Source: Alphaproteobacteria bacterium (GTDB lineage: Bacteria; Pseudomonadota; Alphaproteobacteria; MPNO01). From it: a stretch of DNA of 64,000 nt. The stretch's first letter is position 1. Every line of letters starts with the position of its first letter. The DNA is taken from contig OZ219865.1 in assembly GCA_964291675.2 (NCBI GenBank), positions 64,001-128,000 of the forward strand, read 5' to 3'. A model generated the notes under the pieces. The model was not told the DNA's origin. It made no database searches and saw nothing but the letters and a program-made list of their open reading frames with translations. Positions 1-64,000 of this stretch are shown here, in pieces. The position numbers and the translations under genes were made by a program.

Positions 1-2
1 AG

Positions 3-83
3 CCCGACCCGAAGCAGCCGCAATTCATCAAGACCGTGCGCTCGGGCGGCTACGTCTTCACCCTGGAGGTGGAGCGGCGATGA
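3..83 (+). CDS. OmpR-family response regulator, C-terminal fragment (5' truncated by window)
   Basis: Frame from 3 reads PDPKQPQFIKTVRSGGYVFTLEVERR*, the typical winged-helix end; its stop overlaps the kinase ATG (ATGA). Confidence 0.85.
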   Translation, partial: PDPKQPQFIKTVRSGGYVFTLEVERR

Positions 84-1474
84 CCGGCGCCGTCGCGCGC
101 GGGCTGCGCCGTCTGTGGCCCGACACCGTGGCGGCGCGCATCGCGGTGATCCTGATGCTGGCGCTGTTCGCCTTTCTCGCGCTCAGCATGCTCGCCTATG
201 TCCGCGACCGGGCCGATGCGACGCTCCACCTGTTCGCCCATTCGGTGGCCGAGCGGATCGTCGCGACCGTGCGGCTGATGGAGGAGACGCCGGCCGCCGG
301 CCGCGAGCGGCTGCTCGCATCCATCGACAGCCCGACGCTCGGCGTCGCGCTGTCCCCGGAGCGGCCGTCATTCCCCGCCTCAGAGCCGGGCGTGGAGAGT
401 TTCGTGCGCCAGCATCTCGTGCCGGTGCTGGCGGGGCGGGAGCTCGTGGTTTCCATCCCCGAAGCCCGTCGCTGGCGCAGGGACCGGCGGCGCGGCGAGG
501 CCGGACCCGATCTGCTGCCGAGCCGCCGCAAGGCGGTCATCGCGGTCGGGCTCGGCGACGGATCGTGGGCGGTGTTCACCGCCGCGACCGAGATGACCTC
601 GCTCCGCTGGGCGGCGCGGATGGCGGGCTGGGTGGTGGCCGGCGGGCTGTTCGTGGTGCTGTTCGCCGCCTGGGTCTCGCGCCGGGTGACCCGGCCGGTG
701 CGCCGCTTCTCCGACGCCGCCGACCGGATCGGCCGCGACCTGTTCGCCGCGCCGCCTCTGCCCGAGACCGGATCGCCCGAGCTGCGCCGCGCCGCGCATA
801 CCTTCAACCGCATGCAGGACCGGCTGCGGCGGCTGGTCGAGGACCGCACGCTGATGCTGGCCGCGATCTCGCACGATCTCAGGACCGCGCTCACCCGGCT
901 CCGGCTCCGCGTCGAGTTCATCGGCGACGACGCCCAGCGCGCCCGCGCCGAGGGCGACGTGGCGGAGATGCGGGCGATGCTGGAAGCGACGCTTGCCTTC
1001 GCGCGCGGCGAGGCGGAGGAGGAGGCGCATCGCCCGGTCGACCTCGCATCGCTGGCGCAGACGCTGTGCGACAACGCGGCCGATGCCGGCGGCATCGCGC
1101 GCTATGGCGGGCCGGACCGCCTGGTGCTGAGCTGTCCGCCGGCGGCGATCCGCCGCGCGCTCGCCAATCTGATCGACAACGCCATCGCCTATGGCGGCGA
1201 GGCGGATGTCCGGCTCGCCGAGGACGAACGCGCCGTCCGCATCGCCGTCGCCGACCGCGGTCCCGGCATCCCGGAGGCCGAGCGCGAGACCGTGTTCCAG
1301 CCCTTCCGCCGGCTGGAGGCCTCGCGCAGCCGCGAAACCGGCGGCACCGGGCTCGGCCTCTCCATCGCGCGCAGCGCGGTCAGGCGCTGCGGCGGCGACA
1401 TCGCCCTCGGCGACCGGCAAGGCGGCGGTCTCGAAGCCGTCGTGACCCTGCCCAAGCCGGATGCCGGGCGCTGA
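80..1474 (+). CDS. EnvZ-like membrane sensor histidine kinase (2 TM, HAMP, HisKA, HATPase)
   Basis: AISHDLRTALTRL H-box, NLIDNA N-box, DRGPGIP, GGTGLGLSI. Confidence 0.93.
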   Translation: MTGAVARGLRRLWPDTVAARIAVILMLALFAFLALSMLAYVRDRADATLHLFAHSVAERIVATVRLMEETPAAGRERLLASIDSPTLGVALSPERPSFPASEPGVESFVRQHLVPVLAGRELVVSIPEARRWRRDRRRGEAGPDLLPSRRKAVIAVGLGDGSWAVFTAATEMTSLRWAARMAGWVVAGGLFVVLFAAWVSRRVTRPVRRFSDAADRIGRDLFAAPPLPETGSPELRRAAHTFNRMQDRLRRLVEDRTLMLAAISHDLRTALTRLRLRVEFIGDDAQRARAEGDVAEMRAMLEATLAFARGEAEEEAHRPVDLASLAQTLCDNAADAGGIARYGGPDRLVLSCPPAAIRRALANLIDNAIAYGGEADVRLAEDERAVRIAVADRGPGIPEAERETVFQPFRRLEASRSRETGGTGLGLSIARSAVRRCGGDIALGDRQGGGLEAVVTLPKPDAGR

Positions 1475-1482
1475 CGCGCGCG

Positions 1483-2346
1483 CTACTTCTCCGCCGCGAT
1501 CGGGTTGGACAGCACGCCGATGCCCTCGATCTCGATCTCGCAGGTATCGCCGGGCTTCATGAAGATCGGCGGCTTGCGCACGAAGCCGACGCCGGCGGGC
1601 GTGCCGGTGACGATGATGTCGCCGGATTCGAGGGAGAAGATCTTGCTGCACTCGTTGACCAGCGTCGCCACGTCGAAAATCATCGACGAGGTGGTCGCGG
1701 ATTGCAGCGTCTCGCCGTTCAGCCGCGCCTCGATCTTCAGCCCCTTGGCGCCCTTGTTGGGCAGCTCGTCGGGGGTGACGATCTCCGGGCCGAACGAGCC
1801 CGATGCGTCGAAGCTCTTGCCGATCATCCACTGCGAGGTCTTCATCTGGTAGTCGCGGATCGACCCCTCGTTGGCGACCGAGTAGCCGGCGACGTGGTCG
1901 AGCGCGCGCGCCTTGGCGATGCGGCGGCCGGGCTTGCCGATCACCGCGACGAGCTCGGCCTCGTAGTCGTGGTGCCTGGACGCCTTGGGCCGCAGGATTG
2001 GCTGGCCGTGGCCGACCAGCGAGGCCGGGGTGCGCAGGAACAGCACCGGGTATTCGGGCGGCTTCATGCCGGCCTCGGCCGCGTGGTCGCTGTAGTTGAG
2101 CCCGACGCAGATCACCTTGCCCGGGTTGGGGACCGGCGGCAGGTAGCTGACCCGCCGCTTGATCGAGCCTTCCGGCGGCTTGCGGGCCGCCCGCGCGGCC
2201 CTCGCCAGCGCCCTGTCGCCGCCCGCCAGCAGACCGATCATGTCCCGCGGCAGGCTCTCGTCCGCGACCGAGAGATCGACGATGCCCCCGTCGGTGTGCA
2301 CGCCAATCGCGCTGCCGCGGCCCTTCTTGAAAGTCACCAAACGCAT
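1483..2346 (-). CDS. Fumarylacetoacetate hydrolase family protein
   Basis: KVICVGLNYSDH, DYEAELVAVIG, GDIIVTGTPAGVG; start moved to MRLVTF at 2346, with a GAGGAG RBS. Confidence 0.92.
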   Translation of the reverse strand: MRLVTFKKGRGSAIGVHTDGGIVDLSVADESLPRDMIGLLAGGDRALARAARAARKPPEGSIKRRVSYLPPVPNPGKVICVGLNYSDHAAEAGMKPPEYPVLFLRTPASLVGHGQPILRPKASRHHDYEAELVAVIGKPGRRIAKARALDHVAGYSVANEGSIRDYQMKTSQWMIGKSFDASGSFGPEIVTPDELPNKGAKGLKIEARLNGETLQSATTSSMIFDVATLVNECSKIFSLESGDIIVTGTPAGVGFVRKPPIFMKPGDTCEIEIEGIGVLSNPIAAEK

Positions 2347-2390
2347 AGGTCTCTCCTCGCAGTTGCGCCGGATGCCGCAACGGCAGCCGG

Positions 2391-3095
2391 CTAGTTCTCG
2401 GGATCCCCGTCGGTGAGGTAATCCCACATCCGCTCGAAAATCCGGCCCGTGCCGGTCGCCCGCGCCCGGGCGTCGTCGAGCGGTATCTCGACCGGTTCGG
2501 CGTTGCCGCCGACCGCCAGCACGGCAAGCTCGGTGCGCGCGGCCTCCTCCAGATAGAAGGCCATCACGATGCTCTCCTCGACCGTGGCCCCGGTCAGGAT
2601 CGCGCCGTTGCCGCGCATGACGACCGCCCGCGACGGGCCCAGGCAGTCCGCGAGCCGCGCCGCCGCCTCGTCCGAGCGCAGCAGCGCCGGGTCGTCCCAC
2701 AGCGCCGGTCCGGGCGCGAAGTAGCAGCCGAAGCCGTGCCGCGCGCGCGGCACCAGACGGAAGGCCGAGAGCGTCATGGTCTCGCGCAAGAAGGTGCGGC
2801 AGATGCCGTTCACGTCCGCGCGGCGGCGGTAGATCTGCTGGTGGCAGCGCACCTCGCCGAGCACGCCGTCGGGCAGCGCGCCCTCGATCGGCACCACCGA
2901 TCCCGGCTCGCCCGGGCCGATGAGCCCCATCGGCTTCGCCGCGCAGACCAGGAAGCGGTCGCCGTCGAGCCGGGCGCTGACATGGCCGTAGGCGTGGCCG
3001 AGACCGTGCCTCGCGAGCGCCCGCGCCGCCTTGCGCACGCGGATCTGCGTCGCTTCCAGCGGCTCGCCGATGCTGCCGAATTCGGTCTCAGCCAA
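2391..3095 (-). CDS. Class II aldolase/adducin family protein, CmtD-like ring-fission-product decarboxylase
   Basis: AYGHVSAR, EVRCHQQIYRRR, VVMRGNGA; adjacent to a CmtC-like dioxygenase; TTG start uncertain. Confidence 0.8.
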   Translation of the reverse strand: MAETEFGSIGEPLEATQIRVRKAARALARHGLGHAYGHVSARLDGDRFLVCAAKPMGLIGPGEPGSVVPIEGALPDGVLGEVRCHQQIYRRRADVNGICRTFLRETMTLSAFRLVPRARHGFGCYFAPGPALWDDPALLRSDEAAARLADCLGPSRAVVMRGNGAILTGATVEESIVMAFYLEEAARTELAVLAVGGNAEPVEIPLDDARARATGTGRIFERMWDYLTDGDPEN

Positions 3096-3131
3096 GAAGC
3101 GCCCTCGCGCCGGATCTGCGACCGCCGGGGA

Positions 3132-3986
3132 TCAGCTCTGGAACTCCGCGATGTCCGGCTTCGAGCCCCACATGCAGAGCGAGGAATCGTCGAACGGGAA
3201 TTGCCGCGGCCGGTAGTCCGGGTCCTCGATCAGCCGCACCCCGTGGGAGTATTCGTAGACCATCCGGTCCGGCCCCTCGAAATAGAGGAAGCGGGCGCCC
3301 GAGGTCGGATGGCGGCCGGGGCCGAAGACGATCCGCACCTGGCGTTCGGTCAGGAAGTAATGCGAGCGCATGATGTCGTCGACGCTCTCGACCTGGAAGT
3401 TGATGTGCTGCACCCCGGCCTCCCTCGCCGGGAACAGGGCGAGGCGGTGATGCACCTTGTCGAAGGACATCAGCGCCGCATCGCCGATCCAGTCATTGGC
3501 GCGGATGTTGAAATGCGCCGTCCAGAACGCCTCGTCGCGCGGCGCGTCGGTGGTCTTGAGCCCGACATGGGAGAATTCCTGGATGCCCGCGTCGCGGCCC
3601 GGGAAGTAGCGTATGCCGCTGTGGAACGGGCGCAGCACGAGGTCGATGCTGTTGCCGGTCGGGTCGCGGAAATTGACGTAATCCGTCACCCGGCGGCGGG
3701 CCGCGTCCTGCGGCGAGCCGCGGGTGACCGCCACCCCGGCGGCGCCGAGCTCGGCGGCGGCACGATCCAGCATCTCGGCGTTCCCCACCTCGAAGCCGAG
3801 GGTGTGGTCGTCGGGCGCGCCGTCGAAATAGCAGATGTTGTGGTCCCGGTCGTCGCCGCGCACATAGGCCGCGCCGTTGTCACGCCGCACCAGCTCGAGG
3901 CCCAGCGTCTCGGTCGCGAACCTCACCGCCGCGTCGATGTCGCCCGTGCCCAGGCGCACATACCGGATGTCGACGAGCTCGATCAT
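3132..3986 (-). CDS. VOC-fold extradiol dioxygenase, CmtC-like (2,3-dihydroxy-p-cumate / 2,3-dihydroxybenzoate 3,4-dioxygenase type)
   Basis: MIELVDIRYVRLGT N-terminus, FSHVGL, HHRLAL, QHINFQV, FGPGRHPTSGARFLYF, YEY metal ligands. Confidence 0.85.
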   Translation of the reverse strand: MIELVDIRYVRLGTGDIDAAVRFATETLGLELVRRDNGAAYVRGDDRDHNICYFDGAPDDHTLGFEVGNAEMLDRAAAELGAAGVAVTRGSPQDAARRRVTDYVNFRDPTGNSIDLVLRPFHSGIRYFPGRDAGIQEFSHVGLKTTDAPRDEAFWTAHFNIRANDWIGDAALMSFDKVHHRLALFPAREAGVQHINFQVESVDDIMRSHYFLTERQVRIVFGPGRHPTSGARFLYFEGPDRMVYEYSHGVRLIEDPDYRPRQFPFDDSSLCMWGSKPDIAEFQS

Positions 3987-4070
3987 GGATCACCTCGCAA
4001 TGCGGCGCTTCTCGCGGACGTCGCCATGATACCCGCGCCCCTTCAGCGTTCAATCCGCTCGGCGCCCGCC

Positions 4071-5204
4071 CTAGACCAGGCGCACCACCTCCCCCGACCC
4101 GGTCCTGCCGAAGCGCCTGAGGAAGCCGAGGGTCGACAGCGTCGGCTCGTCGCTGACGACGAACAGGATCGCGTCCTCGCTGTCCGAGCCGTTGACGTGC
4201 TCGAACCAGGAATTGCCGGGCACGGCGATGGCGTCGAACCGCTGCCAGTCGAGCCGTTCGCCGTCGACGATGGAATGGCCGCTGCCCTCGAAGGGGAAGC
4301 AGACCAGGCTCGCGTTCTGGCGCTGCGCCCGGGTGCGCTCGCCGGGGCGGAGCAGCTGGCCGAAGAAGGTCATGGTGGGGTAGGGGGGCCGGCCCGTCGT
4401 CGGGTCGATATATTCCACCGAGATCGCGTCATACGGGCTGCCCTCGTGGTCGCGGAACTTCTCCAGCAGCTCGCGCGTCGCGTCCCAGCGATAGACATAC
4501 ATCGGCGACGAGCGCCCGGCGCCGCGGCCGTGGTCGACGAAGCGCGGCAGCAGGCCGCCCGTGCCGTAGACCCGCGACGAGTGGTCGTCGGCGAAGCGGG
4601 CCGTCTGCTCGCTCTTCGCGACGCCGTCCTCCTCGTAGCGGTGCTCGAAGCCGGCGGCGTTCAAGACCTCGGTCAGCGGCAGGTCGAGCACGCTGACATT
4701 GACCGCGAAATCGTCGCCGTGGTTGCCGTGGTTGTGCCATGCATCCGCCGGGGTCAGCACCAGGTCGCCCGGGCCGAAGACGATGTCCTCGCCCTCGACG
4801 CCGGTAAAATTGCTGGCGCCCGTCAGCCCGATCCGCACCGCGTTGATCGAGTGCCGGTGCGGCGGCATGATCTCGCGCGGGTCGTTGAGCCGGTAGGCGG
4901 TATAGAGCGTGGTGACCGTCGCCCGCACCGGGGCGAGGCCGGGATTGACCAGGACCACCGAGCGGCGCTCGGAATCGTCCATCGTGATCAACTCGGCCGC
5001 TTCATAGAGAATCGGCTCGATATCTTCGTATTTCCAGACATAGGGCCGCGCCTTCCCGGCCTTCAGGATCTGCGCGTCCTCGTCGTTGTCGGTATCGGTG
5101 CGGACCGCCCAGTAGGGCGCCATGTCGTGCGCGTCGAGCCGCTGGTAAAGCGCATCGAGGCGCGCGTCCCGGTTGGAGCCGGTTGCCGGTTCTGCGGTGG
5201 CCAT
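4071..5204 (-). CDS. Bicupin gentisate 1,2-dioxygenase-like ring-cleaving dioxygenase
   Basis: ERRSVVLVNPG, PPHRHS, GDLVLTP..WHNHGN, YIDPTTG; start set at MATAEP. Confidence 0.85.
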   Translation of the reverse strand: MATAEPATGSNRDARLDALYQRLDAHDMAPYWAVRTDTDNDEDAQILKAGKARPYVWKYEDIEPILYEAAELITMDDSERRSVVLVNPGLAPVRATVTTLYTAYRLNDPREIMPPHRHSINAVRIGLTGASNFTGVEGEDIVFGPGDLVLTPADAWHNHGNHGDDFAVNVSVLDLPLTEVLNAAGFEHRYEEDGVAKSEQTARFADDHSSRVYGTGGLLPRFVDHGRGAGRSSPMYVYRWDATRELLEKFRDHEGSPYDAISVEYIDPTTGRPPYPTMTFFGQLLRPGERTRAQRQNASLVCFPFEGSGHSIVDGERLDWQRFDAIAVPGNSWFEHVNGSDSEDAILFVVSDEPTLSTLGFLRRFGRTGSGEVVRLV

Positions 5205-5245
5205 GGCTTCTCCTCCCAGCCTGTGTTCGCTTGCGGACCCGCGCG

Positions 5246-6067
5246 TCAGACCGCGGTCTCGTGGCGCTCCACGCAGACCGCGACCACCTCGTCGGGGTCG
5301 CGCTTCCACCAGTTGTCGGCGGAGAATATCTCGACTTCGTTCATGCCGTCATAGCCCGCCCGCTCGACCAGCCCGCGGATGCGCGGGATGTCCACCACCC
5401 CGTCGCCCATCATCCCCCGGTCGAACACGCGGTCCCTGGTGTCGGCGAGCCAGTCGTTGACGTGGAAGGCGAGGATGCGCCGGCCGGCGCGGGCGATCTC
5501 CTCGTCGAGCGCCGGGTCCCACCAGACGTGGTAGACGTCCACCGCCACGCCCACCCCCTCGCCGAGCGCATCGCAGAGATCGTTGGCGAGCCTGAGCGTG
5601 GTCACGCAGCCGCGGTCGGCGCAGGTCATCGGGTGCATCGGCTCGATGGCGAGCGCCACCCCGGCGGCGCGCGCCGCCGGCAGGATCGCGGCGATGCCGT
5701 CGGCCACCCGGGCGCGGGCGCCGACGAGGTCCTTCGAGCCCGGCGCCAGCCCGCCCGCGACCAGGACCAGGGCGCGCGCGCCGATCGCCGCGGCCTCCTC
5801 GACGGCCCTCAGATTGTCGTCGATTGCGGCTTGCCAGCCCGACCCGTCCGCGCCGCCGAACATGCCGCCCCGGCACAGCCCGGTGACCGTCATCCCGTGA
5901 TCGCCGAGCAGGGAGACGGCATCGGCGACGCCGCATTCGGCGAGCTTGTCGCGCCACACCGAGATGCCGCGCACGCCGTGGCGCGCGTAGCCCTCGACGG
6001 CCTCGCGCAGGGTCCACTGGTCGCGCGTGGTGACCTGGTTGATCGCGAGCTTCTCGATGCCCGGCAT
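5246..6067 (-). CDS. Sugar phosphate isomerase/epimerase (IolE/xylose isomerase-like TIM barrel)
   Basis: LAIEPMHP, DVYHVWWDP, FHVNDW, DRGMMGDG, EVEIFS. Confidence 0.9.
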   Translation of the reverse strand: MPGIEKLAINQVTTRDQWTLREAVEGYARHGVRGISVWRDKLAECGVADAVSLLGDHGMTVTGLCRGGMFGGADGSGWQAAIDDNLRAVEEAAAIGARALVLVAGGLAPGSKDLVGARARVADGIAAILPAARAAGVALAIEPMHPMTCADRGCVTTLRLANDLCDALGEGVGVAVDVYHVWWDPALDEEIARAGRRILAFHVNDWLADTRDRVFDRGMMGDGVVDIPRIRGLVERAGYDGMNEVEIFSADNWWKRDPDEVVAVCVERHETAV

Positions 6068-7233
6068 CAGGCGGCGATCCCGTATAGCCGCATGGTGTCG
6101 CGCATGCGCCCGGCGGCGAGCTCGGGATCGGGGAGCAGCCCGGCCCGGTCGGCGAGGCGGAAGATCTCGGCGAGGTGGACGGCCGAGCGCGCGCCCTGCT
6201 GCCCGCCCACCATGACGAAATGGTCCTGCAGCCCGCCGAGATAGGCCATGAACACGACGCCTGTCTTGTAGAACCGGGTCGGCGCCCGGAAGATGTGGCG
6301 CGACAGCGCCACGGTCGGCGCGAGGATGGTACGGAAATCCTCCGCCCGGTTGCCCGCCAGCGCCGCGAGCGCGGCCGAGGCGGCCGGCGCGATGGCATCG
6401 AAAATGCCGAGCAGCGCGTCCGAATACCCCTCCTCGTCGCCCTCGATCAGCTCGGGGTAGTTGAAGTCGTCGCCGGTATACATGCGCACGCCGTCGGGCA
6501 GACGGCGGCGCAGCGCGATCTCCTTGTCCTTGTCGAGCAGCGAGATCTTGATCCCGTCCACCCTGGCCGCGTTGGCCTCGATCGCCGCGAGACAGGTCTC
6601 CATCGCCGGCCAGTGGTCGTCATGCCCCCAATAGCCGGCGAGCGCCGGGTCGAACATCTCGCCCAGCCAGTGGACGATGACCGGCTCGGCGACCTGCGAC
6701 AGGATCCGGTCATAGACCCGGGCGTAGTCCTCCGGACCCCGCGCGGCGGCGGCGAGCGCGCGCGAGGCCATCAGGACGATCCGCCCGCCCGCCGCCTCGA
6801 CCGCGCCGCATTGCTCCTCATAGGCCGCGATCACGTCTTCGATGGCGAGATCCGGGTCGGGCGCGACATGGTCGGTGCCGGCGCCCGAGGCGACCACGGC
6901 GCCCGGCGTGTCCCGGGCCTCGGCGACGCTGCGGCGGATCAGCTCGAGCGAGGTCTCCCAGTCGAGCCCCATGCCGCGCTGGGCGGTGTCCATCGCCTCG
7001 GCGACGCCGAGGCCGAGCCGCCAGAGATGGCGGCGGAAGGCGAGCGTGGCCTCCCAGTCGATCGCCGGTTCGAGCCACGGGTCGTTGTCGGCCAGCGGGT
7101 CGGCGACGACATGCGCCGCGGCGAAGGCGACCCGGTTGAACGGGCGCTTCGGCGGTTCGACGGCCGCGCGCGGCGCGCCCATCTCGAAGGGCACGATCCT
7201 GCCGTCGGCGGTCGGCAGGCCGACGGTCGTCAT
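6067..7233 (-). CDS. DUF993 / DHDPS-like TIM-barrel protein
   Basis: RVAFAAAHVVADP, AEAMDTAQRGMGLDW, YTGDDFNYPELI; start MTTVGL overlaps the upstream stop. Confidence 0.88.
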   Translation of the reverse strand: MTTVGLPTADGRIVPFEMGAPRAAVEPPKRPFNRVAFAAAHVVADPLADNDPWLEPAIDWEATLAFRRHLWRLGLGVAEAMDTAQRGMGLDWETSLELIRRSVAEARDTPGAVVASGAGTDHVAPDPDLAIEDVIAAYEEQCGAVEAAGGRIVLMASRALAAAARGPEDYARVYDRILSQVAEPVIVHWLGEMFDPALAGYWGHDDHWPAMETCLAAIEANAARVDGIKISLLDKDKEIALRRRLPDGVRMYTGDDFNYPELIEGDEEGYSDALLGIFDAIAPAASAALAALAGNRAEDFRTILAPTVALSRHIFRAPTRFYKTGVVFMAYLGGLQDHFVMVGGQQGARSAVHLAEIFRLADRAGLLPDPELAAGRMRDTMRLYGIAA

Positions 7234-8387
7234 GCCGGCGCCTCCAGCGGCTCGACGTCGATCCAGCGCCGCTCCTCCCAGCTCTGCATCGCGCGCTCGG
7301 CGAGCTGCACGCCCTTGGCGCCCTCCAGCAGGTTCCAGGTGAACGGGCCGTCGTCGTAGAGCGAGCGGATGAACATCTCCCATTCGGTCCTGAAACCGTT
7401 GTCGAAGGAGAGGTCGGCGCCGTACTCCCGCCAGGTGCCGAAGAAGTCGATGGTCTGCGGCTCGTCGGGGTTCCAGACCGGCGAGGGCGTCGCATCGCGG
7501 TCCTGGACGAAGCAGCGCGTCAGCCCCGACACCGCCGCGCCGAGCGCCCCGTCGGCGTGGAAGGTCACCAGATCGTCCTTGCGCACCCGGGTGCACCAGG
7601 AGGCGAAGATCTGGGCGACGGCGCCGCCTTCCAGCTCGATCAGCGCGCAGGACGCATCGTCGGCATCGGCGTCGTAGGGCTCGCCGTCCTCGTCCCAGCG
7701 CCTGTCGAAATTGACCGCGCCCCGGCAGACCACGCTCTTCACCTTGCCGAACACGTTGTCCAGCACGTAGCGCCAGTGCGGCATCATGTCGAGGATGATC
7801 CCGCCGGCATCGGCCTTGCGGTAGTTCCAGGACGGGCGCTGCGCCGGCCGCCAGTCGCCCTCGAACACCCAGTAGCCGAAATCGATCTTGACCGAGAGCA
7901 GCCGGCCGAGGACGCCGTCGTCGATCAGCCGCTTCATCTTGAGCAGGCCGGGGAGGAAGATCTTGTCCTGCACGACGCCGTGGCGGATGCCCGCCTTTTC
8001 GGCGCGGCGCCAGACGTCGAGCGCGTCCTCCAGCGTCGCCGCCGACGGCTTCTCGCAGTAGATGTGCTTGCCCGCGTCGATGGCTTTGCGCAGGATCCCG
8101 GCGCGATGGACGGTGCTCGCGGTATCGAAGAACAGCGGATAGTCGGGGTCCCGGATGGCCGCGTCGAGATCGGTCGTCCACTTGTCGTAGCCGTGCGCCG
8201 CGGCGAGCGCGGCGAGCTTGTCTTCGCTGCGCCCGACGAACAGCGGGTCGGGCACGATCCGCCGCCCGTCGCTCAACGCCACGCCGCCGTCCTCGCGGAT
8301 CTTCTTGATCGAGCGGATGAGGTGCTGGTTGGTGCCCATCCGGCCGCTGACGCCGTTCATCGCCACGCCGAGACGTATGTCGGCCAT
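7230..8387 (-). CDS. Gfo/Idh/MocA family NAD(P)-dependent oxidoreductase
   Basis: NGVSGRMGTNQHL, GKHIYCEKP, QRPSWNYRK, GGIILDM; start MADIRL. Confidence 0.92.
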   Translation of the reverse strand: MADIRLGVAMNGVSGRMGTNQHLIRSIKKIREDGGVALSDGRRIVPDPLFVGRSEDKLAALAAAHGYDKWTTDLDAAIRDPDYPLFFDTASTVHRAGILRKAIDAGKHIYCEKPSAATLEDALDVWRRAEKAGIRHGVVQDKIFLPGLLKMKRLIDDGVLGRLLSVKIDFGYWVFEGDWRPAQRPSWNYRKADAGGIILDMMPHWRYVLDNVFGKVKSVVCRGAVNFDRRWDEDGEPYDADADDASCALIELEGGAVAQIFASWCTRVRKDDLVTFHADGALGAAVSGLTRCFVQDRDATPSPVWNPDEPQTIDFFGTWREYGADLSFDNGFRTEWEMFIRSLYDDGPFTWNLLEGAKGVQLAERAMQSWEERRWIDVEPLEAPA

Positions 8388-8455
8388 GCGAGCCTCCCGG
8401 TCTGCCCGGCGAAGGATCGCCCATCGGGGCGCGCAGATCAAACCTGGCCTCGGCG

Positions 8456-9262
8456 ATGAGCCTGCCCGAGATCCCCGAATCCGAAGCCGCCGGGCGTACC
8501 GCCGAGATCTATCGCGCGATCCTGGCGGCCACGGGCCTGCCCTCGACGAATCTGGTGTGGCGGCACATGGCGAGCCGTCCCGGCGTGCTCGAATGGGCCT
8601 ATGACGCCCTGGAGGCGGCGTTTTCGGCCGGTGCCTTCCGCGCCCTCGGCGCCGAAATCGCAGCCGCGATGCCGCCCGCCCCGATGCGGCCGCTGGCGGG
8701 ATCGGAGGGCCTGGACCGCGCGACCCTGGAGCGGGCCGCGTCCGTGATGGCGTTCTACAACCGTGCCAACCCGGTCAACCTGGTCGCGCTTTGCGCGCTG
8801 CGCCGCGCGCTGGCGGGCGAAACCTCCGAGGCCGACATCCCTCCGGCATTGCCGGCCGGCGATCGGCTGCCCGCGCTGCCGGCGGTCGCCCGCGACGTGG
8901 ATTCGGAGACCCGGGCCCGCATGGCGTCGATGGCGCGAACGATCAACGATACCGACAGCGCGCTGATGCCGACCGCGCTGCGTCATCTGGCCAACTGGCC
9001 GCCGGTCCTAGCGGCGCTCGACCGCCGGGTCGAGGCGCTCGCGGCCTCGGGCGCGCTCGACGCGGGCGCCGCGGCGATCCTGGAGCGCGCGGAGGCGGCG
9101 GCGCGGCGCATCCCGCTGAAATCCCCCGGGTCGGGAGAGCCGGGGGCGGAGACGAGGGATGCGCTCGAAGCCACGATCGACCTCTTCGTCCGGCCGATCT
9201 CGCGCATGATCGTCGTCGGGCGCGGGTTCGAGGCGGCGATCCGGGCGGCGCCGGACCGGTGA
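8456..9262 (+). CDS. DehI-like (group I haloacid dehalogenase fold) helical protein
   Basis: [24 protein letters not shown] and a second-half repeat (LRHLANWP) typical of the DehI internal duplication. Confidence 0.55.
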
Positions 9263-10371
9263 CCGAGCGGGTCGAATGCGCGGTGATCGGGGCCGGGGTG
9301 ATCGGCCTCGCCGTCGCGCGCCGCCTCGCCCTGGCCGGCATCGAGGTGGTGATCCTCGAACGCGCCGAGGCGATCGGCACCGAGACCAGCTCGCGCAACA
9401 GCGAGATCGTCCATGCCGGCATCTACTACCCGACCGGCAGCCTGAAGGCGCGGAGCTGCGTCGCCGGCAAGCACGCGCTCTACGACTATTGCGCGGCGAA
9501 CGGCATCGCGCACCGGCGCTGCGGCAAGATCGTCGTCGCCACCGAGGACGGCCAGGTGGACGAGCTCGCTGCGCTGAAGGAGAGAGCGGCGGCGAACGGG
9601 GTCGACGACCTCGCCTGGCTCACCCCGTCCGAGGTGGCGGAAATGGAGCCGGCGGTCCGTTGCGTGGCGGCGCTGCACTCGCCCTCGACCGGGATCGTCG
9701 ATTCGCACGGCCTCATGCTGTCCTTCCAGGGCGAGGCCGAGGCGTGCGGAGCGATGATCGCCTACCACGCGCCGGTCGCCGGCGGCCGGGTCGAGGACGA
9801 CGGCATCGTGGTCGATGTCGGCGGCGAGACGCCGATGGCGCTGAAGGCGGACCGGCTGGTGAACGCGGCCGGACTCTGGGCGCCCGCGATCGCGCGGACC
9901 GTCGCCGGGCTCGATCCGGCGAGCGTGCCCGGCGACTATCTCTGCAAGGGCAACTACTACACGCTGGCCGGGAGGTCGCCCTTCACCCGCCCGGTCTACC
10001 CGGTGCCCGAGAAGGCCGGGCTCGGCGTCCACGTCACGGTCGATCTCGCGGGGCAGGCCCGGTTCGGGCCGGATGTCGAGTGGATCGATTCGATCGACTA
10101 CGACGTCGATCCGGGCCGGGCGGATGCGTTCTACGCGGCGATCCGGCGCTACTGGCCGGGTCTGCCGGACGGCGCGATCCAGGCGGGCTATGCCGGGATC
10201 CGGCCCAAGCTCCAGGCGCCGGGCGAGCCGGCCGCCGATTTCGTCGTCCAGGGCCCGTCGGTGCACGGCATCGACGGGCTGGTCAATCTTTACGGCATCG
10301 AATCGCCCGGGCTGACCGCCTCGCTCGCGCTCGCCGACATGGTGGCGGAAATTTTGTCGGGCAAGTATTGA
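9259..10371 (+). CDS. L-2-hydroxyglutarate oxidase (LhgO)-like FAD oxidoreductase
   Basis: [47 protein letters not shown]; GTG start overlaps the upstream TGA. Confidence 0.9.
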
Positions 10372-10394
10372 ACCCGCCGATTCGATCCCCACAT
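10368..10394 (+). promoter_or_regulatory. RpoH (sigma32)-type promoter of the small heat-shock gene
   Basis: TTGAA (10368-72) - N14 - CCCCACAT (10387-94) upstream of ibpA. Confidence 0.75.
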
Positions 10395-10398
10395 CGAT

Positions 10399-10490
10399 GG
10401 TTGTCGAACGCCTGACGGGTTCGACGAACCCGGCCGACCCCAAGGGTGGCCACACACGCGAATCGCTCAACCAAGGAGGATTCTGACATG
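10399..10490 (+). ncRNA. ROSE-type RNA thermometer in the ibpA 5'UTR
   Basis: Three hairpins: 10399-10430, 10432-10451, and 10460-10483, where GAATC-G-CTC pairs with GAG-GATTC. This sequesters the SD with the bulged G of the U(U/C)GCU motif. Confidence 0.8.
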
Positions 10491-10946
10491 CGCGATTTCG
10501 ATTTCTCCCCCCTGTTCCGCTCCGCCATCGGTTTCGACCGTCTGCCGTCGCTGATCGACACGGCGCTGCGCAGCGACGTCTCGGTCGGGTCCTACCCGCC
10601 CTACAACATCGAGAAGGTCGCCGACGACGCCTACCGGGTCACCCTGGCGGTGGCCGGCTTCGGACTCGACGACCTGACGGTCGAGATGCGCGACGGCCTG
10701 TTGATCGTCAGGGGCGCCAAGCCCGAGGGCGACAAGAAGGCCAGCTATCTCCATCGCGGCATCGCCGAGCGCGCGTTCGAGCGCCGGTTCCAGCTCGCCG
10801 AGCATGTCGAGGTGCGCAACGCCGCGCTCGACAACGGCCTGCTCGCCATCGACCTGGTGCGCGAGGTGCCGGAGGCGCTCAAGCCGCGCAGCATCGAGGT
10901 CAAGGCCGGCGGACCGGCGGTGATCGAGGCCAGGAAGGCCGCGTAG
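10488..10946 (+). CDS. ibpA: Small heat shock protein Hsp20 (IbpA class)
   Basis: DFSPLFRSAIGFDRL, YPPYNIE, YLHRGIAERAFERRFQLA, NGLLAIDL. Confidence 0.95.
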   Translation: MRDFDFSPLFRSAIGFDRLPSLIDTALRSDVSVGSYPPYNIEKVADDAYRVTLAVAGFGLDDLTVEMRDGLLIVRGAKPEGDKKASYLHRGIAERAFERRFQLAEHVEVRNAALDNGLLAIDLVREVPEALKPRSIEVKAGGPAVIEARKAA

Positions 10947-10965
10947 ACCACGGTTTCGGACTACA

Positions 10966-11002
10966 GAGGGGCCGGGCGGTCGCGCCGTCCGGCTCCCTTC
11001 TT
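10966..11002 (+). terminator. Intrinsic terminator hairpin after ibpA
   Basis: GGGGCCGGGCGG-TCGCG-CCGTCCGGCTCCC followed by TTCTT. Confidence 0.6.
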
Positions 11003-11128
11003 GACAAAACCGCAAGAGCGCACAAGTTTCTGGCTGCCCCGACCGAACCCATCCAGGAAAGCCCCGGTGAAGCCCCGCTCCGCCCCAGCAACATTTCGGC
11101 GACCGGATCGCGTTGAGGTGCCCGGGCG

Positions 11129-12073
11129 ATGAGTGAAATGCTCCGCATCCGGGACCTCACCAAGCGATTCGGCGCGCTGACCGCCGTCGACGACATCAGC
11201 CTCGCCGTGGACCGTGGCGAGGTGCTCGGCTTTCTCGGCCCCAACGGCGCCGGCAAGTCGACCACGATGAAAATGGTCACCGGCTTCCTGCCGCCGACAT
11301 CGGGGACCGCCGAAATCTGCGGTTTCGACGTCACCCGGGACCCGATCGAGGTCAAGCGCCGGGTCGGCTACCTGCCCGAGGGCGCGCCGCTGTACGAGGA
11401 CATGACGCCGGCGGCCTTCCTCAACTTCGTCAGCGAGGTGCGCGGCATCCCGGCCGCCGAACGGGCCGGCGCGATCGAGCGGGCGGCCGGGCTGATCCAT
11501 ATCGGCGAGGTGATGCTGCAGCCGATCGGCACGCTGTCGAAGGGCTACAAGCGGCGCGTCGGCCTCGCCCAGGCGATCGTGCACGACCCCGAGGTGCTGA
11601 TCCTCGACGAGCCCACCGACGGGCTCGACCCCAACCAGAAGCACGAGGTGCGCGAGCTGATCGCCAAGATGGCCGAGGACAAGGCGATCGTCATCTCGAC
11701 GCATCTGCTGGAGGAGGTCGAGGCGGTCTGCACCCGCGCGGTGATCATCTCGCGCGGCAGGGTCGTGGTCGACGGCACGCCGGACGAGCTGCTCGCCCGG
11801 TCGCGCTACCGCAACGCGGTGAGCGTACGCACCGCGCTCGCCCAGGCCGACGCGGTCTCCGCCGTGCTCCAGTCCGTCGAGGCGATCGAACGGGTCGAGG
11901 CGGGCACCCGGGACAGCCAGAGCGCCGAGCTCGTCGCTTTGCCCGCGAATGGCGCGGTGATCCTGCCGCTGGTGTCGCAGACGCTGCATTCCAACGGGCT
12001 GAGCGTTTACGAGATATCGGTGGAGCGCGGCCGGCTGGACGAGGTGTTCCGCTCCCTCACGGTCGGCGAATAG
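11129..12073 (+). CDS. ABC transporter ATP-binding protein (GldA-like)
   Basis: GPNGAGKST, LSKGYKRRVGLAQA, ILDEPTDGLDPNQ. Confidence 0.93.
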   Translation: MSEMLRIRDLTKRFGALTAVDDISLAVDRGEVLGFLGPNGAGKSTTMKMVTGFLPPTSGTAEICGFDVTRDPIEVKRRVGYLPEGAPLYEDMTPAAFLNFVSEVRGIPAAERAGAIERAAGLIHIGEVMLQPIGTLSKGYKRRVGLAQAIVHDPEVLILDEPTDGLDPNQKHEVRELIAKMAEDKAIVISTHLLEEVEAVCTRAVIISRGRVVVDGTPDELLARSRYRNAVSVRTALAQADAVSAVLQSVEAIERVEAGTRDSQSAELVALPANGAVILPLVSQTLHSNGLSVYEISVERGRLDEVFRSLTVGE

Positions 12074-12090
12074 GGCGCGGGGAGGGCGCG

Positions 12091-12825
12091 ATGCGGGCAA
12101 CGACTGCGATCTGCAAGCGCGAGCTGATCGCCTATTTCTCGACGCCGCTGGCCTATGTGTTCATCGTCATCTTCCTCGCCTTGACCGGCGCGGTGACGTT
12201 CTATTTCGGCGGCTTCTTCGACCGCGGCCAGGCCGACCTTCAGGTCTTCTTCTCCTTCCACCCCTGGCTTTACCTGTTCCTCATCCCGGCGGTCGGGATG
12301 CGGCTGTGGGCCGAGGAGCGCAAGACCGGGACGATCGAGCTGCTGATGACGCTGCCGGTCTCGACCACCCATGCGGTGCTCGGCAAGTTCCTGGCGTCGT
12401 GGATCTTCGCCGCCATCGCGCTGGCGCTCACCTTCCCGATGTGGATCACCGTCAACTATCTCGGCGCGCCGGATAACGGGGTGATCGTGGCGGGTTACAT
12501 CGCAAGCCTGCTGATGGCCGGCGCGTTCCTCTCCATCGGCTGCTTCGTATCGGCGCTCACCCGCAACCAGGTGATCGCCTTCGTGATCGCCGCCGCCGTC
12601 TGCTTCGTCTTCATGATGAGCGGGCTGGAGCTGGTGCTCGCCGCCTTCAAGGGCTGGGCGCCCGCCTTCCTGGTGGATCTGATCGCCTCGCTCAGCTTCC
12701 TCACCCATTTCGAGGGCATCATCAAGGGCGTGCTCGACATCCGCGACGTCATCTACCTGGTCTCCGCGATGGTGATCTTCCTGTTCGCCAACCGGCTGGT
12801 GATCGATCTCAAGAGGGGAGACTGA
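12091..12825 (+). CDS. ABC-2 permease (GldF-like)
   Basis: YFSTPLAY, MRLWAEERKTGTIELL, six TM segments. Confidence 0.9.
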   Translation: MRATTAICKRELIAYFSTPLAYVFIVIFLALTGAVTFYFGGFFDRGQADLQVFFSFHPWLYLFLIPAVGMRLWAEERKTGTIELLMTLPVSTTHAVLGKFLASWIFAAIALALTFPMWITVNYLGAPDNGVIVAGYIASLLMAGAFLSIGCFVSALTRNQVIAFVIAAAVCFVFMMSGLELVLAAFKGWAPAFLVDLIASLSFLTHFEGIIKGVLDIRDVIYLVSAMVIFLFANRLVIDLKRGD

Positions 12826-12827
12826 CC

Positions 12828-14738
12828 GTGGCCGCCTGGGACCGGCGCAAGCTGGGCGTCGCGGGGCTGGTCCTCGCGGTGATCCTGTTCCTCGCCGTCA
12901 ACATCTTCGCCAACGGAGCGATCAGGAATATTCAGGCCGATCTGACCGAGAAGGGCCTGTATTCGGTCTCGGCGGGGACCGAGAAGGTGCTCGCCGACCT
13001 GAAGGAGCCGGTGACGCTGCGCTATTTCGTGTCGCGCAGCCTGATCGACCTCAGCCCCGGGCTCGGCACCTACTCGCAGCGCGTGCTCGAGCTTCTGCAA
13101 CGCTATGTCGACGCCGCCGGCGGCAAGATCCGCCTCGAGATCGTCGACCCCAAGCCGTTCTCCAACGAGGAGGACCGCGCGGTCGGGTTCGGGCTGCAGG
13201 GGGTGCCGCTCAACGATGCCGGAGAGCTCGGCTATTTCGGGCTCGCCGGCACCAACACCACCGACGACCAGGACGTGATCGGCTTCCTCCAGCCGCAGCG
13301 CGAGCCGTTTCTCGAATACGACCTGACGCGGCTGGTGCACAACCTCGCCCACCCGAAGAAGAAGGTCATCGGGCTGGTCTCCGGCATTCCGATCGACGCC
13401 GATCCCGCGAACCAGTACAAGCCGTGGCGCGTGGTCGAGCAGATCAAGCAGTTCTTCGAGATCAAGAGCCTGGGGCTGGAGCCCGAGATCACCGACGACA
13501 TCGACGTGCTGATGATCGTCCACCCCTTCGGCCTGTCGGACAAGACGCTGTATGCCATCGACCAGTTCGTCATGGCGGGCGGCAAGACCATGGTGTTCGT
13601 CGACCCCTATGCCGAGGAAGGCTCGCGCTCCAACGCGGCGATGCGCCTGCCGCCCGACCAGGGCTCCAATCTGGAGAAGCTGTTCCAGGCATGGGGCGTC
13701 GACTACGTCCAGGACAAGGTGCTCGCCGATCTCGGCCTCGCCCAGCGGGTGCAGGCGGCCGTCGACGCGCAGGGCCGCCCGGTGATCACCAACTACGTCT
13801 CCTGGCTGTCCTTCCCGGCGGACCGGCTCAGGCGGGACGACGTGATCACCGGCCAGCTCGAAGCGATCAACGTCGCCACCGCCGGCTTTCTCGCCAAGGC
13901 GAAGGACGCCGACATCGCCTTCGATCCGCTGATCGTCTCGACCGAGACGTCGGCGCCGATGGATGCGCAGAAATTCCGCTTCCAGCCCAACCCGGCCGAG
14001 ATCCTCAAGGAGTTCGTCCCGGAGGAGGGGCAGCTGACCCTCGCCGCGCGGCTCAGCGGCAAGCTCAAGAGCGCCTTCCCCGACGGCCCGCCGGAGGACA
14101 AGGACAAGAAGGACGAGGCCGACGACGAGAAGGCGCCCGCCAGGCCCCATCTCGCGGAGTCCGCGGATGTCGTCAACCTGATCGTGGTCGCCGACAGCGA
14201 CATCCTGGCCGACACGTTCTGGCTCCAGATCCAGGACTTCTTCGGCCAGCGCATGGTCGTGCCGACGGCCAACAACGCCGACTTCGTGATCAACGCGCTC
14301 GACAATCTGTCCGGTTCGAGCGAGCTGATCGGGCTGCGCAGCCGCGGCTTCTCCGACCGTCCCTTCGACCGGGTGATGGAGATCCAGCGGGCGGCCGAGC
14401 TGCAATACCGCGACCGGGAACGCGCGCTGCTGGAGGAGCTCAAGGAGGTCGAGGGCAAGCTCAAGGACCTGACCACCAAGGAGCAGGAGAGCGCGGCGGT
14501 GATCCTGACCGACAAGCAGCAGCAGGCGATCGCGGACTTCCGGCGCCAGATCATCAAGGTGCGGGGCGAGCTCAGGGACGTGCGCCGGGCGCTGCGCGAG
14601 GACATCGACACCCTCGATGGCTGGATCAAGATCCTCAACATTGCCGCCATGCCGGCGCTGATCGCGCTGTTGGCGATCGGCCTGCTGGTCGCGCGCAACC
14701 GGCGGACCCGGCGGCGCTACGCCGGGTCCCTCGGATGA
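12828..14738 (+). CDS. GldG-family ABC auxiliary component
   Basis: N- and C-terminal TM helices, DLTEKGLYSVS, LEYDLTRL, NADFVINALDNL, coiled-coil tail. Confidence 0.88.
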   Translation: MAAWDRRKLGVAGLVLAVILFLAVNIFANGAIRNIQADLTEKGLYSVSAGTEKVLADLKEPVTLRYFVSRSLIDLSPGLGTYSQRVLELLQRYVDAAGGKIRLEIVDPKPFSNEEDRAVGFGLQGVPLNDAGELGYFGLAGTNTTDDQDVIGFLQPQREPFLEYDLTRLVHNLAHPKKKVIGLVSGIPIDADPANQYKPWRVVEQIKQFFEIKSLGLEPEITDDIDVLMIVHPFGLSDKTLYAIDQFVMAGGKTMVFVDPYAEEGSRSNAAMRLPPDQGSNLEKLFQAWGVDYVQDKVLADLGLAQRVQAAVDAQGRPVITNYVSWLSFPADRLRRDDVITGQLEAINVATAGFLAKAKDADIAFDPLIVSTETSAPMDAQKFRFQPNPAEILKEFVPEEGQLTLAARLSGKLKSAFPDGPPEDKDKKDEADDEKAPARPHLAESADVVNLIVVADSDILADTFWLQIQDFFGQRMVVPTANNADFVINALDNLSGSSELIGLRSRGFSDRPFDRVMEIQRAAELQYRDRERALLEELKEVEGKLKDLTTKEQESAAVILTDKQQQAIADFRRQIIKVRGELRDVRRALREDIDTLDGWIKILNIAAMPALIALLAIGLLVARNRRTRRRYAGSLG

Positions 14739-14766
14739 TCGCGGCCCGGCCCGTGGAGATCCTGCG

Positions 14767-15816
14767 ATGAAGCCCCGTTCGTTCCTGGCGCTCGCCGGGC
14801 TGACCGTCCTGGCGGTGATCGCCGCCGTGCTGGCGGTGGTCGACCAGCCCGCTCTGACCACGCTCACCAAGGGCGAGGAGAAGGTGTTCGAGAGTCTGTC
14901 CGAACGCCTGAACGAAGCCGCCGAGCTGGTCGTCCGGTCCAACGCAGCGACGTTCTCGATCGTCAAGACCGGCGACGGCTGGGGGATGAAGGACCGCGCG
15001 GAATATCCGGTCCATTTCGACAAGGTGAAGACCGCCCTGGTCTCGCTCTCGGAGCTCAGGCTGCTGGAGGGCAAGACCAGCGACCCGGCGCGCTACAAGC
15101 GGCTCGAGGTCGAGGAGCCCGACGCCGAGGAAGCCCAGTCGGTGCGTTTCGAGCTCAAGGACGGCGCCGGCGAGTCGATGGCGTCCGGCCTCATCGGCAG
15201 GCTCAACCCCAACCTGTTCGGCGATGGCGGCGGCGGCACCTATCTGCGGCGCGGCAAGGAGGAACAGTCCTGGCTTGCCGCCGGCGAGGTGACGCTCGGC
15301 AAGACGCGCAACGACTGGCTGGTCCGCGACATCGTCGACATCGCCGCCGAGCAGGTGCGCCGCGCGGTCATCCGCCAGCCCGGCGGGGCCGAGATCGCGG
15401 TCACCCAAGAGAAGCCCGACAGCGGCGAGTACAAGCTCGACGGCGTGCCTGAAGGACGCAAGCTCAAGGATTCGAACGAGGCCAAGAACCTGGCCGGCGG
15501 GTTGTGGCGGCTGACATTCGAGGACGTGAAGCCGGCCGCCGACGTGCCGTTTCCGGAACGGATCAATGTCAGCGTCTACGAGACCTTCGACGGGCTCAGG
15601 GTCCACATCGAGATGACGACGGTCGACAAGGTGGTGTGGGGGCGGTTCTCCGCCACCGCCGAGGGCGCGAGCGGCGACAAGGCGGACGAGGTCAGGAAGA
15701 AGGCCGAGGAGATCACCGCCCGCGCCAAGGGCTGGGTCTACGAGCTCTCCGCCGGCGAGGGCGAGCGGCTGACCACCAGGATCGAGGACATCCTCGAAGA
15801 ACCGAAGAAGAGCTGA
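14767..15816 (+). CDS. DUF4340 domain protein
   Basis: N-terminal membrane anchor, KTSDPARYKRLEV, TYLRR..E.QSWL; usual position after GldG. Confidence 0.8.
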   Translation: MKPRSFLALAGLTVLAVIAAVLAVVDQPALTTLTKGEEKVFESLSERLNEAAELVVRSNAATFSIVKTGDGWGMKDRAEYPVHFDKVKTALVSLSELRLLEGKTSDPARYKRLEVEEPDAEEAQSVRFELKDGAGESMASGLIGRLNPNLFGDGGGGTYLRRGKEEQSWLAAGEVTLGKTRNDWLVRDIVDIAAEQVRRAVIRQPGGAEIAVTQEKPDSGEYKLDGVPEGRKLKDSNEAKNLAGGLWRLTFEDVKPAADVPFPERINVSVYETFDGLRVHIEMTTVDKVVWGRFSATAEGASGDKADEVRKKAEEITARAKGWVYELSAGEGERLTTRIEDILEEPKKS

Positions 15817-15867
15817 CCGGGCACGCCCCCGGCGGATTTCCCCGGCTCGCGCCCGCCGGGCGGCGGA

Positions 15868-15896
15868 TTGACACCCGCCGGACGGCTCCCGATCAT
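15868..15896 (+). promoter_or_regulatory. Putative sigma70 promoter for the OCD-TauE-TauE operon
   Basis: TTGACA-N17-GATCAT, 40 nt upstream of the ATG at 15936. Confidence 0.5.
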
Positions 15897-15935
15897 CGCG
15901 CCCGCGCCCGTTCCAACCGCCGGAAGGCTGCCGTC

Positions 15936-17003
15936 ATGAGCGTCCTGCTGCTGCGCCCGGCGGATCTCCAGGGCCTGGTCACGATGGCCGAAGCGATCGA
16001 GGTCATCGAACAGGGCTACCGCGAGGCGGCCGCTTTTCCGGTGATCAACGCGCCCCGTCGGCGCGTCCATTCGCCCTCCGGCGTCCGGGTCAGCAACTTC
16101 CCGGGCGGGGTGCACGGGCTCGGCGTGATCGGCGCGCAGACCCGGGCCGAGCTGGTCGCCCAGACCGAGACCAACCAGAGCTACGGCTTCCGCGGCCCGC
16201 CGGTGCATGTGCTGAGCGACTCGGCGACCGGGGAGCTGCTCGCCATACTGATCGGCGAGATCGACGAGAAGACGCTCGGCCCGACCAGCCTGATGGCGTT
16301 CCGCACCGCGGCGGCGAGCGGCGTCGGGTTCCGCCACCTGGTGCGCCGGGACGCGCGCATCGCCGGGCTGTTCGGCTCGGCCGGGCAGGCGGCCAACCAG
16401 CTCCTCGCCCTGTTGACGGTGCGCGATATCGAGCGGGTCAAGCTCTACAGCCGCGATGCGGAGAACCGGCGCCGCTTCGCCGCCCGATACGGCGCCAGGT
16501 TCGGCGTCGAGATCGAGCCCGTCGCCGCGCCGCGCGATGCCGTCGAGGGCGTCGATGCGATCGTCGTTGCGACCAACACCAACGTTCCCGTCTTCGACGG
16601 CGACTGGCTGGCGCCGGGCCAGCACGTCACCGGCATCGTCGGCTCCAACATCCAGCTCGTCGAAGGCGGGTTCCTCAAGCGCCGGCGCCGCGAGATCGAC
16701 GACCGCACCGCCCGGCGCGCCGACGTGATCGTCGCCAATTTGCGCGAGTCCGTGCTGTCGGAGCAGCAGGGCGACCTGTTCGAGCCCATCGAGCGCGGGC
16801 TGATCCGCGCCGAGGACATTCTCGATCTCGGCGACGTGGCAGCGGGACACGTGCCCGGGCGGACCTCGCGCCGACAGATCACCTATCACAAGAACAACAA
16901 CGGCACCGGCGCGTCCGAGCTCGCCCTGGCCGGGCTGGCGTACCGGCTCGCCCGGGCGGCCGGGCGCGGGGTCGAGATCGACCTCGAACCCGTGACCGTC
17001 TGA
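15936..17003 (+). CDS. Ornithine cyclodeaminase/mu-crystallin family protein
   Basis: MAFRTAAASGVG, GLFGSAGQA, GDWLAPGQHV, GRTSRRQIT; start MSVLLL. Confidence 0.88.
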   Translation: MSVLLLRPADLQGLVTMAEAIEVIEQGYREAAAFPVINAPRRRVHSPSGVRVSNFPGGVHGLGVIGAQTRAELVAQTETNQSYGFRGPPVHVLSDSATGELLAILIGEIDEKTLGPTSLMAFRTAAASGVGFRHLVRRDARIAGLFGSAGQAANQLLALLTVRDIERVKLYSRDAENRRRFAARYGARFGVEIEPVAAPRDAVEGVDAIVVATNTNVPVFDGDWLAPGQHVTGIVGSNIQLVEGGFLKRRRREIDDRTARRADVIVANLRESVLSEQQGDLFEPIERGLIRAEDILDLGDVAAGHVPGRTSRRQITYHKNNNGTGASELALAGLAYRLARAAGRGVEIDLEPVTV

Positions 17004-17029
17004 CCTCCGGCACCCGAGCCTGCCGGCCC

Positions 17030-17770
17030 ATGCCGGGTCTCGATCTCGACGCGTGGCAGGCAGCGGCGGTGCTGCTGTCGGGCACGGTGGCGGGTGCCTT
17101 GCGCGGCTTCTCGGGTTTCGGCGCGGCGCTGGTGCTGGCGCCGGTGGTCAGCCTGATCGTCGGCGCCCATGTCGCGGTCCCGGCCATCATGCTCTCGATG
17201 TTCGTCACCACGGCGCAGCTCATCCCGACGACCTGGCGCCACGTCCGGTGGTCGGACCAGCTCGCCCTGTCGCTGTCCGGCTGCATCGGGGTGCCGGCGG
17301 GGGTGGCGGTGCTGATCCATCTCGATCCCGAGACGATGCGCCGCTCCATCTCCGTCATCACCGTCCTGCTCGCCCTGTTCCTGCTGACCGGGTGGCGCAC
17401 CGGCCATCGGTCAAGCCGCGTCGGGGCGGTGGCGATGGGAGGGCTCGGCGGCGTGCTGTCGGGCTCCACCTCGCTCGGCGGCCCGCCGGTGGTCGCCTAT
17501 CTGCTGGCCGGGCCGGGCAGCGCGGCGCAGACGCGGGCGAGCCTGCTCTACTATTTCGCCTTCACCCAGATGGCGGCCCTGGTCGTGTACTGGCTCGGCG
17601 GGCTGATGAGCTGGGAGGTGGCGGTCGCCGCCGCGGTCGTCGCGCCGTCGCTCGTGGTCGGGGCCTGGATCGGGACCAGGCTGTTCCACCTGGCCAGCGA
17701 ACGGACGTTCCGCCGGGTGGCGCTGGCCATCCTGCTGCTGGTCGGCGTTTCGACCTTCTTCGCCCGATGA
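17030..17770 (+). CDS. TauE/SafE sulfite exporter family protein
   Basis: RGFSGFGAAL, SLGGPPVVAY, ~8 TM. Confidence 0.9.
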   Translation: MPGLDLDAWQAAAVLLSGTVAGALRGFSGFGAALVLAPVVSLIVGAHVAVPAIMLSMFVTTAQLIPTTWRHVRWSDQLALSLSGCIGVPAGVAVLIHLDPETMRRSISVITVLLALFLLTGWRTGHRSSRVGAVAMGGLGGVLSGSTSLGGPPVVAYLLAGPGSAAQTRASLLYYFAFTQMAALVVYWLGGLMSWEVAVAAAVVAPSLVVGAWIGTRLFHLASERTFRRVALAILLLVGVSTFFAR

Positions 17771-18507
17771 TGCCGCTCGGCCTCGACGTCTGGGAGGTCG
17801 CGCTGGTGGCGACGGCCTTCGCCGCATCCGGCATCGTCCGGGGGTTCGGCGGCGGGATCGGCGCGAATTTCCTCACCGCGCCGGTGCTCGCCCTGCTGGT
17901 CGGACCGCGCGAGGCGGTGCCGATCGTCATGCTGCTCAACATGGTCGGCAACCTCCAGCTCATACCGCAGACCCTGCCCTCGGTGAACTGGCGGGATGGC
18001 TGGCCGCTCTTCTTCTTCCCCATACTGACGGTGCCGCTCGGCGGCTGGCTCCTGTTCACCGTCGACGAGGACGTGATGCGCCGCGCGATCGCGGCGGCGG
18101 CGCTCGCATTCTCGCTCCTGCTGCTCAGCGGCTGGCGCTATCGCGGAGGCCAGCGGATGGGCCTCTCCATCGCCACCGGATCGGTGTCGGGCGTCCTCGT
18201 GGGCTCGGTCTCGCTCGGCGGCCCGCCGGCCTTCCTCTATCTGCTGGCGGGCTCCGGCGACGCCGCGACCAACCGGGCGCAGTTCGTGATGTTCGGTACC
18301 ACCGCCGGGCTCGCCGCGCTGGTCATGTTCACCGCTGCCGGCGCCTATCGGCTCGAAACCGTCCTGTTCGCCGCCTTCCTGACGATCCCGGCGGCGCTCG
18401 GCATCTGGCTCGGCTCGATCCTGTTCCGCCGGGCCAGCGAAGATTTGTTCAGGCGGGTCTGCCTGTGGGGGCTGGTCGCGGTCTCGCTCTGCGTGCTGGT
18501 GCTGTAG
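17767..18507 (+). CDS. TauE/SafE sulfite exporter family protein (tandem paralog)
   Basis: RGFGGGIGA, SLGGPPAFLY; ATG overlaps the upstream TGA. Confidence 0.88.
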   Translation: MMPLGLDVWEVALVATAFAASGIVRGFGGGIGANFLTAPVLALLVGPREAVPIVMLLNMVGNLQLIPQTLPSVNWRDGWPLFFFPILTVPLGGWLLFTVDEDVMRRAIAAAALAFSLLLLSGWRYRGGQRMGLSIATGSVSGVLVGSVSLGGPPAFLYLLAGSGDAATNRAQFVMFGTTAGLAALVMFTAAGAYRLETVLFAAFLTIPAALGIWLGSILFRRASEDLFRRVCLWGLVAVSLCVLVL

Positions 18508-19274
18508 CCCGGATTCTCGCCACGGACACGGTCAGGCCCGTCCTCACGTACGGTTCGGATATTTCAACAGGCTGGAAGAAGACGCGAGGGTTTGCTCATC
18601 GGCTACGCAGCCAAGAGGTTCCCGGTCGGCCCGCGCTTCACCGCTTCGACTTCGCGTCGTACGCATCTCGACCGGATCGCCGGCCCGAGATCCCGCGACC
18701 GACGGCGCGCATCTCGACCGCATCGAACACGGACGCGAGCGCTTGCCGACCGCGGTGTCCCGGATGGAGCGGTTCTCCTCGGCCTGCCGCACGCAGTCCC
18801 GGCCCCGCGACAGGGGGCCCTCGTGAAGCGGAACGTCCCGGCAAATGCCCGGTGCCAGTGGAGCATTATAGCCCGCCGCTCATCGGTTCCCGGTACGGGA
18901 GTACCGGCTCCTCACCGTTCCGATCCAGCGCGGACAGGCGTTACCGCTGCTGGCCTGTCGACGATGTCCGTCCCGTCCGCCTCGTTGACCGCACGCCAAG
19001 CGGCGCGATAGGTTGTCGGTCTCTCATGTTGCCCGTTCTGCATTGCACGCCCGACAGCGGACAAGGAGCGAGAGGCAGACATGCATCGGAACGGCAGCAA
19101 GCCAGCTCGCGGACGTTGCCCTCCGAGACTTGCCAGGTCCGTGAGATTGGCCCGAGACTACCGTATGTTGCGTCTCGCAACCCTTGCGGATGGCACGACG
19201 ACAGCGCCCGTCGGTTGCGCTGCGGGGAGGCCGCCCGTGCTCTTCCGACCGGGGCAGTTCGGCGGGGACTGTCG

Positions 19275-20111
19275 ATGACACAAGAACATACCATTATCGA
19301 CACCGATTTGCGCCGGGCCTATGAGACAGACGGTGTCGTATGCCTGCGCAGGGCTTTCGATCCGCACTGGCTGGGGGTCGCTGCCGACGCCATCGAACAG
19401 GGGCGGGCGAATCCCGGCCCGATGTACATCGACTATTCGGCGGAAACGAAGCCCGGCACCTACTGCACGGATTTCTGGATCTGGCAGCATGTGCCGGCGA
19501 TGCGCGCCTTCATTTTCGAATCGCCGGCGGCCGGGTTCGCGGGTGAGATCATGGACGTCAGCGCCGTGATGCTGGTGACGGACAACTGGTTGGTCCGGGA
19601 AGCCGGGGCGGTCAACCGGGCGCCTTGGCATCATGACGGGCCCTATTTCGACCTGGACGGGAAATGGTGCGTGCTGTGGATGGCGCTTGAACCGGTTGGC
19701 CCCGGCGAAGGCATCGTGTTCCTGAAAGGCTCCCACAGGTGGGGGAGGCTCTTCATGCCGGAGAGCTTCGCAGGCACCGGCCCGAAAGCCGAAGTGCGGG
19801 AACCTTACGAGCGAACGCCCGATTTCGCGCAACAACCGGGGCATTGCGTCCCGGTCGAGTACGCCCTGGAACCGGGCGATTGCGTGGTATTCGATGCTCT
19901 GACCGTCCATGGCGCTCCCGACGCCAAACCGCAAGAGCACAACAGCCGGCGCCTCACCGTTCGCTTTGCGGCAGGCGACGCCATCTATCGACGCCGGGGC
20001 TCCTGGACCCGTGAGATGACGGACTATTTGGAGCGTGAGTACGGCCTGACCGAAGGCGGGTCCTACCGCTGCGATCTGCTACCCATTCTGTGGTCGAGGG
20101 AAGGCGTCTAG
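19275..20111 (+). CDS. Phytanoyl-CoA dioxygenase (PhyH) family Fe(II)/2OG dioxygenase
   Basis: APWHHDGPYF (HxD), FLKGSHRWG, LEPGDCVVFDALTVHGA, RRLTVRF; start MTQEHT. Confidence 0.9.
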   Translation: MTQEHTIIDTDLRRAYETDGVVCLRRAFDPHWLGVAADAIEQGRANPGPMYIDYSAETKPGTYCTDFWIWQHVPAMRAFIFESPAAGFAGEIMDVSAVMLVTDNWLVREAGAVNRAPWHHDGPYFDLDGKWCVLWMALEPVGPGEGIVFLKGSHRWGRLFMPESFAGTGPKAEVREPYERTPDFAQQPGHCVPVEYALEPGDCVVFDALTVHGAPDAKPQEHNSRRLTVRFAAGDAIYRRRGSWTREMTDYLEREYGLTEGGSYRCDLLPILWSREGV

Positions 20112-20549
20112 CTGTCCCGCATGCAAAGTTCGTATAGTTATGACTGGCGGGGCCTTGCGGATCGAGCGCAGATTGTGCTGCCGGCGTCCAGGAGGCTGAC
20201 CGACGTGCAGATCGGAAGCGCGCTGGGGGTCACCGACCGGACCGCCGGGAAGTGGCGCAACCGGTTCGCCGAACACCGTCTTGACGGGCTTGACGACGAG
20301 CCGCGCGCCGGCCGTCCGCGGCGCACCGGTGACGATGCCGTGGCGGAGGCGGTGCGCAAGACGCTGGAGGACGAGCCCCGCGACATCGTCGGGCCGTACG
20401 TGGACCCGCCGCAGCACGCCATGGTGCTTTGCGTGGACGGGAAGTCGCAAGTTCAGGCCCTGGACCGCAGCCAGCCGCCGTTGCCTCAGGACACCCGAAA
20501 CCACTGCCGCAAACACTTCATAACGCTACGAACTTCGGAATCAGGACAG
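20112..20549 (+). mobile_element. Internally deleted IS630-family element (MITE-like, both ends kept)
   Basis: Imperfect TIRs CTGTCCcGcaTgCaAAGTTCGTAtaGTTATGA / CTGTCCtGatTcCgAAGTTCGTAgcGTTATGA next to TA; remnant peptide GKWRNRF..GLDDEPRAGRPR, RDIVG.Y.DPP, VLCVDGKSQVQALDR, RTSESGQ. Confidence 0.85.
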
Positions 20550-20584
20550 TAGCGGCTGACTTCGGGCTGAGTTCGAGTTCTTTC

Positions 20585-21577
20585 TCAGGTGTCGATGGCG
20601 AGACCGGCGCCGGCGTCGCGGGCGACGGCATAGGCATGGGTGGCGATGGCGGTGTCCTGGACACCGGTGCCGGTCAGGTCGCAGACCGTAATCTCGCCAT
20701 CGCCGACCCGCCCGGGGCTGCGTCCCGCGCAGATATCGCCGAGCTCGGTCACGGAAAACCGGTTGTCGACCGCACCGGCGGCCAAAGCCGTCCGCAATTC
20801 GCCCAGCGCCTCCGACTGCCCGCGCCGATCGCAGACGAATCGATCCGCGCGGGCGAGAACGGCCGGTTCGAGCTCGTTCTTTTCTCCGGAGTCCGAGCCC
20901 ATGGCGGTGATGTGCTGACCCGGCCTGAGCCACGCCGCATAGACCAGCGGTGCGCGCGCCGGGGTGGTCGTGAGCACGACGCGCGATTCGGCGACGCAGG
21001 CCTCGGCGCTCGGCGCGACATCGACGGAGCAGCCGAGCGCCGCGCTCATCCTGGCGGCGTAGGCGGCCGCCTTTCGCGCATCCCGCGTCCAGACCAGAAC
21101 GCGATCGAAATCGCGGACCAGATTGAGCGCCCGAAGCTGGAGATCGGCCTGGACGCCCGCGCCGATCACCCCCACCGTGCCGACGCGCGCCGGCGCCAGA
21201 TGTTTCGCCGCGACGGCGCCCGCCGCCGCCGTCCGCACATCGGTCAGGTAGCCGTTGTCGAGCAGGACCGCCTGAACCACCCCGGTCGCCGCGCTGAACA
21301 GGACCATCAGTCCGTTGAGGCTCGGCAACCCCAGCCGCGGATTGTCGAAGAAGCCGGGGCTGACCTTGACGGCAAACCCGTCGAGGCCGGGCACGTAGGC
21401 GGTCTTGACATCGACCTCGCCGTTGGCCGCCTCGATGGCCATGGAAAGCACCGGCGGCATCACGACCGCGCCGCCGGCGAGAGCCGCGAACGCCTCTTCC
21501 ACGATCGAGACCGCTTCGGCGTCGACGGCGACCAGGGCGCGCAAATCGGATTCGGTCAGGACGGCGATTCGCGCCAT
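20585..21577 (-). CDS. eutC: Ectoine utilization cyclodeaminase-family protein EutC
   Basis: GEVDVKTAYVPG, KVSPGFFDNPRLGLPSLNGLM, DLTGTGVQDTAIA. Confidence 0.88.
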   Translation of the reverse strand: MARIAVLTESDLRALVAVDAEAVSIVEEAFAALAGGAVVMPPVLSMAIEAANGEVDVKTAYVPGLDGFAVKVSPGFFDNPRLGLPSLNGLMVLFSAATGVVQAVLLDNGYLTDVRTAAAGAVAAKHLAPARVGTVGVIGAGVQADLQLRALNLVRDFDRVLVWTRDARKAAAYAARMSAALGCSVDVAPSAEACVAESRVVLTTTPARAPLVYAAWLRPGQHITAMGSDSGEKNELEPAVLARADRFVCDRRGQSEALGELRTALAAGAVDNRFSVTELGDICAGRSPGRVGDGEITVCDLTGTGVQDTAIATHAYAVARDAGAGLAIDT

Positions 21578-21593
21578 TTCGGCGGCGGTCCGC

Positions 21594-22406
21594 TCAGCCG
21601 GCTTCGAGGACGGCGCTCAGGAATTGTCGCGTTCGTGCGCTTTGCGGGTCGCCGAACAGCCGGTCGGGCGGTCCCTGCTCTTCAATCTTTCCGTCGTAGA
21701 AAAAGCACACGCGATCGGAGATTTCCCGGGCGAAGCCCATCTGGTGGGTGACCATGAGCATGGTCAGATTGTGTTCGGTATTGAGCAGCCGGATGACGTT
21801 CAGCACTTCGCCGATCACTTCCGGGTCGAGCGCCGAAGTGACTTCGTCCAGCAGCATCACTTTCGGGCGCATGGCGAGAGCCCGGGCTATGGCGACGCGC
21901 TGCTGCTGGCCGCCGGACAGGCGCGAGGGATGCTGGTCCTGCTTGTCGGCCAGCCCCACCAGCTCCAGCAGTTCTATGGCCCTTTCCTCCGCTTCCTGCT
22001 TGGGCAGGCCGAGAACCTGGATCGGCGCTTCGATGCAGTTTTGCAGCGCCGTCATGTGGGGAAACAGGTTGAAGTGCTGGAACACCATGCCGATATTCGT
22101 CCGCATCCGGCGAAGATGCCCGGGGGACGCGCGAACCAGCCGGTCCCCTTCGGCCATATGGGTGAGCGGCTCCCTGTCGACGTAGATTGCACCTTCGTCG
22201 ATTTCCTCAAGCGTCATCAGCATGCGCAGAACGGTCGTCTTGCCCGAGCCCGACGGCCCGATGATCGACACCATCTCGTTTGCGGCAACATCGAGATCGA
22301 GCGCGTCCAGAACGGTCAGGGAGCCGTACCGCTTGGTTACGGCGGCGAACCGCACCATGGGGACATCCTCGCCTTCGAGCTGTAACGGCAGGTTGTTTTC
22401 AGTCAT
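21594..22406 (-). CDS. ehuA: Ectoine/hydroxyectoine ABC ATP-binding protein EhuA
   Basis: GPSGSGKTTVLRMLMTLE, LSGGQQQRVAIARALAMRP, LDEVTSALDPE. Confidence 0.88.
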   Translation of the reverse strand: MTENNLPLQLEGEDVPMVRFAAVTKRYGSLTVLDALDLDVAANEMVSIIGPSGSGKTTVLRMLMTLEEIDEGAIYVDREPLTHMAEGDRLVRASPGHLRRMRTNIGMVFQHFNLFPHMTALQNCIEAPIQVLGLPKQEAEERAIELLELVGLADKQDQHPSRLSGGQQQRVAIARALAMRPKVMLLDEVTSALDPEVIGEVLNVIRLLNTEHNLTMLMVTHQMGFAREISDRVCFFYDGKIEEQGPPDRLFGDPQSARTRQFLSAVLEAG

Positions 22407-22425
22407 CGTGCTCGCCTGCGGATAG

Positions 22426-23097
22426 TTACGATGTCATGCCGAGACGCCGCTTCACCCAGGCTTCGAATTGTCGAAGTCCTCCGGCGGTCGGCAGCGAAAT
22501 AATCAGGAAAATTATGCCCACCAGGGTGTAGGGCTCCAGGTAACGATAGGTCTCCGAGCCCAGCGCGCCGGCCACATGCATCAGCTCCGCCACCCCGATG
22601 ACCGAGAGCATCGGCGTATCCTTGAATATGCCGACAAGGTAGTTTCCCATGCCCGGGAGCGCAGCCGGCAGGGCCTGCGGAATGATGATCCGCGAGTAGG
22701 TCCGGCGCATGCTGAGATTGAGCGCGCGGCAAGCCTCCCACTGGCCCTTCGGAATGCTCTCGATCCCGGCGCGATACACCTCGGAGAGATAGCTCGCGTA
22801 GTGCAGGCCGATCGCGATCATGCCCGCGGTCCAGGGCGACAGGCGGATGCCGAATTGCGGCGCGACGTAGAAAACGAAGAAAATCTGGAGCACCAGCGGA
22901 GTCGAGCGGATAAACTCGACGGATTCCCGAACGCCCAGGGTGAGCGGCTTGTACCGGGTGCGCTGGCCCAGTGCGAACATCAGACCGACGACAAGCGCGA
23001 TCAGATAGCCGATCCCGGCGGCGAGCAGCGTGTTTAGCGTGGCCTCGATCAGCCGCGGCAGGATTTCGAAAGTAAAGTCCCAACGCCAGTCGAACAT
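22426..23097 (-). CDS. ehuD: Ectoine ABC permease EhuD
   Basis: W.WDF N-terminus, EFIRSTPLVLQ, GLHYASYLSEVYRAGI, GNYLVGIFKDTP. Confidence 0.85.
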   Translation of the reverse strand: MFDWRWDFTFEILPRLIEATLNTLLAAGIGYLIALVVGLMFALGQRTRYKPLTLGVRESVEFIRSTPLVLQIFFVFYVAPQFGIRLSPWTAGMIAIGLHYASYLSEVYRAGIESIPKGQWEACRALNLSMRRTYSRIIIPQALPAALPGMGNYLVGIFKDTPMLSVIGVAELMHVAGALGSETYRYLEPYTLVGIIFLIISLPTAGGLRQFEAWVKRRLGMTS

Positions 23098-23110
23098 CGC
23101 GCCGCCTCCC

Positions 23111-23776
23111 CTATGCCCGGCCCAGCTTGCGGGCCATGACCAGTTCGAGCCGCCGCATTCCCGGCGTGATCATGTATCGTGCCATGATGTAATAGATGAT
23201 CAGCGCGATGCCGAACGCTTCGATCGACAGGAATGTCGATCCGTTGATCTGCTTCGCTTCGAACATGAGGTCGCCGACCGAGATCAAGGCGACGAGGGCC
23301 GTCCCTTTCAGGAGCTCGATCAGCAGGTTGCCCCATTGCGGCAGCATGATGAGAACCGCCTGGGGCAGGATGATCCGGCGCATTTTGCTTGCAGGCGGAA
23401 TGTTCAGGGCCAGGGCCGCCTCGTACTGGCCGCGCGGCACGGACTGGATCGCGCCGCGGACCACCTCCGCACCGTAGGCGCCGAGATTCATTCCGACGGC
23501 CACGAACCCCGCGGTGAATTTCTCCAGGGGCAGGCCGAACAGCGGAAGAACGAAAAATATCCAGTACAGCTGCACCAGCAATGAGGTGCCGCGAAAAATT
23601 TCGATGTAGACGATCGCGATGCCCCTGACGACCAGATTCCGGGCGAGCCGCATCAATCCCATCAGCAGGGCAATGGCGATCGCAAGCAGCGACGCCAGCA
23701 CCGTCTGCTGCGCGGTTATCCAGGCCCCGGAGGCGAACCGCGGCCAGTATTCCAGAAGGAAATCAAGGAATGTCAT
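23111..23776 (-). CDS. ehuC: Ectoine ABC permease EhuC
   Basis: YIEIFRGTSLLVQLYW, AYGAEVVRGAI, GNLLIELLKGTAL. Confidence 0.87.
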   Translation of the reverse strand: MTFLDFLLEYWPRFASGAWITAQQTVLASLLAIAIALLMGLMRLARNLVVRGIAIVYIEIFRGTSLLVQLYWIFFVLPLFGLPLEKFTAGFVAVGMNLGAYGAEVVRGAIQSVPRGQYEAALALNIPPASKMRRIILPQAVLIMLPQWGNLLIELLKGTALVALISVGDLMFEAKQINGSTFLSIEAFGIALIIYYIMARYMITPGMRRLELVMARKLGRA

Positions 23777-23836
23777 CGGCGCAATGCCCCCCGCGCAGCC
23801 GCATCCTGCGCCCGCGCTGCAAATTCAGCCGATGCC

Positions 23837-23886
23837 GGAATCCGGCTGCCGGCGCTGGACGCGCAATCGCCGGCAGCCGGAATTCC
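23837..23886. other. Strong intercistronic stem-loop between ehuB and ehuC
   Basis: GGAATCCGGCTGCCGGCG-N13-CGCCGGCAGCCGGAATTCC; such hairpins commonly stabilise binding-protein mRNA. Confidence 0.65.
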
Positions 23887-23894
23887 ATGAACCG

Positions 23895-24746
23895 TTACCG
23901 GTTTGCGCATGCGTGTGCCGTGGTCGCGTCGCCAGGCAGTTGCGCGTTGGTGTAACCGTAGGGCTTCACGGCCGCCAACATCTCGTCCGAGCCGAGATAG
24001 CCCTTGAGCGCGGCATTGAACGCCTTCTGCATGGCCCCGTCCGACTGGCGGAACGCGATGCCCACCCAGTTCAGGGTCCATTTCGGCAGCTTCGACGGAT
24101 CGGTCACGGATACCGCTCCGGCCGATTTCTTGGCCAGGTTCAGCGCCGTGAAGTAGGTGACGCCGCCGGCCGCCGCACGTTCTGCCTTGACTGCCGCCAG
24201 TATCTCGGTCGGCCCGGGAACCTGCATGATCTTGTCGGCCGCAATGCCCTGCTTCTTCGCCACGCCGATGATGTTGTACCCGGCGCCGGTGACCAGCGTC
24301 GCCCCGAGGCGCTTGATGTCGGCATAGGTCTGGATGCCCTGGGGGTTGCCCTTGGCGACGATGAAGGCATCGCCGAACACGCCGATCGGGTCGGAGAACA
24401 GCACGTTCTCGCAGCGCTTCTTCAGGATATACATCCCGCCGGTGATGACATCGAACCGGTTCGCCCTGAGGCCGGGGATCAGCCCGCCCCATTCGGTCAC
24501 CACCGGCGAGATCGTCTTGGCGCCCATTTTGTTGAGGACGCCGACGGCGATGGCGTTGGCGAAGCCGAGCGGCTTCTTGTTCTCGCCCGGATAGGCCCAC
24601 GGCACCTCGTTGGCAAAACCGATGCGAACCGGCTTTCCGGCCTTCAGATCGGCAAGCATATCCGCCTGGGCCGCCGGGACCGCAACGGCAGTTGCAAGTA
24701 TTGCGGCGGACAGGCCGACGATCCGTTTCCTCCAATTCCAATTCAT
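23895..24746 (-). CDS. ehuB: Ectoine/hydroxyectoine ABC substrate-binding protein EhuB-like
   Basis: Signal peptide, RIGFANEVPWAY, TEWGGLIPGL..RFDVITGGMYI..RC. Confidence 0.8.
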   Translation of the reverse strand: MNWNWRKRIVGLSAAILATAVAVPAAQADMLADLKAGKPVRIGFANEVPWAYPGENKKPLGFANAIAVGVLNKMGAKTISPVVTEWGGLIPGLRANRFDVITGGMYILKKRCENVLFSDPIGVFGDAFIVAKGNPQGIQTYADIKRLGATLVTGAGYNIIGVAKKQGIAADKIMQVPGPTEILAAVKAERAAAGGVTYFTALNLAKKSAGAVSVTDPSKLPKWTLNWVGIAFRQSDGAMQKAFNAALKGYLGSDEMLAAVKPYGYTNAQLPGDATTAHACANR

Positions 24747-24847
24747 CGTTTACCTCCTTCGGGTTTTCCGGTGAGTCGCTTCACCGGTGCGCCGGTCCGG
24801 CGGACATGCCGCGAACCGGCGGAACGTCGGACCGCGCCGGCATGCCG

Positions 24848-26026
24848 TCATGCTGCCGACCTCAGACCGACCATCCAATTGCGCAGCCGGTCCAGAAACC
24901 CGAGACAGGCCTCCAGCTGGCTGATCGCAATGAATTCGTCCGGCTTGTGCGCCTGTTCGATGCTTCCGGGTCCGAACAGGACTGTGGACATCTCCGAGTT
25001 CTGGAAATGTCCTGCGTCCGACCCGAATGACGCCACCCGGTCGGAGTTCAACCCGGTCAGGTGTCGGATCAGATCGATCGCCTCCATGTTCCGGCCCTGG
25101 TCGAGTCCCGGCAGCGCGGCGAATATTTCGGTGTCGATTTCCGCGGCGGGACAATGTCGCCGCATTTCCGGCAGGAGATGGCGCGCGGCAAACCTGCGAA
25201 CTCGTTCAATGACGGCCTCGCCGTCGACCCCCGGTAGCGGTCGCAGTTCCCAATCGAACGTGCAGTTGCCGGCGACGATATTTCGTGCGACGCCGCCCTC
25301 GATTGTGCCGACGCTGATCGTCGAATAGGGCGGATCGTATGGCGACTGGGCGTCCGCATCCTTTTCGAGTTCCCGCGCGACACGGCGAAGGAAGTCGATA
25401 TAGCGCGCGGCATACTCGATTGCGTTCACACCCTTCCGCGGATCGGACGCATGCGCTTCGAGACCGCGAATCGCGGTCGTCATCTCGAAGCCGCCCTTGT
25501 GTCCCGAAACGATCTGCATTTCGGTCGGCTCGCCGACAATGGCGATCGCCGGCGCGAACGGCTGTTCTTTCAGCCTGTCCAGCAGGATGGGGGCGCCGCA
25601 GCTGCCGATCTCTTCATCGAACGTGAAGGCCAGATGGAGCGGTCGCTCCAATTCCGACGACACCAAATCGGGCACTGCCGCCAGGGCGCACGCAATGAAC
25701 CCCTTCATGTCCGCCGTTCCGCGCCCGAACAGATATCCGTTCCGGCGGGTCATCTCGAAGGGTGGGGTCTTCCAGTCCTGCCCTGCAACCGGCACGACAT
25801 CGGTATGGCCCGACAGGACAATGCCGCCGTCGGTTTCCGGCCCGATGGTCGCAAAGAGATTGGCTTTCTCGCCCCGGTCGTCGCTGCTGAGCTGCACCGT
25901 CACGCCGAAGCGGTCCAGATAGGCGACGACAAAGTCGATCAGCTCGAGGTTGGAGGCGGCCGATACGGTTTCGAAGCCGACCAATTCGGCCAGCAGGTCA
26001 ATCGTCCGGTCCAGTCGCGCGGTCAT
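24848..26026 (-). CDS. ArgE-like M20 N-acetyl amino acid deacetylase
   Basis: LSGHTDVVPV, GRGTADMKGF, FDEEIG, GEPT, QAHKPDEF; start MTARLD overlaps the eutB stop. Confidence 0.9.
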   Translation of the reverse strand: MTARLDRTIDLLAELVGFETVSAASNLELIDFVVAYLDRFGVTVQLSSDDRGEKANLFATIGPETDGGIVLSGHTDVVPVAGQDWKTPPFEMTRRNGYLFGRGTADMKGFIACALAAVPDLVSSELERPLHLAFTFDEEIGSCGAPILLDRLKEQPFAPAIAIVGEPTEMQIVSGHKGGFEMTTAIRGLEAHASDPRKGVNAIEYAARYIDFLRRVARELEKDADAQSPYDPPYSTISVGTIEGGVARNIVAGNCTFDWELRPLPGVDGEAVIERVRRFAARHLLPEMRRHCPAAEIDTEIFAALPGLDQGRNMEAIDLIRHLTGLNSDRVASFGSDAGHFQNSEMSTVLFGPGSIEQAHKPDEFIAISQLEACLGFLDRLRNWMVGLRSAA

Positions 26027-27039
26027 CCGCAAAGTCCGTCGGTTTCCGGCCGATGCCGTTGCGCAATCTCTATCAGCCGGGCGCCATCGACGGCGTTGCC
26101 GGTCAGGACCAGCGCGATCCGGTCCCCCGGGTCGTTCCGGGGACGGTGCAAGAGGGCCGCGATCGGCGTCGCCGCCGCGCCTTCCAGGATCAGCCGCTCC
26201 CGCCAGAAGGCCCAGGCCATCGCACGAGCGATCTGCTCTTCGTCGACCAGCACAATGTCGTCGACCAGATCGCGAACCATGGCGAAGGTGTAACGGTTGT
26301 CCAGCAGGATGCCGCCCTGGAGGCTGTCCGCCAGGCTCTCGACTTCGGGAACGAGAACCGGATGCCCGGCCTGTTGACTGGCATGCATGGCCGCGCCGCG
26401 ATCCATGGAGACGCCGAGGATCCGGCAGTCCGGCCGATGCCGTTTGACCGCGAGGGCGATGCCCGAAATCAGTCCGCCGCCGCTCAACGGCACGATCACC
26501 GAATCGACTTCGTCCAGGTCGTCGACGATCTCCAGTCCGATCGTTCCCTGGCCGGCGATGACGTACCGGTCGTTGAACGGATCGATGACGGACAAACCCT
26601 CTTCGCGTACCAGGCGATGCGCGAGTTCGCCGGCTTCGTCCTGGGAGGCGCCGTGGATGCGCAACTCGCAGCCCGTCGCCGCGAGCGCCTCGATCTTGCC
26701 CGGCGTTACCTGTTCCGACACGCAGACCGTTGCCGGAATGCCGAGCCGACCGGCGACATGGGCGACGGCCCGTCCGTGATTCCCGGTCGAGTAGGTAACG
26801 ACGCCGCGCCGACGCGCTTCCTCGTCCAATGCGAGAATGGCGTTCGCGGCGCCGCGAACCTTGAAGGCGCCGGTATCCTGGAGCGTTTCGAGTTTCAAGA
26901 AGACGGCGGCGTCCGCGCGCCTGGACAAATCCGCCGACGGCAGAAGCGGCGTTCGCCGGGCAATTCCGCTGATCCGTTGCCGCGCGGTCTCCACGTCCGC
27001 CAGACCGATCGTGTCGGCCGCAGGCGCGACGCCGTCCAT
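26023..27039 (-). CDS. eutB: PLP-dependent threonine-dehydratase-like EutB
   Basis: LKLETLQDTGAFKVRGA, STGNHGRAVA, PLSGGGLISG, SLADSLQGGI. Confidence 0.85.
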   Translation of the reverse strand: MDGVAPAADTIGLADVETARQRISGIARRTPLLPSADLSRRADAAVFLKLETLQDTGAFKVRGAANAILALDEEARRRGVVTYSTGNHGRAVAHVAGRLGIPATVCVSEQVTPGKIEALAATGCELRIHGASQDEAGELAHRLVREEGLSVIDPFNDRYVIAGQGTIGLEIVDDLDEVDSVIVPLSGGGLISGIALAVKRHRPDCRILGVSMDRGAAMHASQQAGHPVLVPEVESLADSLQGGILLDNRYTFAMVRDLVDDIVLVDEEQIARAMAWAFWRERLILEGAAATPIAALLHRPRNDPGDRIALVLTGNAVDGARLIEIAQRHRPETDGLCG

Positions 27040-27242
27040 ACCTAGTTCTCGACCATTGCGCGATGCGTTGCCGCAGGCCGCCGGGCGCATTCGGCGGCCG
27101 GAAACGACACCCTGCAGGAGGCGCCCGCCATATCGACAACGGCGGCCGAGAAACCCATGCAACCTCCCTTCCATGCGATCGGGAACGGTAGCACGCGCCG
27201 ACCAGAGATACAATTCTCCGGTCGCCCGGACCTCCAGACCAA

Positions 27243-27312
27243 GACAATTGTCGCGTAATCCAGCCGAAATACAGTAGCCGCCTCCCGGCACGGGGCCTTA
27301 ATGATATATATC
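27243..27312. promoter_or_regulatory. Candidate operators in the divergent eutB/gntR intergenic region
   Basis: Perfect AT-rich palindromes GACAATTGTC (27243-52) and GATATATATC (27303-12) in a GC-rich background. Confidence 0.45.
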
Positions 27313-27497
27313 TGGGGAGCATGGACCGATGGCATGCCGGTCCGGGCGGCCGGTCTTGCGCAACGGCCGGCACGAACCCGGGGTGTGCCCGGCGCCGGGC
27401 CCTCGCACCGTCGCGCGGGACACGATCCGAGTCCGTGTCGGCGCCCGGTGGAGAGTCGTAAACTGGCCGCGCAGGCCCTGATCGAGAGCTTCCGTTC

Positions 27498-28265
27498 ATG
27501 TCCAACGAGCAAGCTGTTATCGACCTGATTTCCGGAGAGGAGGCAGAGCGGTTCGGCGACGCCCCCGCGGCGGAAACGCCTCGGGAGACGCCGTCGCGCC
27601 GCCGCTTTCGTGCCATTCACCGGCTGTTGCGACGCCGGATTGCCATGTTGGACTACCCACCCGGCCAGCGTCTCGACATCGATCGGCTGGCCGCCGAGCT
27701 GAACGTCAGCCGCACGCCGATCAGAAGCGTCCTCCAGCAGATGGAGTTCGAAGGGCTGGTCTCGACGCTGCATGGCGTCGGCACGACGGTGACCGCCATC
27801 GATACCGCCCATCTGCGAGAAGCGGTCGACCTTCGAACCCGACTCGCCGAACTGATCGGGGTTCTCAGCCCGCTTGCGCCCTCTTCGGAGGCGATCGGAT
27901 GGCTGCGAACCGCGCGGCAGGCCTGCGATGGTCTTTACGAAGATCGCGACATTCGCAAGTTTGCGGCCATCGACATGAGACTGCACGATGCGGTCTGCAC
28001 GGTGATCGGCAACTCGCTGCTGCTGAAGACCTACGACGACCTGTACTACCGCACCGCGCGCATGTGGTTCTATTTCCTGCCCAAACTCGACTGGCATCAG
28101 GAAATTGCGATTTTTGCGTCCGATATCGATCAGACCCGTAGCGCAATGATCCGCGGCGACACGCGCGCCGTCGGTTTTCTGGTCAGGAATGCCGTTTCCG
28201 CTGCCGTAATCCGCCTCGACGACCTGATCGCGCAGGCGGAGACCGACACTCTGGAACTCGGATGA
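27498..28265 (+). CDS. GntR/FCD family transcriptional regulator
   Basis: YPPGQRL..LAAELNVSRTPIRSVL HTH; FCD-type D.RLH...GN; no aminotransferase domain. Confidence 0.9.
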   Translation: MSNEQAVIDLISGEEAERFGDAPAAETPRETPSRRRFRAIHRLLRRRIAMLDYPPGQRLDIDRLAAELNVSRTPIRSVLQQMEFEGLVSTLHGVGTTVTAIDTAHLREAVDLRTRLAELIGVLSPLAPSSEAIGWLRTARQACDGLYEDRDIRKFAAIDMRLHDAVCTVIGNSLLLKTYDDLYYRTARMWFYFLPKLDWHQEIAIFASDIDQTRSAMIRGDTRAVGFLVRNAVSAAVIRLDDLIAQAETDTLELG

Positions 28266-29455
28266 GCAAATTCGGCGATTACGTCATTCCGTTTTCCTGC
28301 GACGAATACGCGGCCCGCGCCACGCGTGTCCGGTCCATGATGCGGGATCGCGACCTGGATTTGTTGATTTGTCAGGACCCGGCGAACATGTGTTGGCTGA
28401 CCGGTTACGACAGCTGGTCCTTCTATACGCCCCAGGCGGTCGTTCTCGCTGCGGCCGAGGACTGGTCGATCTGGTTCGGGCGGCCGCAAGACGCCCGGGC
28501 GGCAAGGCTCACGACAATTCTGCCCGACGACAGGATTGCCTGCTTCGACGAAGCGCTGGTCCATCACCCGGAGCGTCACCCGTTCGACGACCTATGCACC
28601 CTGCTGCGCCACCGCGGCTACGGACGGGCCCGGATCGCGGTCGAGATGGATGCGCACTACTTCACGGCTCGGGCGCACCGTCATCTGGTCCGGGGTTTGC
28701 CGGACGCGGCGTTCGAGGACAGCCGGGAACTGGTCAACTGGGCGAAGGCGGTCAAATCGGACGCCGAATTGACCTACATGCGCCACGCCGGGCGAATCTG
28801 CACGGCGGCTCTGGATGCAGCCCTCGCGGTCATGGCGCCGGGAGTGCCCGAGTCGAGGGTTGTCGCGGAGGTCTACAAATCGCAGACCGTCGGGGTGGAC
28901 GGCGTCAGCGGTGACTACACCAGCTTGTGCCCGCTGATTCAGGTCGGCGAAGGCACGAGCACACCGCACCTGACCTGGTCCGAGGCGCCCTTGCCCGACG
29001 ATACCCTCGTCATACTGGAAATCGCCGGCGCCCGGCGGCACTACACGGCGCCGATCGTGCGCACGATTCATCTCGGTCCGCCTCCGCAAGAGATCGCCGA
29101 CCTGGCGAAGGTCATCGTCGAAGGAGTCGATGCGGCGCTCGACATGGCGCGCCCCGGCGCGACCTGCGAGGAGGTCGAGGCTGTCTGGCAGAAGATTCTC
29201 AACCGTAACGGCTTCGAGAAGAAGAGCCGCGTCGGCTACTCCATCGGCCTTGCCTTCCCGCCCGATTGGGGCGAGCGCACGATGAGTCTGCGTCCGGGCG
29301 ATACGACCGTCCTGGAGAGCGGGATGTGTTTCCACTTCCAGTCCGGCGTCTGGCTGGACGCCTACGGCGCGGCGATTTCGGAGTCGTTTGTCGTCACGGA
29401 AGCGGGCGGGGAGCGCCTCTGCGACGTCGAGCGGCGGCTCATCGTCATCGACTGA
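28262..29455 (+). CDS. eutD: Ectoine hydrolase EutD/DoeA-like M24 family protein
   Basis: DPANMCWLTGYDSWSFY, ELVNWAKAVKS, HLTW, GYSIGLAFPPDWGERTMSLRPGD. Confidence 0.85.
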   Translation: MSKFGDYVIPFSCDEYAARATRVRSMMRDRDLDLLICQDPANMCWLTGYDSWSFYTPQAVVLAAAEDWSIWFGRPQDARAARLTTILPDDRIACFDEALVHHPERHPFDDLCTLLRHRGYGRARIAVEMDAHYFTARAHRHLVRGLPDAAFEDSRELVNWAKAVKSDAELTYMRHAGRICTAALDAALAVMAPGVPESRVVAEVYKSQTVGVDGVSGDYTSLCPLIQVGEGTSTPHLTWSEAPLPDDTLVILEIAGARRHYTAPIVRTIHLGPPPQEIADLAKVIVEGVDAALDMARPGATCEEVEAVWQKILNRNGFEKKSRVGYSIGLAFPPDWGERTMSLRPGDTTVLESGMCFHFQSGVWLDAYGAAISESFVVTEAGGERLCDVERRLIVID

Positions 29456-29502
29456 CCCGGGAAGCGGCGGCCAGATATCCCGGTCACCGGCCGTCCATCC
29501 GC

Positions 29503-30660
29503 CTATCGGACGATCAGCGTTTCAGGCGTCTCTTGCGTCAGGATCTCGCAGCCGGTGTCGGTCAAGACCGCCGTATTGGAAATGAAATAGTCGGCGCAGT
29601 CGGTGTCGGTGAACCAGGAGTGGAGATGGAACACCATGCCCGTCTTCAGCTCCATGCGCGAGTTCGGCGCAAGCCCCGTGACCATGCTCCCGCCTGTCCA
29701 GCTGGGCGGGAAGCCGATGCCGACCAGATATCCGCAATGGTGGCGCTCGTACCCAGCCAGGCCGCCCGCCCGCGCGACGCCGCGCCATGCGGCATAGGCG
29801 TCGCCGGCCGCAGCGCCCGGACGAATCGCCTCCCGAATCGCCTTCATCCCGCTAATCGCCAGCTCGACCGACCGGTCGATCCCTGCTGGCGGATTGCCGA
29901 GATAGACCAGGCGGCCCATGGGTGCGTGATAGCGTCGGACCGCCCCAGCAAGCTCCAGGAATACGGCGTCGCCGGCGCGGAACGTGTCGCCACGCCAGGT
30001 TGTGTGCTCTTCGCCGAGCCGGCTCGTCGGCCGGATGAAGGGGCCGAAGCCGGGATAATCGCTGCCGGCCAGGATCAGCGCCCGGTGGCAGGCGGCCGCC
30101 ACCTCGCTGTCGGTAGCGCCGTCGCGCACCGCTTCGATCGCAGCCAGCGTCCCCGCTTCCGCCGCCGCGGCGGCCTTGCGGGTGTGCTCGATCTCGAGCG
30201 GCGATTTGATCTGGCGCAGCGCATCCAGCAGCCCGGACGCATCGATCCAGTCAGCATCCGGCAGCTTCGCCTGCAGCGCTTCGGCAACGCGCGGCGTAAG
30301 AAACAGGCTGCGCTTTTCCAGACCCACGCGTGCGTCGGTCGCGCCGAGCTCCCGTAGCGCCCGGACGCCTGCGTCTGCGGGATCCTCATCGTCCGCGTAG
30401 CCGATATGGCGGGCGTTGCGCACCTGATTCTCGACGGTGATCCGCTCCATGGCGCGATTGATCAGGATCGACTCTCCGTCCTGCGTCAGCAGCAACAGGT
30501 GGCAAGCGAAGTAGCCCCAGTGGTCCAGGCCGGTCAGGTAGTAGATATTTTCCGGTACCCCGATAACGAGGCAGTCGAGGCCCGCCTTTCTCATGGCAGC
30601 GGTCGCGTTGTCGCGACGCCGGTCGAACTCGTTCGGCGGGAAAGCCGGTCGATGGTTCAT
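29503..30660 (-). CDS. Second M24 (creatinase/EutD-like) hydrolase
   Basis: PENIYYLTG, RQIKSPLEI, EHTTW, GYLVGIGFPPSW. Confidence 0.85.
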   Translation of the reverse strand: MNHRPAFPPNEFDRRRDNATAAMRKAGLDCLVIGVPENIYYLTGLDHWGYFACHLLLLTQDGESILINRAMERITVENQVRNARHIGYADDEDPADAGVRALRELGATDARVGLEKRSLFLTPRVAEALQAKLPDADWIDASGLLDALRQIKSPLEIEHTRKAAAAAEAGTLAAIEAVRDGATDSEVAAACHRALILAGSDYPGFGPFIRPTSRLGEEHTTWRGDTFRAGDAVFLELAGAVRRYHAPMGRLVYLGNPPAGIDRSVELAISGMKAIREAIRPGAAAGDAYAAWRGVARAGGLAGYERHHCGYLVGIGFPPSWTGGSMVTGLAPNSRMELKTGMVFHLHSWFTDTDCADYFISNTAVLTDTGCEILTQETPETLIVR

Positions 30661-30765
30661 CGCTCCTCCTCAGGGGAACGCGAGTATGCTGCGCTCGCCT
30701 CCAAGTCGTGCGACCGCCTTTCATACACGGGTCGAGACTTCAGCGCTTTGCACGGCTCCTGCACC

Positions 30766-31010
30766 CGACGAGCCGCGCTCCGGCCGTCCGCGGCGCATCG
30801 GTGACGATGCCGTGGCGGAGGCGGTGCGCAAGACGCTGGAGGACAAGACCCGCGACATCGTCGGGCTGTAGGTAGACCCGCCGCGGCACGCCATGGTGCT
30901 TTACGTGGACGGGAAGTCGCAAGTTCAGGCCCTGGACCGCAGCCAGCCGCTGTTGCCACCGCGTCCCGGCCAGGCCGGGCGGCGCTCTCCGCCCGACTGG
31001 CTGCGCGGAC
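30766..31010 (+). pseudogene. Second IS630 transposase remnant, direct repeat of 20294-20485
   Basis: 30766-30957 aligns ungapped to 20294-20485 (about 10 mismatches in 192 nt by eye); in-frame TAG; continues LLPPRPGQAGRR. Confidence 0.88.
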
Positions 31011-31112
31011 GCGCTTGCCCGATGTCGCCGCATCGCGCCGCGCGCCTCTCCCGCCCTGTCGGCCGGACGGCGCCGCGCCGGCCATGACGGTGGTGAGAAA
31101 TCCGGGCTGTGG

Positions 31113-31874
31113 CTAGCCGCCCTGCTCGGACATCGGGACGCCGGGCGGCAGCTCGAACAAATCGTCGGGCAGCGACTCGATATAGTCCACCGCCTCGTCG
31201 GTCGAGACGATGTCGGCGTATTTCGCGTTCATGTCGCAGAGATTGATCGCGTGGCTCGCCTCGGAGCGGTCGAAACACCCCTCCTCGACCAGGGTGGTGC
31301 GGAAATTCTCGCTGAACGCATCGAGCACCGAGGCGCGGACGCAGCCGCTCGTGGTCGTCCCCACCATGAGGATCGAATCGGCCTTGAGATTGGTCAGGAA
31401 GGACGATAGCGGGGTGCCGTGGAAGGCGCTCGGCTTGAGCTTCTCGATGACGATGTCCTGCGGCGCGGGTGCGATCTCCGGGTTGATCTGGTTGCCGTCG
31501 AGATTGGCGCGCGGATCGTCGGCCGCGCGCCATTCGCCGGTGCGGCTGTTCTTCCACGCCCAGGACCCGCGGTCCCAGCCGTCGCTCCGCATCGAGGCGG
31601 TGGTGTAGATGACCGGGATGCCCTTGGCCCGCCCGGCTTCCAGCAGGCGCTTGATGTAGCGCATCGACTCCCAGGCCTCCTCGCCGCAGGAGTTCGGCCA
31701 GGTCTTGACCGAATCGAGGATCGGCTCCGGCCGGTCGCCGGTAAAATTGTAGTTGACGTCGATCACCACGATCACCGGCCGTTCGCCGAACCCGGCCCGC
31801 TCGCCGTAGCCTGCCGCGCCGAACACCTGCTTGTCGCGTTCGGTGAGAAACCGGTTCCAGACGGGTTCCTTCAT
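31113..31874 (-). CDS. Isochorismatase/cysteine hydrolase (maleamate amidohydrolase-like)
   Basis: GFGERP.IVVIDV, EKLKPSAFHGT, GTTTSGCVRASVLDA, KYADIV. Confidence 0.9.
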   Translation of the reverse strand: MKEPVWNRFLTERDKQVFGAAGYGERAGFGERPVIVVIDVNYNFTGDRPEPILDSVKTWPNSCGEEAWESMRYIKRLLEAGRAKGIPVIYTTASMRSDGWDRGSWAWKNSRTGEWRAADDPRANLDGNQINPEIAPAPQDIVIEKLKPSAFHGTPLSSFLTNLKADSILMVGTTTSGCVRASVLDAFSENFRTTLVEEGCFDRSEASHAINLCDMNAKYADIVSTDEAVDYIESLPDDLFELPPGVPMSEQGG

Positions 31875-31981
31875 CGTCTTGCCTCCCCACGCCGGGTTGC
31901 GCCATCATGCGGCCAGAAGCCTAGGCGCGCGAAATCGCCCGCGCAAGCAGGCGGCGCGGACACCGACCGGAGGACACCGCA

Positions 31982-32422
31982 ATGAAGGTCGCCCGTCTCA
32001 ACCACATCAACATCCGCACCATGCAGATGGAGGAGACCAAGGACTTCTACGTCGAGAAGCTCGGCCTCGAAGTCGGCTTCCGCCCGCCCTTCGACGAGCA
32101 CGGCTACTGGCTCTATGCCGGCGACGTCGCGATCGTGCATCTGTCCTACAGCCGCGACGGCGAGCCGCGGCGCACCCACGCCGAGTCGATGGGCGACGGG
32201 CTCGACCATATCGGCCTCGACGCCGAGGGCTTCGACGCCATGCTCGACCATCTCAGGCGCACCGGGACGAGCTACAACAAGCGCCTCGTCGGCGGCGGCA
32301 CGATCGCCCAGATCTTCTTCCACGATCCGAACGGGGTGCTGGTCGAGCTCGCCTACGACGTCGCCGGCGAGGGCATCGATCCCGAGACCTTCGAGGAGGA
32401 GATGGAGGCGGTCCTGCAGTAG
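31982..32422 (+). CDS. VOC/glyoxalase family protein
   Basis: LNHINIRT, FYVEKLGL, GYWLY, LDHIG, QIFFHDPNGVLVEL. Confidence 0.9.
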   Translation: MKVARLNHINIRTMQMEETKDFYVEKLGLEVGFRPPFDEHGYWLYAGDVAIVHLSYSRDGEPRRTHAESMGDGLDHIGLDAEGFDAMLDHLRRTGTSYNKRLVGGGTIAQIFFHDPNGVLVELAYDVAGEGIDPETFEEEMEAVLQ

Positions 32423-32428
32423 CGGCCG

Positions 32429-32848
32429 CTATTTCGGCGGCGGGGGCATCCGCTCGAATTTCGCGGTCGTCTCGGAGTGCCGGGTGAAGGGCAGCGCCCG
32501 GGAAACGAAAACCTCGACCTGCGGCTCGACGAAGCTCGCGTCGTCGATCGAGCCCACCTTGATCGCCTGGACCCCGGCCCTGCCCGACGACGAGCCGAAG
32601 AGCTGCGAGCCGCATTCGGGGCAGAACTCCTTGGTCATCGTGTTGCCGCTGTCGGCGGTATGCCGGTAGGTCCCGGTCGTTCCCTGGAGGATCGTCAGAT
32701 CCTCCTCCCTGACGAACACGTTGGTCGCGAAGCTCGACCCGGTGACCCGGCGGCAGTCGTCGCAATGGCATTGCGCGATCCTGACCGGCTCTCCGCTCAC
32801 CGAATAGCGCACCGCGCCGCACAGGCATCCGCCGGCAAATTCCGTCAT
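32429..32848 (-). CDS. GFA (CENP-V) family protein
   Basis: GGCLCGAVRY, CHCDDCRR, FCPECGS; start MTEFAG. Confidence 0.9.
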   Translation of the reverse strand: MTEFAGGCLCGAVRYSVSGEPVRIAQCHCDDCRRVTGSSFATNVFVREEDLTILQGTTGTYRHTADSGNTMTKEFCPECGSQLFGSSSGRAGVQAIKVGSIDDASFVEPQVEVFVSRALPFTRHSETTAKFERMPPPPK

Positions 32849-32920
32849 TTCCGCTGCACCCCCGTTGGACTTTCGCCGCCAGGGTAGCATCCCGCCGCCG
32901 GCGCCGCGAACCGCGCCGGG

Positions 32921-35900
32921 CTAGTGGAAATCGCGCGACGGGTAGCGCCGCCGGTCCTCGCCGGACGGCCGGGCGATCTCGTCGGCGCGGGCGAGCGGCG
33001 GTTTCAGCGGGTCGTCGCCGGCGGCGAGCGCGCGCAGGCGCCCGGTCAGATCCTCCAGGCGCCGGGCGACGACGTGGATCACGATGCCCTCCCGCTGCAG
33101 CTCGCCGCTCGCCCTGAGCAGGCGGGCCGCCATGACCTCGCGGCGGTAGCGCTCGAAAACCTTCGGCCAGACCACGAGATTGGCGATGCCGGTCTCGTCC
33201 TCCAGGGTGACGAAGATCACGCCCGAGGCGGTGCCCGGGCGCTGGCGGACCAAAGCGAGGCCGGCGACCGTCACCCGCGCGCCGTCGTCGATCTCGACCA
33301 GGCGGCCGGCCGGGGTGACCCGTTCCGCCGCCAGCCTGGCGCGCATCAGCGCCAGCGGGTGGTCCTTGAGCGACATCCGGATCGTCGCGTAGTCCTGCGA
33401 GACCTCCTCGCCCCGGCTCATCGCGGGCAGCGCGACCGCTTGCTCCGCGCGGCCCTCCCCGGCCGCGGCGAATAGCGGGAGCGGCGCCGGGCCGAGCGCG
33501 CGCACCGCCCACAGCGCCTGGCGCCTCGTGCGGCCGGTCGAGCCGAAGGCATCGGCCCCGGCGAGGGTCTCCAGCACCGGGACCGCGACCCCGCTGCGGT
33601 CGCGCAGCTCCGCCGGATCGGCGAACGGGCGGCGGCCCGGCCGTTCGCGGGCCTCGACGATCGCCCGGGCGCTCGCCTCCGCCATCCCCTTGATCTGGCG
33701 GAAGCCGAGGCGCAGCGCATACGGGCGGGTGCCGCCTTCGGCCGCTTCGAGGGTGCAGTCCCAGTCCGAGCGGTTGACGTCGGCCGGGAGCACGCAGACC
33801 CCGTGCTCCCGCGCGTCGCGCACCAGCTGGGCGGGGGCGTAGAAGCCCATCGGCTGGCTGTTGAGGATGGCGGCGGCGAACGCCTCGGGGTAGCGGCATT
33901 TGAGCCAGGCCGAGACATAGACCAGGAGGGCGAAGCTTGCGGCGTGCGATTCCGGGAAGCCGTAATCGCCGAAACCCTCGATCTGGCGGAAGCAGCGCTC
34001 GGCGAAGTCGCGCCCGTAGCCGTTTCGCACCATGCCCTCGATCAGCTTGTCGCGGAACTTGCCGATGGTCCCGACATGGCGGAAGGTCGCCATGGCGCGG
34101 CGCAGGCTGTCGGCCTCGGACGGGGTGAAGCCGGCGGCGACGATGGCGATCTTCATCGCCTGCTCCTGGAACAGCGGCACGCCGAGCGTCTTGCCCAGCA
34201 CGTCGCGCAGCGCCTCGGAGGGGAAATCGACCGTCTCCTCGCCGTTGCGGCGGCGCAGATAGGGGTGGACCATGTCGCCCTGGATCGGGCCCGGGCGGAC
34301 GATCGCCACCTCGATCACCAGGTCGTAGAACGAGCGCGGGCGGAGCCTCGGCAGCATCGACATCTGGGCCCGGCTCTCGACCTGGAAGACGCCGATCGAA
34401 TCGGCCTCGCACAGCATGTCGTAGACCGCCGGGTCCTCGGCCGGGATGTCGGCGAGCCGGCAGTCGACGCCGTAACGGGCGCGCAGCAGCTCGAGCCCCT
34501 TGCGGATGCAGGTCAGCATGCCGAGCCCGAGCACGTCGATCTTGAGCATGCCGAGCGCGTCGAGGTCGTCCTTGTCCCATTCGATGACGGTGCGCTCCTC
34601 CATCGCCGCGTTGGTGACGGGCACGATCTCGGAAAGCGGTCCTCGGGTGATCACGAAGCCGCCGACATGCTGGGACAGGTGGCGCGGGAAACCGGCGAGC
34701 TCGCCGGCGAGCTGGAGGGTGAGGGCGAGCCGCTCGTCTTGCGGGTCGAGCCCGGCCTCGCGGATATGGACCTCCTTCGCCGGCTCCGACCGCCAGCCCC
34801 AGACCGTGCCCGAAAGCGCGGCCACGGTGTCGAGCGAAAGCCCGAGCGCCTTGCCCACCTCGCGCAGCGCGCTGCGGGCGCGGTAATGGATCACGGTGGC
34901 GGCGAGCCCGGCCCGCTCGCGGCCGTATTTGCGGTAGATGTACTGGATCACCTCCTCGCGGCGCTCGTGCTCGAAATCGATGTCGATGTCGGGCGGCTCG
35001 TTGCGCTCGGCGCTGACGAAGCGCTCGAACAGGAGATCCATCCGGCTCGGGTCGACGGCGGTGATGCCGAGGCAGTAGCAGACCGCCGAGTTGGCCGCCG
35101 AGCCGCGGCCCTGGCAGAGGATGCCGCGCTCGCGGGCGAAGCGGACGATGTCGTGCACGGTGAGGAAATAGGCGGCGTAGTCGAGCGCGGCGATCAGCGC
35201 GAGCTCGTGGGCGAGCTGGCGGGCGACCGCGTCGGGGATGCCGCCGGGGTAGCGCCGCTTCGCGCCCTCCCGGGTCAGGCGCCCGAGCGCGCCGTCCGGG
35301 GTGTCGCCGGGGGTGGCTTCGTCGTCCGGGTATTCGTAGCGCAGCTCGTCGAGCGAGAAGGCGCAGGCATCGGCGATGGCGATGCTGCGGGCGACCGCGT
35401 CGGGATGGTCGCGGAACAGCCGCGCCATCTCGCAGGCCGGCTTGAGGTGGCGCTCGGCGTTGGCGGCGAGGCGGTAGCCGGCCTCGTCGACGGTGCAGCG
35501 CTCGCGGATGCAGGTCAGCACGTCGGCCAGCCGCCGCCGCGCCGGCGTATGGGCGTGGACGTCGTTGGTCGCGACCAGCGGGGTCCCGGCGCGGGCGGCG
35601 ATCCCGGCGAGCCGGTCGATCCGCGCCCGGTCGTCGCCGCGATAGAGATGGCTCGCAGCGAGATAGACCGAGCTCCCGATGCGGCGGCGAAGCGCCGACA
35701 GATGCTTCTCGAAGCCATGCCCGTCGCCATCCGCGGGCGGCAGCGCGATCAGGATCTGGCCCGTCGCGTGGTCGAGCAGGTCGGCGAGCCCGATCTCGCA
35801 TTCCCCCTTGGGGGCGCGGCGCCGGCCGACGGTCAGCAGCCGCGCGAGCCGTCCGTAGGCGGCGCGGTCGCGCGGCAGGCAGAGCATGGCGGGCGCATCG

Positions 35901-36115
35901 GCGAGGTCGAGCCGGGCGCCGACGACCAGCTTGATCCCGGTCTCCCGCGCGGCCGCATGGGCGCGGACCGCGCCGGCCAGCGTGTTGCGGTCGGTCACCG
36001 CGACCGCATGCAGGCCGAGCGCGGAAGCCGTCCGCACCAGCTCCCCGGGATGCGAGGCGCCGCGCAGGAAGGTGAAGTTGGTCGTCACCTGGAGCTCGGC
36101 ATAGGAAGGGGTCAT
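32921..36115 (-). CDS. dnaE2: Error-prone DNA polymerase DnaE2
   Basis: YAELQVTTNFTFLRGASHP, QGRGSAANS, PPDIDIDFEH, YGFPESHAASFA, C-terminal SRDFH. Confidence 0.97.
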   Translation of the reverse strand: MTPSYAELQVTTNFTFLRGASHPGELVRTASALGLHAVAVTDRNTLAGAVRAHAAARETGIKLVVGARLDLADAPAMLCLPRDRAAYGRLARLLTVGRRRAPKGECEIGLADLLDHATGQILIALPPADGDGHGFEKHLSALRRRIGSSVYLAASHLYRGDDRARIDRLAGIAARAGTPLVATNDVHAHTPARRRLADVLTCIRERCTVDEAGYRLAANAERHLKPACEMARLFRDHPDAVARSIAIADACAFSLDELRYEYPDDEATPGDTPDGALGRLTREGAKRRYPGGIPDAVARQLAHELALIAALDYAAYFLTVHDIVRFARERGILCQGRGSAANSAVCYCLGITAVDPSRMDLLFERFVSAERNEPPDIDIDFEHERREEVIQYIYRKYGRERAGLAATVIHYRARSALREVGKALGLSLDTVAALSGTVWGWRSEPAKEVHIREAGLDPQDERLALTLQLAGELAGFPRHLSQHVGGFVITRGPLSEIVPVTNAAMEERTVIEWDKDDLDALGMLKIDVLGLGMLTCIRKGLELLRARYGVDCRLADIPAEDPAVYDMLCEADSIGVFQVESRAQMSMLPRLRPRSFYDLVIEVAIVRPGPIQGDMVHPYLRRRNGEETVDFPSEALRDVLGKTLGVPLFQEQAMKIAIVAAGFTPSEADSLRRAMATFRHVGTIGKFRDKLIEGMVRNGYGRDFAERCFRQIEGFGDYGFPESHAASFALLVYVSAWLKCRYPEAFAAAILNSQPMGFYAPAQLVRDAREHGVCVLPADVNRSDWDCTLEAAEGGTRPYALRLGFRQIKGMAEASARAIVEARERPGRRPFADPAELRDRSGVAVPVLETLAGADAFGSTGRTRRQALWAVRALGPAPLPLFAAAGEGRAEQAVALPAMSRGEEVSQDYATIRMSLKDHPLALMRARLAAERVTPAGRLVEIDDGARVTVAGLALVRQRPGTASGVIFVTLEDETGIANLVVWPKVFERYRREVMAARLLRASGELQREGIVIHVVARRLEDLTGRLRALAAGDDPLKPPLARADEIARPSGEDRRRYPSRDFH

Positions 36116-37656
36116 GCGAACAGCCCGTGGATGAACCAGGCGGGCGGCGCGCCGGGGCGGTAGATGCCCTCGCGGAACAGCCAGTAGCGGCGCCCGTCCT
36201 CGTCCTCGACCCGGTAGTAGTCGCGCAGCGCGCACGCGTCCTCGGAGCCCGGTCTCAGCCACCATTCCGGCGCGATGCGCTCCGGCCCCTCGGCGCGCAC
36301 CACGCGGCGGCGCACCCTGCGCCAGCGGAACATCACCGGCGGGTCGTCGGGCACCGGGGCCACCGCCTCGATCGGCTCGGGCGGGGCCAGCAGGCGGATC
36401 GGGCGCGGCGCGGCGGGCCAGGCCGCCGGCGTTTCGGCCGGCCCGTCGAGCGCTGGCGTCGCGACCGCCGCGCGTTCGGGCAGGTGGCTCTCGCGCGGCG
36501 CGAAGCGGAGCACGCGCCCGCCGCCGAGCCGGTTGGCCAGGCGGTCGATCAGCGCGCCCGTGTCGCCGCCCGCATCGACCTCGTGGAAGGCGGTCTGGCT
36601 GGCGGCGAGCGGTTCGGTGACGGCGGCCGCGAGCGTCATCGCGTCGATCCCGCAGGCGGTCTCGAAGGAGTCCAGCGGCGCGGCGAACAGTCGGGCGAGA
36701 TGGCCGGCGTCGCGCGACGCCCGGCCGGTGCCGACGGCGAGGCGGCGGACGTCGCCGATGGGCTCGAACAGCGAGAGCTCGAGCCGGCGGGCGCCGCGCC
36801 CGGCGCGTTCGAGGCCGCCGACGAGGTCCCCGAGCAGGCGGTCGAGCGCCGCGGCGATGTCTTCGGCCCGGCCGACCGGCTCGGCGAAGTCGATGCGGGC
36901 GAAACAGGGCGTTTGCGGCGCCTGCGGCGCGATCGGCTCGTCGACCGCCCCGAGCGCGGCATCGAGCCGGGCGGCGATCCCGTCCCCGAAGCGCTCGGCG
37001 AGGGCGCCGCGCGGCAGGTCGAGCAGCGCGGCCACGCTGCGCAGCCCGAGCGCATCCAGCGCGGCGACGGTTTCGGGGGCGAGCCTGAGCGCCGCCGCCG
37101 GCAGCGGCGCCAGCGCCCGGCGCGCGCCGCCCGGGGGGACGATCGCGACCGGCGCCGCCTCGCCGGTCGCGAAGCGGCAGACCGCCCAGGCCGCGCCCGG
37201 CGTGTCGGCGGTCGCGGCGCGGGCCTCGTAGCCCGCCGCCGCGAGGCGCGCGACCAGGTCTTCGGCGAGCGCCGCCTCGCCGCCGAAGAGATGGGCGCCG
37301 CCGGCGATGTCAAGCCAGATCCCGCCGCCGCCGCCGTCCCCGGCGGCTGGGGGGAGGGGCGCGGTCCACGGGCTGTAGCGCCCGCACCAGCCGGCCAGGC
37401 GGGCGAGCGCGCGGCGCTCGGCCGCGGGGTCGGCGGGCAGCGAGCGGAGCGCGGGCAGGATGGCGCGCGCATCGCCGAGCGGCTGGCCGGGATGGAGCCC
37501 GGCGGCGGCGGCATTGCGGTCGAGCCCGGCCAGCAGCAGCTGGCCGTCGCGCGACTCGACGGTGGCGAGCGGTGCCCGCCGGCTATCCCGCCCGGCGCTC
37601 CGGCGCAGCCTGTCGGTCGCGAAACGCGGCAGCCATAGCGAGACCACGCGTCTCAT
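36112..37656 (-). CDS. imuB: ImuB inactive Y-family polymerase
   Basis: RRVVSLWLPRFATDRL, RYSPW, EGPERIAPEWW, RDYYRVED, WFIHGLFA. Confidence 0.95.
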   Translation of the reverse strand: MRRVVSLWLPRFATDRLRRSAGRDSRRAPLATVESRDGQLLLAGLDRNAAAAGLHPGQPLGDARAILPALRSLPADPAAERRALARLAGWCGRYSPWTAPLPPAAGDGGGGGIWLDIAGGAHLFGGEAALAEDLVARLAAAGYEARAATADTPGAAWAVCRFATGEAAPVAIVPPGGARRALAPLPAAALRLAPETVAALDALGLRSVAALLDLPRGALAERFGDGIAARLDAALGAVDEPIAPQAPQTPCFARIDFAEPVGRAEDIAAALDRLLGDLVGGLERAGRGARRLELSLFEPIGDVRRLAVGTGRASRDAGHLARLFAAPLDSFETACGIDAMTLAAAVTEPLAASQTAFHEVDAGGDTGALIDRLANRLGGGRVLRFAPRESHLPERAAVATPALDGPAETPAAWPAAPRPIRLLAPPEPIEAVAPVPDDPPVMFRWRRVRRRVVRAEGPERIAPEWWLRPGSEDACALRDYYRVEDEDGRRYWLFREGIYRPGAPPAWFIHGLFA

Positions 37657-38368
37657 CGCGCCACTCCACTTGCCAGTCGCCGGGCGGTCCGCCGCGGCAG
37701 CGAAACATCTCGAGCCGCCAGCCGGGCCCCGCCGCCCGGGGCGCTGCGGCGACGCGCCAGCGGGTGGCCGCGGCGTTCGGGACGGCGGCGGCGCCGGCCG
37801 GGCGCAGCATCAGCGCGGTCACCCCGCTGGAGGCGGCGGCGTGCTGCAGCCGCCGGCTCTCGGTCAGCGAGACCGCGGCCAGCGCGCCGACGACCGCGGC
37901 CAGCGCGCCGCAGCGAAGCCCGTCCTCCATCGCCCACAGGGTTTCGGCGTCGCTGCCGGTGCGGGCGAGGACCAGCCGTCCGGGGTCGAGCCCGAAGCGC
38001 CGCAACCCCGGCGGATGCAGCGCGCCGGAATCGAGAATGCGCCCGCCTTCGCACCAGAGCACCGGGCCGTCCCCCGAGAGCGCGGCGAGATGGGCGGAAA
38101 ACGCGCTCGCCGTCCCGGCCATGGCGCTGTCCGCGGCGACGATCTCGTGCAGCGCGCCGGCCGGCAGCCCGCCCCAGGGAAGATGCCGGTCGATCTCGTC
38201 CAGGCCGAGCCTCAGCACGGCCGCCCCGCCGCCGGGCCAGCCCGGCCCGACCCCCTCGATCCGGCGGATCGCGGCGCGCAGCCGGTCGAGGACGGCGGGA
38301 TCGCGCAGCGCCGGCCTGGGCAGGGGCGCGCGCGGCGATGGATCGACAAGGCGGAATGCAGACCTCAC
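37583..38368 (-). CDS. imuA: ImuA RecA-like mutagenesis protein
   Basis: GLDEIDRHLPWGGL..GALHEI, LWAMEDGLRC, SRRLQ.AA, AATRWRV. Confidence 0.92.
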   Translation of the reverse strand: MRSAFRLVDPSPRAPLPRPALRDPAVLDRLRAAIRRIEGVGPGWPGGGAAVLRLGLDEIDRHLPWGGLPAGALHEIVAADSAMAGTASAFSAHLAALSGDGPVLWCEGGRILDSGALHPPGLRRFGLDPGRLVLARTGSDAETLWAMEDGLRCGALAAVVGALAAVSLTESRRLQHAAASSGVTALMLRPAGAAAVPNAAATRWRVAAAPRAAGPGWRLEMFRCRGGPPGDWQVEWRDETRGLAMAAAFRDRQAAPERRAG

Positions 38369-38398
38369 GGGGCGGCTCTTCGTGTTTGTCCTGCAAAT

Positions 38399-38413
38399 GT
38401 TCTATATTTGTTC
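38399..38413. promoter_or_regulatory. Alphaproteobacterial LexA (SOS) box
   Basis: Exact GTTC-TATATTT-GTTC (GTTC-N7-GTTC), 30 nt upstream of imuA. Confidence 0.92.
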
Positions 38414-38550
38414 TCATCCCGGGTCAAGCCTCAGGATCCCGCTTTCGACGCCCCAAGGGCTTCTCCGGGACCCGGATCGGCCCGCAGTTGCGTGCGACCG
38501 TCAGACGACGCGAACCGGCGATGCCCGCCAATCGCGACGCGGACTATCGT

Positions 38551-39660
38551 TCATCGGGAGCGAGCGGTTGCCAGCTCGTAGCTGGTGCTGCGGCCGCCGG
38601 CCCGGCTGCGGACGAGGATGCCGCGGTCGATCAGGTCGCGGATGTCCCGGTTCGCCGTGTCCTGGGAGCAGCGGTTCATCCTCGCCCATCTGGACGAGGT
38701 GAGCTTGCCCTCGAACCCGTCCAGCAGCCGGTTCAGCATCTTTACCTGGCGTTGGTTGAGTGCGACCTGGGCATGGGCGTCCCAGAAGCCGGCCTTGGCC
38801 AGGACGGCGGCCAGGGTATGACGGGCGCTCTCGATGGCGCGCCCGAGGCATTCGAGAAACCAGACCTGCCAGAGGGTGACGTCCATGGCGCCGTTCTGGG
38901 TAGCCTCGAGGATGTCGTAATAGGCGCTGCGCTCGAGGCGGATCTGGGCGGACATGCTGTAGAAGCGTTCCGGGCTGTCTTCCGAGCGGGCCAGCGCCAT
39001 GTCGGCGACGGCGCGCGCGATACGGCCGTTGCCGTCTTCGAACGGATGGATCGAAACGAACCAGAGATGGGCCAGCCCGGCGGCGAGCACCGGGTCCATG
39101 GTCGGCGCATCCTCGAACCATTCGAGGAACGCCGACACCTCGTTCTCGAGGCGTTCGGCCGGGGGAGCGGTGTAGTGAACGCGCTGGTGGCCGATCGGGC
39201 CCGAGACGACCTGCATCGGCCCGTCCGCGTCGTCGCGCCACCGGCCGACGCGGATCCGGCGCAAGCCGCTATAGCCGGTCGGGAACAGAGCGGCATGCCA
39301 CGAGAACAGCCGTTCATGGGTCAGGGGTGCGGCGTAGTTCCGGGTGGCGTCGATCGTCATGTCGACGACCCCGTCGACATCGCGATCCGGCACGGGCAGG
39401 CCGCCGGCGTCCAGGCCGAGCCGGCTTGCGAGAGACGAGCGCACCCGGTCGGGGGCGAGAATCTCGCCTTCGATCTCGCTCGTCTTCACGACGTCCTCGG
39501 TGAGCATGCAGAGCGAGGCCTCGCTGCGCATCTCGAAGCCCAGGGCCTCCATGCGGCCGAGCAGCCTCCCCTGGGCGTGGCGTATGGTCGCCAGGGACCC
39601 CGCGAGCCGGGCCGTGTCCTGACGGAACCTCGGCCATTCGGGGCGCTGCCAGATGAACAT
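38551..39660 (-). CDS. Fic family protein with N-terminal DUF4172 and C-terminal HTH
   Basis: IWQRPEWPRF, SEIEGE, HPFEDGNGRIAR, TANRDI.DL...GGRSTSY. Confidence 0.93.
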   Translation of the reverse strand: MFIWQRPEWPRFRQDTARLAGSLATIRHAQGRLLGRMEALGFEMRSEASLCMLTEDVVKTSEIEGEILAPDRVRSSLASRLGLDAGGLPVPDRDVDGVVDMTIDATRNYAAPLTHERLFSWHAALFPTGYSGLRRIRVGRWRDDADGPMQVVSGPIGHQRVHYTAPPAERLENEVSAFLEWFEDAPTMDPVLAAGLAHLWFVSIHPFEDGNGRIARAVADMALARSEDSPERFYSMSAQIRLERSAYYDILEATQNGAMDVTLWQVWFLECLGRAIESARHTLAAVLAKAGFWDAHAQVALNQRQVKMLNRLLDGFEGKLTSSRWARMNRCSQDTANRDIRDLIDRGILVRSRAGGRSTSYELATARSR

Positions 39661-39668
39661 GGAACAAG

Positions 39669-39728
39669 TTCCGCATAGTTTGCGGAGAATATGGTGCCCA
39701 TTCTCCGCATGAGCAAGGGTCTCCGCAT
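39669..39728. repeat. Cluster of (T)CTCCGCA direct and inverted repeats upstream of fic
   Basis: TTCCGCAT 39669, TGCGGAGAAT 39681, ATTCTCCGCA 39700, TCTCCGCAT 39720. Confidence 0.8.
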
Positions 39729-39863
39729 GTCTGGCAGAGATGTGCCATCGTGCTCCTCCGGCCGTCCCGCCGCCGAACCCGGCGCGTCGATGTCGTCCCC
39801 GGATATGCGAATATGCTATAGGCTGGGCTTCGGCCCAGGGCGCAACGAGGAGCCGGCTGCCCC

Positions 39864-40985
39864 GTGTCCAGATTGCAGTTCTACGTGTTCCGGCAGATCG
39901 TGATCGTGCTCGCGGTCGTGGCCGTCGGCATCTTCGGCATCATCTGGCTCACCAAGTCGATGTCGCTGATCGACCTGGTGATGAACCGCGGCCTGTCCTG
40001 GTCGATGTTCGCCTGGATCACCACCTTGCTGATGCCCGCCTCCTTCGCCGTCGTCGGGCCGGTCTCGCTGTTTATCGCGGTCGCTTTCATCTACTACCGG
40101 CTGACCATGGACAGCGAGCTGGTGATCATGCAGAACGCCGGCATCGGCCGTCTCCAGATCGCCCGCCCCGCGCTGCTGGTGGCGCTGGCGATGGTCGCCA
40201 TCGGCTATTTGGTCTCGCTCTATCTCCTGCCGCTCGCCTATCGCGACTACCGCGACCTCAAGTTCCAGGTCAGCAACAACTATTCCTCGGTCCTGATCGA
40301 GGAGGGGGTGTTCTCCGAGATGGTGCCGGGGGTGACGGTGTTCGTCCGCCAGCGCGATCCCGACGGCGCGCTGCTGGGCATTCTGGTACACGACAACCGT
40401 CGGCCCGACAGGCCGGTCACCGCGATGGCGGAGCGCGGCGTGCTGCTGCCCGGCGACAACGGCCCGCGCATGGTGATGGTTCGCGGGCAGCGGCAGGAAC
40501 GGCGCGCCGAGGGCAATGTCGCGCGGCTCCAGTTCGACCGTTACGAGATGCAGTTCACCACGCGGTCGAAGTCCGGCTTCGGACGGTGGCAGAGCCCGCA
40601 CGAGCAGTTCCTGCGCGACTTGTTCGATCCGCCCGAGGCGCTCGGCGGCAGGTCGCGCTACCACCAGTTCCGCATGGAGGGGCACGACCGTCTGACCGCG
40701 CCGCTGATGAACCTGGCCCTGCCGCTGGTCGCGCTGGCGCTGCTGCTCGGCGCGGAGTTCAACCGGCGCGGGCACATGGTCCGCATCCTAGTCGCGGTCG
40801 CCGTGATCGCCGCGCTGGAGGTGTCGATGATCGGGTTCAAGAGCCTCGGGCGGCGCATCCCGGAGCTCGCGCCGCTCATCTATCTGTGTCCGCTGGCGAC
40901 GATCTCGGTCTGCTTCCTGTCCCTGTGGCGCGGCCCCTTCGGCCTGTGGCGGCGGCCGGTTCCGGGCGCCGCCGGGGTATCCTAG
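39864..40985 (+). CDS. lptF: LPS export permease LptF
   Basis: IIWLTKS..LIDL.MNRGL, DSELVIMQNAG, beta-jellyroll region with AERG. Confidence 0.85.
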   Translation: MSRLQFYVFRQIVIVLAVVAVGIFGIIWLTKSMSLIDLVMNRGLSWSMFAWITTLLMPASFAVVGPVSLFIAVAFIYYRLTMDSELVIMQNAGIGRLQIARPALLVALAMVAIGYLVSLYLLPLAYRDYRDLKFQVSNNYSSVLIEEGVFSEMVPGVTVFVRQRDPDGALLGILVHDNRRPDRPVTAMAERGVLLPGDNGPRMVMVRGQRQERRAEGNVARLQFDRYEMQFTTRSKSGFGRWQSPHEQFLRDLFDPPEALGGRSRYHQFRMEGHDRLTAPLMNLALPLVALALLLGAEFNRRGHMVRILVAVAVIAALEVSMIGFKSLGRRIPELAPLIYLCPLATISVCFLSLWRGPFGLWRRPVPGAAGVS

Positions 40986-41003
40986 CGACGCCCGCCGGAC
41001 GCC

Positions 41004-42098
41004 ATGCGCATTTCGCTCCGCCTGTCGCTCTACGTCCTGCGGTTGTTCTTCTCCTGGATGGCCGCCGTGCTGTTCGCGCTGGGCGCGGTGATCCTGATGT
41101 TCGACTCGGTCGAGCTGTTCCGCAAGGCGGCGCAGAACCAGGAGGCGACCTTCGGGGTCATCATGTCGATGAGCCTCATGAAGGTGCCGCATCTGCTGGA
41201 GCGCGCGCTTCCGGTCGCCACGCTGATTGCGACGATGCTGACGCTGTGGCGCCTCAACCGGCATCATGAGCTTGTCGTGGTGCGCTCGTTCGGCGTTTCG
41301 GTGTGGCAGACCCTGCTGCCCGTCGCCGTCGGCGCCGCCGCCATCGGGGTGGCGGAGCTGGTTGCGGTCAACCCGATCTCCGCCGCGCTCTACGCCCAGT
41401 ACCAGTCGCTGGAAGAGACGGTTCTCAATCGAAGATCCGCCTCCGCGGCGATCAGCGGCGGCAGCGTCTGGTTCCGCCAGCCGACCGGGGACGGCCACTA
41501 CTTCATGCACGCCAACGGGATCGAGCCGGCCACCGGCCTGCTGACGTCGGTGATGGTGCTGACGATGGAGGAGGGGGACCGCTTCGTCCGCCGGATCGAT
41601 GCCGATCGCGCCCGCCTGGGCCGGGGCTACTGGGCGCTCTACGACGTGACGATCGAGACGCCGCCCCACCCGCCGCGCCATGCGCCGGCCTACCGGCTGG
41701 AGACCGATCTCACGCTGGAGAAGATCCAGGACAGCTTCGCCGACCCCGCGACGCTCTCCTTTTTCGAGCTCCCCGCTTTCGTGCAGGTGCTCGAAGCCGC
41801 CGGGGTTTCCGCCATCAATCACCGATTGCACTGGCACATCCTGCTCGCGCAGCCTTTGCTGATGGTCTCGATCGTGCTGGTCGCCGCGACGTTCTCGCTC
41901 CGCCCGGTGCGGCGCGGCGGGACCCGGCTGATCTTCGTCACCGGGCTGGTCTGCGGTTTCCTGCTGTTCATCGTCGTCGACGTCATCACGGCGCTCGGCG
42001 CCTCGGCGCGCATTCCGGTCTGGCTGGCTGCGTGGAGCCCGACGGCAATCGCGACGATGCTGGGATCGGCGATGCTGCTGCACCTCGAAGACGGCTGA
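41004..42098 (+). CDS. lptG: LPS export permease LptG
   Basis: ELVVVRSFGVSVWQ, SFFELP.F...E.AG, LAAWSP, LLHLEDG C-terminus. Confidence 0.9.
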   Translation: MRISLRLSLYVLRLFFSWMAAVLFALGAVILMFDSVELFRKAAQNQEATFGVIMSMSLMKVPHLLERALPVATLIATMLTLWRLNRHHELVVVRSFGVSVWQTLLPVAVGAAAIGVAELVAVNPISAALYAQYQSLEETVLNRRSASAAISGGSVWFRQPTGDGHYFMHANGIEPATGLLTSVMVLTMEEGDRFVRRIDADRARLGRGYWALYDVTIETPPHPPRHAPAYRLETDLTLEKIQDSFADPATLSFFELPAFVQVLEAAGVSAINHRLHWHILLAQPLLMVSIVLVAATFSLRPVRRGGTRLIFVTGLVCGFLLFIVVDVITALGASARIPVWLAAWSPTAIATMLGSAMLLHLEDG

Positions 42099-42104
42099 CC
42101 CGCG

Positions 42105-44240
42105 ATGCGCCGGCGAGTTCGGGACGCGTTGGTCGTGGCGGCGCTGCTCGCCGCCCTTCCCGCCGCCGCCTGGGCGCAGGGCGCGGCCACCTCGCCGCGG
42201 GCGGAGGCGCCGGTCACCCTGAAGGCCGATACGGTGACGCACAGCCGCGACGGCAACCTGCTGACCGCGATTGGCAATGTGGAGATCGTCGAGGGCGGAC
42301 GCGTGCTGCGCGCGGAGAAGGTGGAGTACGACCGCGTCACCGGCCGCATGATCGCCTCCGGCGACGTGGTCATCCAGGACCCGGACGGAAATGCCTTCTT
42401 CGCCGAGTCGATGGAGGTCTCCGGCGACCTCAAGGACGGCGCGGCGGAGCGCATCCGCATCCGGTTCCGCGACCGTGCCCGTCTCGCGGCGGCGGCCGGG
42501 CGGCGGATCGGAGGCACCAGGACCGAGCTCGACGACGCGGTCTTCACCGCCTGCCAGCCCTGCGCGGACGACCCCGGGGCGCCGCCTCCATGGCGCATCG
42601 CGGCGGGCGAGGTCGTCCGCGACACCGACGAGGAGTCCATCACCTACCGCGACGCGGTCTTCGAACTGTGGGGCGTGCCGGTGTTCTACACGCCCTACTT
42701 CCGACAGCCCGATATCGACGTGCGCCGCAAGACCGGATTGCTGGTCCCCGTCTTCGGCGTGGACGGCGAGCTCGGGATGATCGCGCGGCTGCCGGTATTC
42801 TGGGCGATCGCGCCCGACAAGGACGCGACCGTCACGCCCTTCCTGACCGAGAGGGAAGGCGTCGTCGGGTTGGTCGAGTACCGCCAGCGTTTCCCGGGCG
42901 GCGCCTTCAGCGCGGAAGGCAGCATCACCAGCGGCAGCACGAACACCGAGTCGCGCGCCACGCGCGGCCATCTCGACGCCGAAATCGCCTATGACATCGA
43001 CGATGCCTGGCGCGCCGGCGGCGCGTTGAGCATCGCCTCCGACGACACCTATCTGGGCCGCTACGATTTCTCGGACCAGCGGACGCTGACCAGCAGAGCC
43101 TTCGTGGAGGGGTTCTGGGGGCGGAACTACGCGGCGGCGAATTTCTACCGGTTCCAGGGATTGCGGCCCACCGACGAGCCGGACAAGGTCCCGCTGGTGG
43201 TGCCGGAGGTCGACTTCAACTTCCTCGGCGCGCGCGACCGGCTCGGCGGCCGCAGCAGCGTCGATGCCAATCTGCGCAGCCTGGTTCGCGAATTCGGCAG
43301 CGACAGCGTGAGGCTGTCCCTCAACAGCGCCTGGCGGCTCCCCTATACCAGCCCCGGCGGCCAGCGCCTCAACCTGTTCGCGCGGCTGCAGACCGACGCG
43401 TACTGGATCGAGCCGGAAGACGAGGCGACGGGGGGGAGCGGAACGCTCTCCGAGGTCGCGGGGCGCGCCTTCCCCCAGGCCGGACTCGACTGGCGCTACC
43501 CGTTTATCCGCGCCGGCGGGCGGTTCTCGCAGATCGTCGAGCCGATCGTGGGCGCGGTGGTCGCGCCGCGCGGCGGCAACCCGGGCCGCATCCCCAACGA
43601 GGACAGCGTCGATCTCGAGCTCGACGATACCAACGTGTTCGATCGTTCGCGGGTCACGGGTCTCGACCTGGTGGAGGACGGCGCCAGGATCTATTACGGG
43701 TTGAGGGGATCGCTGCTCGGCCCCGACGGCATGAGCGCGCACGCCTTTCTCGGACAGAGCTATCGTCTGGGCGGGACCGATTTGTTCCCGGCCGGCGCCG
43801 GGCTCGACAACGATTTCTCCGATATCGTCGGCCGGTTCGATCTCAGGCTCGACGACTATGTCCGGCTGCTCTACCGGTTTCGCTACGACCACACGGAGAG
43901 GATGGCGCGGCGGGACGAGGTGGGCGCCGTTCTGGGCCCGGAGCGTTTCAGGATTTCGACCGATTACCTGTTCATCGACAAGCAGGGGGCGCCGGCGGCA
44001 TTCGACGAGCGCAGGGAGATCAATCTACGGGTGGAGACCCGGATAACCGGCTCGGTCACGCTGCGCGGCGAGACCCAGCGCGACCTCGCCGGCGGGGGCT
44101 TCCTGTGGCACCGGGCGAGTCTCGGCTATCGCGGCGACTGCTACACGATCGACGTCAACTTCAAGCGTTCGTTGACCCGCGACCGCGACATCCGCCCGAC
44201 CGACACGTTCTTCGTGCGCATCGGCCTGACGGCGGGCTGA
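42105..44240 (+). CDS. lptD: LPS assembly outer-membrane protein LptD
   Basis: Signal peptide, FTACQPC, PVFYTPY, ASDDTYL, IPNEDS, DCY near the C-terminus. Confidence 0.92.
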   Translation: MRRRVRDALVVAALLAALPAAAWAQGAATSPRAEAPVTLKADTVTHSRDGNLLTAIGNVEIVEGGRVLRAEKVEYDRVTGRMIASGDVVIQDPDGNAFFAESMEVSGDLKDGAAERIRIRFRDRARLAAAAGRRIGGTRTELDDAVFTACQPCADDPGAPPPWRIAAGEVVRDTDEESITYRDAVFELWGVPVFYTPYFRQPDIDVRRKTGLLVPVFGVDGELGMIARLPVFWAIAPDKDATVTPFLTEREGVVGLVEYRQRFPGGAFSAEGSITSGSTNTESRATRGHLDAEIAYDIDDAWRAGGALSIASDDTYLGRYDFSDQRTLTSRAFVEGFWGRNYAAANFYRFQGLRPTDEPDKVPLVVPEVDFNFLGARDRLGGRSSVDANLRSLVREFGSDSVRLSLNSAWRLPYTSPGGQRLNLFARLQTDAYWIEPEDEATGGSGTLSEVAGRAFPQAGLDWRYPFIRAGGRFSQIVEPIVGAVVAPRGGNPGRIPNEDSVDLELDDTNVFDRSRVTGLDLVEDGARIYYGLRGSLLGPDGMSAHAFLGQSYRLGGTDLFPAGAGLDNDFSDIVGRFDLRLDDYVRLLYRFRYDHTERMARRDEVGAVLGPERFRISTDYLFIDKQGAPAAFDERREINLRVETRITGSVTLRGETQRDLAGGGFLWHRASLGYRGDCYTIDVNFKRSLTRDRDIRPTDTFFVRIGLTAG

Positions 44241-44248
44241 CGCGCGGA

Positions 44249-44974
44249 TCAGTCCGGCAGAAAGGCGGCGAGCTCCCGCTCCACCGCCTTGGCGTCTCTC
44301 GCCAGCCCGTCCGCGATGCCCCGCGCCATGGCGTCGGGGTACAGGTCTTCGACATCGCCCGCGAGCGCTTCGACGACGGAAGCGGCCACGTCCTCCGGCC
44401 TCGCGTCCCCGCCGGGCGTCATGTCGGTGTCCACCGCCCCCGGCAATACGCCGAGCACGCGCGTTCCCTGTCCGGCGAGCTCCGCGCGCACGCCCTGGGT
44501 CATCGAATACGCCGCCGCCTTGGACGCGGCGTAGCTGCCGATGGCGGGCAGGTTCACCCGAGCGATGACCGAAAGGACGTTGACGATCGTCCCGCCGCCG
44601 TTCGCCTTGAGCAGCGGCGCGAAGGCGCGGCACATGGAGAGCGTGCCGAGATAGTTGACCTCGATCTCGGCGCGGGCATTGGCGAGCGCCTCGGGCTCGC
44701 CGATCAGGGGGCGGTTGCGGTTGACCCCGGCATTGTTGATCAGCAGCGTCACGTCGGCGCAGCGTTCGGCCGCCCGCGCCACCTGTTCCGGCCGGGTCAC
44801 GTCGAGCGCCAGCGGGACGACGCGCGGGTCGTCGGCGAGCGCGCCGAGCTTCGCCGGATCTCGCGCGCCGGCATAGATCCTGGGCGCCTGCGCCGCCAGC
44901 AGGCGGTCCACGATGCGGCGTCCGATCCCGCGATTGGCGCCGGTGACGAGGGCGATCGCGCGCGATACGTCCAT
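44249..44974 (-). CDS. Short-chain dehydrogenase/reductase
   Basis: LVTGANRGIG, LINNAG, YAASK; start MDVSRA. Confidence 0.92.
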   Translation of the reverse strand: MDVSRAIALVTGANRGIGRRIVDRLLAAQAPRIYAGARDPAKLGALADDPRVVPLALDVTRPEQVARAAERCADVTLLINNAGVNRNRPLIGEPEALANARAEIEVNYLGTLSMCRAFAPLLKANGGGTIVNVLSVIARVNLPAIGSYAASKAAAYSMTQGVRAELAGQGTRVLGVLPGAVDTDMTPGGDARPEDVAASVVEALAGDVEDLYPDAMARGIADGLARDAKAVERELAAFLPD

Positions 44975-44979
44975 GGCGC

Positions 44980-46218
44980 CTACTCCGCGGGCTCGCTTTC
45001 CGCCCAGCGCGCCATCAGACGGTTGGACTCCACGTTGGTGGCATCCAGCATCTTCTGTGCCACGTCCTGCCCGCCGACCGGCAGCCCGGTCGGGTCGAGC
45101 AGCCCGATCTGCACCAGCACCGAGGCCTGATCCCAGTAGATGTGCTCGTGGTAGAGCTTGTCGCCGCGGAAGTTGACGATCGCCACGACCGGCAACTCGA
45201 CGTATTTCCCGGTCGGCGCCACGCCCGGCAGCAGCCAGTCGATCTCGGTGTCGTGGGTGAAGCAGAACAGCATCTCGTCGACCACGCGGTCGGCGCCGAT
45301 GGTGCGCGACACCGGGATCAGCCTGGTGTCCTCCGGGTTGGCGTGGACGAAGTGGTTGAGATAGAAGCGGTGGAGGTTCCTGTGGCCGACCCCGCCGGTC
45401 ATCGTCGGGATGTGGTTGACATAGGGCTCCGGCACCATGGTCGCCATGGTGGCGTCGACGTCGCGGGTGATGAACTCGTACTCGCAATGCTTGTCCCAGA
45501 GATGGCTGAGATCGTAGACCGGGCCCATGGCGCGCCGCAGCGCGGCGATGGTCCGGCTGTGCGCCATCGACGACGACGGCTTGTCGAAGACCTCGCGGTC
45601 GGCGTTGTAGAAGCCGTGGTCGGCGCCCGGATAGGCGTAGATCTCGACATCCGTCCGGTCGCTGAAGGCATCGCGCAGGGCGGCCACGCCTTCCGGCGGC
45701 ATCCACTGGTCGAGCTCGGGGCAGTGGAACACCATGGGGCAGGCGATGTCGCCCGCCTCGCCGAGCAGCTCCGGCAGGCCGACGCCGTAGAACGAGATCG
45801 AGACCGCGGGGTCGAGCCGGGCGGCGGCGAGAAAGGCGAGCTTGCCGCCGAGGCAGAACCCCATGAAGCCCACGTCTCCGGTGCATTCCGGCAGCGCGCG
45901 CAGCGCCGCCATCGCCGCGCCGATATCCTCGATCGACCGGTCGACGTCGAAACGCTCGAAGTAGCCGAACGCGGTGGCGAACTCGTCCTCGGTGTAGCCC
46001 AGCTCGATGCCGGGCTCGATGCGCCAGAACAGGTCCGGGGCCAGCACGACATAGCCCTCCTCGGCGAAGTAGTCGGCGGTCGCGCGCATCGTCGCGTTGA
46101 TACCGAAGATCTCCTGCCCCAGCACCAGGCCGGGCCCCGACCCCGCCTCCGGCACCGCGAGATACCCGTTGAACCGCCCGCCGTCGCCGGCGGCGATCTC
46201 TATCGCCCGCCCCGCCAT
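44980..46218 (-). CDS. Dienelactone hydrolase fused to a SnoaL-like domain
   Basis: QEIFGIN, GFCLGG, ADHGF, then LWDKHCEYEF, NHIPTMTGG, HEHIYWDQASVL. Confidence 0.9.
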   Translation of the reverse strand: MAGRAIEIAAGDGGRFNGYLAVPEAGSGPGLVLGQEIFGINATMRATADYFAEEGYVVLAPDLFWRIEPGIELGYTEDEFATAFGYFERFDVDRSIEDIGAAMAALRALPECTGDVGFMGFCLGGKLAFLAAARLDPAVSISFYGVGLPELLGEAGDIACPMVFHCPELDQWMPPEGVAALRDAFSDRTDVEIYAYPGADHGFYNADREVFDKPSSSMAHSRTIAALRRAMGPVYDLSHLWDKHCEYEFITRDVDATMATMVPEPYVNHIPTMTGGVGHRNLHRFYLNHFVHANPEDTRLIPVSRTIGADRVVDEMLFCFTHDTEIDWLLPGVAPTGKYVELPVVAIVNFRGDKLYHEHIYWDQASVLVQIGLLDPTGLPVGGQDVAQKMLDATNVESNRLMARWAESEPAE

Positions 46219-46277
46219 GTGTTCCTCCCCCTGGTCGCGTCGATATCGGCCGGTACTATAGACCAAGCCCGCCCGTC

Positions 46278-46784
46278 TCAGCCCTCGTCGAGATAGTGCC
46301 CGTGCGCGCGGTGCCAGTCCTCGATCCCCCGGTCGGGATAGATCTCGAAACGCGAGACCTCCGGGCCTTCCGGAACCTCGACCCAGCCGGGCGCGTAGCG
46401 CGTCATCAGCACGGTCTTTTGCGGCGGTCTGGGAAGCGGCGTGTCGATGGCCGAGGCGAAGGGGTGGATCAGCTCGGCCCAGCTCGGGTCCCAGACCCAG
46501 AGCGCCGAGCCGCACTTGGCGCAGAAGCTTCTGCGCGCCGTGCTCAGCCCGTCGTCCTCCAGATGGCCGCGCTCGTTGCCGGCGGCGCGGTAGATCGCGA
46601 TGTTCTCCTCGCCCTCGATCTCCAGCGTGTCGGCGAGGCCCATGATGTTGATGGCGTACCCGCCGCCGCCCGCCGTCTTGCGGCAGATCGAGCAGTAGCA
46701 GAAATTGTAGGGGTAGGGGGTGTGCGAGGCGAGGCTGAACCTCACCGCGCCGCAATGGCAGGACCCTTCGAGCTTCACCGGCAT
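46278..46784 (-). CDS. GFA family protein
   Basis: LEGSCHCGAVRF, CYCSICRK, FCAKCGS; start MPVKLE. Confidence 0.88.
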   Translation of the reverse strand: MPVKLEGSCHCGAVRFSLASHTPYPYNFCYCSICRKTAGGGGYAINIMGLADTLEIEGEENIAIYRAAGNERGHLEDDGLSTARRSFCAKCGSALWVWDPSWAELIHPFASAIDTPLPRPPQKTVLMTRYAPGWVEVPEGPEVSRFEIYPDRGIEDWHRAHGHYLDEG

Positions 46785-46870
46785 GTCTCCCTGTCGCATC
46801 TGCGCGGACCATAGGGGCACGCCCGCCGTCTTGCGGCAACCCGGCGTGGCGATCATCATCCGCGGCGCCC

Positions 46871-47620
46871 ATGTCCATCGAATCCCTCGCCGTCGTCATC
46901 GCCGCGCTGCTGCTCGGGACCCTCGGCAAGGCGATCACCGGGTTCGGGCTGCCGCTCTTCGCGGTGCCCGCGATGGCCGCCTTCATCGACGTGCAAACCG
47001 CGGTGGTGGTGATGGTGCTGCCGTCGACGCTGTCCAACGCGTGGCTGATATGGACCTACAGGCGCAGCGCGGCGGCGATCCCCGGGCTGTGGGCGGGGCT
47101 CGGCTGCGGGGTGGCGGGTATCGGCATCGGCGCCTGGCTCCTGAGCGCGCTCGACCCGGCGGTCATGGCGCTGGTGCTGTCTGGCTGGATCGCGGTCTAT
47201 CTGCTCACCGAGCTCGCGCGCTGCGAGATCCCGCCCCGGCTGACCGAGAGCCGCGGCATGCTCGCCTGCGTCATCGGCCTCGCCGGCATCTGCCAGGGCG
47301 CGACGGGGATCGCCGGGCCGATCCTGGTCACCTTCATGTACGCGATGCGGCAATCCCGCGAGGTCGTGGTGTTCGGGCTCGCCGCGGTGTTCCTCTCCTA
47401 CGGCGCGATCCAGGCCGGGTTCTACCTGTCGCTCGGGCTGGTGAGCGAAGAGCGGCTGTGGCAGAGCGCGGCGGCCACGATACCGGTGGTCCTCTTCATG
47501 CCGGTCGGCCTGTGGATCGCCCGCCGCATCGAGGGGCGGGCGTTCCGCTATCTGGTCCGCGTCCTGCTGCTCGCCGCCGGGGTCAAGCTGTTCGCCGACG
47601 GGCTCGGCGCGCTCGCCTGA
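46871..47620 (+). CDS. TauE/SafE family membrane protein
   Basis: KAITGFGLP, GATGIAGP, ~8 TM. Confidence 0.85.
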   Translation: MSIESLAVVIAALLLGTLGKAITGFGLPLFAVPAMAAFIDVQTAVVVMVLPSTLSNAWLIWTYRRSAAAIPGLWAGLGCGVAGIGIGAWLLSALDPAVMALVLSGWIAVYLLTELARCEIPPRLTESRGMLACVIGLAGICQGATGIAGPILVTFMYAMRQSREVVVFGLAAVFLSYGAIQAGFYLSLGLVSEERLWQSAAATIPVVLFMPVGLWIARRIEGRAFRYLVRVLLLAAGVKLFADGLGALA

Positions 47621-47623
47621 CCC

Positions 47624-48853
47624 TCAGGCGGCGTCGAGCGACGGCTCGCGGGTACGCCCGAACAGGGCGAACCAGACCATGATCAGGACCGCGAGCGCGA
47701 GCGCGGGCAGCGCGACCAGGTTGACCCAGCTCCAGCCGAAGAAATGGTACAGCGCGCCGGACGACAGCGAGCCGATGGCGACGAAAGTGTAGACGATGAA
47801 GTTGGACGCACCCTGCGCCCGGTTGCGCTCGGCCGGCGTATAGGCGCCGGCGAGCAGCGTGGTCCCCGCGGTGAAGGCGAAGTTCCAGCCGATCCCGAGC
47901 AGCAGCATCGACAGCCAGTAATCGAACACCGCCTCGCCGCTCAGGGCGACCGCGACGCAGACGAGCTGGAGCAGAAAGCCGGTGAAGATGATCGGGATCT
48001 CTCCCGCCTTCTTGATGAACCAGCCGGTGACGAAAGCGGGGGCGAACATGCCGAGGCTGTGCCACATGATGACGAAGGCGGCCTGCTCGAAATGGTGGTC
48101 CGAGTGCTTCATGGCGAGCGGGGCTGCGGTCATCAGCATCGCCATCACGCTGTGCGCGATCAGCACCGACACCGTGGCGGCGACGAAGATGGGCTGCACC
48201 GCGATGGCGCCGAGCTTGCGCTGCTTCTGCGCCGCCTGCGACGCGGTGAGCGGCGGGATGTTGAGGAACATCAGCACCAGCGCGCTCAACAGCGTGGCGG
48301 CGACGAGGAACAGATAGGAGCCGAGGAAGCTCGCCCCGGCGAACAGGTCGTGGCCGAGCTTGGCGAACTCGGCGCCCACCACCGAGGCGGCGACCCCGCC
48401 GGCCAGCACCAGCGATACCGCGGTGCCGCGGAATTCGCGCGACGCCGTATCCGTCGCGGCGAAGCGGTAGAGCTGGGCGAAGCCGGAGAAGAAGCCGAAC
48501 ACCAGATTGCCCACGGTGAAGGTCCAGAAATCGGCCTCCACGATGCCGATCATGCAGATGACGCCGCCGACGGCGCCGATCAGCGAGCCGACGACGAAGC
48601 CCGCCCGCCGCCCGATCCGGCGCATCAGCATCGAGGCCGGGTAGGAGGCAGCGGCGGTACCGACGATCACCAGCGCCGCCGGCAGCGTCGCCAGCCCCTT
48701 CTGCTCGGCGAAGCTGTAGGCGACCAGCGCGGCCGTCGCGACCAGCAGGGTGCGGCCGGCGCCGAACAGCGTCTGGCAGATCGCCAGCACCAGCACGTTG
48801 CGCCGCTCCTGGACGGTGAACACCGACCAGACGGCGGACAGGACCCTGTTCAT
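47624..48853 (-). CDS. MFS transporter
   Basis: MRRIGRRAGF, YRFAATD, H.LGMFAP, GIGWNF; 12 TM. Confidence 0.9.
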   Translation of the reverse strand: MNRVLSAVWSVFTVQERRNVLVLAICQTLFGAGRTLLVATAALVAYSFAEQKGLATLPAALVIVGTAAASYPASMLMRRIGRRAGFVVGSLIGAVGGVICMIGIVEADFWTFTVGNLVFGFFSGFAQLYRFAATDTASREFRGTAVSLVLAGGVAASVVGAEFAKLGHDLFAGASFLGSYLFLVAATLLSALVLMFLNIPPLTASQAAQKQRKLGAIAVQPIFVAATVSVLIAHSVMAMLMTAAPLAMKHSDHHFEQAAFVIMWHSLGMFAPAFVTGWFIKKAGEIPIIFTGFLLQLVCVAVALSGEAVFDYWLSMLLLGIGWNFAFTAGTTLLAGAYTPAERNRAQGASNFIVYTFVAIGSLSSGALYHFFGWSWVNLVALPALALAVLIMVWFALFGRTREPSLDAA

Positions 48854-48960
48854 GCCGATGGATTGCTCCCGCGCGGACGCATCGCGTCCCGGTAGGTATG
48901 ATGACGCCCCATTCTAGCCGCCCGCGCGCGGCCGAATCCAACCGGAGACCGACTCGCCAA

Positions 48961-50361
48961 ATGTCCAGCACCGCCGACAGGCTGATTACGAACATCGACT
49001 GGCTGATCACCGTCGACGAACGCCGCCGCATCGTCCGCGACGCGGCGATCGCCATCGTGGGCGGGAAGATCGCGGCGGTCGGCAAGACGGCGGCGGTCGA
49101 GGCGGCGTGGCGGTCGGACGCGGTGACCGACGCGCGCGGCATGGTGGGAACGCCGGGCTTCGTCGACAACCACCTCCATTCCTCGTTCCAGATGGCGCGC
49201 GGGCTCGCCGACGAGGCCAACGCCCAGTCCTTCCTGTTCGACCACATGTACCCCTATGAGGGCGCGATGGAGCGCGACGACGTGCTGGTGAGCGCGTCGC
49301 TGACCGCGATGGAGATGCTGCGCCACGGCGTGACCTGCTTCGTCGATCCCGGCAACTACCACCCCGACGCGACCGTCGAGGCGGTGGGCAGGGCGGGGAT
49401 GCGGATGGTGATCGCGCGGTCGTCCTTCGACCGCACCAAATCGGTGATGGGCATCCTGCCGGAGGCGATGATCGAGACCACCGGGGACTGTATCGACCGC
49501 ACGGCGGCGCTGATGGAGCGCTTCGCCGGCGCGCATGACGGCAGGGTCTCGGTGAGCGCGTCGTTCCGCGGGCTCAACAACGCCTCCGACGCGCTCATCA
49601 CGGGTCTCAAGGCGCTGGCCGACCGGCACGGCGCGCTGCTGCAGACCCACGCCTGCTTCTCGTACTCGACCCATGACGGCTGCCTCGCCGCCTTCGGCGC
49701 GCCGGAGATCGAGCGGCTGGAATCGCTCGGCGTGCTGGACGAGCGCATGCTGCTGGTCCATTCGGGCTGGCTGGAGCCGCACGAGGTCGAGATCGTCGCC
49801 CGGCGCGGCCCGACCCTGGTCGCCGCACCGTCGTCCAGCATGCACAACGGCTACGGCAACTTCGTCATGGGCAAGCTGCCCGAGCTCGCCGCGCTCGGCG
49901 TCAACGTCGCCATCGGCTCGGACCACGCGTGCTCCGGCATCACCGACATGGCGCAGGAGATGCTGCTGCTCGCCGGCGGCTACAAGGAGGCCCGGATCAA
50001 CCCGCGCGTGCTGCCGCCCGAGCAGGTGGTCGAGATGGCGACCATCAACGGCGCGCGCGGTGCCGGGCTCGCCGAGAGCATCGGCAGCATCGAGATCGGC
50101 AAGGAGGCCGATATCGTGCTCTTCGACACGAGCTTTCCGGAATGGCAGCCGCTCTACAATCCGGTCTCCAACCTGGTCTATGCCGCGACCGGCAATTCGG
50201 TGAGCGAGGTCTTCGTCGGCGGCGCCCATCTGGTGGCGGGAGGCCGCTGCACGACGATCGACGAGGCGGCGGTGCTGGCCGAGGTCGCCGCGACCGCCGA
50301 GCGGATCGCCGGGCGCCTCGACATGGAGCGCATCGTCAAGCTGGCCTGGCCGGTGGAGTAG
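48961..50361 (+). CDS. Amidohydrolase (MtaD/AtzA-TrzA-like deaminase family)
   Basis: PGFVDNHLH, QTHA, GSD, GSIEIGKEADIV; start MSSTAD. Confidence 0.9.
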   Translation: MSSTADRLITNIDWLITVDERRRIVRDAAIAIVGGKIAAVGKTAAVEAAWRSDAVTDARGMVGTPGFVDNHLHSSFQMARGLADEANAQSFLFDHMYPYEGAMERDDVLVSASLTAMEMLRHGVTCFVDPGNYHPDATVEAVGRAGMRMVIARSSFDRTKSVMGILPEAMIETTGDCIDRTAALMERFAGAHDGRVSVSASFRGLNNASDALITGLKALADRHGALLQTHACFSYSTHDGCLAAFGAPEIERLESLGVLDERMLLVHSGWLEPHEVEIVARRGPTLVAAPSSSMHNGYGNFVMGKLPELAALGVNVAIGSDHACSGITDMAQEMLLLAGGYKEARINPRVLPPEQVVEMATINGARGAGLAESIGSIEIGKEADIVLFDTSFPEWQPLYNPVSNLVYAATGNSVSEVFVGGAHLVAGGRCTTIDEAAVLAEVAATAERIAGRLDMERIVKLAWPVE

Positions 50362-50421
50362 CGCCCGGCACGACTAGCGCCTATGCTCGCGCGAACGTTA
50401 CCCCCAGCCGGACGGGCCGCA

Positions 50422-51267
50422 ATGAGCACCATTCTGGAACGCCCCATCGAAACCGCCGCGCCCGATTTCGTCGAGGCGGAGGTGAGGTACGTCGTCGACG
50501 ACGGAGCCCCGCCCTATCGCTACATCGACTGGCCCGAGATGCAGGACCGGGACCGTCCCCCGAGCTACGAGCCCAGGCGGGTGACGATCCGCAACGGCCG
50601 CAGCTCCGGCGAGACGTTCGCGCTGGCGACGCACGGCTTCACCCTGGTCGAGCATCCCACCGCGATGCAGGACTTTTGTGACGAGGAGGAGATCCTCCGC
50701 GTCTACTACCCGGAGACCGAGGCGCTGATAAAGGCCCAATCGGGCGCCCGGCGGGTCATCGTCTTCGACCACACGGTACGCACCGCCGACAAGTCCAGGC
50801 TCGCCGAGCGCTGGGTGCGCGAGACCGTGCACGCGGTGCACAACGACTACACCGAGCGTTCGGCGCCGCAGCGGGTGCGCGACTTCCTGCCCGCGGACGA
50901 GGCGGAGCGGGCGCTCGAAGGCCGCTACGGCATCGTCCAGACCTGGCGCTCCATCGCGCCCCGCGTCGAGTCCGAGCCGCTCGCCATGTGCGACGGCAAG
51001 TCGATCCCCGAAATGGGGTTCATCCCCTACCAGCGGCGCTACCGGGACCGCACGGCCGAGACCTATCACCTTGCCTTCAGCCCAAAACACCGCTTCTACT
51101 ACTTCCCGCTGATGACGCGGGACGAGGCGATGGTCTTCAAGGTGTTCGACACCGACGCCTCCGCCGGGGTCCGCTTCACCGCCCACACCGCGTTCGACGA
51201 CCCGACGACGCCGCCCGACGCGAAGGGCCGCGAGAGCATCGAGATGCGGGCGCTCGCCTTCTACTAG
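50422..51267 (+). CDS. CmcJ/NvfI family oxidoreductase (putative Fe/2OG oxygenase)
   Basis: HGFTLV, YYPE, FDHTVR, VHNDYT, PLAMCD, HTAFDDP, RESIEMR. Confidence 0.85.
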   Translation: MSTILERPIETAAPDFVEAEVRYVVDDGAPPYRYIDWPEMQDRDRPPSYEPRRVTIRNGRSSGETFALATHGFTLVEHPTAMQDFCDEEEILRVYYPETEALIKAQSGARRVIVFDHTVRTADKSRLAERWVRETVHAVHNDYTERSAPQRVRDFLPADEAERALEGRYGIVQTWRSIAPRVESEPLAMCDGKSIPEMGFIPYQRRYRDRTAETYHLAFSPKHRFYYFPLMTRDEAMVFKVFDTDASAGVRFTAHTAFDDPTTPPDAKGRESIEMRALAFY

Positions 51268-51334
51268 GCTTGCCGCCGGCCCCATATCGGCCTAGCTTCG
51301 ACGACGCCACCGGTCGCCAACGGGGAGCGAGAGA

Positions 51335-52291
51335 ATGCCGCGCTTCAAGGACTTCGAGCCCACCGGGGTGATCCCGGCGACGCTGCTCGCCTTCAACGAC
51401 GATTTCAGCATCGACGAGCACTCGACGCGCCGGCATCTGCGCGACGTCTGCTCGGTCGAGGGCATCTCCGCCGTCGCGGTCAACGCGCACGCCTCCGAGG
51501 TGCACGCCTGCAGCTTCGACGAGCAGGTTCGCATCCTCGACCTCGCCATGGAGGAGGTCGGCGACCGGCTGCCGGTGATCAACGGCGTCTATGCCGACGG
51601 CAGCATCGAGGCGGCGCGTATCGCGCGCATGGCGGAGACCGGCGGCGCCTCGGCGCTCCTGGTCCTGCCGCCCCATTCGATCGGCCTGTTCGGCGGGCAG
51701 AAGCGTCCCGAGAGCGCGATCGCCCATTTCAGCATGATCGCCGATGCCACCGACCTGCCGATCGTGGTGTTCCAGTATCCCGGCGCCTATGCCTACCCGC
51801 TGGACACGCTGCTGCGCATGGCGGATGCGGTGCCGACGATCCGCGCGATCAAGGACTGGTCGCCGCCGATGGAGCACGAGCGCCATATCCGCGTCCTCCA
51901 GTCGCTGCCGAGGCCGGTGCACGTGCTGAGCACCAACAGCGCCTGGCTGATGTCCTCGCTCGCCATGGGCTGCCACGGGCTGCTGTCCGGCGCGGGCAGC
52001 GTCATCGCCGACCTCCAGGTCGCCCTGTTCCGGGCGGTCGAGGCGGGCGATCTGGTGCGCGCGAGAGAGATCAACGACCGCATCTACCCGGCCGCCGCCT
52101 GCTTCTACACCGAGCCCTTCGGCGACATGCACAACCGCATGAAGGAAGCCCTCGTGCATCTCGGCCGGCTGCCCCGCGCGGTGGTCCGCCCGCCGCTGGT
52201 CAAGCCGGAGCCGGACGAGATCGCCCGCATCGGCCGGGCGATGGCCGAGGCCGGGATCGAACGGGAAGGCGCGGTCCTCGAAGCCGCCTGA
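51335..52291 (+). CDS. DHDPS/NAL family class I aldolase
   Basis: GVIPATL, NAHASE, VFQYP, AIKDW, VRPPL. Confidence 0.88.
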   Translation: MPRFKDFEPTGVIPATLLAFNDDFSIDEHSTRRHLRDVCSVEGISAVAVNAHASEVHACSFDEQVRILDLAMEEVGDRLPVINGVYADGSIEAARIARMAETGGASALLVLPPHSIGLFGGQKRPESAIAHFSMIADATDLPIVVFQYPGAYAYPLDTLLRMADAVPTIRAIKDWSPPMEHERHIRVLQSLPRPVHVLSTNSAWLMSSLAMGCHGLLSGAGSVIADLQVALFRAVEAGDLVRAREINDRIYPAAACFYTEPFGDMHNRMKEALVHLGRLPRAVVRPPLVKPEPDEIARIGRAMAEAGIEREGAVLEAA

Positions 52292-52350
52292 CCGGCCGGG
52301 AGGGCGAAGCGCGGGATCGGGCGCGGGCGACCCCCTCGCACTCTCCGCAC

Positions 52351-52393
52351 GTCATGCCTGGCCCCCGGACTCGATCCGGGGGCCGGCCATGAC
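52351..52393. repeat. REP-like palindrome / bidirectional terminator between convergent genes
   Basis: GTCATGCCTGGCCCCCGGA-CTCGA-TCCGGGGGCCGGCCATGAC. Confidence 0.7.
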
Positions 52394-52425
52394 GGAGGGG
52401 GAACCCGCCCCAGGGGCCGCGCGCC

Positions 52426-54147
52426 TCAGGCCAAAGCCTCGGCGAGCAGCCTGCGGACGTGGGCGTTGACCTCGCGGCTGCGGTGGCGCTGGACCTTGCC
52501 GGTCGGGTGCAGCGGCTCGTCGAAGAAGAACTCCGGCAGCTCGTCGTCCTCCTCGGTGAAGCCGGCCTGGCGGTTGAACTCCCACTCGTCGCGCAGGGTC
52601 TCGTGGCCGAGCCGGCGGTAGAACGATTCGTCGAGCTCGGTGCCGTGCGCGTCGTTGAGCGCGGCGATCATGAAGTCGATGTTCTCGTTGGTCACCGTGC
52701 GGCCGAACACGCAGAGCCCGAGCGAATCGGCGGTCGCGCAGAGCGTCTGTACGTCGAAGCTCGCCTCGGTCAGCTCCTCGGTGGTCTTGCCGTCGCAGAC
52801 GAAGGCCGGGATGTTGCCCGTCGTGTGGTCGGCCCCCTGGGCGGTGACCATCATCGAGATGCCGGTGACCTCGATCACGCGGGGGTCGTAGGCGCTGATG
52901 CCCTGGCTCTTGATCACCGGCACGCGGGCCACCTCGTAGTGCTCGCCCACCCGGCGGGTTCCCTGGGCGAAGATCTTTCCCCGCTCGGTGCCGTCGCGGA
53001 TGTCCTGGAGCACGTCGGCCATGAAGCCGGGGTCGCCGAACGCGCCGAGCCCGGCCTCCATCAGGACGCCGATGGTGGCGCCGATCTCGATCGAATCCAC
53101 GCCGAGGTCGTTGGCGACGTGGTTGAGCCGGGCGACGTCGTCGGGGTCCTCCAGCCCGCAATTGGTGCCCATCAGCCCGAGGGTCTCGTATTCCAGCGGC
53201 GAGACGATCTCCTCGCCCTCGGGACCGGCATAGATGTTGGAGCAGCGGATCATGCAGCCCGGCATGCAGGCATGGGTCGGCTCGCCGCCGCGCGCGATGT
53301 TGCGCTCGCGGATGTGCTCGCCGCCGAGCCTGAAGGTCTCCTTCTCCTTGTCGACCTGCTGGCCGGAGGAGAAGTTGCGCGTCGGCAGCCCGCCGATCGT
53401 GTTGGTGAAGTCGCCCACCATGGCGGTGCCGAGATTGCGCAGATTGTTGATCGCCGCATCCGCGTCCAGCATCTTGTTGTAGTTGCGCACCGAGCCCATC
53501 AGCTTCTTGCGGTCGTGGAAGGTGGGCATCCGGTCGCGGTCGCAGATTATCGCCTTGACCTTCTTGCTGCCCATCACCGCGCCGACCCCGCCGCGGGCGG
53601 CGATGCGCACCGGGCGCCCCTCGGGGTCGGTGAACGAGATGCCGGCGATCAGCCCCATGTATTCGCCCACCGGGCCGCACAGCCCGAGGCTCACCTTGTC
53701 GCCGTATTTCTCGTGCAGGAGCCTCGCCGCCTCGATATTGCCCTTGCCCATATAGGGGCCGGCGTCCTCGAAGGTGATCCCGCCGTCCTTGCGGATGTAG
53801 ATCACCGTCCAGTCGGCGGAGGCGCCGTAGAGGTTGAAGCCCGCGATCTCGAGCTGGCCCAGCGCGAAGGCGAAGGTGCCGCCGGAGTTGGCTTCCTTGA
53901 CGCCGCCGGTGAGCGGGCTCTTGCAGCCGATCGAGAGCCGGTTGGCGTTCGAGAAGTTGGAGCCCGCGAAGGGGCCGGCCGAGAAGATCAGCGGGTTTTC
54001 CGGCGACAGCGGGTCCACCTTGGCCGCGCCTTTCTCCAGCAGAGTCCTGGCGATCAGGTGGCGGCCGGCGCGGACGATCGCCTCGCCGTGCAGCTCCTCG
54101 GTCTCGATCGACCGGTCGTCGAGATTGATGTGCAGGTATTTTCTCAT
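52426..54147 (-). CDS. Aldehyde:ferredoxin oxidoreductase (W/Mo-bis-pterin WOR family)
   Basis: KSPLTGGVKEANSGG, RGGVGAVMGSKKVKAI, CMPGCMIRC, EYET, DSLGLC; start MRKYLH. Confidence 0.92.
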   Translation of the reverse strand: MRKYLHINLDDRSIETEELHGEAIVRAGRHLIARTLLEKGAAKVDPLSPENPLIFSAGPFAGSNFSNANRLSIGCKSPLTGGVKEANSGGTFAFALGQLEIAGFNLYGASADWTVIYIRKDGGITFEDAGPYMGKGNIEAARLLHEKYGDKVSLGLCGPVGEYMGLIAGISFTDPEGRPVRIAARGGVGAVMGSKKVKAIICDRDRMPTFHDRKKLMGSVRNYNKMLDADAAINNLRNLGTAMVGDFTNTIGGLPTRNFSSGQQVDKEKETFRLGGEHIRERNIARGGEPTHACMPGCMIRCSNIYAGPEGEEIVSPLEYETLGLMGTNCGLEDPDDVARLNHVANDLGVDSIEIGATIGVLMEAGLGAFGDPGFMADVLQDIRDGTERGKIFAQGTRRVGEHYEVARVPVIKSQGISAYDPRVIEVTGISMMVTAQGADHTTGNIPAFVCDGKTTEELTEASFDVQTLCATADSLGLCVFGRTVTNENIDFMIAALNDAHGTELDESFYRRLGHETLRDEWEFNRQAGFTEEDDELPEFFFDEPLHPTGKVQRHRSREVNAHVRRLLAEALA

Positions 54148-54164
54148 TCCGTCCGCATCCCGGG

Positions 54165-55805
54165 TTACTCGCGCGTTGCCGCCATATTGCGGGATTTTGC
54201 CCCTCCGGTGCCAGCGCTTTCGCCGCCCGCCGCGTTTGCCCCGGCGCGTTCCCGCCACAGATCCTTGAGCGCGTCGCGCCGGATCTTGCCGCGATCCGAC
54301 TTCGGCAGGGCGTCGATCACGAAGACCGATTTCGGCAGCTTGAACGCCGGCAGATGCGGCGCGCAGCCGGCGATCACGTCCTCCGGCTCGATCGTCGCGC
54401 CGGCGCGGGCGACGACGAAGGCCGCGACCTCCTCGCCGTAGATCGGGTCGGGCACGCCGACCGCGGCGGCCTCCTCGATCCCGGGCAGGCGCATCAGCGC
54501 GGCGTCGATCTCCAGCGGCGCGATATTGACCCCGCCGCGGATGATCAAGTCCTTGACCCGCCCGGTGACGGTGACGAAGCCGTCCGCGTCGGCGACCCCG
54601 ATATCGCCGGTGCGGAACCACTCGGCGAGCCGGGTCGGGCGCATGTCGCGATACTCGCCCGACGGCGCGATCGCGGCCACCGCGGTCTGCGGGCCGCGGA
54701 TCGCGATCTCGCCCTCGACGCCGGGCGGGCAGGGCGCGCCCTCCGCATCGAGGATGGCGAACCCGATATGCCGCGCCGGCCGCCCGACCGTGCCGAGCTT
54801 GCGCCGGTCATGGCGGTTGCCGCACAGCCAGCCGCCTTCCGAGGCGCCGTAGAACTGCAACAGGGTGATTCCGTAAAGCGCCTCGAAGCGCCGCCAGCGG
54901 TCGGGCGAAAGCGGCGCCGAGCTCGACGTCATCAGGCGCAGCGAGGCGATCTTGGCGGGCTCGATCTCGACCGGCCGGTTGAGCAGCATGTTGACGACCG
55001 TTGGCACGCCGATGGCGACGGTGATGCGATGATCCTCGATCCAGTCGAAGAAGCGCCGCCGGGAGAACCGCCGCGCCATGTGGAGCGTGAGCCCGGTCTG
55101 CAGGAACGGCATCAGCGCCAGGATCTGCGGCGAGAGCCAGCTGAAGGTGCGGTATTCGAGCAGGCGGTCGTCCCCGGTCATGCCGGTGAAGTCGAGGCTG
55201 GAGAGCCCGCAGAGCCAGAGCCCGAGATGGTCCCATTCGACGCATTTGGGCCGGTCGGTGGTGCCCGAGGTGGAGAAGATGCAGGCCGTCTCGCCCGCCC
55301 GGTTGGCGCCGGCCGGCGCCGCGCCCGCCTCCAGCGCGGCGGCCGATGCGAAGACTTCGCCCGGCCCCGAATCGCCCTCCGGCCAGGCGGCAAACCGCGC
55401 CTCGGCGCAGCCCAGCCCGGACAGGATCCGCTCGCCGTCGAGCCCGCCCTGCCAGAGCACCAGAGCCGGGTCGATATGGGCGATCATGGCGCGGAGATGG
55501 GGGATGCCTGTCTCGACGTGGAACGGGCAGGCGATCGCGCCGACGCGCCAGACCGCGAGGAACAAGAGCAGCTTCTCGATCCGCTCGTCGGACAGCACCA
55601 CCAGCCGGTCGCCGCGCCCGACGCCGCGCGAGGCGAGCCAGGCGGCGATACGCTCGACCGCCGCGCGCAAGCCCGCGAAATCGACCTCCTTGCCGCCGTC
55701 GAGGTCGACGATCGCGGGTTTCCGCGGATTCGCCGCCGCGTGCCGCGCGAGAATCTCGGCGACGCTCCGGAACGGAATGGCGAGGTCGGGCGCGGGATCG
55801 TGCAT
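54165..55805 (-). CDS. AMP-dependent acyl-CoA synthetase/ligase
   Basis: STSGTTDRPK, YGASE, WFRTGD, GRVKDLIIRGG, PKSDRGK. Confidence 0.92.
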   Translation of the reverse strand: MHDPAPDLAIPFRSVAEILARHAAANPRKPAIVDLDGGKEVDFAGLRAAVERIAAWLASRGVGRGDRLVVLSDERIEKLLLFLAVWRVGAIACPFHVETGIPHLRAMIAHIDPALVLWQGGLDGERILSGLGCAEARFAAWPEGDSGPGEVFASAAALEAGAAPAGANRAGETACIFSTSGTTDRPKCVEWDHLGLWLCGLSSLDFTGMTGDDRLLEYRTFSWLSPQILALMPFLQTGLTLHMARRFSRRRFFDWIEDHRITVAIGVPTVVNMLLNRPVEIEPAKIASLRLMTSSSAPLSPDRWRRFEALYGITLLQFYGASEGGWLCGNRHDRRKLGTVGRPARHIGFAILDAEGAPCPPGVEGEIAIRGPQTAVAAIAPSGEYRDMRPTRLAEWFRTGDIGVADADGFVTVTGRVKDLIIRGGVNIAPLEIDAALMRLPGIEEAAAVGVPDPIYGEEVAAFVVARAGATIEPEDVIAGCAPHLPAFKLPKSVFVIDALPKSDRGKIRRDALKDLWRERAGANAAGGESAGTGGAKSRNMAATRE

Positions 55806-55849
55806 GGCGCGAAACTAGAGCCTGCGCTTCCCGGATGGAACCGCCGCAT

Positions 55850-55996
55850 CCCCCGATACGCGCCCTGCGGGCGCGGCTCGGGATGAGGGCCCTTCGATAC
55901 GGCCCCTGCGGGGCCTACTCAGGATGAGGACAAGACCCTTGCCCACACCTCCACCCCTCATCCTGAGTAGCCCGCCGCAGGCGGGCGTATCGAAGG
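55850..55996. repeat. Three-unit REP-like element cluster (BIME/REPIN-like)
   Basis: Unit CCTCATCCTGAGTAG-hairpin-GTATCGAAGG at 55956-55996 (+), 55891-55929 (-), and degenerate 55850-55888 (-). Confidence 0.85.
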
Positions 55997-56065
55997 AAGA
56001 CCGGGGGGAGGACCGGCGGCGGCCGCGGGGCGAATCGGGCGCGGTCCGCGCGCTCTCGCAGGCGG

Positions 56066-56093
56066 TTGACTGGAGCTTGCCAGGCCCTATAAT
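56066..56093 (+). promoter_or_regulatory. Sigma70 promoter of the alpha ribosomal operon
   Basis: TTGACT-N16-TATAAT upstream of rpsM. Confidence 0.75.
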
Positions 56094-56161
56094 CCAGCCC
56101 CCCGGATGGGACCGCCCATTTTCGGAACCCCGATGTTCATGCCGAAGCAGGAGACCGCGTC

Positions 56162-56524
<363 letters not shown>

Positions 56525-56552
56525 CCGCGACCGGCTTCGATCGGGAGACACG

Positions 56553-56945
56553 ATGGCTCGACAGTCCACCACGCGCGTGCGCCGCCGCGAGCGCAAGAAC
56601 ATCACCGCCGGCGTCGCGCATGTGAACGCGTCCTTCAACAACACCAAGATCACCATCACCGACGCCCAGGGCAACACGATTTCCTGGTCGTCGGCCGGTG
56701 CGCAGGGTTTCAAGGGTTCGCGCAAGTCGACCCCCTATGCCGCGCAGATCGCCGCCGAGGACGCCGGACGCAAGGCGATGGAGCACGGCATGAAGACGCT
56801 CGAGATCCAGGTCAAGGGGCCGGGCTCGGGGCGCGAATCGGCTTTGCGCGCGCTTCAGGCGGTCGGCTTCTCGATCACCTCGATCCGCGACGTCACGCCG
56901 ATCCCGCATAACGGCTGCCGTCCGCGCAAGCGCCGCAGGGTCTGA
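56553..56945 (+). CDS. rpsK: 30S ribosomal protein S11
   Basis: [32 protein letters not shown]. Confidence 0.99.
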
Positions 56946-57037
56946 GACCCGCGCCATCGCAGAGGCGCGGCCCGACCGCGCTTCGTCCGGCGGCCCCGGC
57001 GCCGCCGCAATTTTGAACGCCGCCAAGGATCGAAAAC

Positions 57038-58060
57038 ATGTCGATTGTTCAGAAAAACTGGCAAGAGTTGATCAAGCCCAGCAAGCTCGAGATCCTTCCC
57101 GGCAGCGATCCGTCCCGCTTCGCCCGCATCGTCGCCGAGCCGCTGGAACGGGGCTTCGGCGTCACCCTCGGCAACGCGCTCAGGCGGGTGCTGCTGTCCT
57201 CGCTGCAGGGCGCCGCCTGCACGGCGATCCAGATCGACGGGGTGCTGCACGAATTCTCCTCCATCCCCGGCGTGCGCGAGGACGTGACCGACATCGTGCT
57301 CAACGTGAAAAGCCTGGCGCTCCGCATGCACGGCGACGGGCCCAAGCGCATGTATCTGGAGGGCACGGGGCCGGGCGAGATCACCGCCGGCATGATCGTG
57401 GCCGGCCACGATATCGAGATCGTCGAGCCCGACATCGCGATCTGCACCCTCGACGACGGCGCCAAGCTGTCGATGGAGCTCACCGTCGATTCGGGCAAGG
57501 GCTATGTGCCCGCCGCCCAGAACCGCGCCGCCGACGCGCCGATCGGGCTGGTGCCGGTCGACGCCGTGTTCAGCCCGGTGCGCAAGGTCGCCTTCCAGGT
57601 CGAGAACACAAGGGTGGGCCAGATCACCGACTACGACAAGCTGTCGCTCGACATCGAGACCAACGGGGTGATCACCCCGGAGGACGCGCTGGCGCTCGCC
57701 GCGCGCATCCTGCAGGACCAGCTCCAGCTCTTCATCAATTTCGAGGAGCCCTCGATCCGGGCCGAGGAGGCGCTGCCCGCCGAGCCGTCGTTCAACAAGA
57801 ACCTGCTCCGCAAGGTCGACGAGCTGGAGCTCTCGGTGCGGTCCGCCAACTGCCTCAAGAACGACAACATCATCTATATCGGCGATTTGGTGCAGAAGAG
57901 CGAGCAGGAGATGCTGCGGACCCCGAATTTCGGGCGCAAGTCGCTGAACGAGATCAAGGAAGTGCTCGCCCAGATGGGACTCGAGCTCGGCATGGAGATC
58001 CTCGACTGGCCGCCCGAGAACATCGAGGATCTCGCCCGCCGCCTGGACGAGCCCTACTAG
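57038..58060 (+). CDS. rpoA: RNA polymerase alpha subunit
   Basis: [44 protein letters not shown]. Confidence 0.99.
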
Positions 58061-58084
58061 GCGGCGGCAGCGGGGAGACGGGCC

Positions 58085-58525
58085 ATGCGACACCGCATCA
58101 AGGGACGCAAGCTCAACCGGACCAGCGCCCATCGCACCGCCATGTTCCGCAACATGGCGGCGGCGCTGGTGAAGCACGAGCAGATCACCACCACCCTGCC
58201 CAAGGCGAAGGAGCTCAGGCCCATCGTCGACCGGCTGATCACGCTGGGCAAGCGGGGCCCCGGGGATTTGCACGCCCGCCGCCAGGCGATCCGCCGGCTG
58301 GCCGGCGACGCCAAGCTCGCCGACAAGCTGTTCACCACGCTGGCCGAACGCTACGCCGACCGCAAGGGCGGCTATACCAGGGTGCTGAGGGCCGGCTTCC
58401 GCTACGGCGACTCGGCGCCGATGGCGGTGATCGAGCTGGTCGACCGCGACCCCGAGGCGAAGGGGCTCGACTCGGGTCCGGTGCAGGAGCGCGCGCCGGT
58501 CGAGGAGGAAGAGGCGGTCGCCTGA
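58085..58525 (+). CDS. rplQ: 50S ribosomal protein L17
   Basis: [33 protein letters not shown]. Confidence 0.99.
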
Positions 58526-58810
58526 CCCGGCGGCGGCGCGCGACTTGGGAGGCGGCAGGCTCCTTCGTCGTGAGCGAAATCGAGATCCTGAAACGGGTTT
58601 TCAGACACGCGCATGGGGAGGACGCAATAGAGACCTCCCCGTTGAGCGATCCAGTCGTCAGCGCGGCGAGCCACGAAGTGCGGACCCGACGGGCGTAGCA
58701 GGAGTAGGCCAGCGATCCGGATTATTTGATGTGCCATTTTGGAGTCCGCCCCTTATGCTGATAGGGCCGGTCAAGGGGAATCGCTGGCCGGCGAAGTTCA
58801 GAGTACCGAA

Positions 58811-59035
58811 ATGAACAGCGAGATCATCGCTCTGATCGCTATCCAGGTGGCCGTTCTGGGGTTCCTGTGGGCATTGCATCGAGACATCTCGTCGCTGCGC
58901 GAGCGCATGGCGAAAATGGAAGGTCAAATTGAGGGAATTCGCACGTCCGTAGAGGCGTTCGAAGGGCAGATCAACACGCTCAGAGGGCTGGTGATCTCCC
59001 GCGCCGGTGGGCACGAACGAGGGAATGATCCATGA
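58811..59035 (+). CDS. Small hypothetical protein, N-terminal TM plus coiled coil
   Basis: MNSEIIALIAIQVAVLGFLW followed by a heptad-like LRERMAKMEGQIEGI segment; stop overlaps the next ATG. Confidence 0.6.
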   Translation: MNSEIIALIAIQVAVLGFLWALHRDISSLRERMAKMEGQIEGIRTSVEAFEGQINTLRGLVISRAGGHERGNDP

Positions 59036-59253
59036 GCCAGATCGCAGACCAGTCCCTCATCGAGGTCGGGACTGTGGTCCAGATCAGATCGGGCGGTCCG
59101 GTCATGACGGTTATCGCAATCGAGGCTCCGGCGACCGCGGTCTGCAAGTGGTACGACTTGATTTGGAACACCGAACGATTTCCGGTTGCCGCCCTGCGTG
59201 CTGTTCCGGAGCCCGCAGAAGGGACCCGCCCCGGCCTGTCGTCAGTCCGCTGA
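59032..59253 (+). CDS. YodC/DUF2158 family small protein
   Basis: VGTVVQIRSGGPVMTV, VCKWY, ERFPVAAL. Confidence 0.75.
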   Translation: MSQIADQSLIEVGTVVQIRSGGPVMTVIAIEAPATAVCKWYDLIWNTERFPVAALRAVPEPAEGTRPGLSSVR

Positions 59254-59331
59254 CGGACTCCGAACCCCACATGTAAGGTCCTTTTCATTTTCCGGGCGGC
59301 GCGGCATGGTGCCCATCCTGAGGGGAGCGCC

Positions 59332-60756
<1,425 letters not shown>

Positions 60757-60759
60757 CCG

Positions 60760-62058
60760 GTGAACGCCCCGAGCGAACGCGAACCCGGCCTGTTCGAAGC
60801 CGAGGCGCCGCGGCCGCTGGCCGACCGGCTGCGCCCGGCGCGGCTGGAGGACGTGCTGGGCCAGGACCATCTGCTCGGCGCCGAGGGGCCGATCGGCCGC
60901 ATGGTGGCCGAGGGCAGGCTGACCTCGATGGTGCTCTGGGGCCCGCCGGGGAGCGGCAAGACCACCATCGCGCGTCTGCTGGCGACCGCGACGGCGCATC
61001 GTTTCGAGCCCCTGTCGGCGGTCTTCTCGGGGGTCGCCGATCTCAAGCGGGTGTTCGACGAGGCGCGCGGGCGGCGCCTCGGCGGGCAGGGGACGGTACT
61101 CTTCGTCGACGAGATCCACCGCTTCAACCGCGCCCAGCAGGACGGCTTCCTGCCCGTCGTCGAGGACGGCACGGTGATCCTCGTCGGCGCGACGACTGAA
61201 AACCCGTCCTTCGAGCTCAACGGCGCGCTCTTGTCGCGCTGCCAGGTCTTCGTGCTCCACCGGCTCGACGAGGCGGCGGCGGAGACGCTCTTGCGCCGGG
61301 CCGAGGCGGAGCGCGGCCGGCGCGTGCCGCTCGACGGCGCGGCGCGGGCGGCGCTGCTCGCGATGGCGGACGGCGACGGGCGCTATGTGCTCAACCTCGC
61401 CGAGGAGCTGCTGGCGATGCCCGACGGCGAGACGCTCGACGTCGCCGGGCTCGCCCGCGCCGTGCAGCGCCGCGCGCCGCTCTACGACAAGTCGCGCGAC
61501 GGGCACTACAATCTGATCAGCGCGCTGCACAAGTCGATCCGGGGGTCGGACCCGGACGCTGCGCTCTACTGGCTCGCCCGCATGCTCCAGGGCGGCGAGG
61601 ACCCGCGCTACCTGGCCCGCCGCCTGACCCGGCTCGCCGCCGAGGATGTCGGCCTGGCCGACCCGCAGGCGCTGGTGCAGGCGATCGCCGCCTGGCAGGC
61701 CTATGAGCGGCTGGGCTCTCCCGAGGGCGAGCTGGCGATCGCGCAGCTTGCGGTCTATCTCGCCAACGCGCCCAAGTCGAACGCGCTCTACCGGGGCTTT
61801 GGCGCGGCCTGGGCGGCGGCCGAGCGCACCGGCTCGCTGATGCCGCCGAGCCATATCCTCAACGCGCCGACCCGGCTGATGAAGGATCTCGGCTACGGCG
61901 CCGGCTATCGCTACGACCACGACGAGGAGAGCGGGGTCTCGGGCCAGAGCTACTTCCCCGACGGCATGGAGCGGGAGGTCTACTACCGGCCCACCGACCG
62001 CGGCGCGGAGGGCGAGATGGCCGCCCGCATCGAGACGCTCAGGGCGCGGCGCAGGTGA
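60760..62058 (+). CDS. rarA: Replication-associated recombination protein A (RarA/MgsA)
   Basis: PLADRLRP, GPPGSGKTT, DEIHRFNRAQQD, SALHKSIRGSD. Confidence 0.96.
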   Translation: MNAPSEREPGLFEAEAPRPLADRLRPARLEDVLGQDHLLGAEGPIGRMVAEGRLTSMVLWGPPGSGKTTIARLLATATAHRFEPLSAVFSGVADLKRVFDEARGRRLGGQGTVLFVDEIHRFNRAQQDGFLPVVEDGTVILVGATTENPSFELNGALLSRCQVFVLHRLDEAAAETLLRRAEAERGRRVPLDGAARAALLAMADGDGRYVLNLAEELLAMPDGETLDVAGLARAVQRRAPLYDKSRDGHYNLISALHKSIRGSDPDAALYWLARMLQGGEDPRYLARRLTRLAAEDVGLADPQALVQAIAAWQAYERLGSPEGELAIAQLAVYLANAPKSNALYRGFGAAWAAAERTGSLMPPSHILNAPTRLMKDLGYGAGYRYDHDEESGVSGQSYFPDGMEREVYYRPTDRGAEGEMAARIETLRARRR

Positions 62059-63005
62059 GCCCGGCGCGCATCCTCACCGTCGGCCCCGACGACGACGACA
62101 TCCGCCTCGACCGCTGGTTCAGGCGCCACTTTCCCGCGCTCGGCCACGGGCATCTGGAGAAGCTGCTGCGCACCGGCCAGATCCGGGTGGACGGAGGGCG
62201 CGCCAGGGCCTCGACGCGCGTCGCCGCCGGCCGCGCGGTGCGCATACCGCCGGGCCTCGCCGAGGAGTTCTCCCGGCCGGACCGGCGCGCCCCGGTCTCC
62301 CCGTCCGACGCCGAGTGCCTGCGCCGCCGTGTGCTCTATCGCGACGCCGGGACGATCGTCATCGACAAGCCGGCCGGGCTCGCGGTGCAGGGCGGCTCCA
62401 AGGTGAAGTCCTCGGTCGATGCGATGCTGGATGCGCTGCGCTTCGACGCCGGCGAACGCCCCCGGCTGGTCCACCGGCTCGACAAGGACACCAGCGGCGT
62501 GCTCGCGCTCGCGCGCTCCCGCAAGGCCGCCGCCGCGCTGGTCGCCGCGTTCCGCGAGGGCCGGGTGGAGAAGGAGTACTGGGCGCTGGTCGCGGGCGTG
62601 CCGCCGCGCGAGAGCGGCGTCGTCGACCTCGCGCTGGCCAAGGCGCCCGCGCCCGGCGGCGGCGAGAGCGTGCGCGCGGGCGCCGCCGGGGCGAAGCGGG
62701 CGCGCACCGCCTGGCGGGTGGTCGCCGAGGCGCGCCGCGTCGCCTGGCTGTCGCTCAGGCCGGAGACCGGGCGCACCCACCAGATCCGCGTCCATTGCCG
62801 GGCGCTCGGCACGCCGATCGTGGGCGACGGGAAGTACGGCGCCGACGCGCCCCGGATCGACGGGCCGCCGCCGGCGGGACGGCTGATGCTGCACGCCCGC
62901 CGGCTGGTGTTGCCGGGAGAGGGGGGCGGGGCGGTTTCGGTCGCCGCGCCGCTCGATGCGGCGATGCGGGCGCAATGGGCGTTCTGGGGGTTCGACGAAT
63001 CGTGA
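62055..63005 (+). CDS. RluA/RluC family pseudouridine synthase with S4 domain
   Basis: RLDRWF, KPAGLAVQGG, VHRLDKDTSG, TGRTHQIRVH. Confidence 0.95.
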   Translation: MSPARILTVGPDDDDIRLDRWFRRHFPALGHGHLEKLLRTGQIRVDGGRARASTRVAAGRAVRIPPGLAEEFSRPDRRAPVSPSDAECLRRRVLYRDAGTIVIDKPAGLAVQGGSKVKSSVDAMLDALRFDAGERPRLVHRLDKDTSGVLALARSRKAAAALVAAFREGRVEKEYWALVAGVPPRESGVVDLALAKAPAPGGGESVRAGAAGAKRARTAWRVVAEARRVAWLSLRPETGRTHQIRVHCRALGTPIVGDGKYGADAPRIDGPPPAGRLMLHARRLVLPGEGGGAVSVAAPLDAAMRAQWAFWGFDES

Positions 63006-63709
63006 CCGGCGACAACGGCGCCCCGCTCGCCGCCTTCGACCTCGACGGCACGCTGCTCGACAGCGCGGGCCAGATCGTCGAGCGCGTCGTCGCCTGCTGG
63101 GAGGTTTGCGGCTTCCCGCCGCCCGACCCGGTGCTCGCCAGGCGGATCATCGGCCTGCCGTGGAAGGAGAGCATTCTGGCGCTCCTGCCCGATGCCGGAC
63201 CGGCGGAATTCGAGAAGATCCGCCGCTACTACGACGACGTGCGGGAGGGCAGGCGCGCGGCCCCGCCGCCGACCGAGACCCTGTTCGACGGCGCGCGCGC
63301 GACGCTGGAGGCGCTGCGCGGACGCGGCTATGCGCTCGCCATCGTCACCAGCCGCACCGGCGACCGGCTGGCGGCGCTGTTGCGCGACCACGGCATCGAC
63401 GAGTTCTTTCTCGCCTGCAAGACCGCCGACATGGGCCCGTCCAAGCCCGACCCCTTTCTGCTCCGCCAGGCGATGGAGGACGCGGGCGCCGGCCCGGCGA
63501 CCACAGTGATGATCGGCGACACGACCTTCGATATCGGCATGGCGGTCAACGCGGGGACGCATGCCGTCGGGGTGAGCTGGGGGGTGCACGAGGTCCACGA
63601 GCTGCGCGCGGCCGGCGCGCATTCGATCGCCGACAGCTTCCGCGAGGTCCGCGACGCGGCGGTCGCGATGACCGGCGGGGCGGCTGGACCCGGCCGCCGT
63701 CCGGGGTAG
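63002..63709 (+). CDS. HAD-IA hydrolase (phosphoglycolate phosphatase-like)
   Basis: FDLDGTLLDS, SKPDP, MIGDTTFD, GVSWG; GTG start overlaps the upstream TGA. Confidence 0.92.
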   Translation: MTGDNGAPLAAFDLDGTLLDSAGQIVERVVACWEVCGFPPPDPVLARRIIGLPWKESILALLPDAGPAEFEKIRRYYDDVREGRRAAPPPTETLFDGARATLEALRGRGYALAIVTSRTGDRLAALLRDHGIDEFFLACKTADMGPSKPDPFLLRQAMEDAGAGPATTVMIGDTTFDIGMAVNAGTHAVGVSWGVHEVHELRAAGAHSIADSFREVRDAAVAMTGGAAGPGRRPG

Positions 63710-63748
63710 AATCGGCGCCCGCATATTCCGCCCGGGAGCGGTGGTTCG

Positions 63749-64000
63749 ATGTCGCTGCTCGACTGGAATCCGCAAGACTTCAGCGAGATTCCCTATGCCT
63801 TCTACTCGGACGAGGGCGTCCACCGCCTGGAGTCCGAACGGGTGTTCCAGGGCGAGACCTGGAACTTTCTCGCGCTCGACTGCGAGATCCCGAATGCCGG
63901 CGACTACAAGACGACGATGGTCGGCGAAGTCCCGGTCGTCGCGGTGCGCGACGAGACCGGCGCGGTCAACGCGATGGTCAATCGCTGCGCCCACCGGGGC
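63749..64000 (+). CDS. Rieske aromatic ring-hydroxylating oxygenase alpha subunit (3' truncated by window)
   Basis: Translated by hand: ...IPYAFYSD...ERVFQGETWNFLALDCEIPNAGDYKTT...VNRCAHRG (Rieske CxH). Confidence 0.9.
   Translation, partial: MSLLDWNPQDFSEIPYAFYSDEGVHRLESERVFQGETWNFLALDCEIPNAGDYKTTMVGEVPVVAVRDETGAVNAMVNRCAHRG

Follow-up and report, generated by a model that had tools for sequence, protein, structure and literature searches.

The locus examined here raises the question of how a 12.6 kb segment carrying ehu/eut genes came to lie between convergent genes for TauE and an isochorismatase, and whether the inverted repeats at its ends account for its arrival. The segment lies in a window of 64,000 nucleotides (i.e. 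the whole stretch of DNA that was analysed) from genome G000 (4.8 Mb), which was compared with 11 genomes of the same genus (G001-G011); 40 relatives were searched. Positions 18508-31106 were missing from an otherwise intact TauE/isochorismatase junction in 11/11 congeners, where the window flanks 15500-18509 and 31112-33500 were separated by 0-19 nt. Inspection of the junction sequence in 6/11 congeners gave the TauE stop, a spacer of 7-9 nt and the isochorismatase stop, and Logan contigs from runs X1 and X3 joined 18509 to 31112 with GGCC alone in between. The clean pre-insertion site deduced in a first-pass annotation was thereby found in related genomes, but excision of one 6-bp repeat, as envisaged there, leaves no spacer at all, at odds with the six empty sites read. 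The start and end of the island coincide exactly with inverted 16/17-nt termini, and the presence/absence polymorphism lies exactly there. GC3 dropped at the boundaries from 0.93 (TauE) and 0.91 (isochorismatase) to 0.76-0.86 across 11 cargo genes, bearing out the lower GC content previously noted for the interior. Region 18508-31106 is an insertion into a clean site between the two convergent genes, and is compositionally foreign and horizontally acquired. The site and ends comprise the following features.

18502-18507, plus strand: left flank CTGTAG, with the TauE stop TAG at 18505-18507
18508-18532, plus strand: left IS1380-type terminal inverted repeat, family-like over ~25 nt
30976-31106, minus strand: MITE arm, positions 1-131 of a 263-bp IS1380-type MITE, ending in the right terminal repeat
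31107-31112, plus strand: right flank CTGTGG, followed by the isochorismatase stop CTA at 31113-31115

The inverted repeats claimed at 18508-23 and 31090-31106 were confirmed by reading the sequence at both places. The left terminus (CCCGGATTCTCGCCAC, 18508-18523) and the right terminus (CCCGGATTTCTCACCAC, the reverse complement of 31090-31106) are one substitution and one 1-nt gap apart. Their earlier description as IS1380-like was upheld by matches to elements of G000, G008 and G006 whose transposases belong to PF13701 (DDE_Tnp_1_4). The right end was identical at 13/13 nt (CCCGGATTTCTCA) to the left terminal repeats of these elements (G000 C1:730582 and 733211, and the G008 and G006 copies), and the left end matched PF13701-element termini at 11/13 nt with one gap. 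CTAG followed by CCCGGATTTCTCA borders the elements at G000 C1:730582-732258 and 733211-734759 and those in G008 and G006. Ten intact 474-aa copies of the cognate transposase are present in G008; neither of the two cognate IS copies of G000 is intact, and the two intact IS1380-family transposases of G000 show 37-38% identity to the cognate enzyme and have different ends. The IS1380-type family has two forms, insertion sequences of ~1.65 kb and a 263-bp MITE, both of which target CTAG, often on a stop codon. The MITE, bounded by the CTAG-flanked CCCGGATTTCTCA end, is represented in G000 by 12 full copies and roughly a dozen partial ones, and some 20 other places in this genome showed 85-91% identity to the right MITE arm of the island.

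Beyond ~25 nt, the similarity of the left end to the family is at the level of shuffled sequence. Two minority variants, G5 and A16, are common to both ends of the island and co-vary between the two ends of single copies in the family, indicating that the left end is a partner end and not a random look-alike. Among 11,207 CCCG[GC]A sites (both strands, 4.8 Mb), 57 scored >=12 against the 25-nt family terminus and most of these were evident family ends. The empty sites define the boundary independently, and a terminus of this kind would fall within 2 nt of it in the correct orientation with a probability of ~3e-5 for the left end alone. Judged from these sequences, the island ends are of IS1380 type and are the two termini of one non-autonomous element of a genus-wide family. 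A further argument for this assignment, that the right end reads VVRNPG as in IS1380 transposase genes, fails for this family, whose cognate transposase ORF stops ~200 nt short of its right repeat; the peptide occurs in one frame, but is only the translated terminal repeat.

Target duplications were also compared. The MITE family generates a 4-bp CTAG duplication, as shown on two MITE copies against the empty sites of G009; for IS1247, 5 bp is the length listed in Table 2 of PMC3281130. The CTGTAG/CTGTGG repeat noted earlier is present as described, but is not the duplication of this family. GTAG in the left flank agrees with the CTAG target at 3/4 positions, whereas the 4-mers flanking the island (GTAG on the left, CTGT on the right) are identical at 1/4 positions. 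The island therefore lacks the CTAG duplication, and its flank mismatch exceeds that of all 10 full MITE copies tabulated, whose flanking 4-mers have 0-2 differences and are unequal in 8/10.

Pfam scans of 30 large ORFs and of 40 stop-to-stop frames from four intergenic gaps detected no transposase catalytic domain in the island, the transposase matches being confined to IS630-type helix-turn-helix N-terminal domains; the earlier statement that no intact transposase lies inside was correct. PF13701 had no match within 18508-31106, all genome-wide matches lying elsewhere. An integrase-type genomic island was rejected, as no integrase domain was present in the scanned ORFs and gap frames and no tRNA in 15000-35000. 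A composite transposon was likewise rejected, as the IS1380-type ends amount to 25 nt and to 131 nt of a 263-nt MITE, and both IS630-type copies are truncated fragments. The interior contains the following features.

18533-18688: segment without an assigned gene by homology searches
18689-18826, plus strand: remnant of a MobF-family conjugative relaxase gene, last 45 codons and stop, assigned by homology
19275-20111, plus strand: PhyH-family dioxygenase gene (278 aa), by domain match
20108-20488, plus strand: IS630-type fragment A, with CTAG target, left terminal repeat GCTGTCCCGCATGCAAAGTT and transposase N-terminus
20604-30671: core cargo, colinear with locus L021 of a Paracoccaceae MAG in a ~10 kb DNA alignment
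20585-21577, minus strand: eutC-like cyclodeaminase gene (NF006141, 483 against a cut-off of 408; TIGR02992 EutC, 447, below the cut-off of 471.65)
21594-22406, minus strand: ehuA, ABC transporter ATPase, above the model cut-off
22426-23097, minus strand: ehuD, transporter permease, above the model cut-off
23111-23776, minus strand: ehuC, transporter permease, above the model cut-off
23895-24746, minus strand: ehuB, substrate-binding protein, above the model cut-off
24848-26026, minus strand: M20 ArgE-like deacylase gene (NF005710, above cut-off)
26023-27039, minus strand: eutB, hydroxyectoine utilization dehydratase (NF005680, 423.6 against a cut-off of 413)
27498-28265, plus strand: GntR/FCD-family regulator gene, by domain/model match
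28262-29455, plus strand: M24 peptidase gene resembling DoeA/EutD (TIGR02993, 432 bits, below the cut-off of 613)
29503-30660, minus strand: second M24 peptidase gene, DoeA_2-like (NF038259, 228 bits, below the cut-off of 575)
30766-30988, plus strand: IS630-type fragment B, with the internal deletion of fragment A and an in-frame TAG

The interior is a mosaic of a relaxase tail, a PhyH gene and two IS630-type fragments that enclose the ehu/eut cluster. Searches of G000 and the 40 relatives yielded no homologue for the first ~120 nt (i.e. 18508-18630), and the sole match to the final ~60 nt of the 18533-18688 segment was a tandem repeat array in G004. Contig C2 encodes a 1387-aa paralogue whose C-terminus is 82% identical in protein sequence to the relaxase remnant. 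No NCBIfam model matched the PhyH-family protein, which is therefore not a recognised ectoine hydroxylase. The CTAG target of fragment A overlaps the PhyH stop, and its transposase N-terminus lacks ~51 aa through an internal deletion and breaks off after 'QPPLP'; in fragment B, transposase homology extends to 'PGQAGRRS'. The two fragments share a 192-bp repeat in direct orientation (94.8% identity, 20294-20485 in fragment A). Fragment B and the right MITE arm have 13 nt in common, an overlap that resembles a microhomology junction of the kind typical of deletion. Contigs 97-99% identical to the cargo end at 18825, 20114 and 20605, and cargo modules thus occur separately elsewhere.

The core was 85.4% (20604-27046) and 83.3% (27483-30671) identical in DNA sequence to L021, where it is present without IS1380-type ends; the third M24 gene of L021 is missing from the island. 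Among the cargo proteins, none had a G000 paralogue of >47% identity. That ehu/eut genes are carried was substantiated, with EhuABCD (NCBIfam TIGR03005, TIGR03003, TIGR03004 and TIGR02995) and EutB all exceeding their cut-offs. The further claim of a whole catabolic pathway did not hold, as the canonical set is incomplete: neither eutA nor eutE/doeB was found among the island ORFs scanned, and an ArgE-like M20 deacylase and two M24 peptidases, both below the DoeA equivalog cut-offs, stand in place of EutA and EutE/DoeB. The cargo would be predicted to function in uptake and breakdown of an ectoine-type solute, possibly an ectoine-like compound in place of ectoine.

Of the routes by which these parts could have come together, arrival as one transposase-less unit bounded by IS1380-type ends and moved in trans is favoured, tentatively and at somewhat short of an even chance. 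A MITE-type element residing in another host, on a conjugative plasmid or integrative element, would have picked up passenger DNA, and the loaded element would then have moved into the present site as a single unit, in the manner of a mobile insertion cassette. It would have been cut and pasted by an IS1380-family transposase supplied from elsewhere, with a complete 131-nt arm serving as its right end and a minimal stretch of 25 nt as its left end. The cargo would have been built earlier from at least three modules (i.e. the relaxase-gene tail, the PhyH region and the ehuABCD/eutBC/M20/M24 cluster, this last lying between two copies of a single defective IS630-type element), and the relaxase remnant suggests that assembly took place on a conjugative element and not at the present site. 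We infer both the unit movement and the provision of transposase in trans; today the element is probably immobile. Movement in trans as one mobile unit, as proposed in the first-pass annotation, stays unproven: no second copy of the unit or its junctions was found in G000, the 40 relatives or two exact-pattern scans of metagenome contigs, scans that miss diverged copies. This absence, the missing family duplication, the broken cognate IS copies and a left end of only 25 nt all weaken the account.

The IS630 fragments, the half-MITE, the relaxase remnant and the mosaic build, none of which had been noted earlier, open a route of assembly in situ, a serious possibility whose standing is nearly equal. 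A 263-bp MITE would first have inserted at the CTAG-like TauE stop, and a conjugative plasmid or integrative element would later have recombined into it, for example via its own MITE copy or by illegitimate recombination; deletions would then have removed most of the incoming DNA and the inner MITE, between whose surviving outer parts (25 nt at the left, the 131-nt arm at the right) a 12.3 kb remnant was left, and the 12.6 kb would never have transposed as a unit. A relaxase-gene tail is the expected leftover of a decayed conjugative element, the 13-nt overlap of fragment B and the MITE arm resembles a deletion scar and fits in-situ decay equally well, and many MITE copies offer homology for integration. 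The degraded duplication suits an older MITE insertion, given the unequal 4-mers of most tabulated full MITEs, and both the lack of a second copy wherever searched and the lack of an intact cognate transposase in G000 agree with this history. It requires, however, that one 7-bp spacer was the site of two independent events and that no fewer than two deletions occurred as well, a MITE was present at the site in 0/11 congeners and in neither the X1 nor the X3 empty-site contig, and ~106 nt of the MITE (132 to ~237) must have been lost while both terminal repeats were kept.

One-ended capture in the ISEcp1/ISPme1 manner, with the right end paired to a look-alike 12.6 kb away in the donor, is unlikely. 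IS1380-family modules are described in PMC3281130 as a single IS copy with adjacent DNA of various lengths, and a left end that is family-like over ~25 nt only, with one gap, would suit such a partner. However, neither end has the transposase-bearing IS1380 element that defines these units, the shared G5 and A16 make the left end a better match than a surrogate end needs, and use of the outer MITE repeat predicts a whole MITE at the right end, where half is present. That the termini were uninvolved, the island having come in on a larger segment exchanged homologously with a relative or the junctions being a metagenome-assembly mis-join, is very improbable: G000 (93.7% complete, 6.7% contamination) may be metagenome-derived, its flank identities to G010 differ (left 89%, right 94%) and a clean duplication is absent, but each of the two boundaries, which were defined independently, has a family terminus no more than 2 nt away, and the occupied junctions are matched at every position by independent contigs from two runs and two studies (X6, 18475-18627; X2, 30664-32493), which argues against an assembly chimera.

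If the favoured account of movement as one unit is true, the island would be a catabolic mobile insertion cassette that ferried an ectoine-type module from a conjugative element to a chromosome or chromid in marine, host-associated Alphaproteobacteria, and the abundant CTAG-targeting MITEs of the genus would be gene vehicles and not merely selfish repeats. It is possible, if somewhat doubtful, that IS1380-derived MITE ends can carry >12 kb of passenger DNA when moved in trans.

Among known systems, the cargo is closest in content to the ectoine/hydroxyectoine uptake and catabolism cluster of Sinorhizobium meliloti type, from which the gene names ehuABCD-eutABCDE derive. Both have ehuA/B/C/D and eutB, above equivalog cut-offs in the island, and a eutC-like cyclodeaminase is shared; unlike that cluster, the island has an ArgE-like M20 and two M24 genes and no eutA or eutE/doeB was found. 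ISEcp1 units and the ISPme1/IS1247a 'transposable modules' of Paracoccus (IS1380 family), modules that are known in Alphaproteobacteria (PMC3281130), resemble the island in that an IS1380-type end and a second end carry adjacent genes, not only those for resistance. In such units one end is formed by a complete IS that includes its transposase and the other is only weakly similar, whereas in the island the IS1380 transposase is absent and both ends are family-type. Among composite non-autonomous transposons bounded by MITEs, the TIME-COMP elements (Tn3 family), as described in PMC4133298, also flank extra DNA with miniature elements derived from an autonomous transposon and are moved by a transposase in trans, but consist of two complete miniature elements, span <4 kb and have 5-6 bp duplications in AT-rich DNA; the island has half a MITE, a bare terminal repeat and a CTAG-like target. 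Mobile insertion cassettes derived from IS231 are described for Bacillus cereus (PMC3281130, PMC4133298). Like the island, they hold passenger genes between IS-family terminal inverted repeats, have no transposase of their own and are presumed to be mobile in trans. Their ends are of IS231 (IS4 family) and not IS1380 type, and the island differs further in its unequal ends (25 nt against a 131-nt MITE arm), in having no intact duplication and in that no second copy was found. Described cassettes are of a few kilobases, and at 12.6 kb the island is larger. Set beside these systems, the island appears as a rather unremarkable instance of genes gained through mobile DNA, most like a mobile insertion cassette.

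We regard it as robust that a foreign, mosaic stretch of DNA occupies precisely the interval between two partner termini of an IS1380-type family resident in the genome, and that the site is a CTAG-like stop codon. This island (18508-31106) separates the convergent TauE and isochorismatase genes of the host genome, G000, and comprises the following parts.

Features of the island and its borders (window coordinates)
18505-18507: TauE stop codon, followed by the island; left flank CTGTAG
18508-18630: first ~120 nt of the left region, no homologue in 40 relatives
18533-18688: unassigned; last ~60 nt match a tandem repeat array in G004 (a same-genus genome) only
18689-18826: MobF-family relaxase remnant, last 45 codons and stop
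19275-20111: PhyH-family gene, no NCBIfam model matched
20108-20488: IS630-type left end, i.e. terminal repeat (by alignment) and transposase N-terminus
20585-27039, minus strand: eutB, ArgE-like M20 deacylase, ehuB, ehuC, ehuD, ehuA and eutC-like cyclodeaminase
27498-29455, plus strand: GntR regulator and M24 peptidase
29503-30660, minus strand: second M24 peptidase
30766-30988: another piece of the IS630 variant with the internal deletion; contains an in-frame TAG
30976-31106: arm of a MITE (a non-autonomous relative of the IS1380-type element)
31113-31115: isochorismatase stop codon (CTA); right flank of the island CTGTGG

The state of the insertion site was examined by comparing window 15500-33500 with 40 relatives. 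In all 11 same-genus genomes (G001-G011), 15500-18509 and 31112-33500 adjoined with 0-19 nt between them, and matches to the cargo were at paralogue level only (~70%), besides MITE copies matching the right-end arm of the island (87-91%). Each of the six congener junctions read (of 11) consisted of the TauE stop, a spacer of 7-9 nt (e.g. CCGTCCG, CCGAGTT or CCGGCCG) and the isochorismatase stop. Four public sequencing runs were also examined through their Logan contigs, aligned to the window at a likeness of at least 90%. Contigs of runs X1 and X3 joined 18509 to 31112 with GGCC alone between them, i.e. an empty site with the spacer CCGGCCG. Contigs identical to the window spanned the left junction (18475-18627) in run X6 and the right junction (30664-32493) in run X2; as these runs derive from different studies, an assembly mis-join is unlikely, although one of the two runs may be the source sample. 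Insertion at the TauE/isochorismatase junction, as proposed by the first-pass annotation, was thus upheld, and the empty junction expected in relatives was found in all 11 congeners as well as in the X1 and X3 contigs. The expected compositional shift at the boundaries was also present, with GC3 of 0.76-0.855 in the 11 cargo genes against 0.93 (TauE) and 0.91 (isochorismatase) in the host genes on either side. Directly right of the isochorismatase gene is a DnaE-type polymerase III alpha gene (32921-36265, minus strand; PHP, NTPase, finger, HhH and OB domains), beyond which (36000-37800) the G+C content is very high, at 0.76-0.82. A native ornithine-cyclodeaminase-family gene (15504-17003, plus strand) is directly upstream of TauE, so a gene distantly paralogous to the eutC-like gene of the island (29% identity) was already present at the host locus.

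The left terminus of the island, CCCGGATTCTCGCCAC (18508-18523), and the right terminus, CCCGGATTTCTCACCAC (reverse complement of 31090-31106), are one substitution and one 1-nt gap apart. A PF13701 (DDE_Tnp_1_4) search of G000 yielded two relevant elements, C1:730582-732258 and 733211-734759, whose ends read CTAG followed by CCCGGATTTCTCAAGGG and CTAG followed by CCCGGACTTCTCAAACCCTGTCACG. These adjacent copies (C1:730582-734759) are the sole G000 elements with the island's type of end, and share a frameshift. An identical 13-nt terminus with CTAG flanks bounds intact 474-aa copies in G008 (10 copies) and one copy in G006, so the ends are IS1380-type, as had been claimed. The CTAG flanks, together with the fragments of IS630 transposase within the island, at first suggested an IS630 origin for the ends and the MITE. 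This reading was rejected because full-length IS630-type elements in relatives end differently (CTA followed by GTGTCCTGATTC) and because CCCGGATTTCTCA ends occur on PF13701 elements.

The rightmost 131 nt of the island (30976-31106) exhibited 85-91% identity to ~20 further places in G000. These belong to a 263-bp MITE present on contigs C1 and C2 in 12 complete or almost complete copies, plus roughly a dozen partial ones. The island sequence corresponds to one arm of such a MITE (e.g. C2:2351323-2351585), whose two 131-nt arms match each other at ~75% in inverted orientation. The genus is rich in this family; in G010, two MITE-bearing queries gave 48-50 matches each, and almost every match was a MITE copy. 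The closest relative, G009, has an empty site with a single CTAG in place of each of two G000 MITE copies, indicating that the family duplicates CTAG.

Family resemblance of the left end extends over ~25 nt only, with a score of 12 when compared with the 25-nt terminus. Beyond nt 26, alignment scores equalled those of shuffled sequence, and the reading of the left arm as a truncated left end of an IS1380 element was rejected on this ground. Scores of at least 12 were reached by 57 of 11,207 candidate sites in the genome (both strands), most of the 57 being evident family ends, and the chance of such a site falling within 2 nt of an independently fixed boundary in the right orientation is ~3e-5. 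At positions 5 and 16, both island ends have minority variants of the family (G and A, respectively). In the MITE family, the two terminal repeats of a copy co-vary in their copy-specific variants, so the island ends look, from their sequences, like partner termini.

The flanks are less readily accounted for. Under the family rule, each side should read (C/G)TAG, but the right flank of the island is CTGT. Flanking 4-mers were unequal in 8 of the 10 full MITE copies tabulated, indicating that CTAG decay is common, but none had diverged as far as the island pair. A 4-nt deletion in a hypothetical CTAG+CCGTGG could yield CTGTGG, an ad hoc proposal. The 6-bp direct repeat that had been put forward instead is 5/6 identical (chance ~0.005 for that one register); its length is not that of the family, and its removal leaves no spacer, unlike every empty site read. 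None of the models accounts for the duplication.

Internally, the relaxase remnant has its counterpart in the C-terminus of a 1387-aa paralogue encoded on C2 (82% identity), a protein above the NF041492 cut-off. This large contig carries three paralogous genes for MobF-type relaxases (C2:1571640-, 1604680-1608843 and 3236051-3237688), suggesting that several conjugative elements have integrated; the 3' ends of these genes match window 18694-18830 at 85-89% identity. The G004 array (L055; G004:C2:515372-515923) contains five tandem units at a spacing of ~126 bp, and every unit resembles window 18630-18690 at 82-89% similarity. The IS630-type left end was inserted at a CTAG overlapping the PhyH stop; its transposase N-terminus is truncated after QPPLP and has lost ~51 aa internally. 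The fragment at 30766-30988 includes a 192-bp direct repeat of 20294-20485 (94.8% identity). IS630 homology continues up to 30988 and MITE homology starts at 30976, and this 13-nt overlap looks like a microhomology junction. No transposase catalytic domain or integrase was detected in the island, in agreement with the claim that it holds no intact transposase, and no Rfam families or tRNA genes were found in the region.

The cargo probably confers uptake and breakdown of an ectoine-type solute, judging by its gene content. EhuABCD and EutB scored above equivalog cut-offs, the cyclodeaminase was above the NF006141 but below the EutC cut-off, and both M24 proteins were below the DoeA cut-offs. 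The ehu/eut genes proposed initially are therefore present, but neither eutA nor eutE/doeB was found in the island, so a complete canonical pathway is not supported. Elsewhere in G000, cargo proteins had no paralogues of >47% identity, indicating that the island adds capacity that the host lacks. A scan with the M20 protein (one genome per species) gave 33 loci, one of them close, i.e. L021 in a Paracoccaceae MAG (83% aa identity). This locus is colinear with 20604-27046 (85.4% nt identity) and 27483-30671 (83.3%), and has a third M24 gene, missing from the island, between eutB and the GntR gene. A Tn3-family DUF4158 fragment adjoins the cluster, indicating that it sits in mobile DNA there too; the reverse-complement coordinates for these L021 features are 12192-13472 and 17243-18118. 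No IS1380-type ends were found at L021. Run contigs matching pieces of the cargo at 97-99% identity stopped precisely where modules meet (before 18825, after 20114 and before 20605), indicating that the PhyH module and the ehu/eut core occur separately elsewhere in the same communities. A plasmid source was considered and rejected, as a megablast of 18400-31200 against 72,556 plasmids had no place that covered even 6% of the query.

Two routes to this arrangement both fit the data. In the one that we tentatively favour, at a little short of an even chance, a MITE would have been loaded with cargo beforehand, probably on a conjugative element as the relaxase tail suggests, and would then have transposed into the TauE/isochorismatase spacer as one unit, with transposase acting in trans. 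This route is more parsimonious, needing a single event, and no lone MITE was present at the site in any relative or empty-site contig. Alternatively, and only slightly less probably, a MITE may already have occupied the site when a conjugative element recombined with it, with decay of the product thereafter. The relaxase tail fits such loading in situ as well, the microhomology junction resembles a deletion scar, the flanking duplication is degraded, and no second copy of the unit was found. Exact patterns for the left end (24 nt) and for the IS630-B/MITE junction (26 nt) each had 0 matches in metagenome contigs, a search that diverged copies escape. For other candidate large units between solo ends in G000 (e.g. 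C2:2082624-2164374), the G009 flanks were on different contigs and the right flank had no close match in G010. Neither cognate IS copy in G000 is intact: both have a frameshift that maps between residues 318 and 331 of the G008 protein, and the second additionally lacks residues 129-168. The two intact IS1380-family transposases of G000 share only 37-38% identity with the cognate type, and their ends differ. These defects weigh against easy movement of the island today. Transposition as one unit, which the first-pass annotation also proposed, is thus unproven; its end family, insertion, missing transposase and cargo stand, but its duplication, its VVRNPG argument for the right end and its complete pathway are not supported.

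If the unit truly transposed, the IS1380 family would move whole metabolic modules without carrying its own transposase, and the many MITE copies would be potential loading platforms. Even with loading in situ, the island shows in a clean and datable form how the end of a MITE, pieces of IS630 and what is left of a conjugative element acted together. By either route, new solute-utilisation capacity was placed at a harmless gene-end site. For annotation, CTAG-flanked CCCGSATTTC termini can serve as insertion-boundary markers in the genus. The IS1380 family is best known for ISEcp1 and its resistance genes, and for the 'transposable modules' of Paracoccus. The island shares its IS family with these ISEcp1 and ISPme1 modules, but they require a complete IS at one end, which the island lacks. 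A limited survey of the literature, a weak basis for such a statement, contained no IS1380-type MITE carrying kilobases of cargo. In how they work, mobile insertion cassettes and MITE-bounded composites are closest to the island (PMC3281130, PMC4133298).
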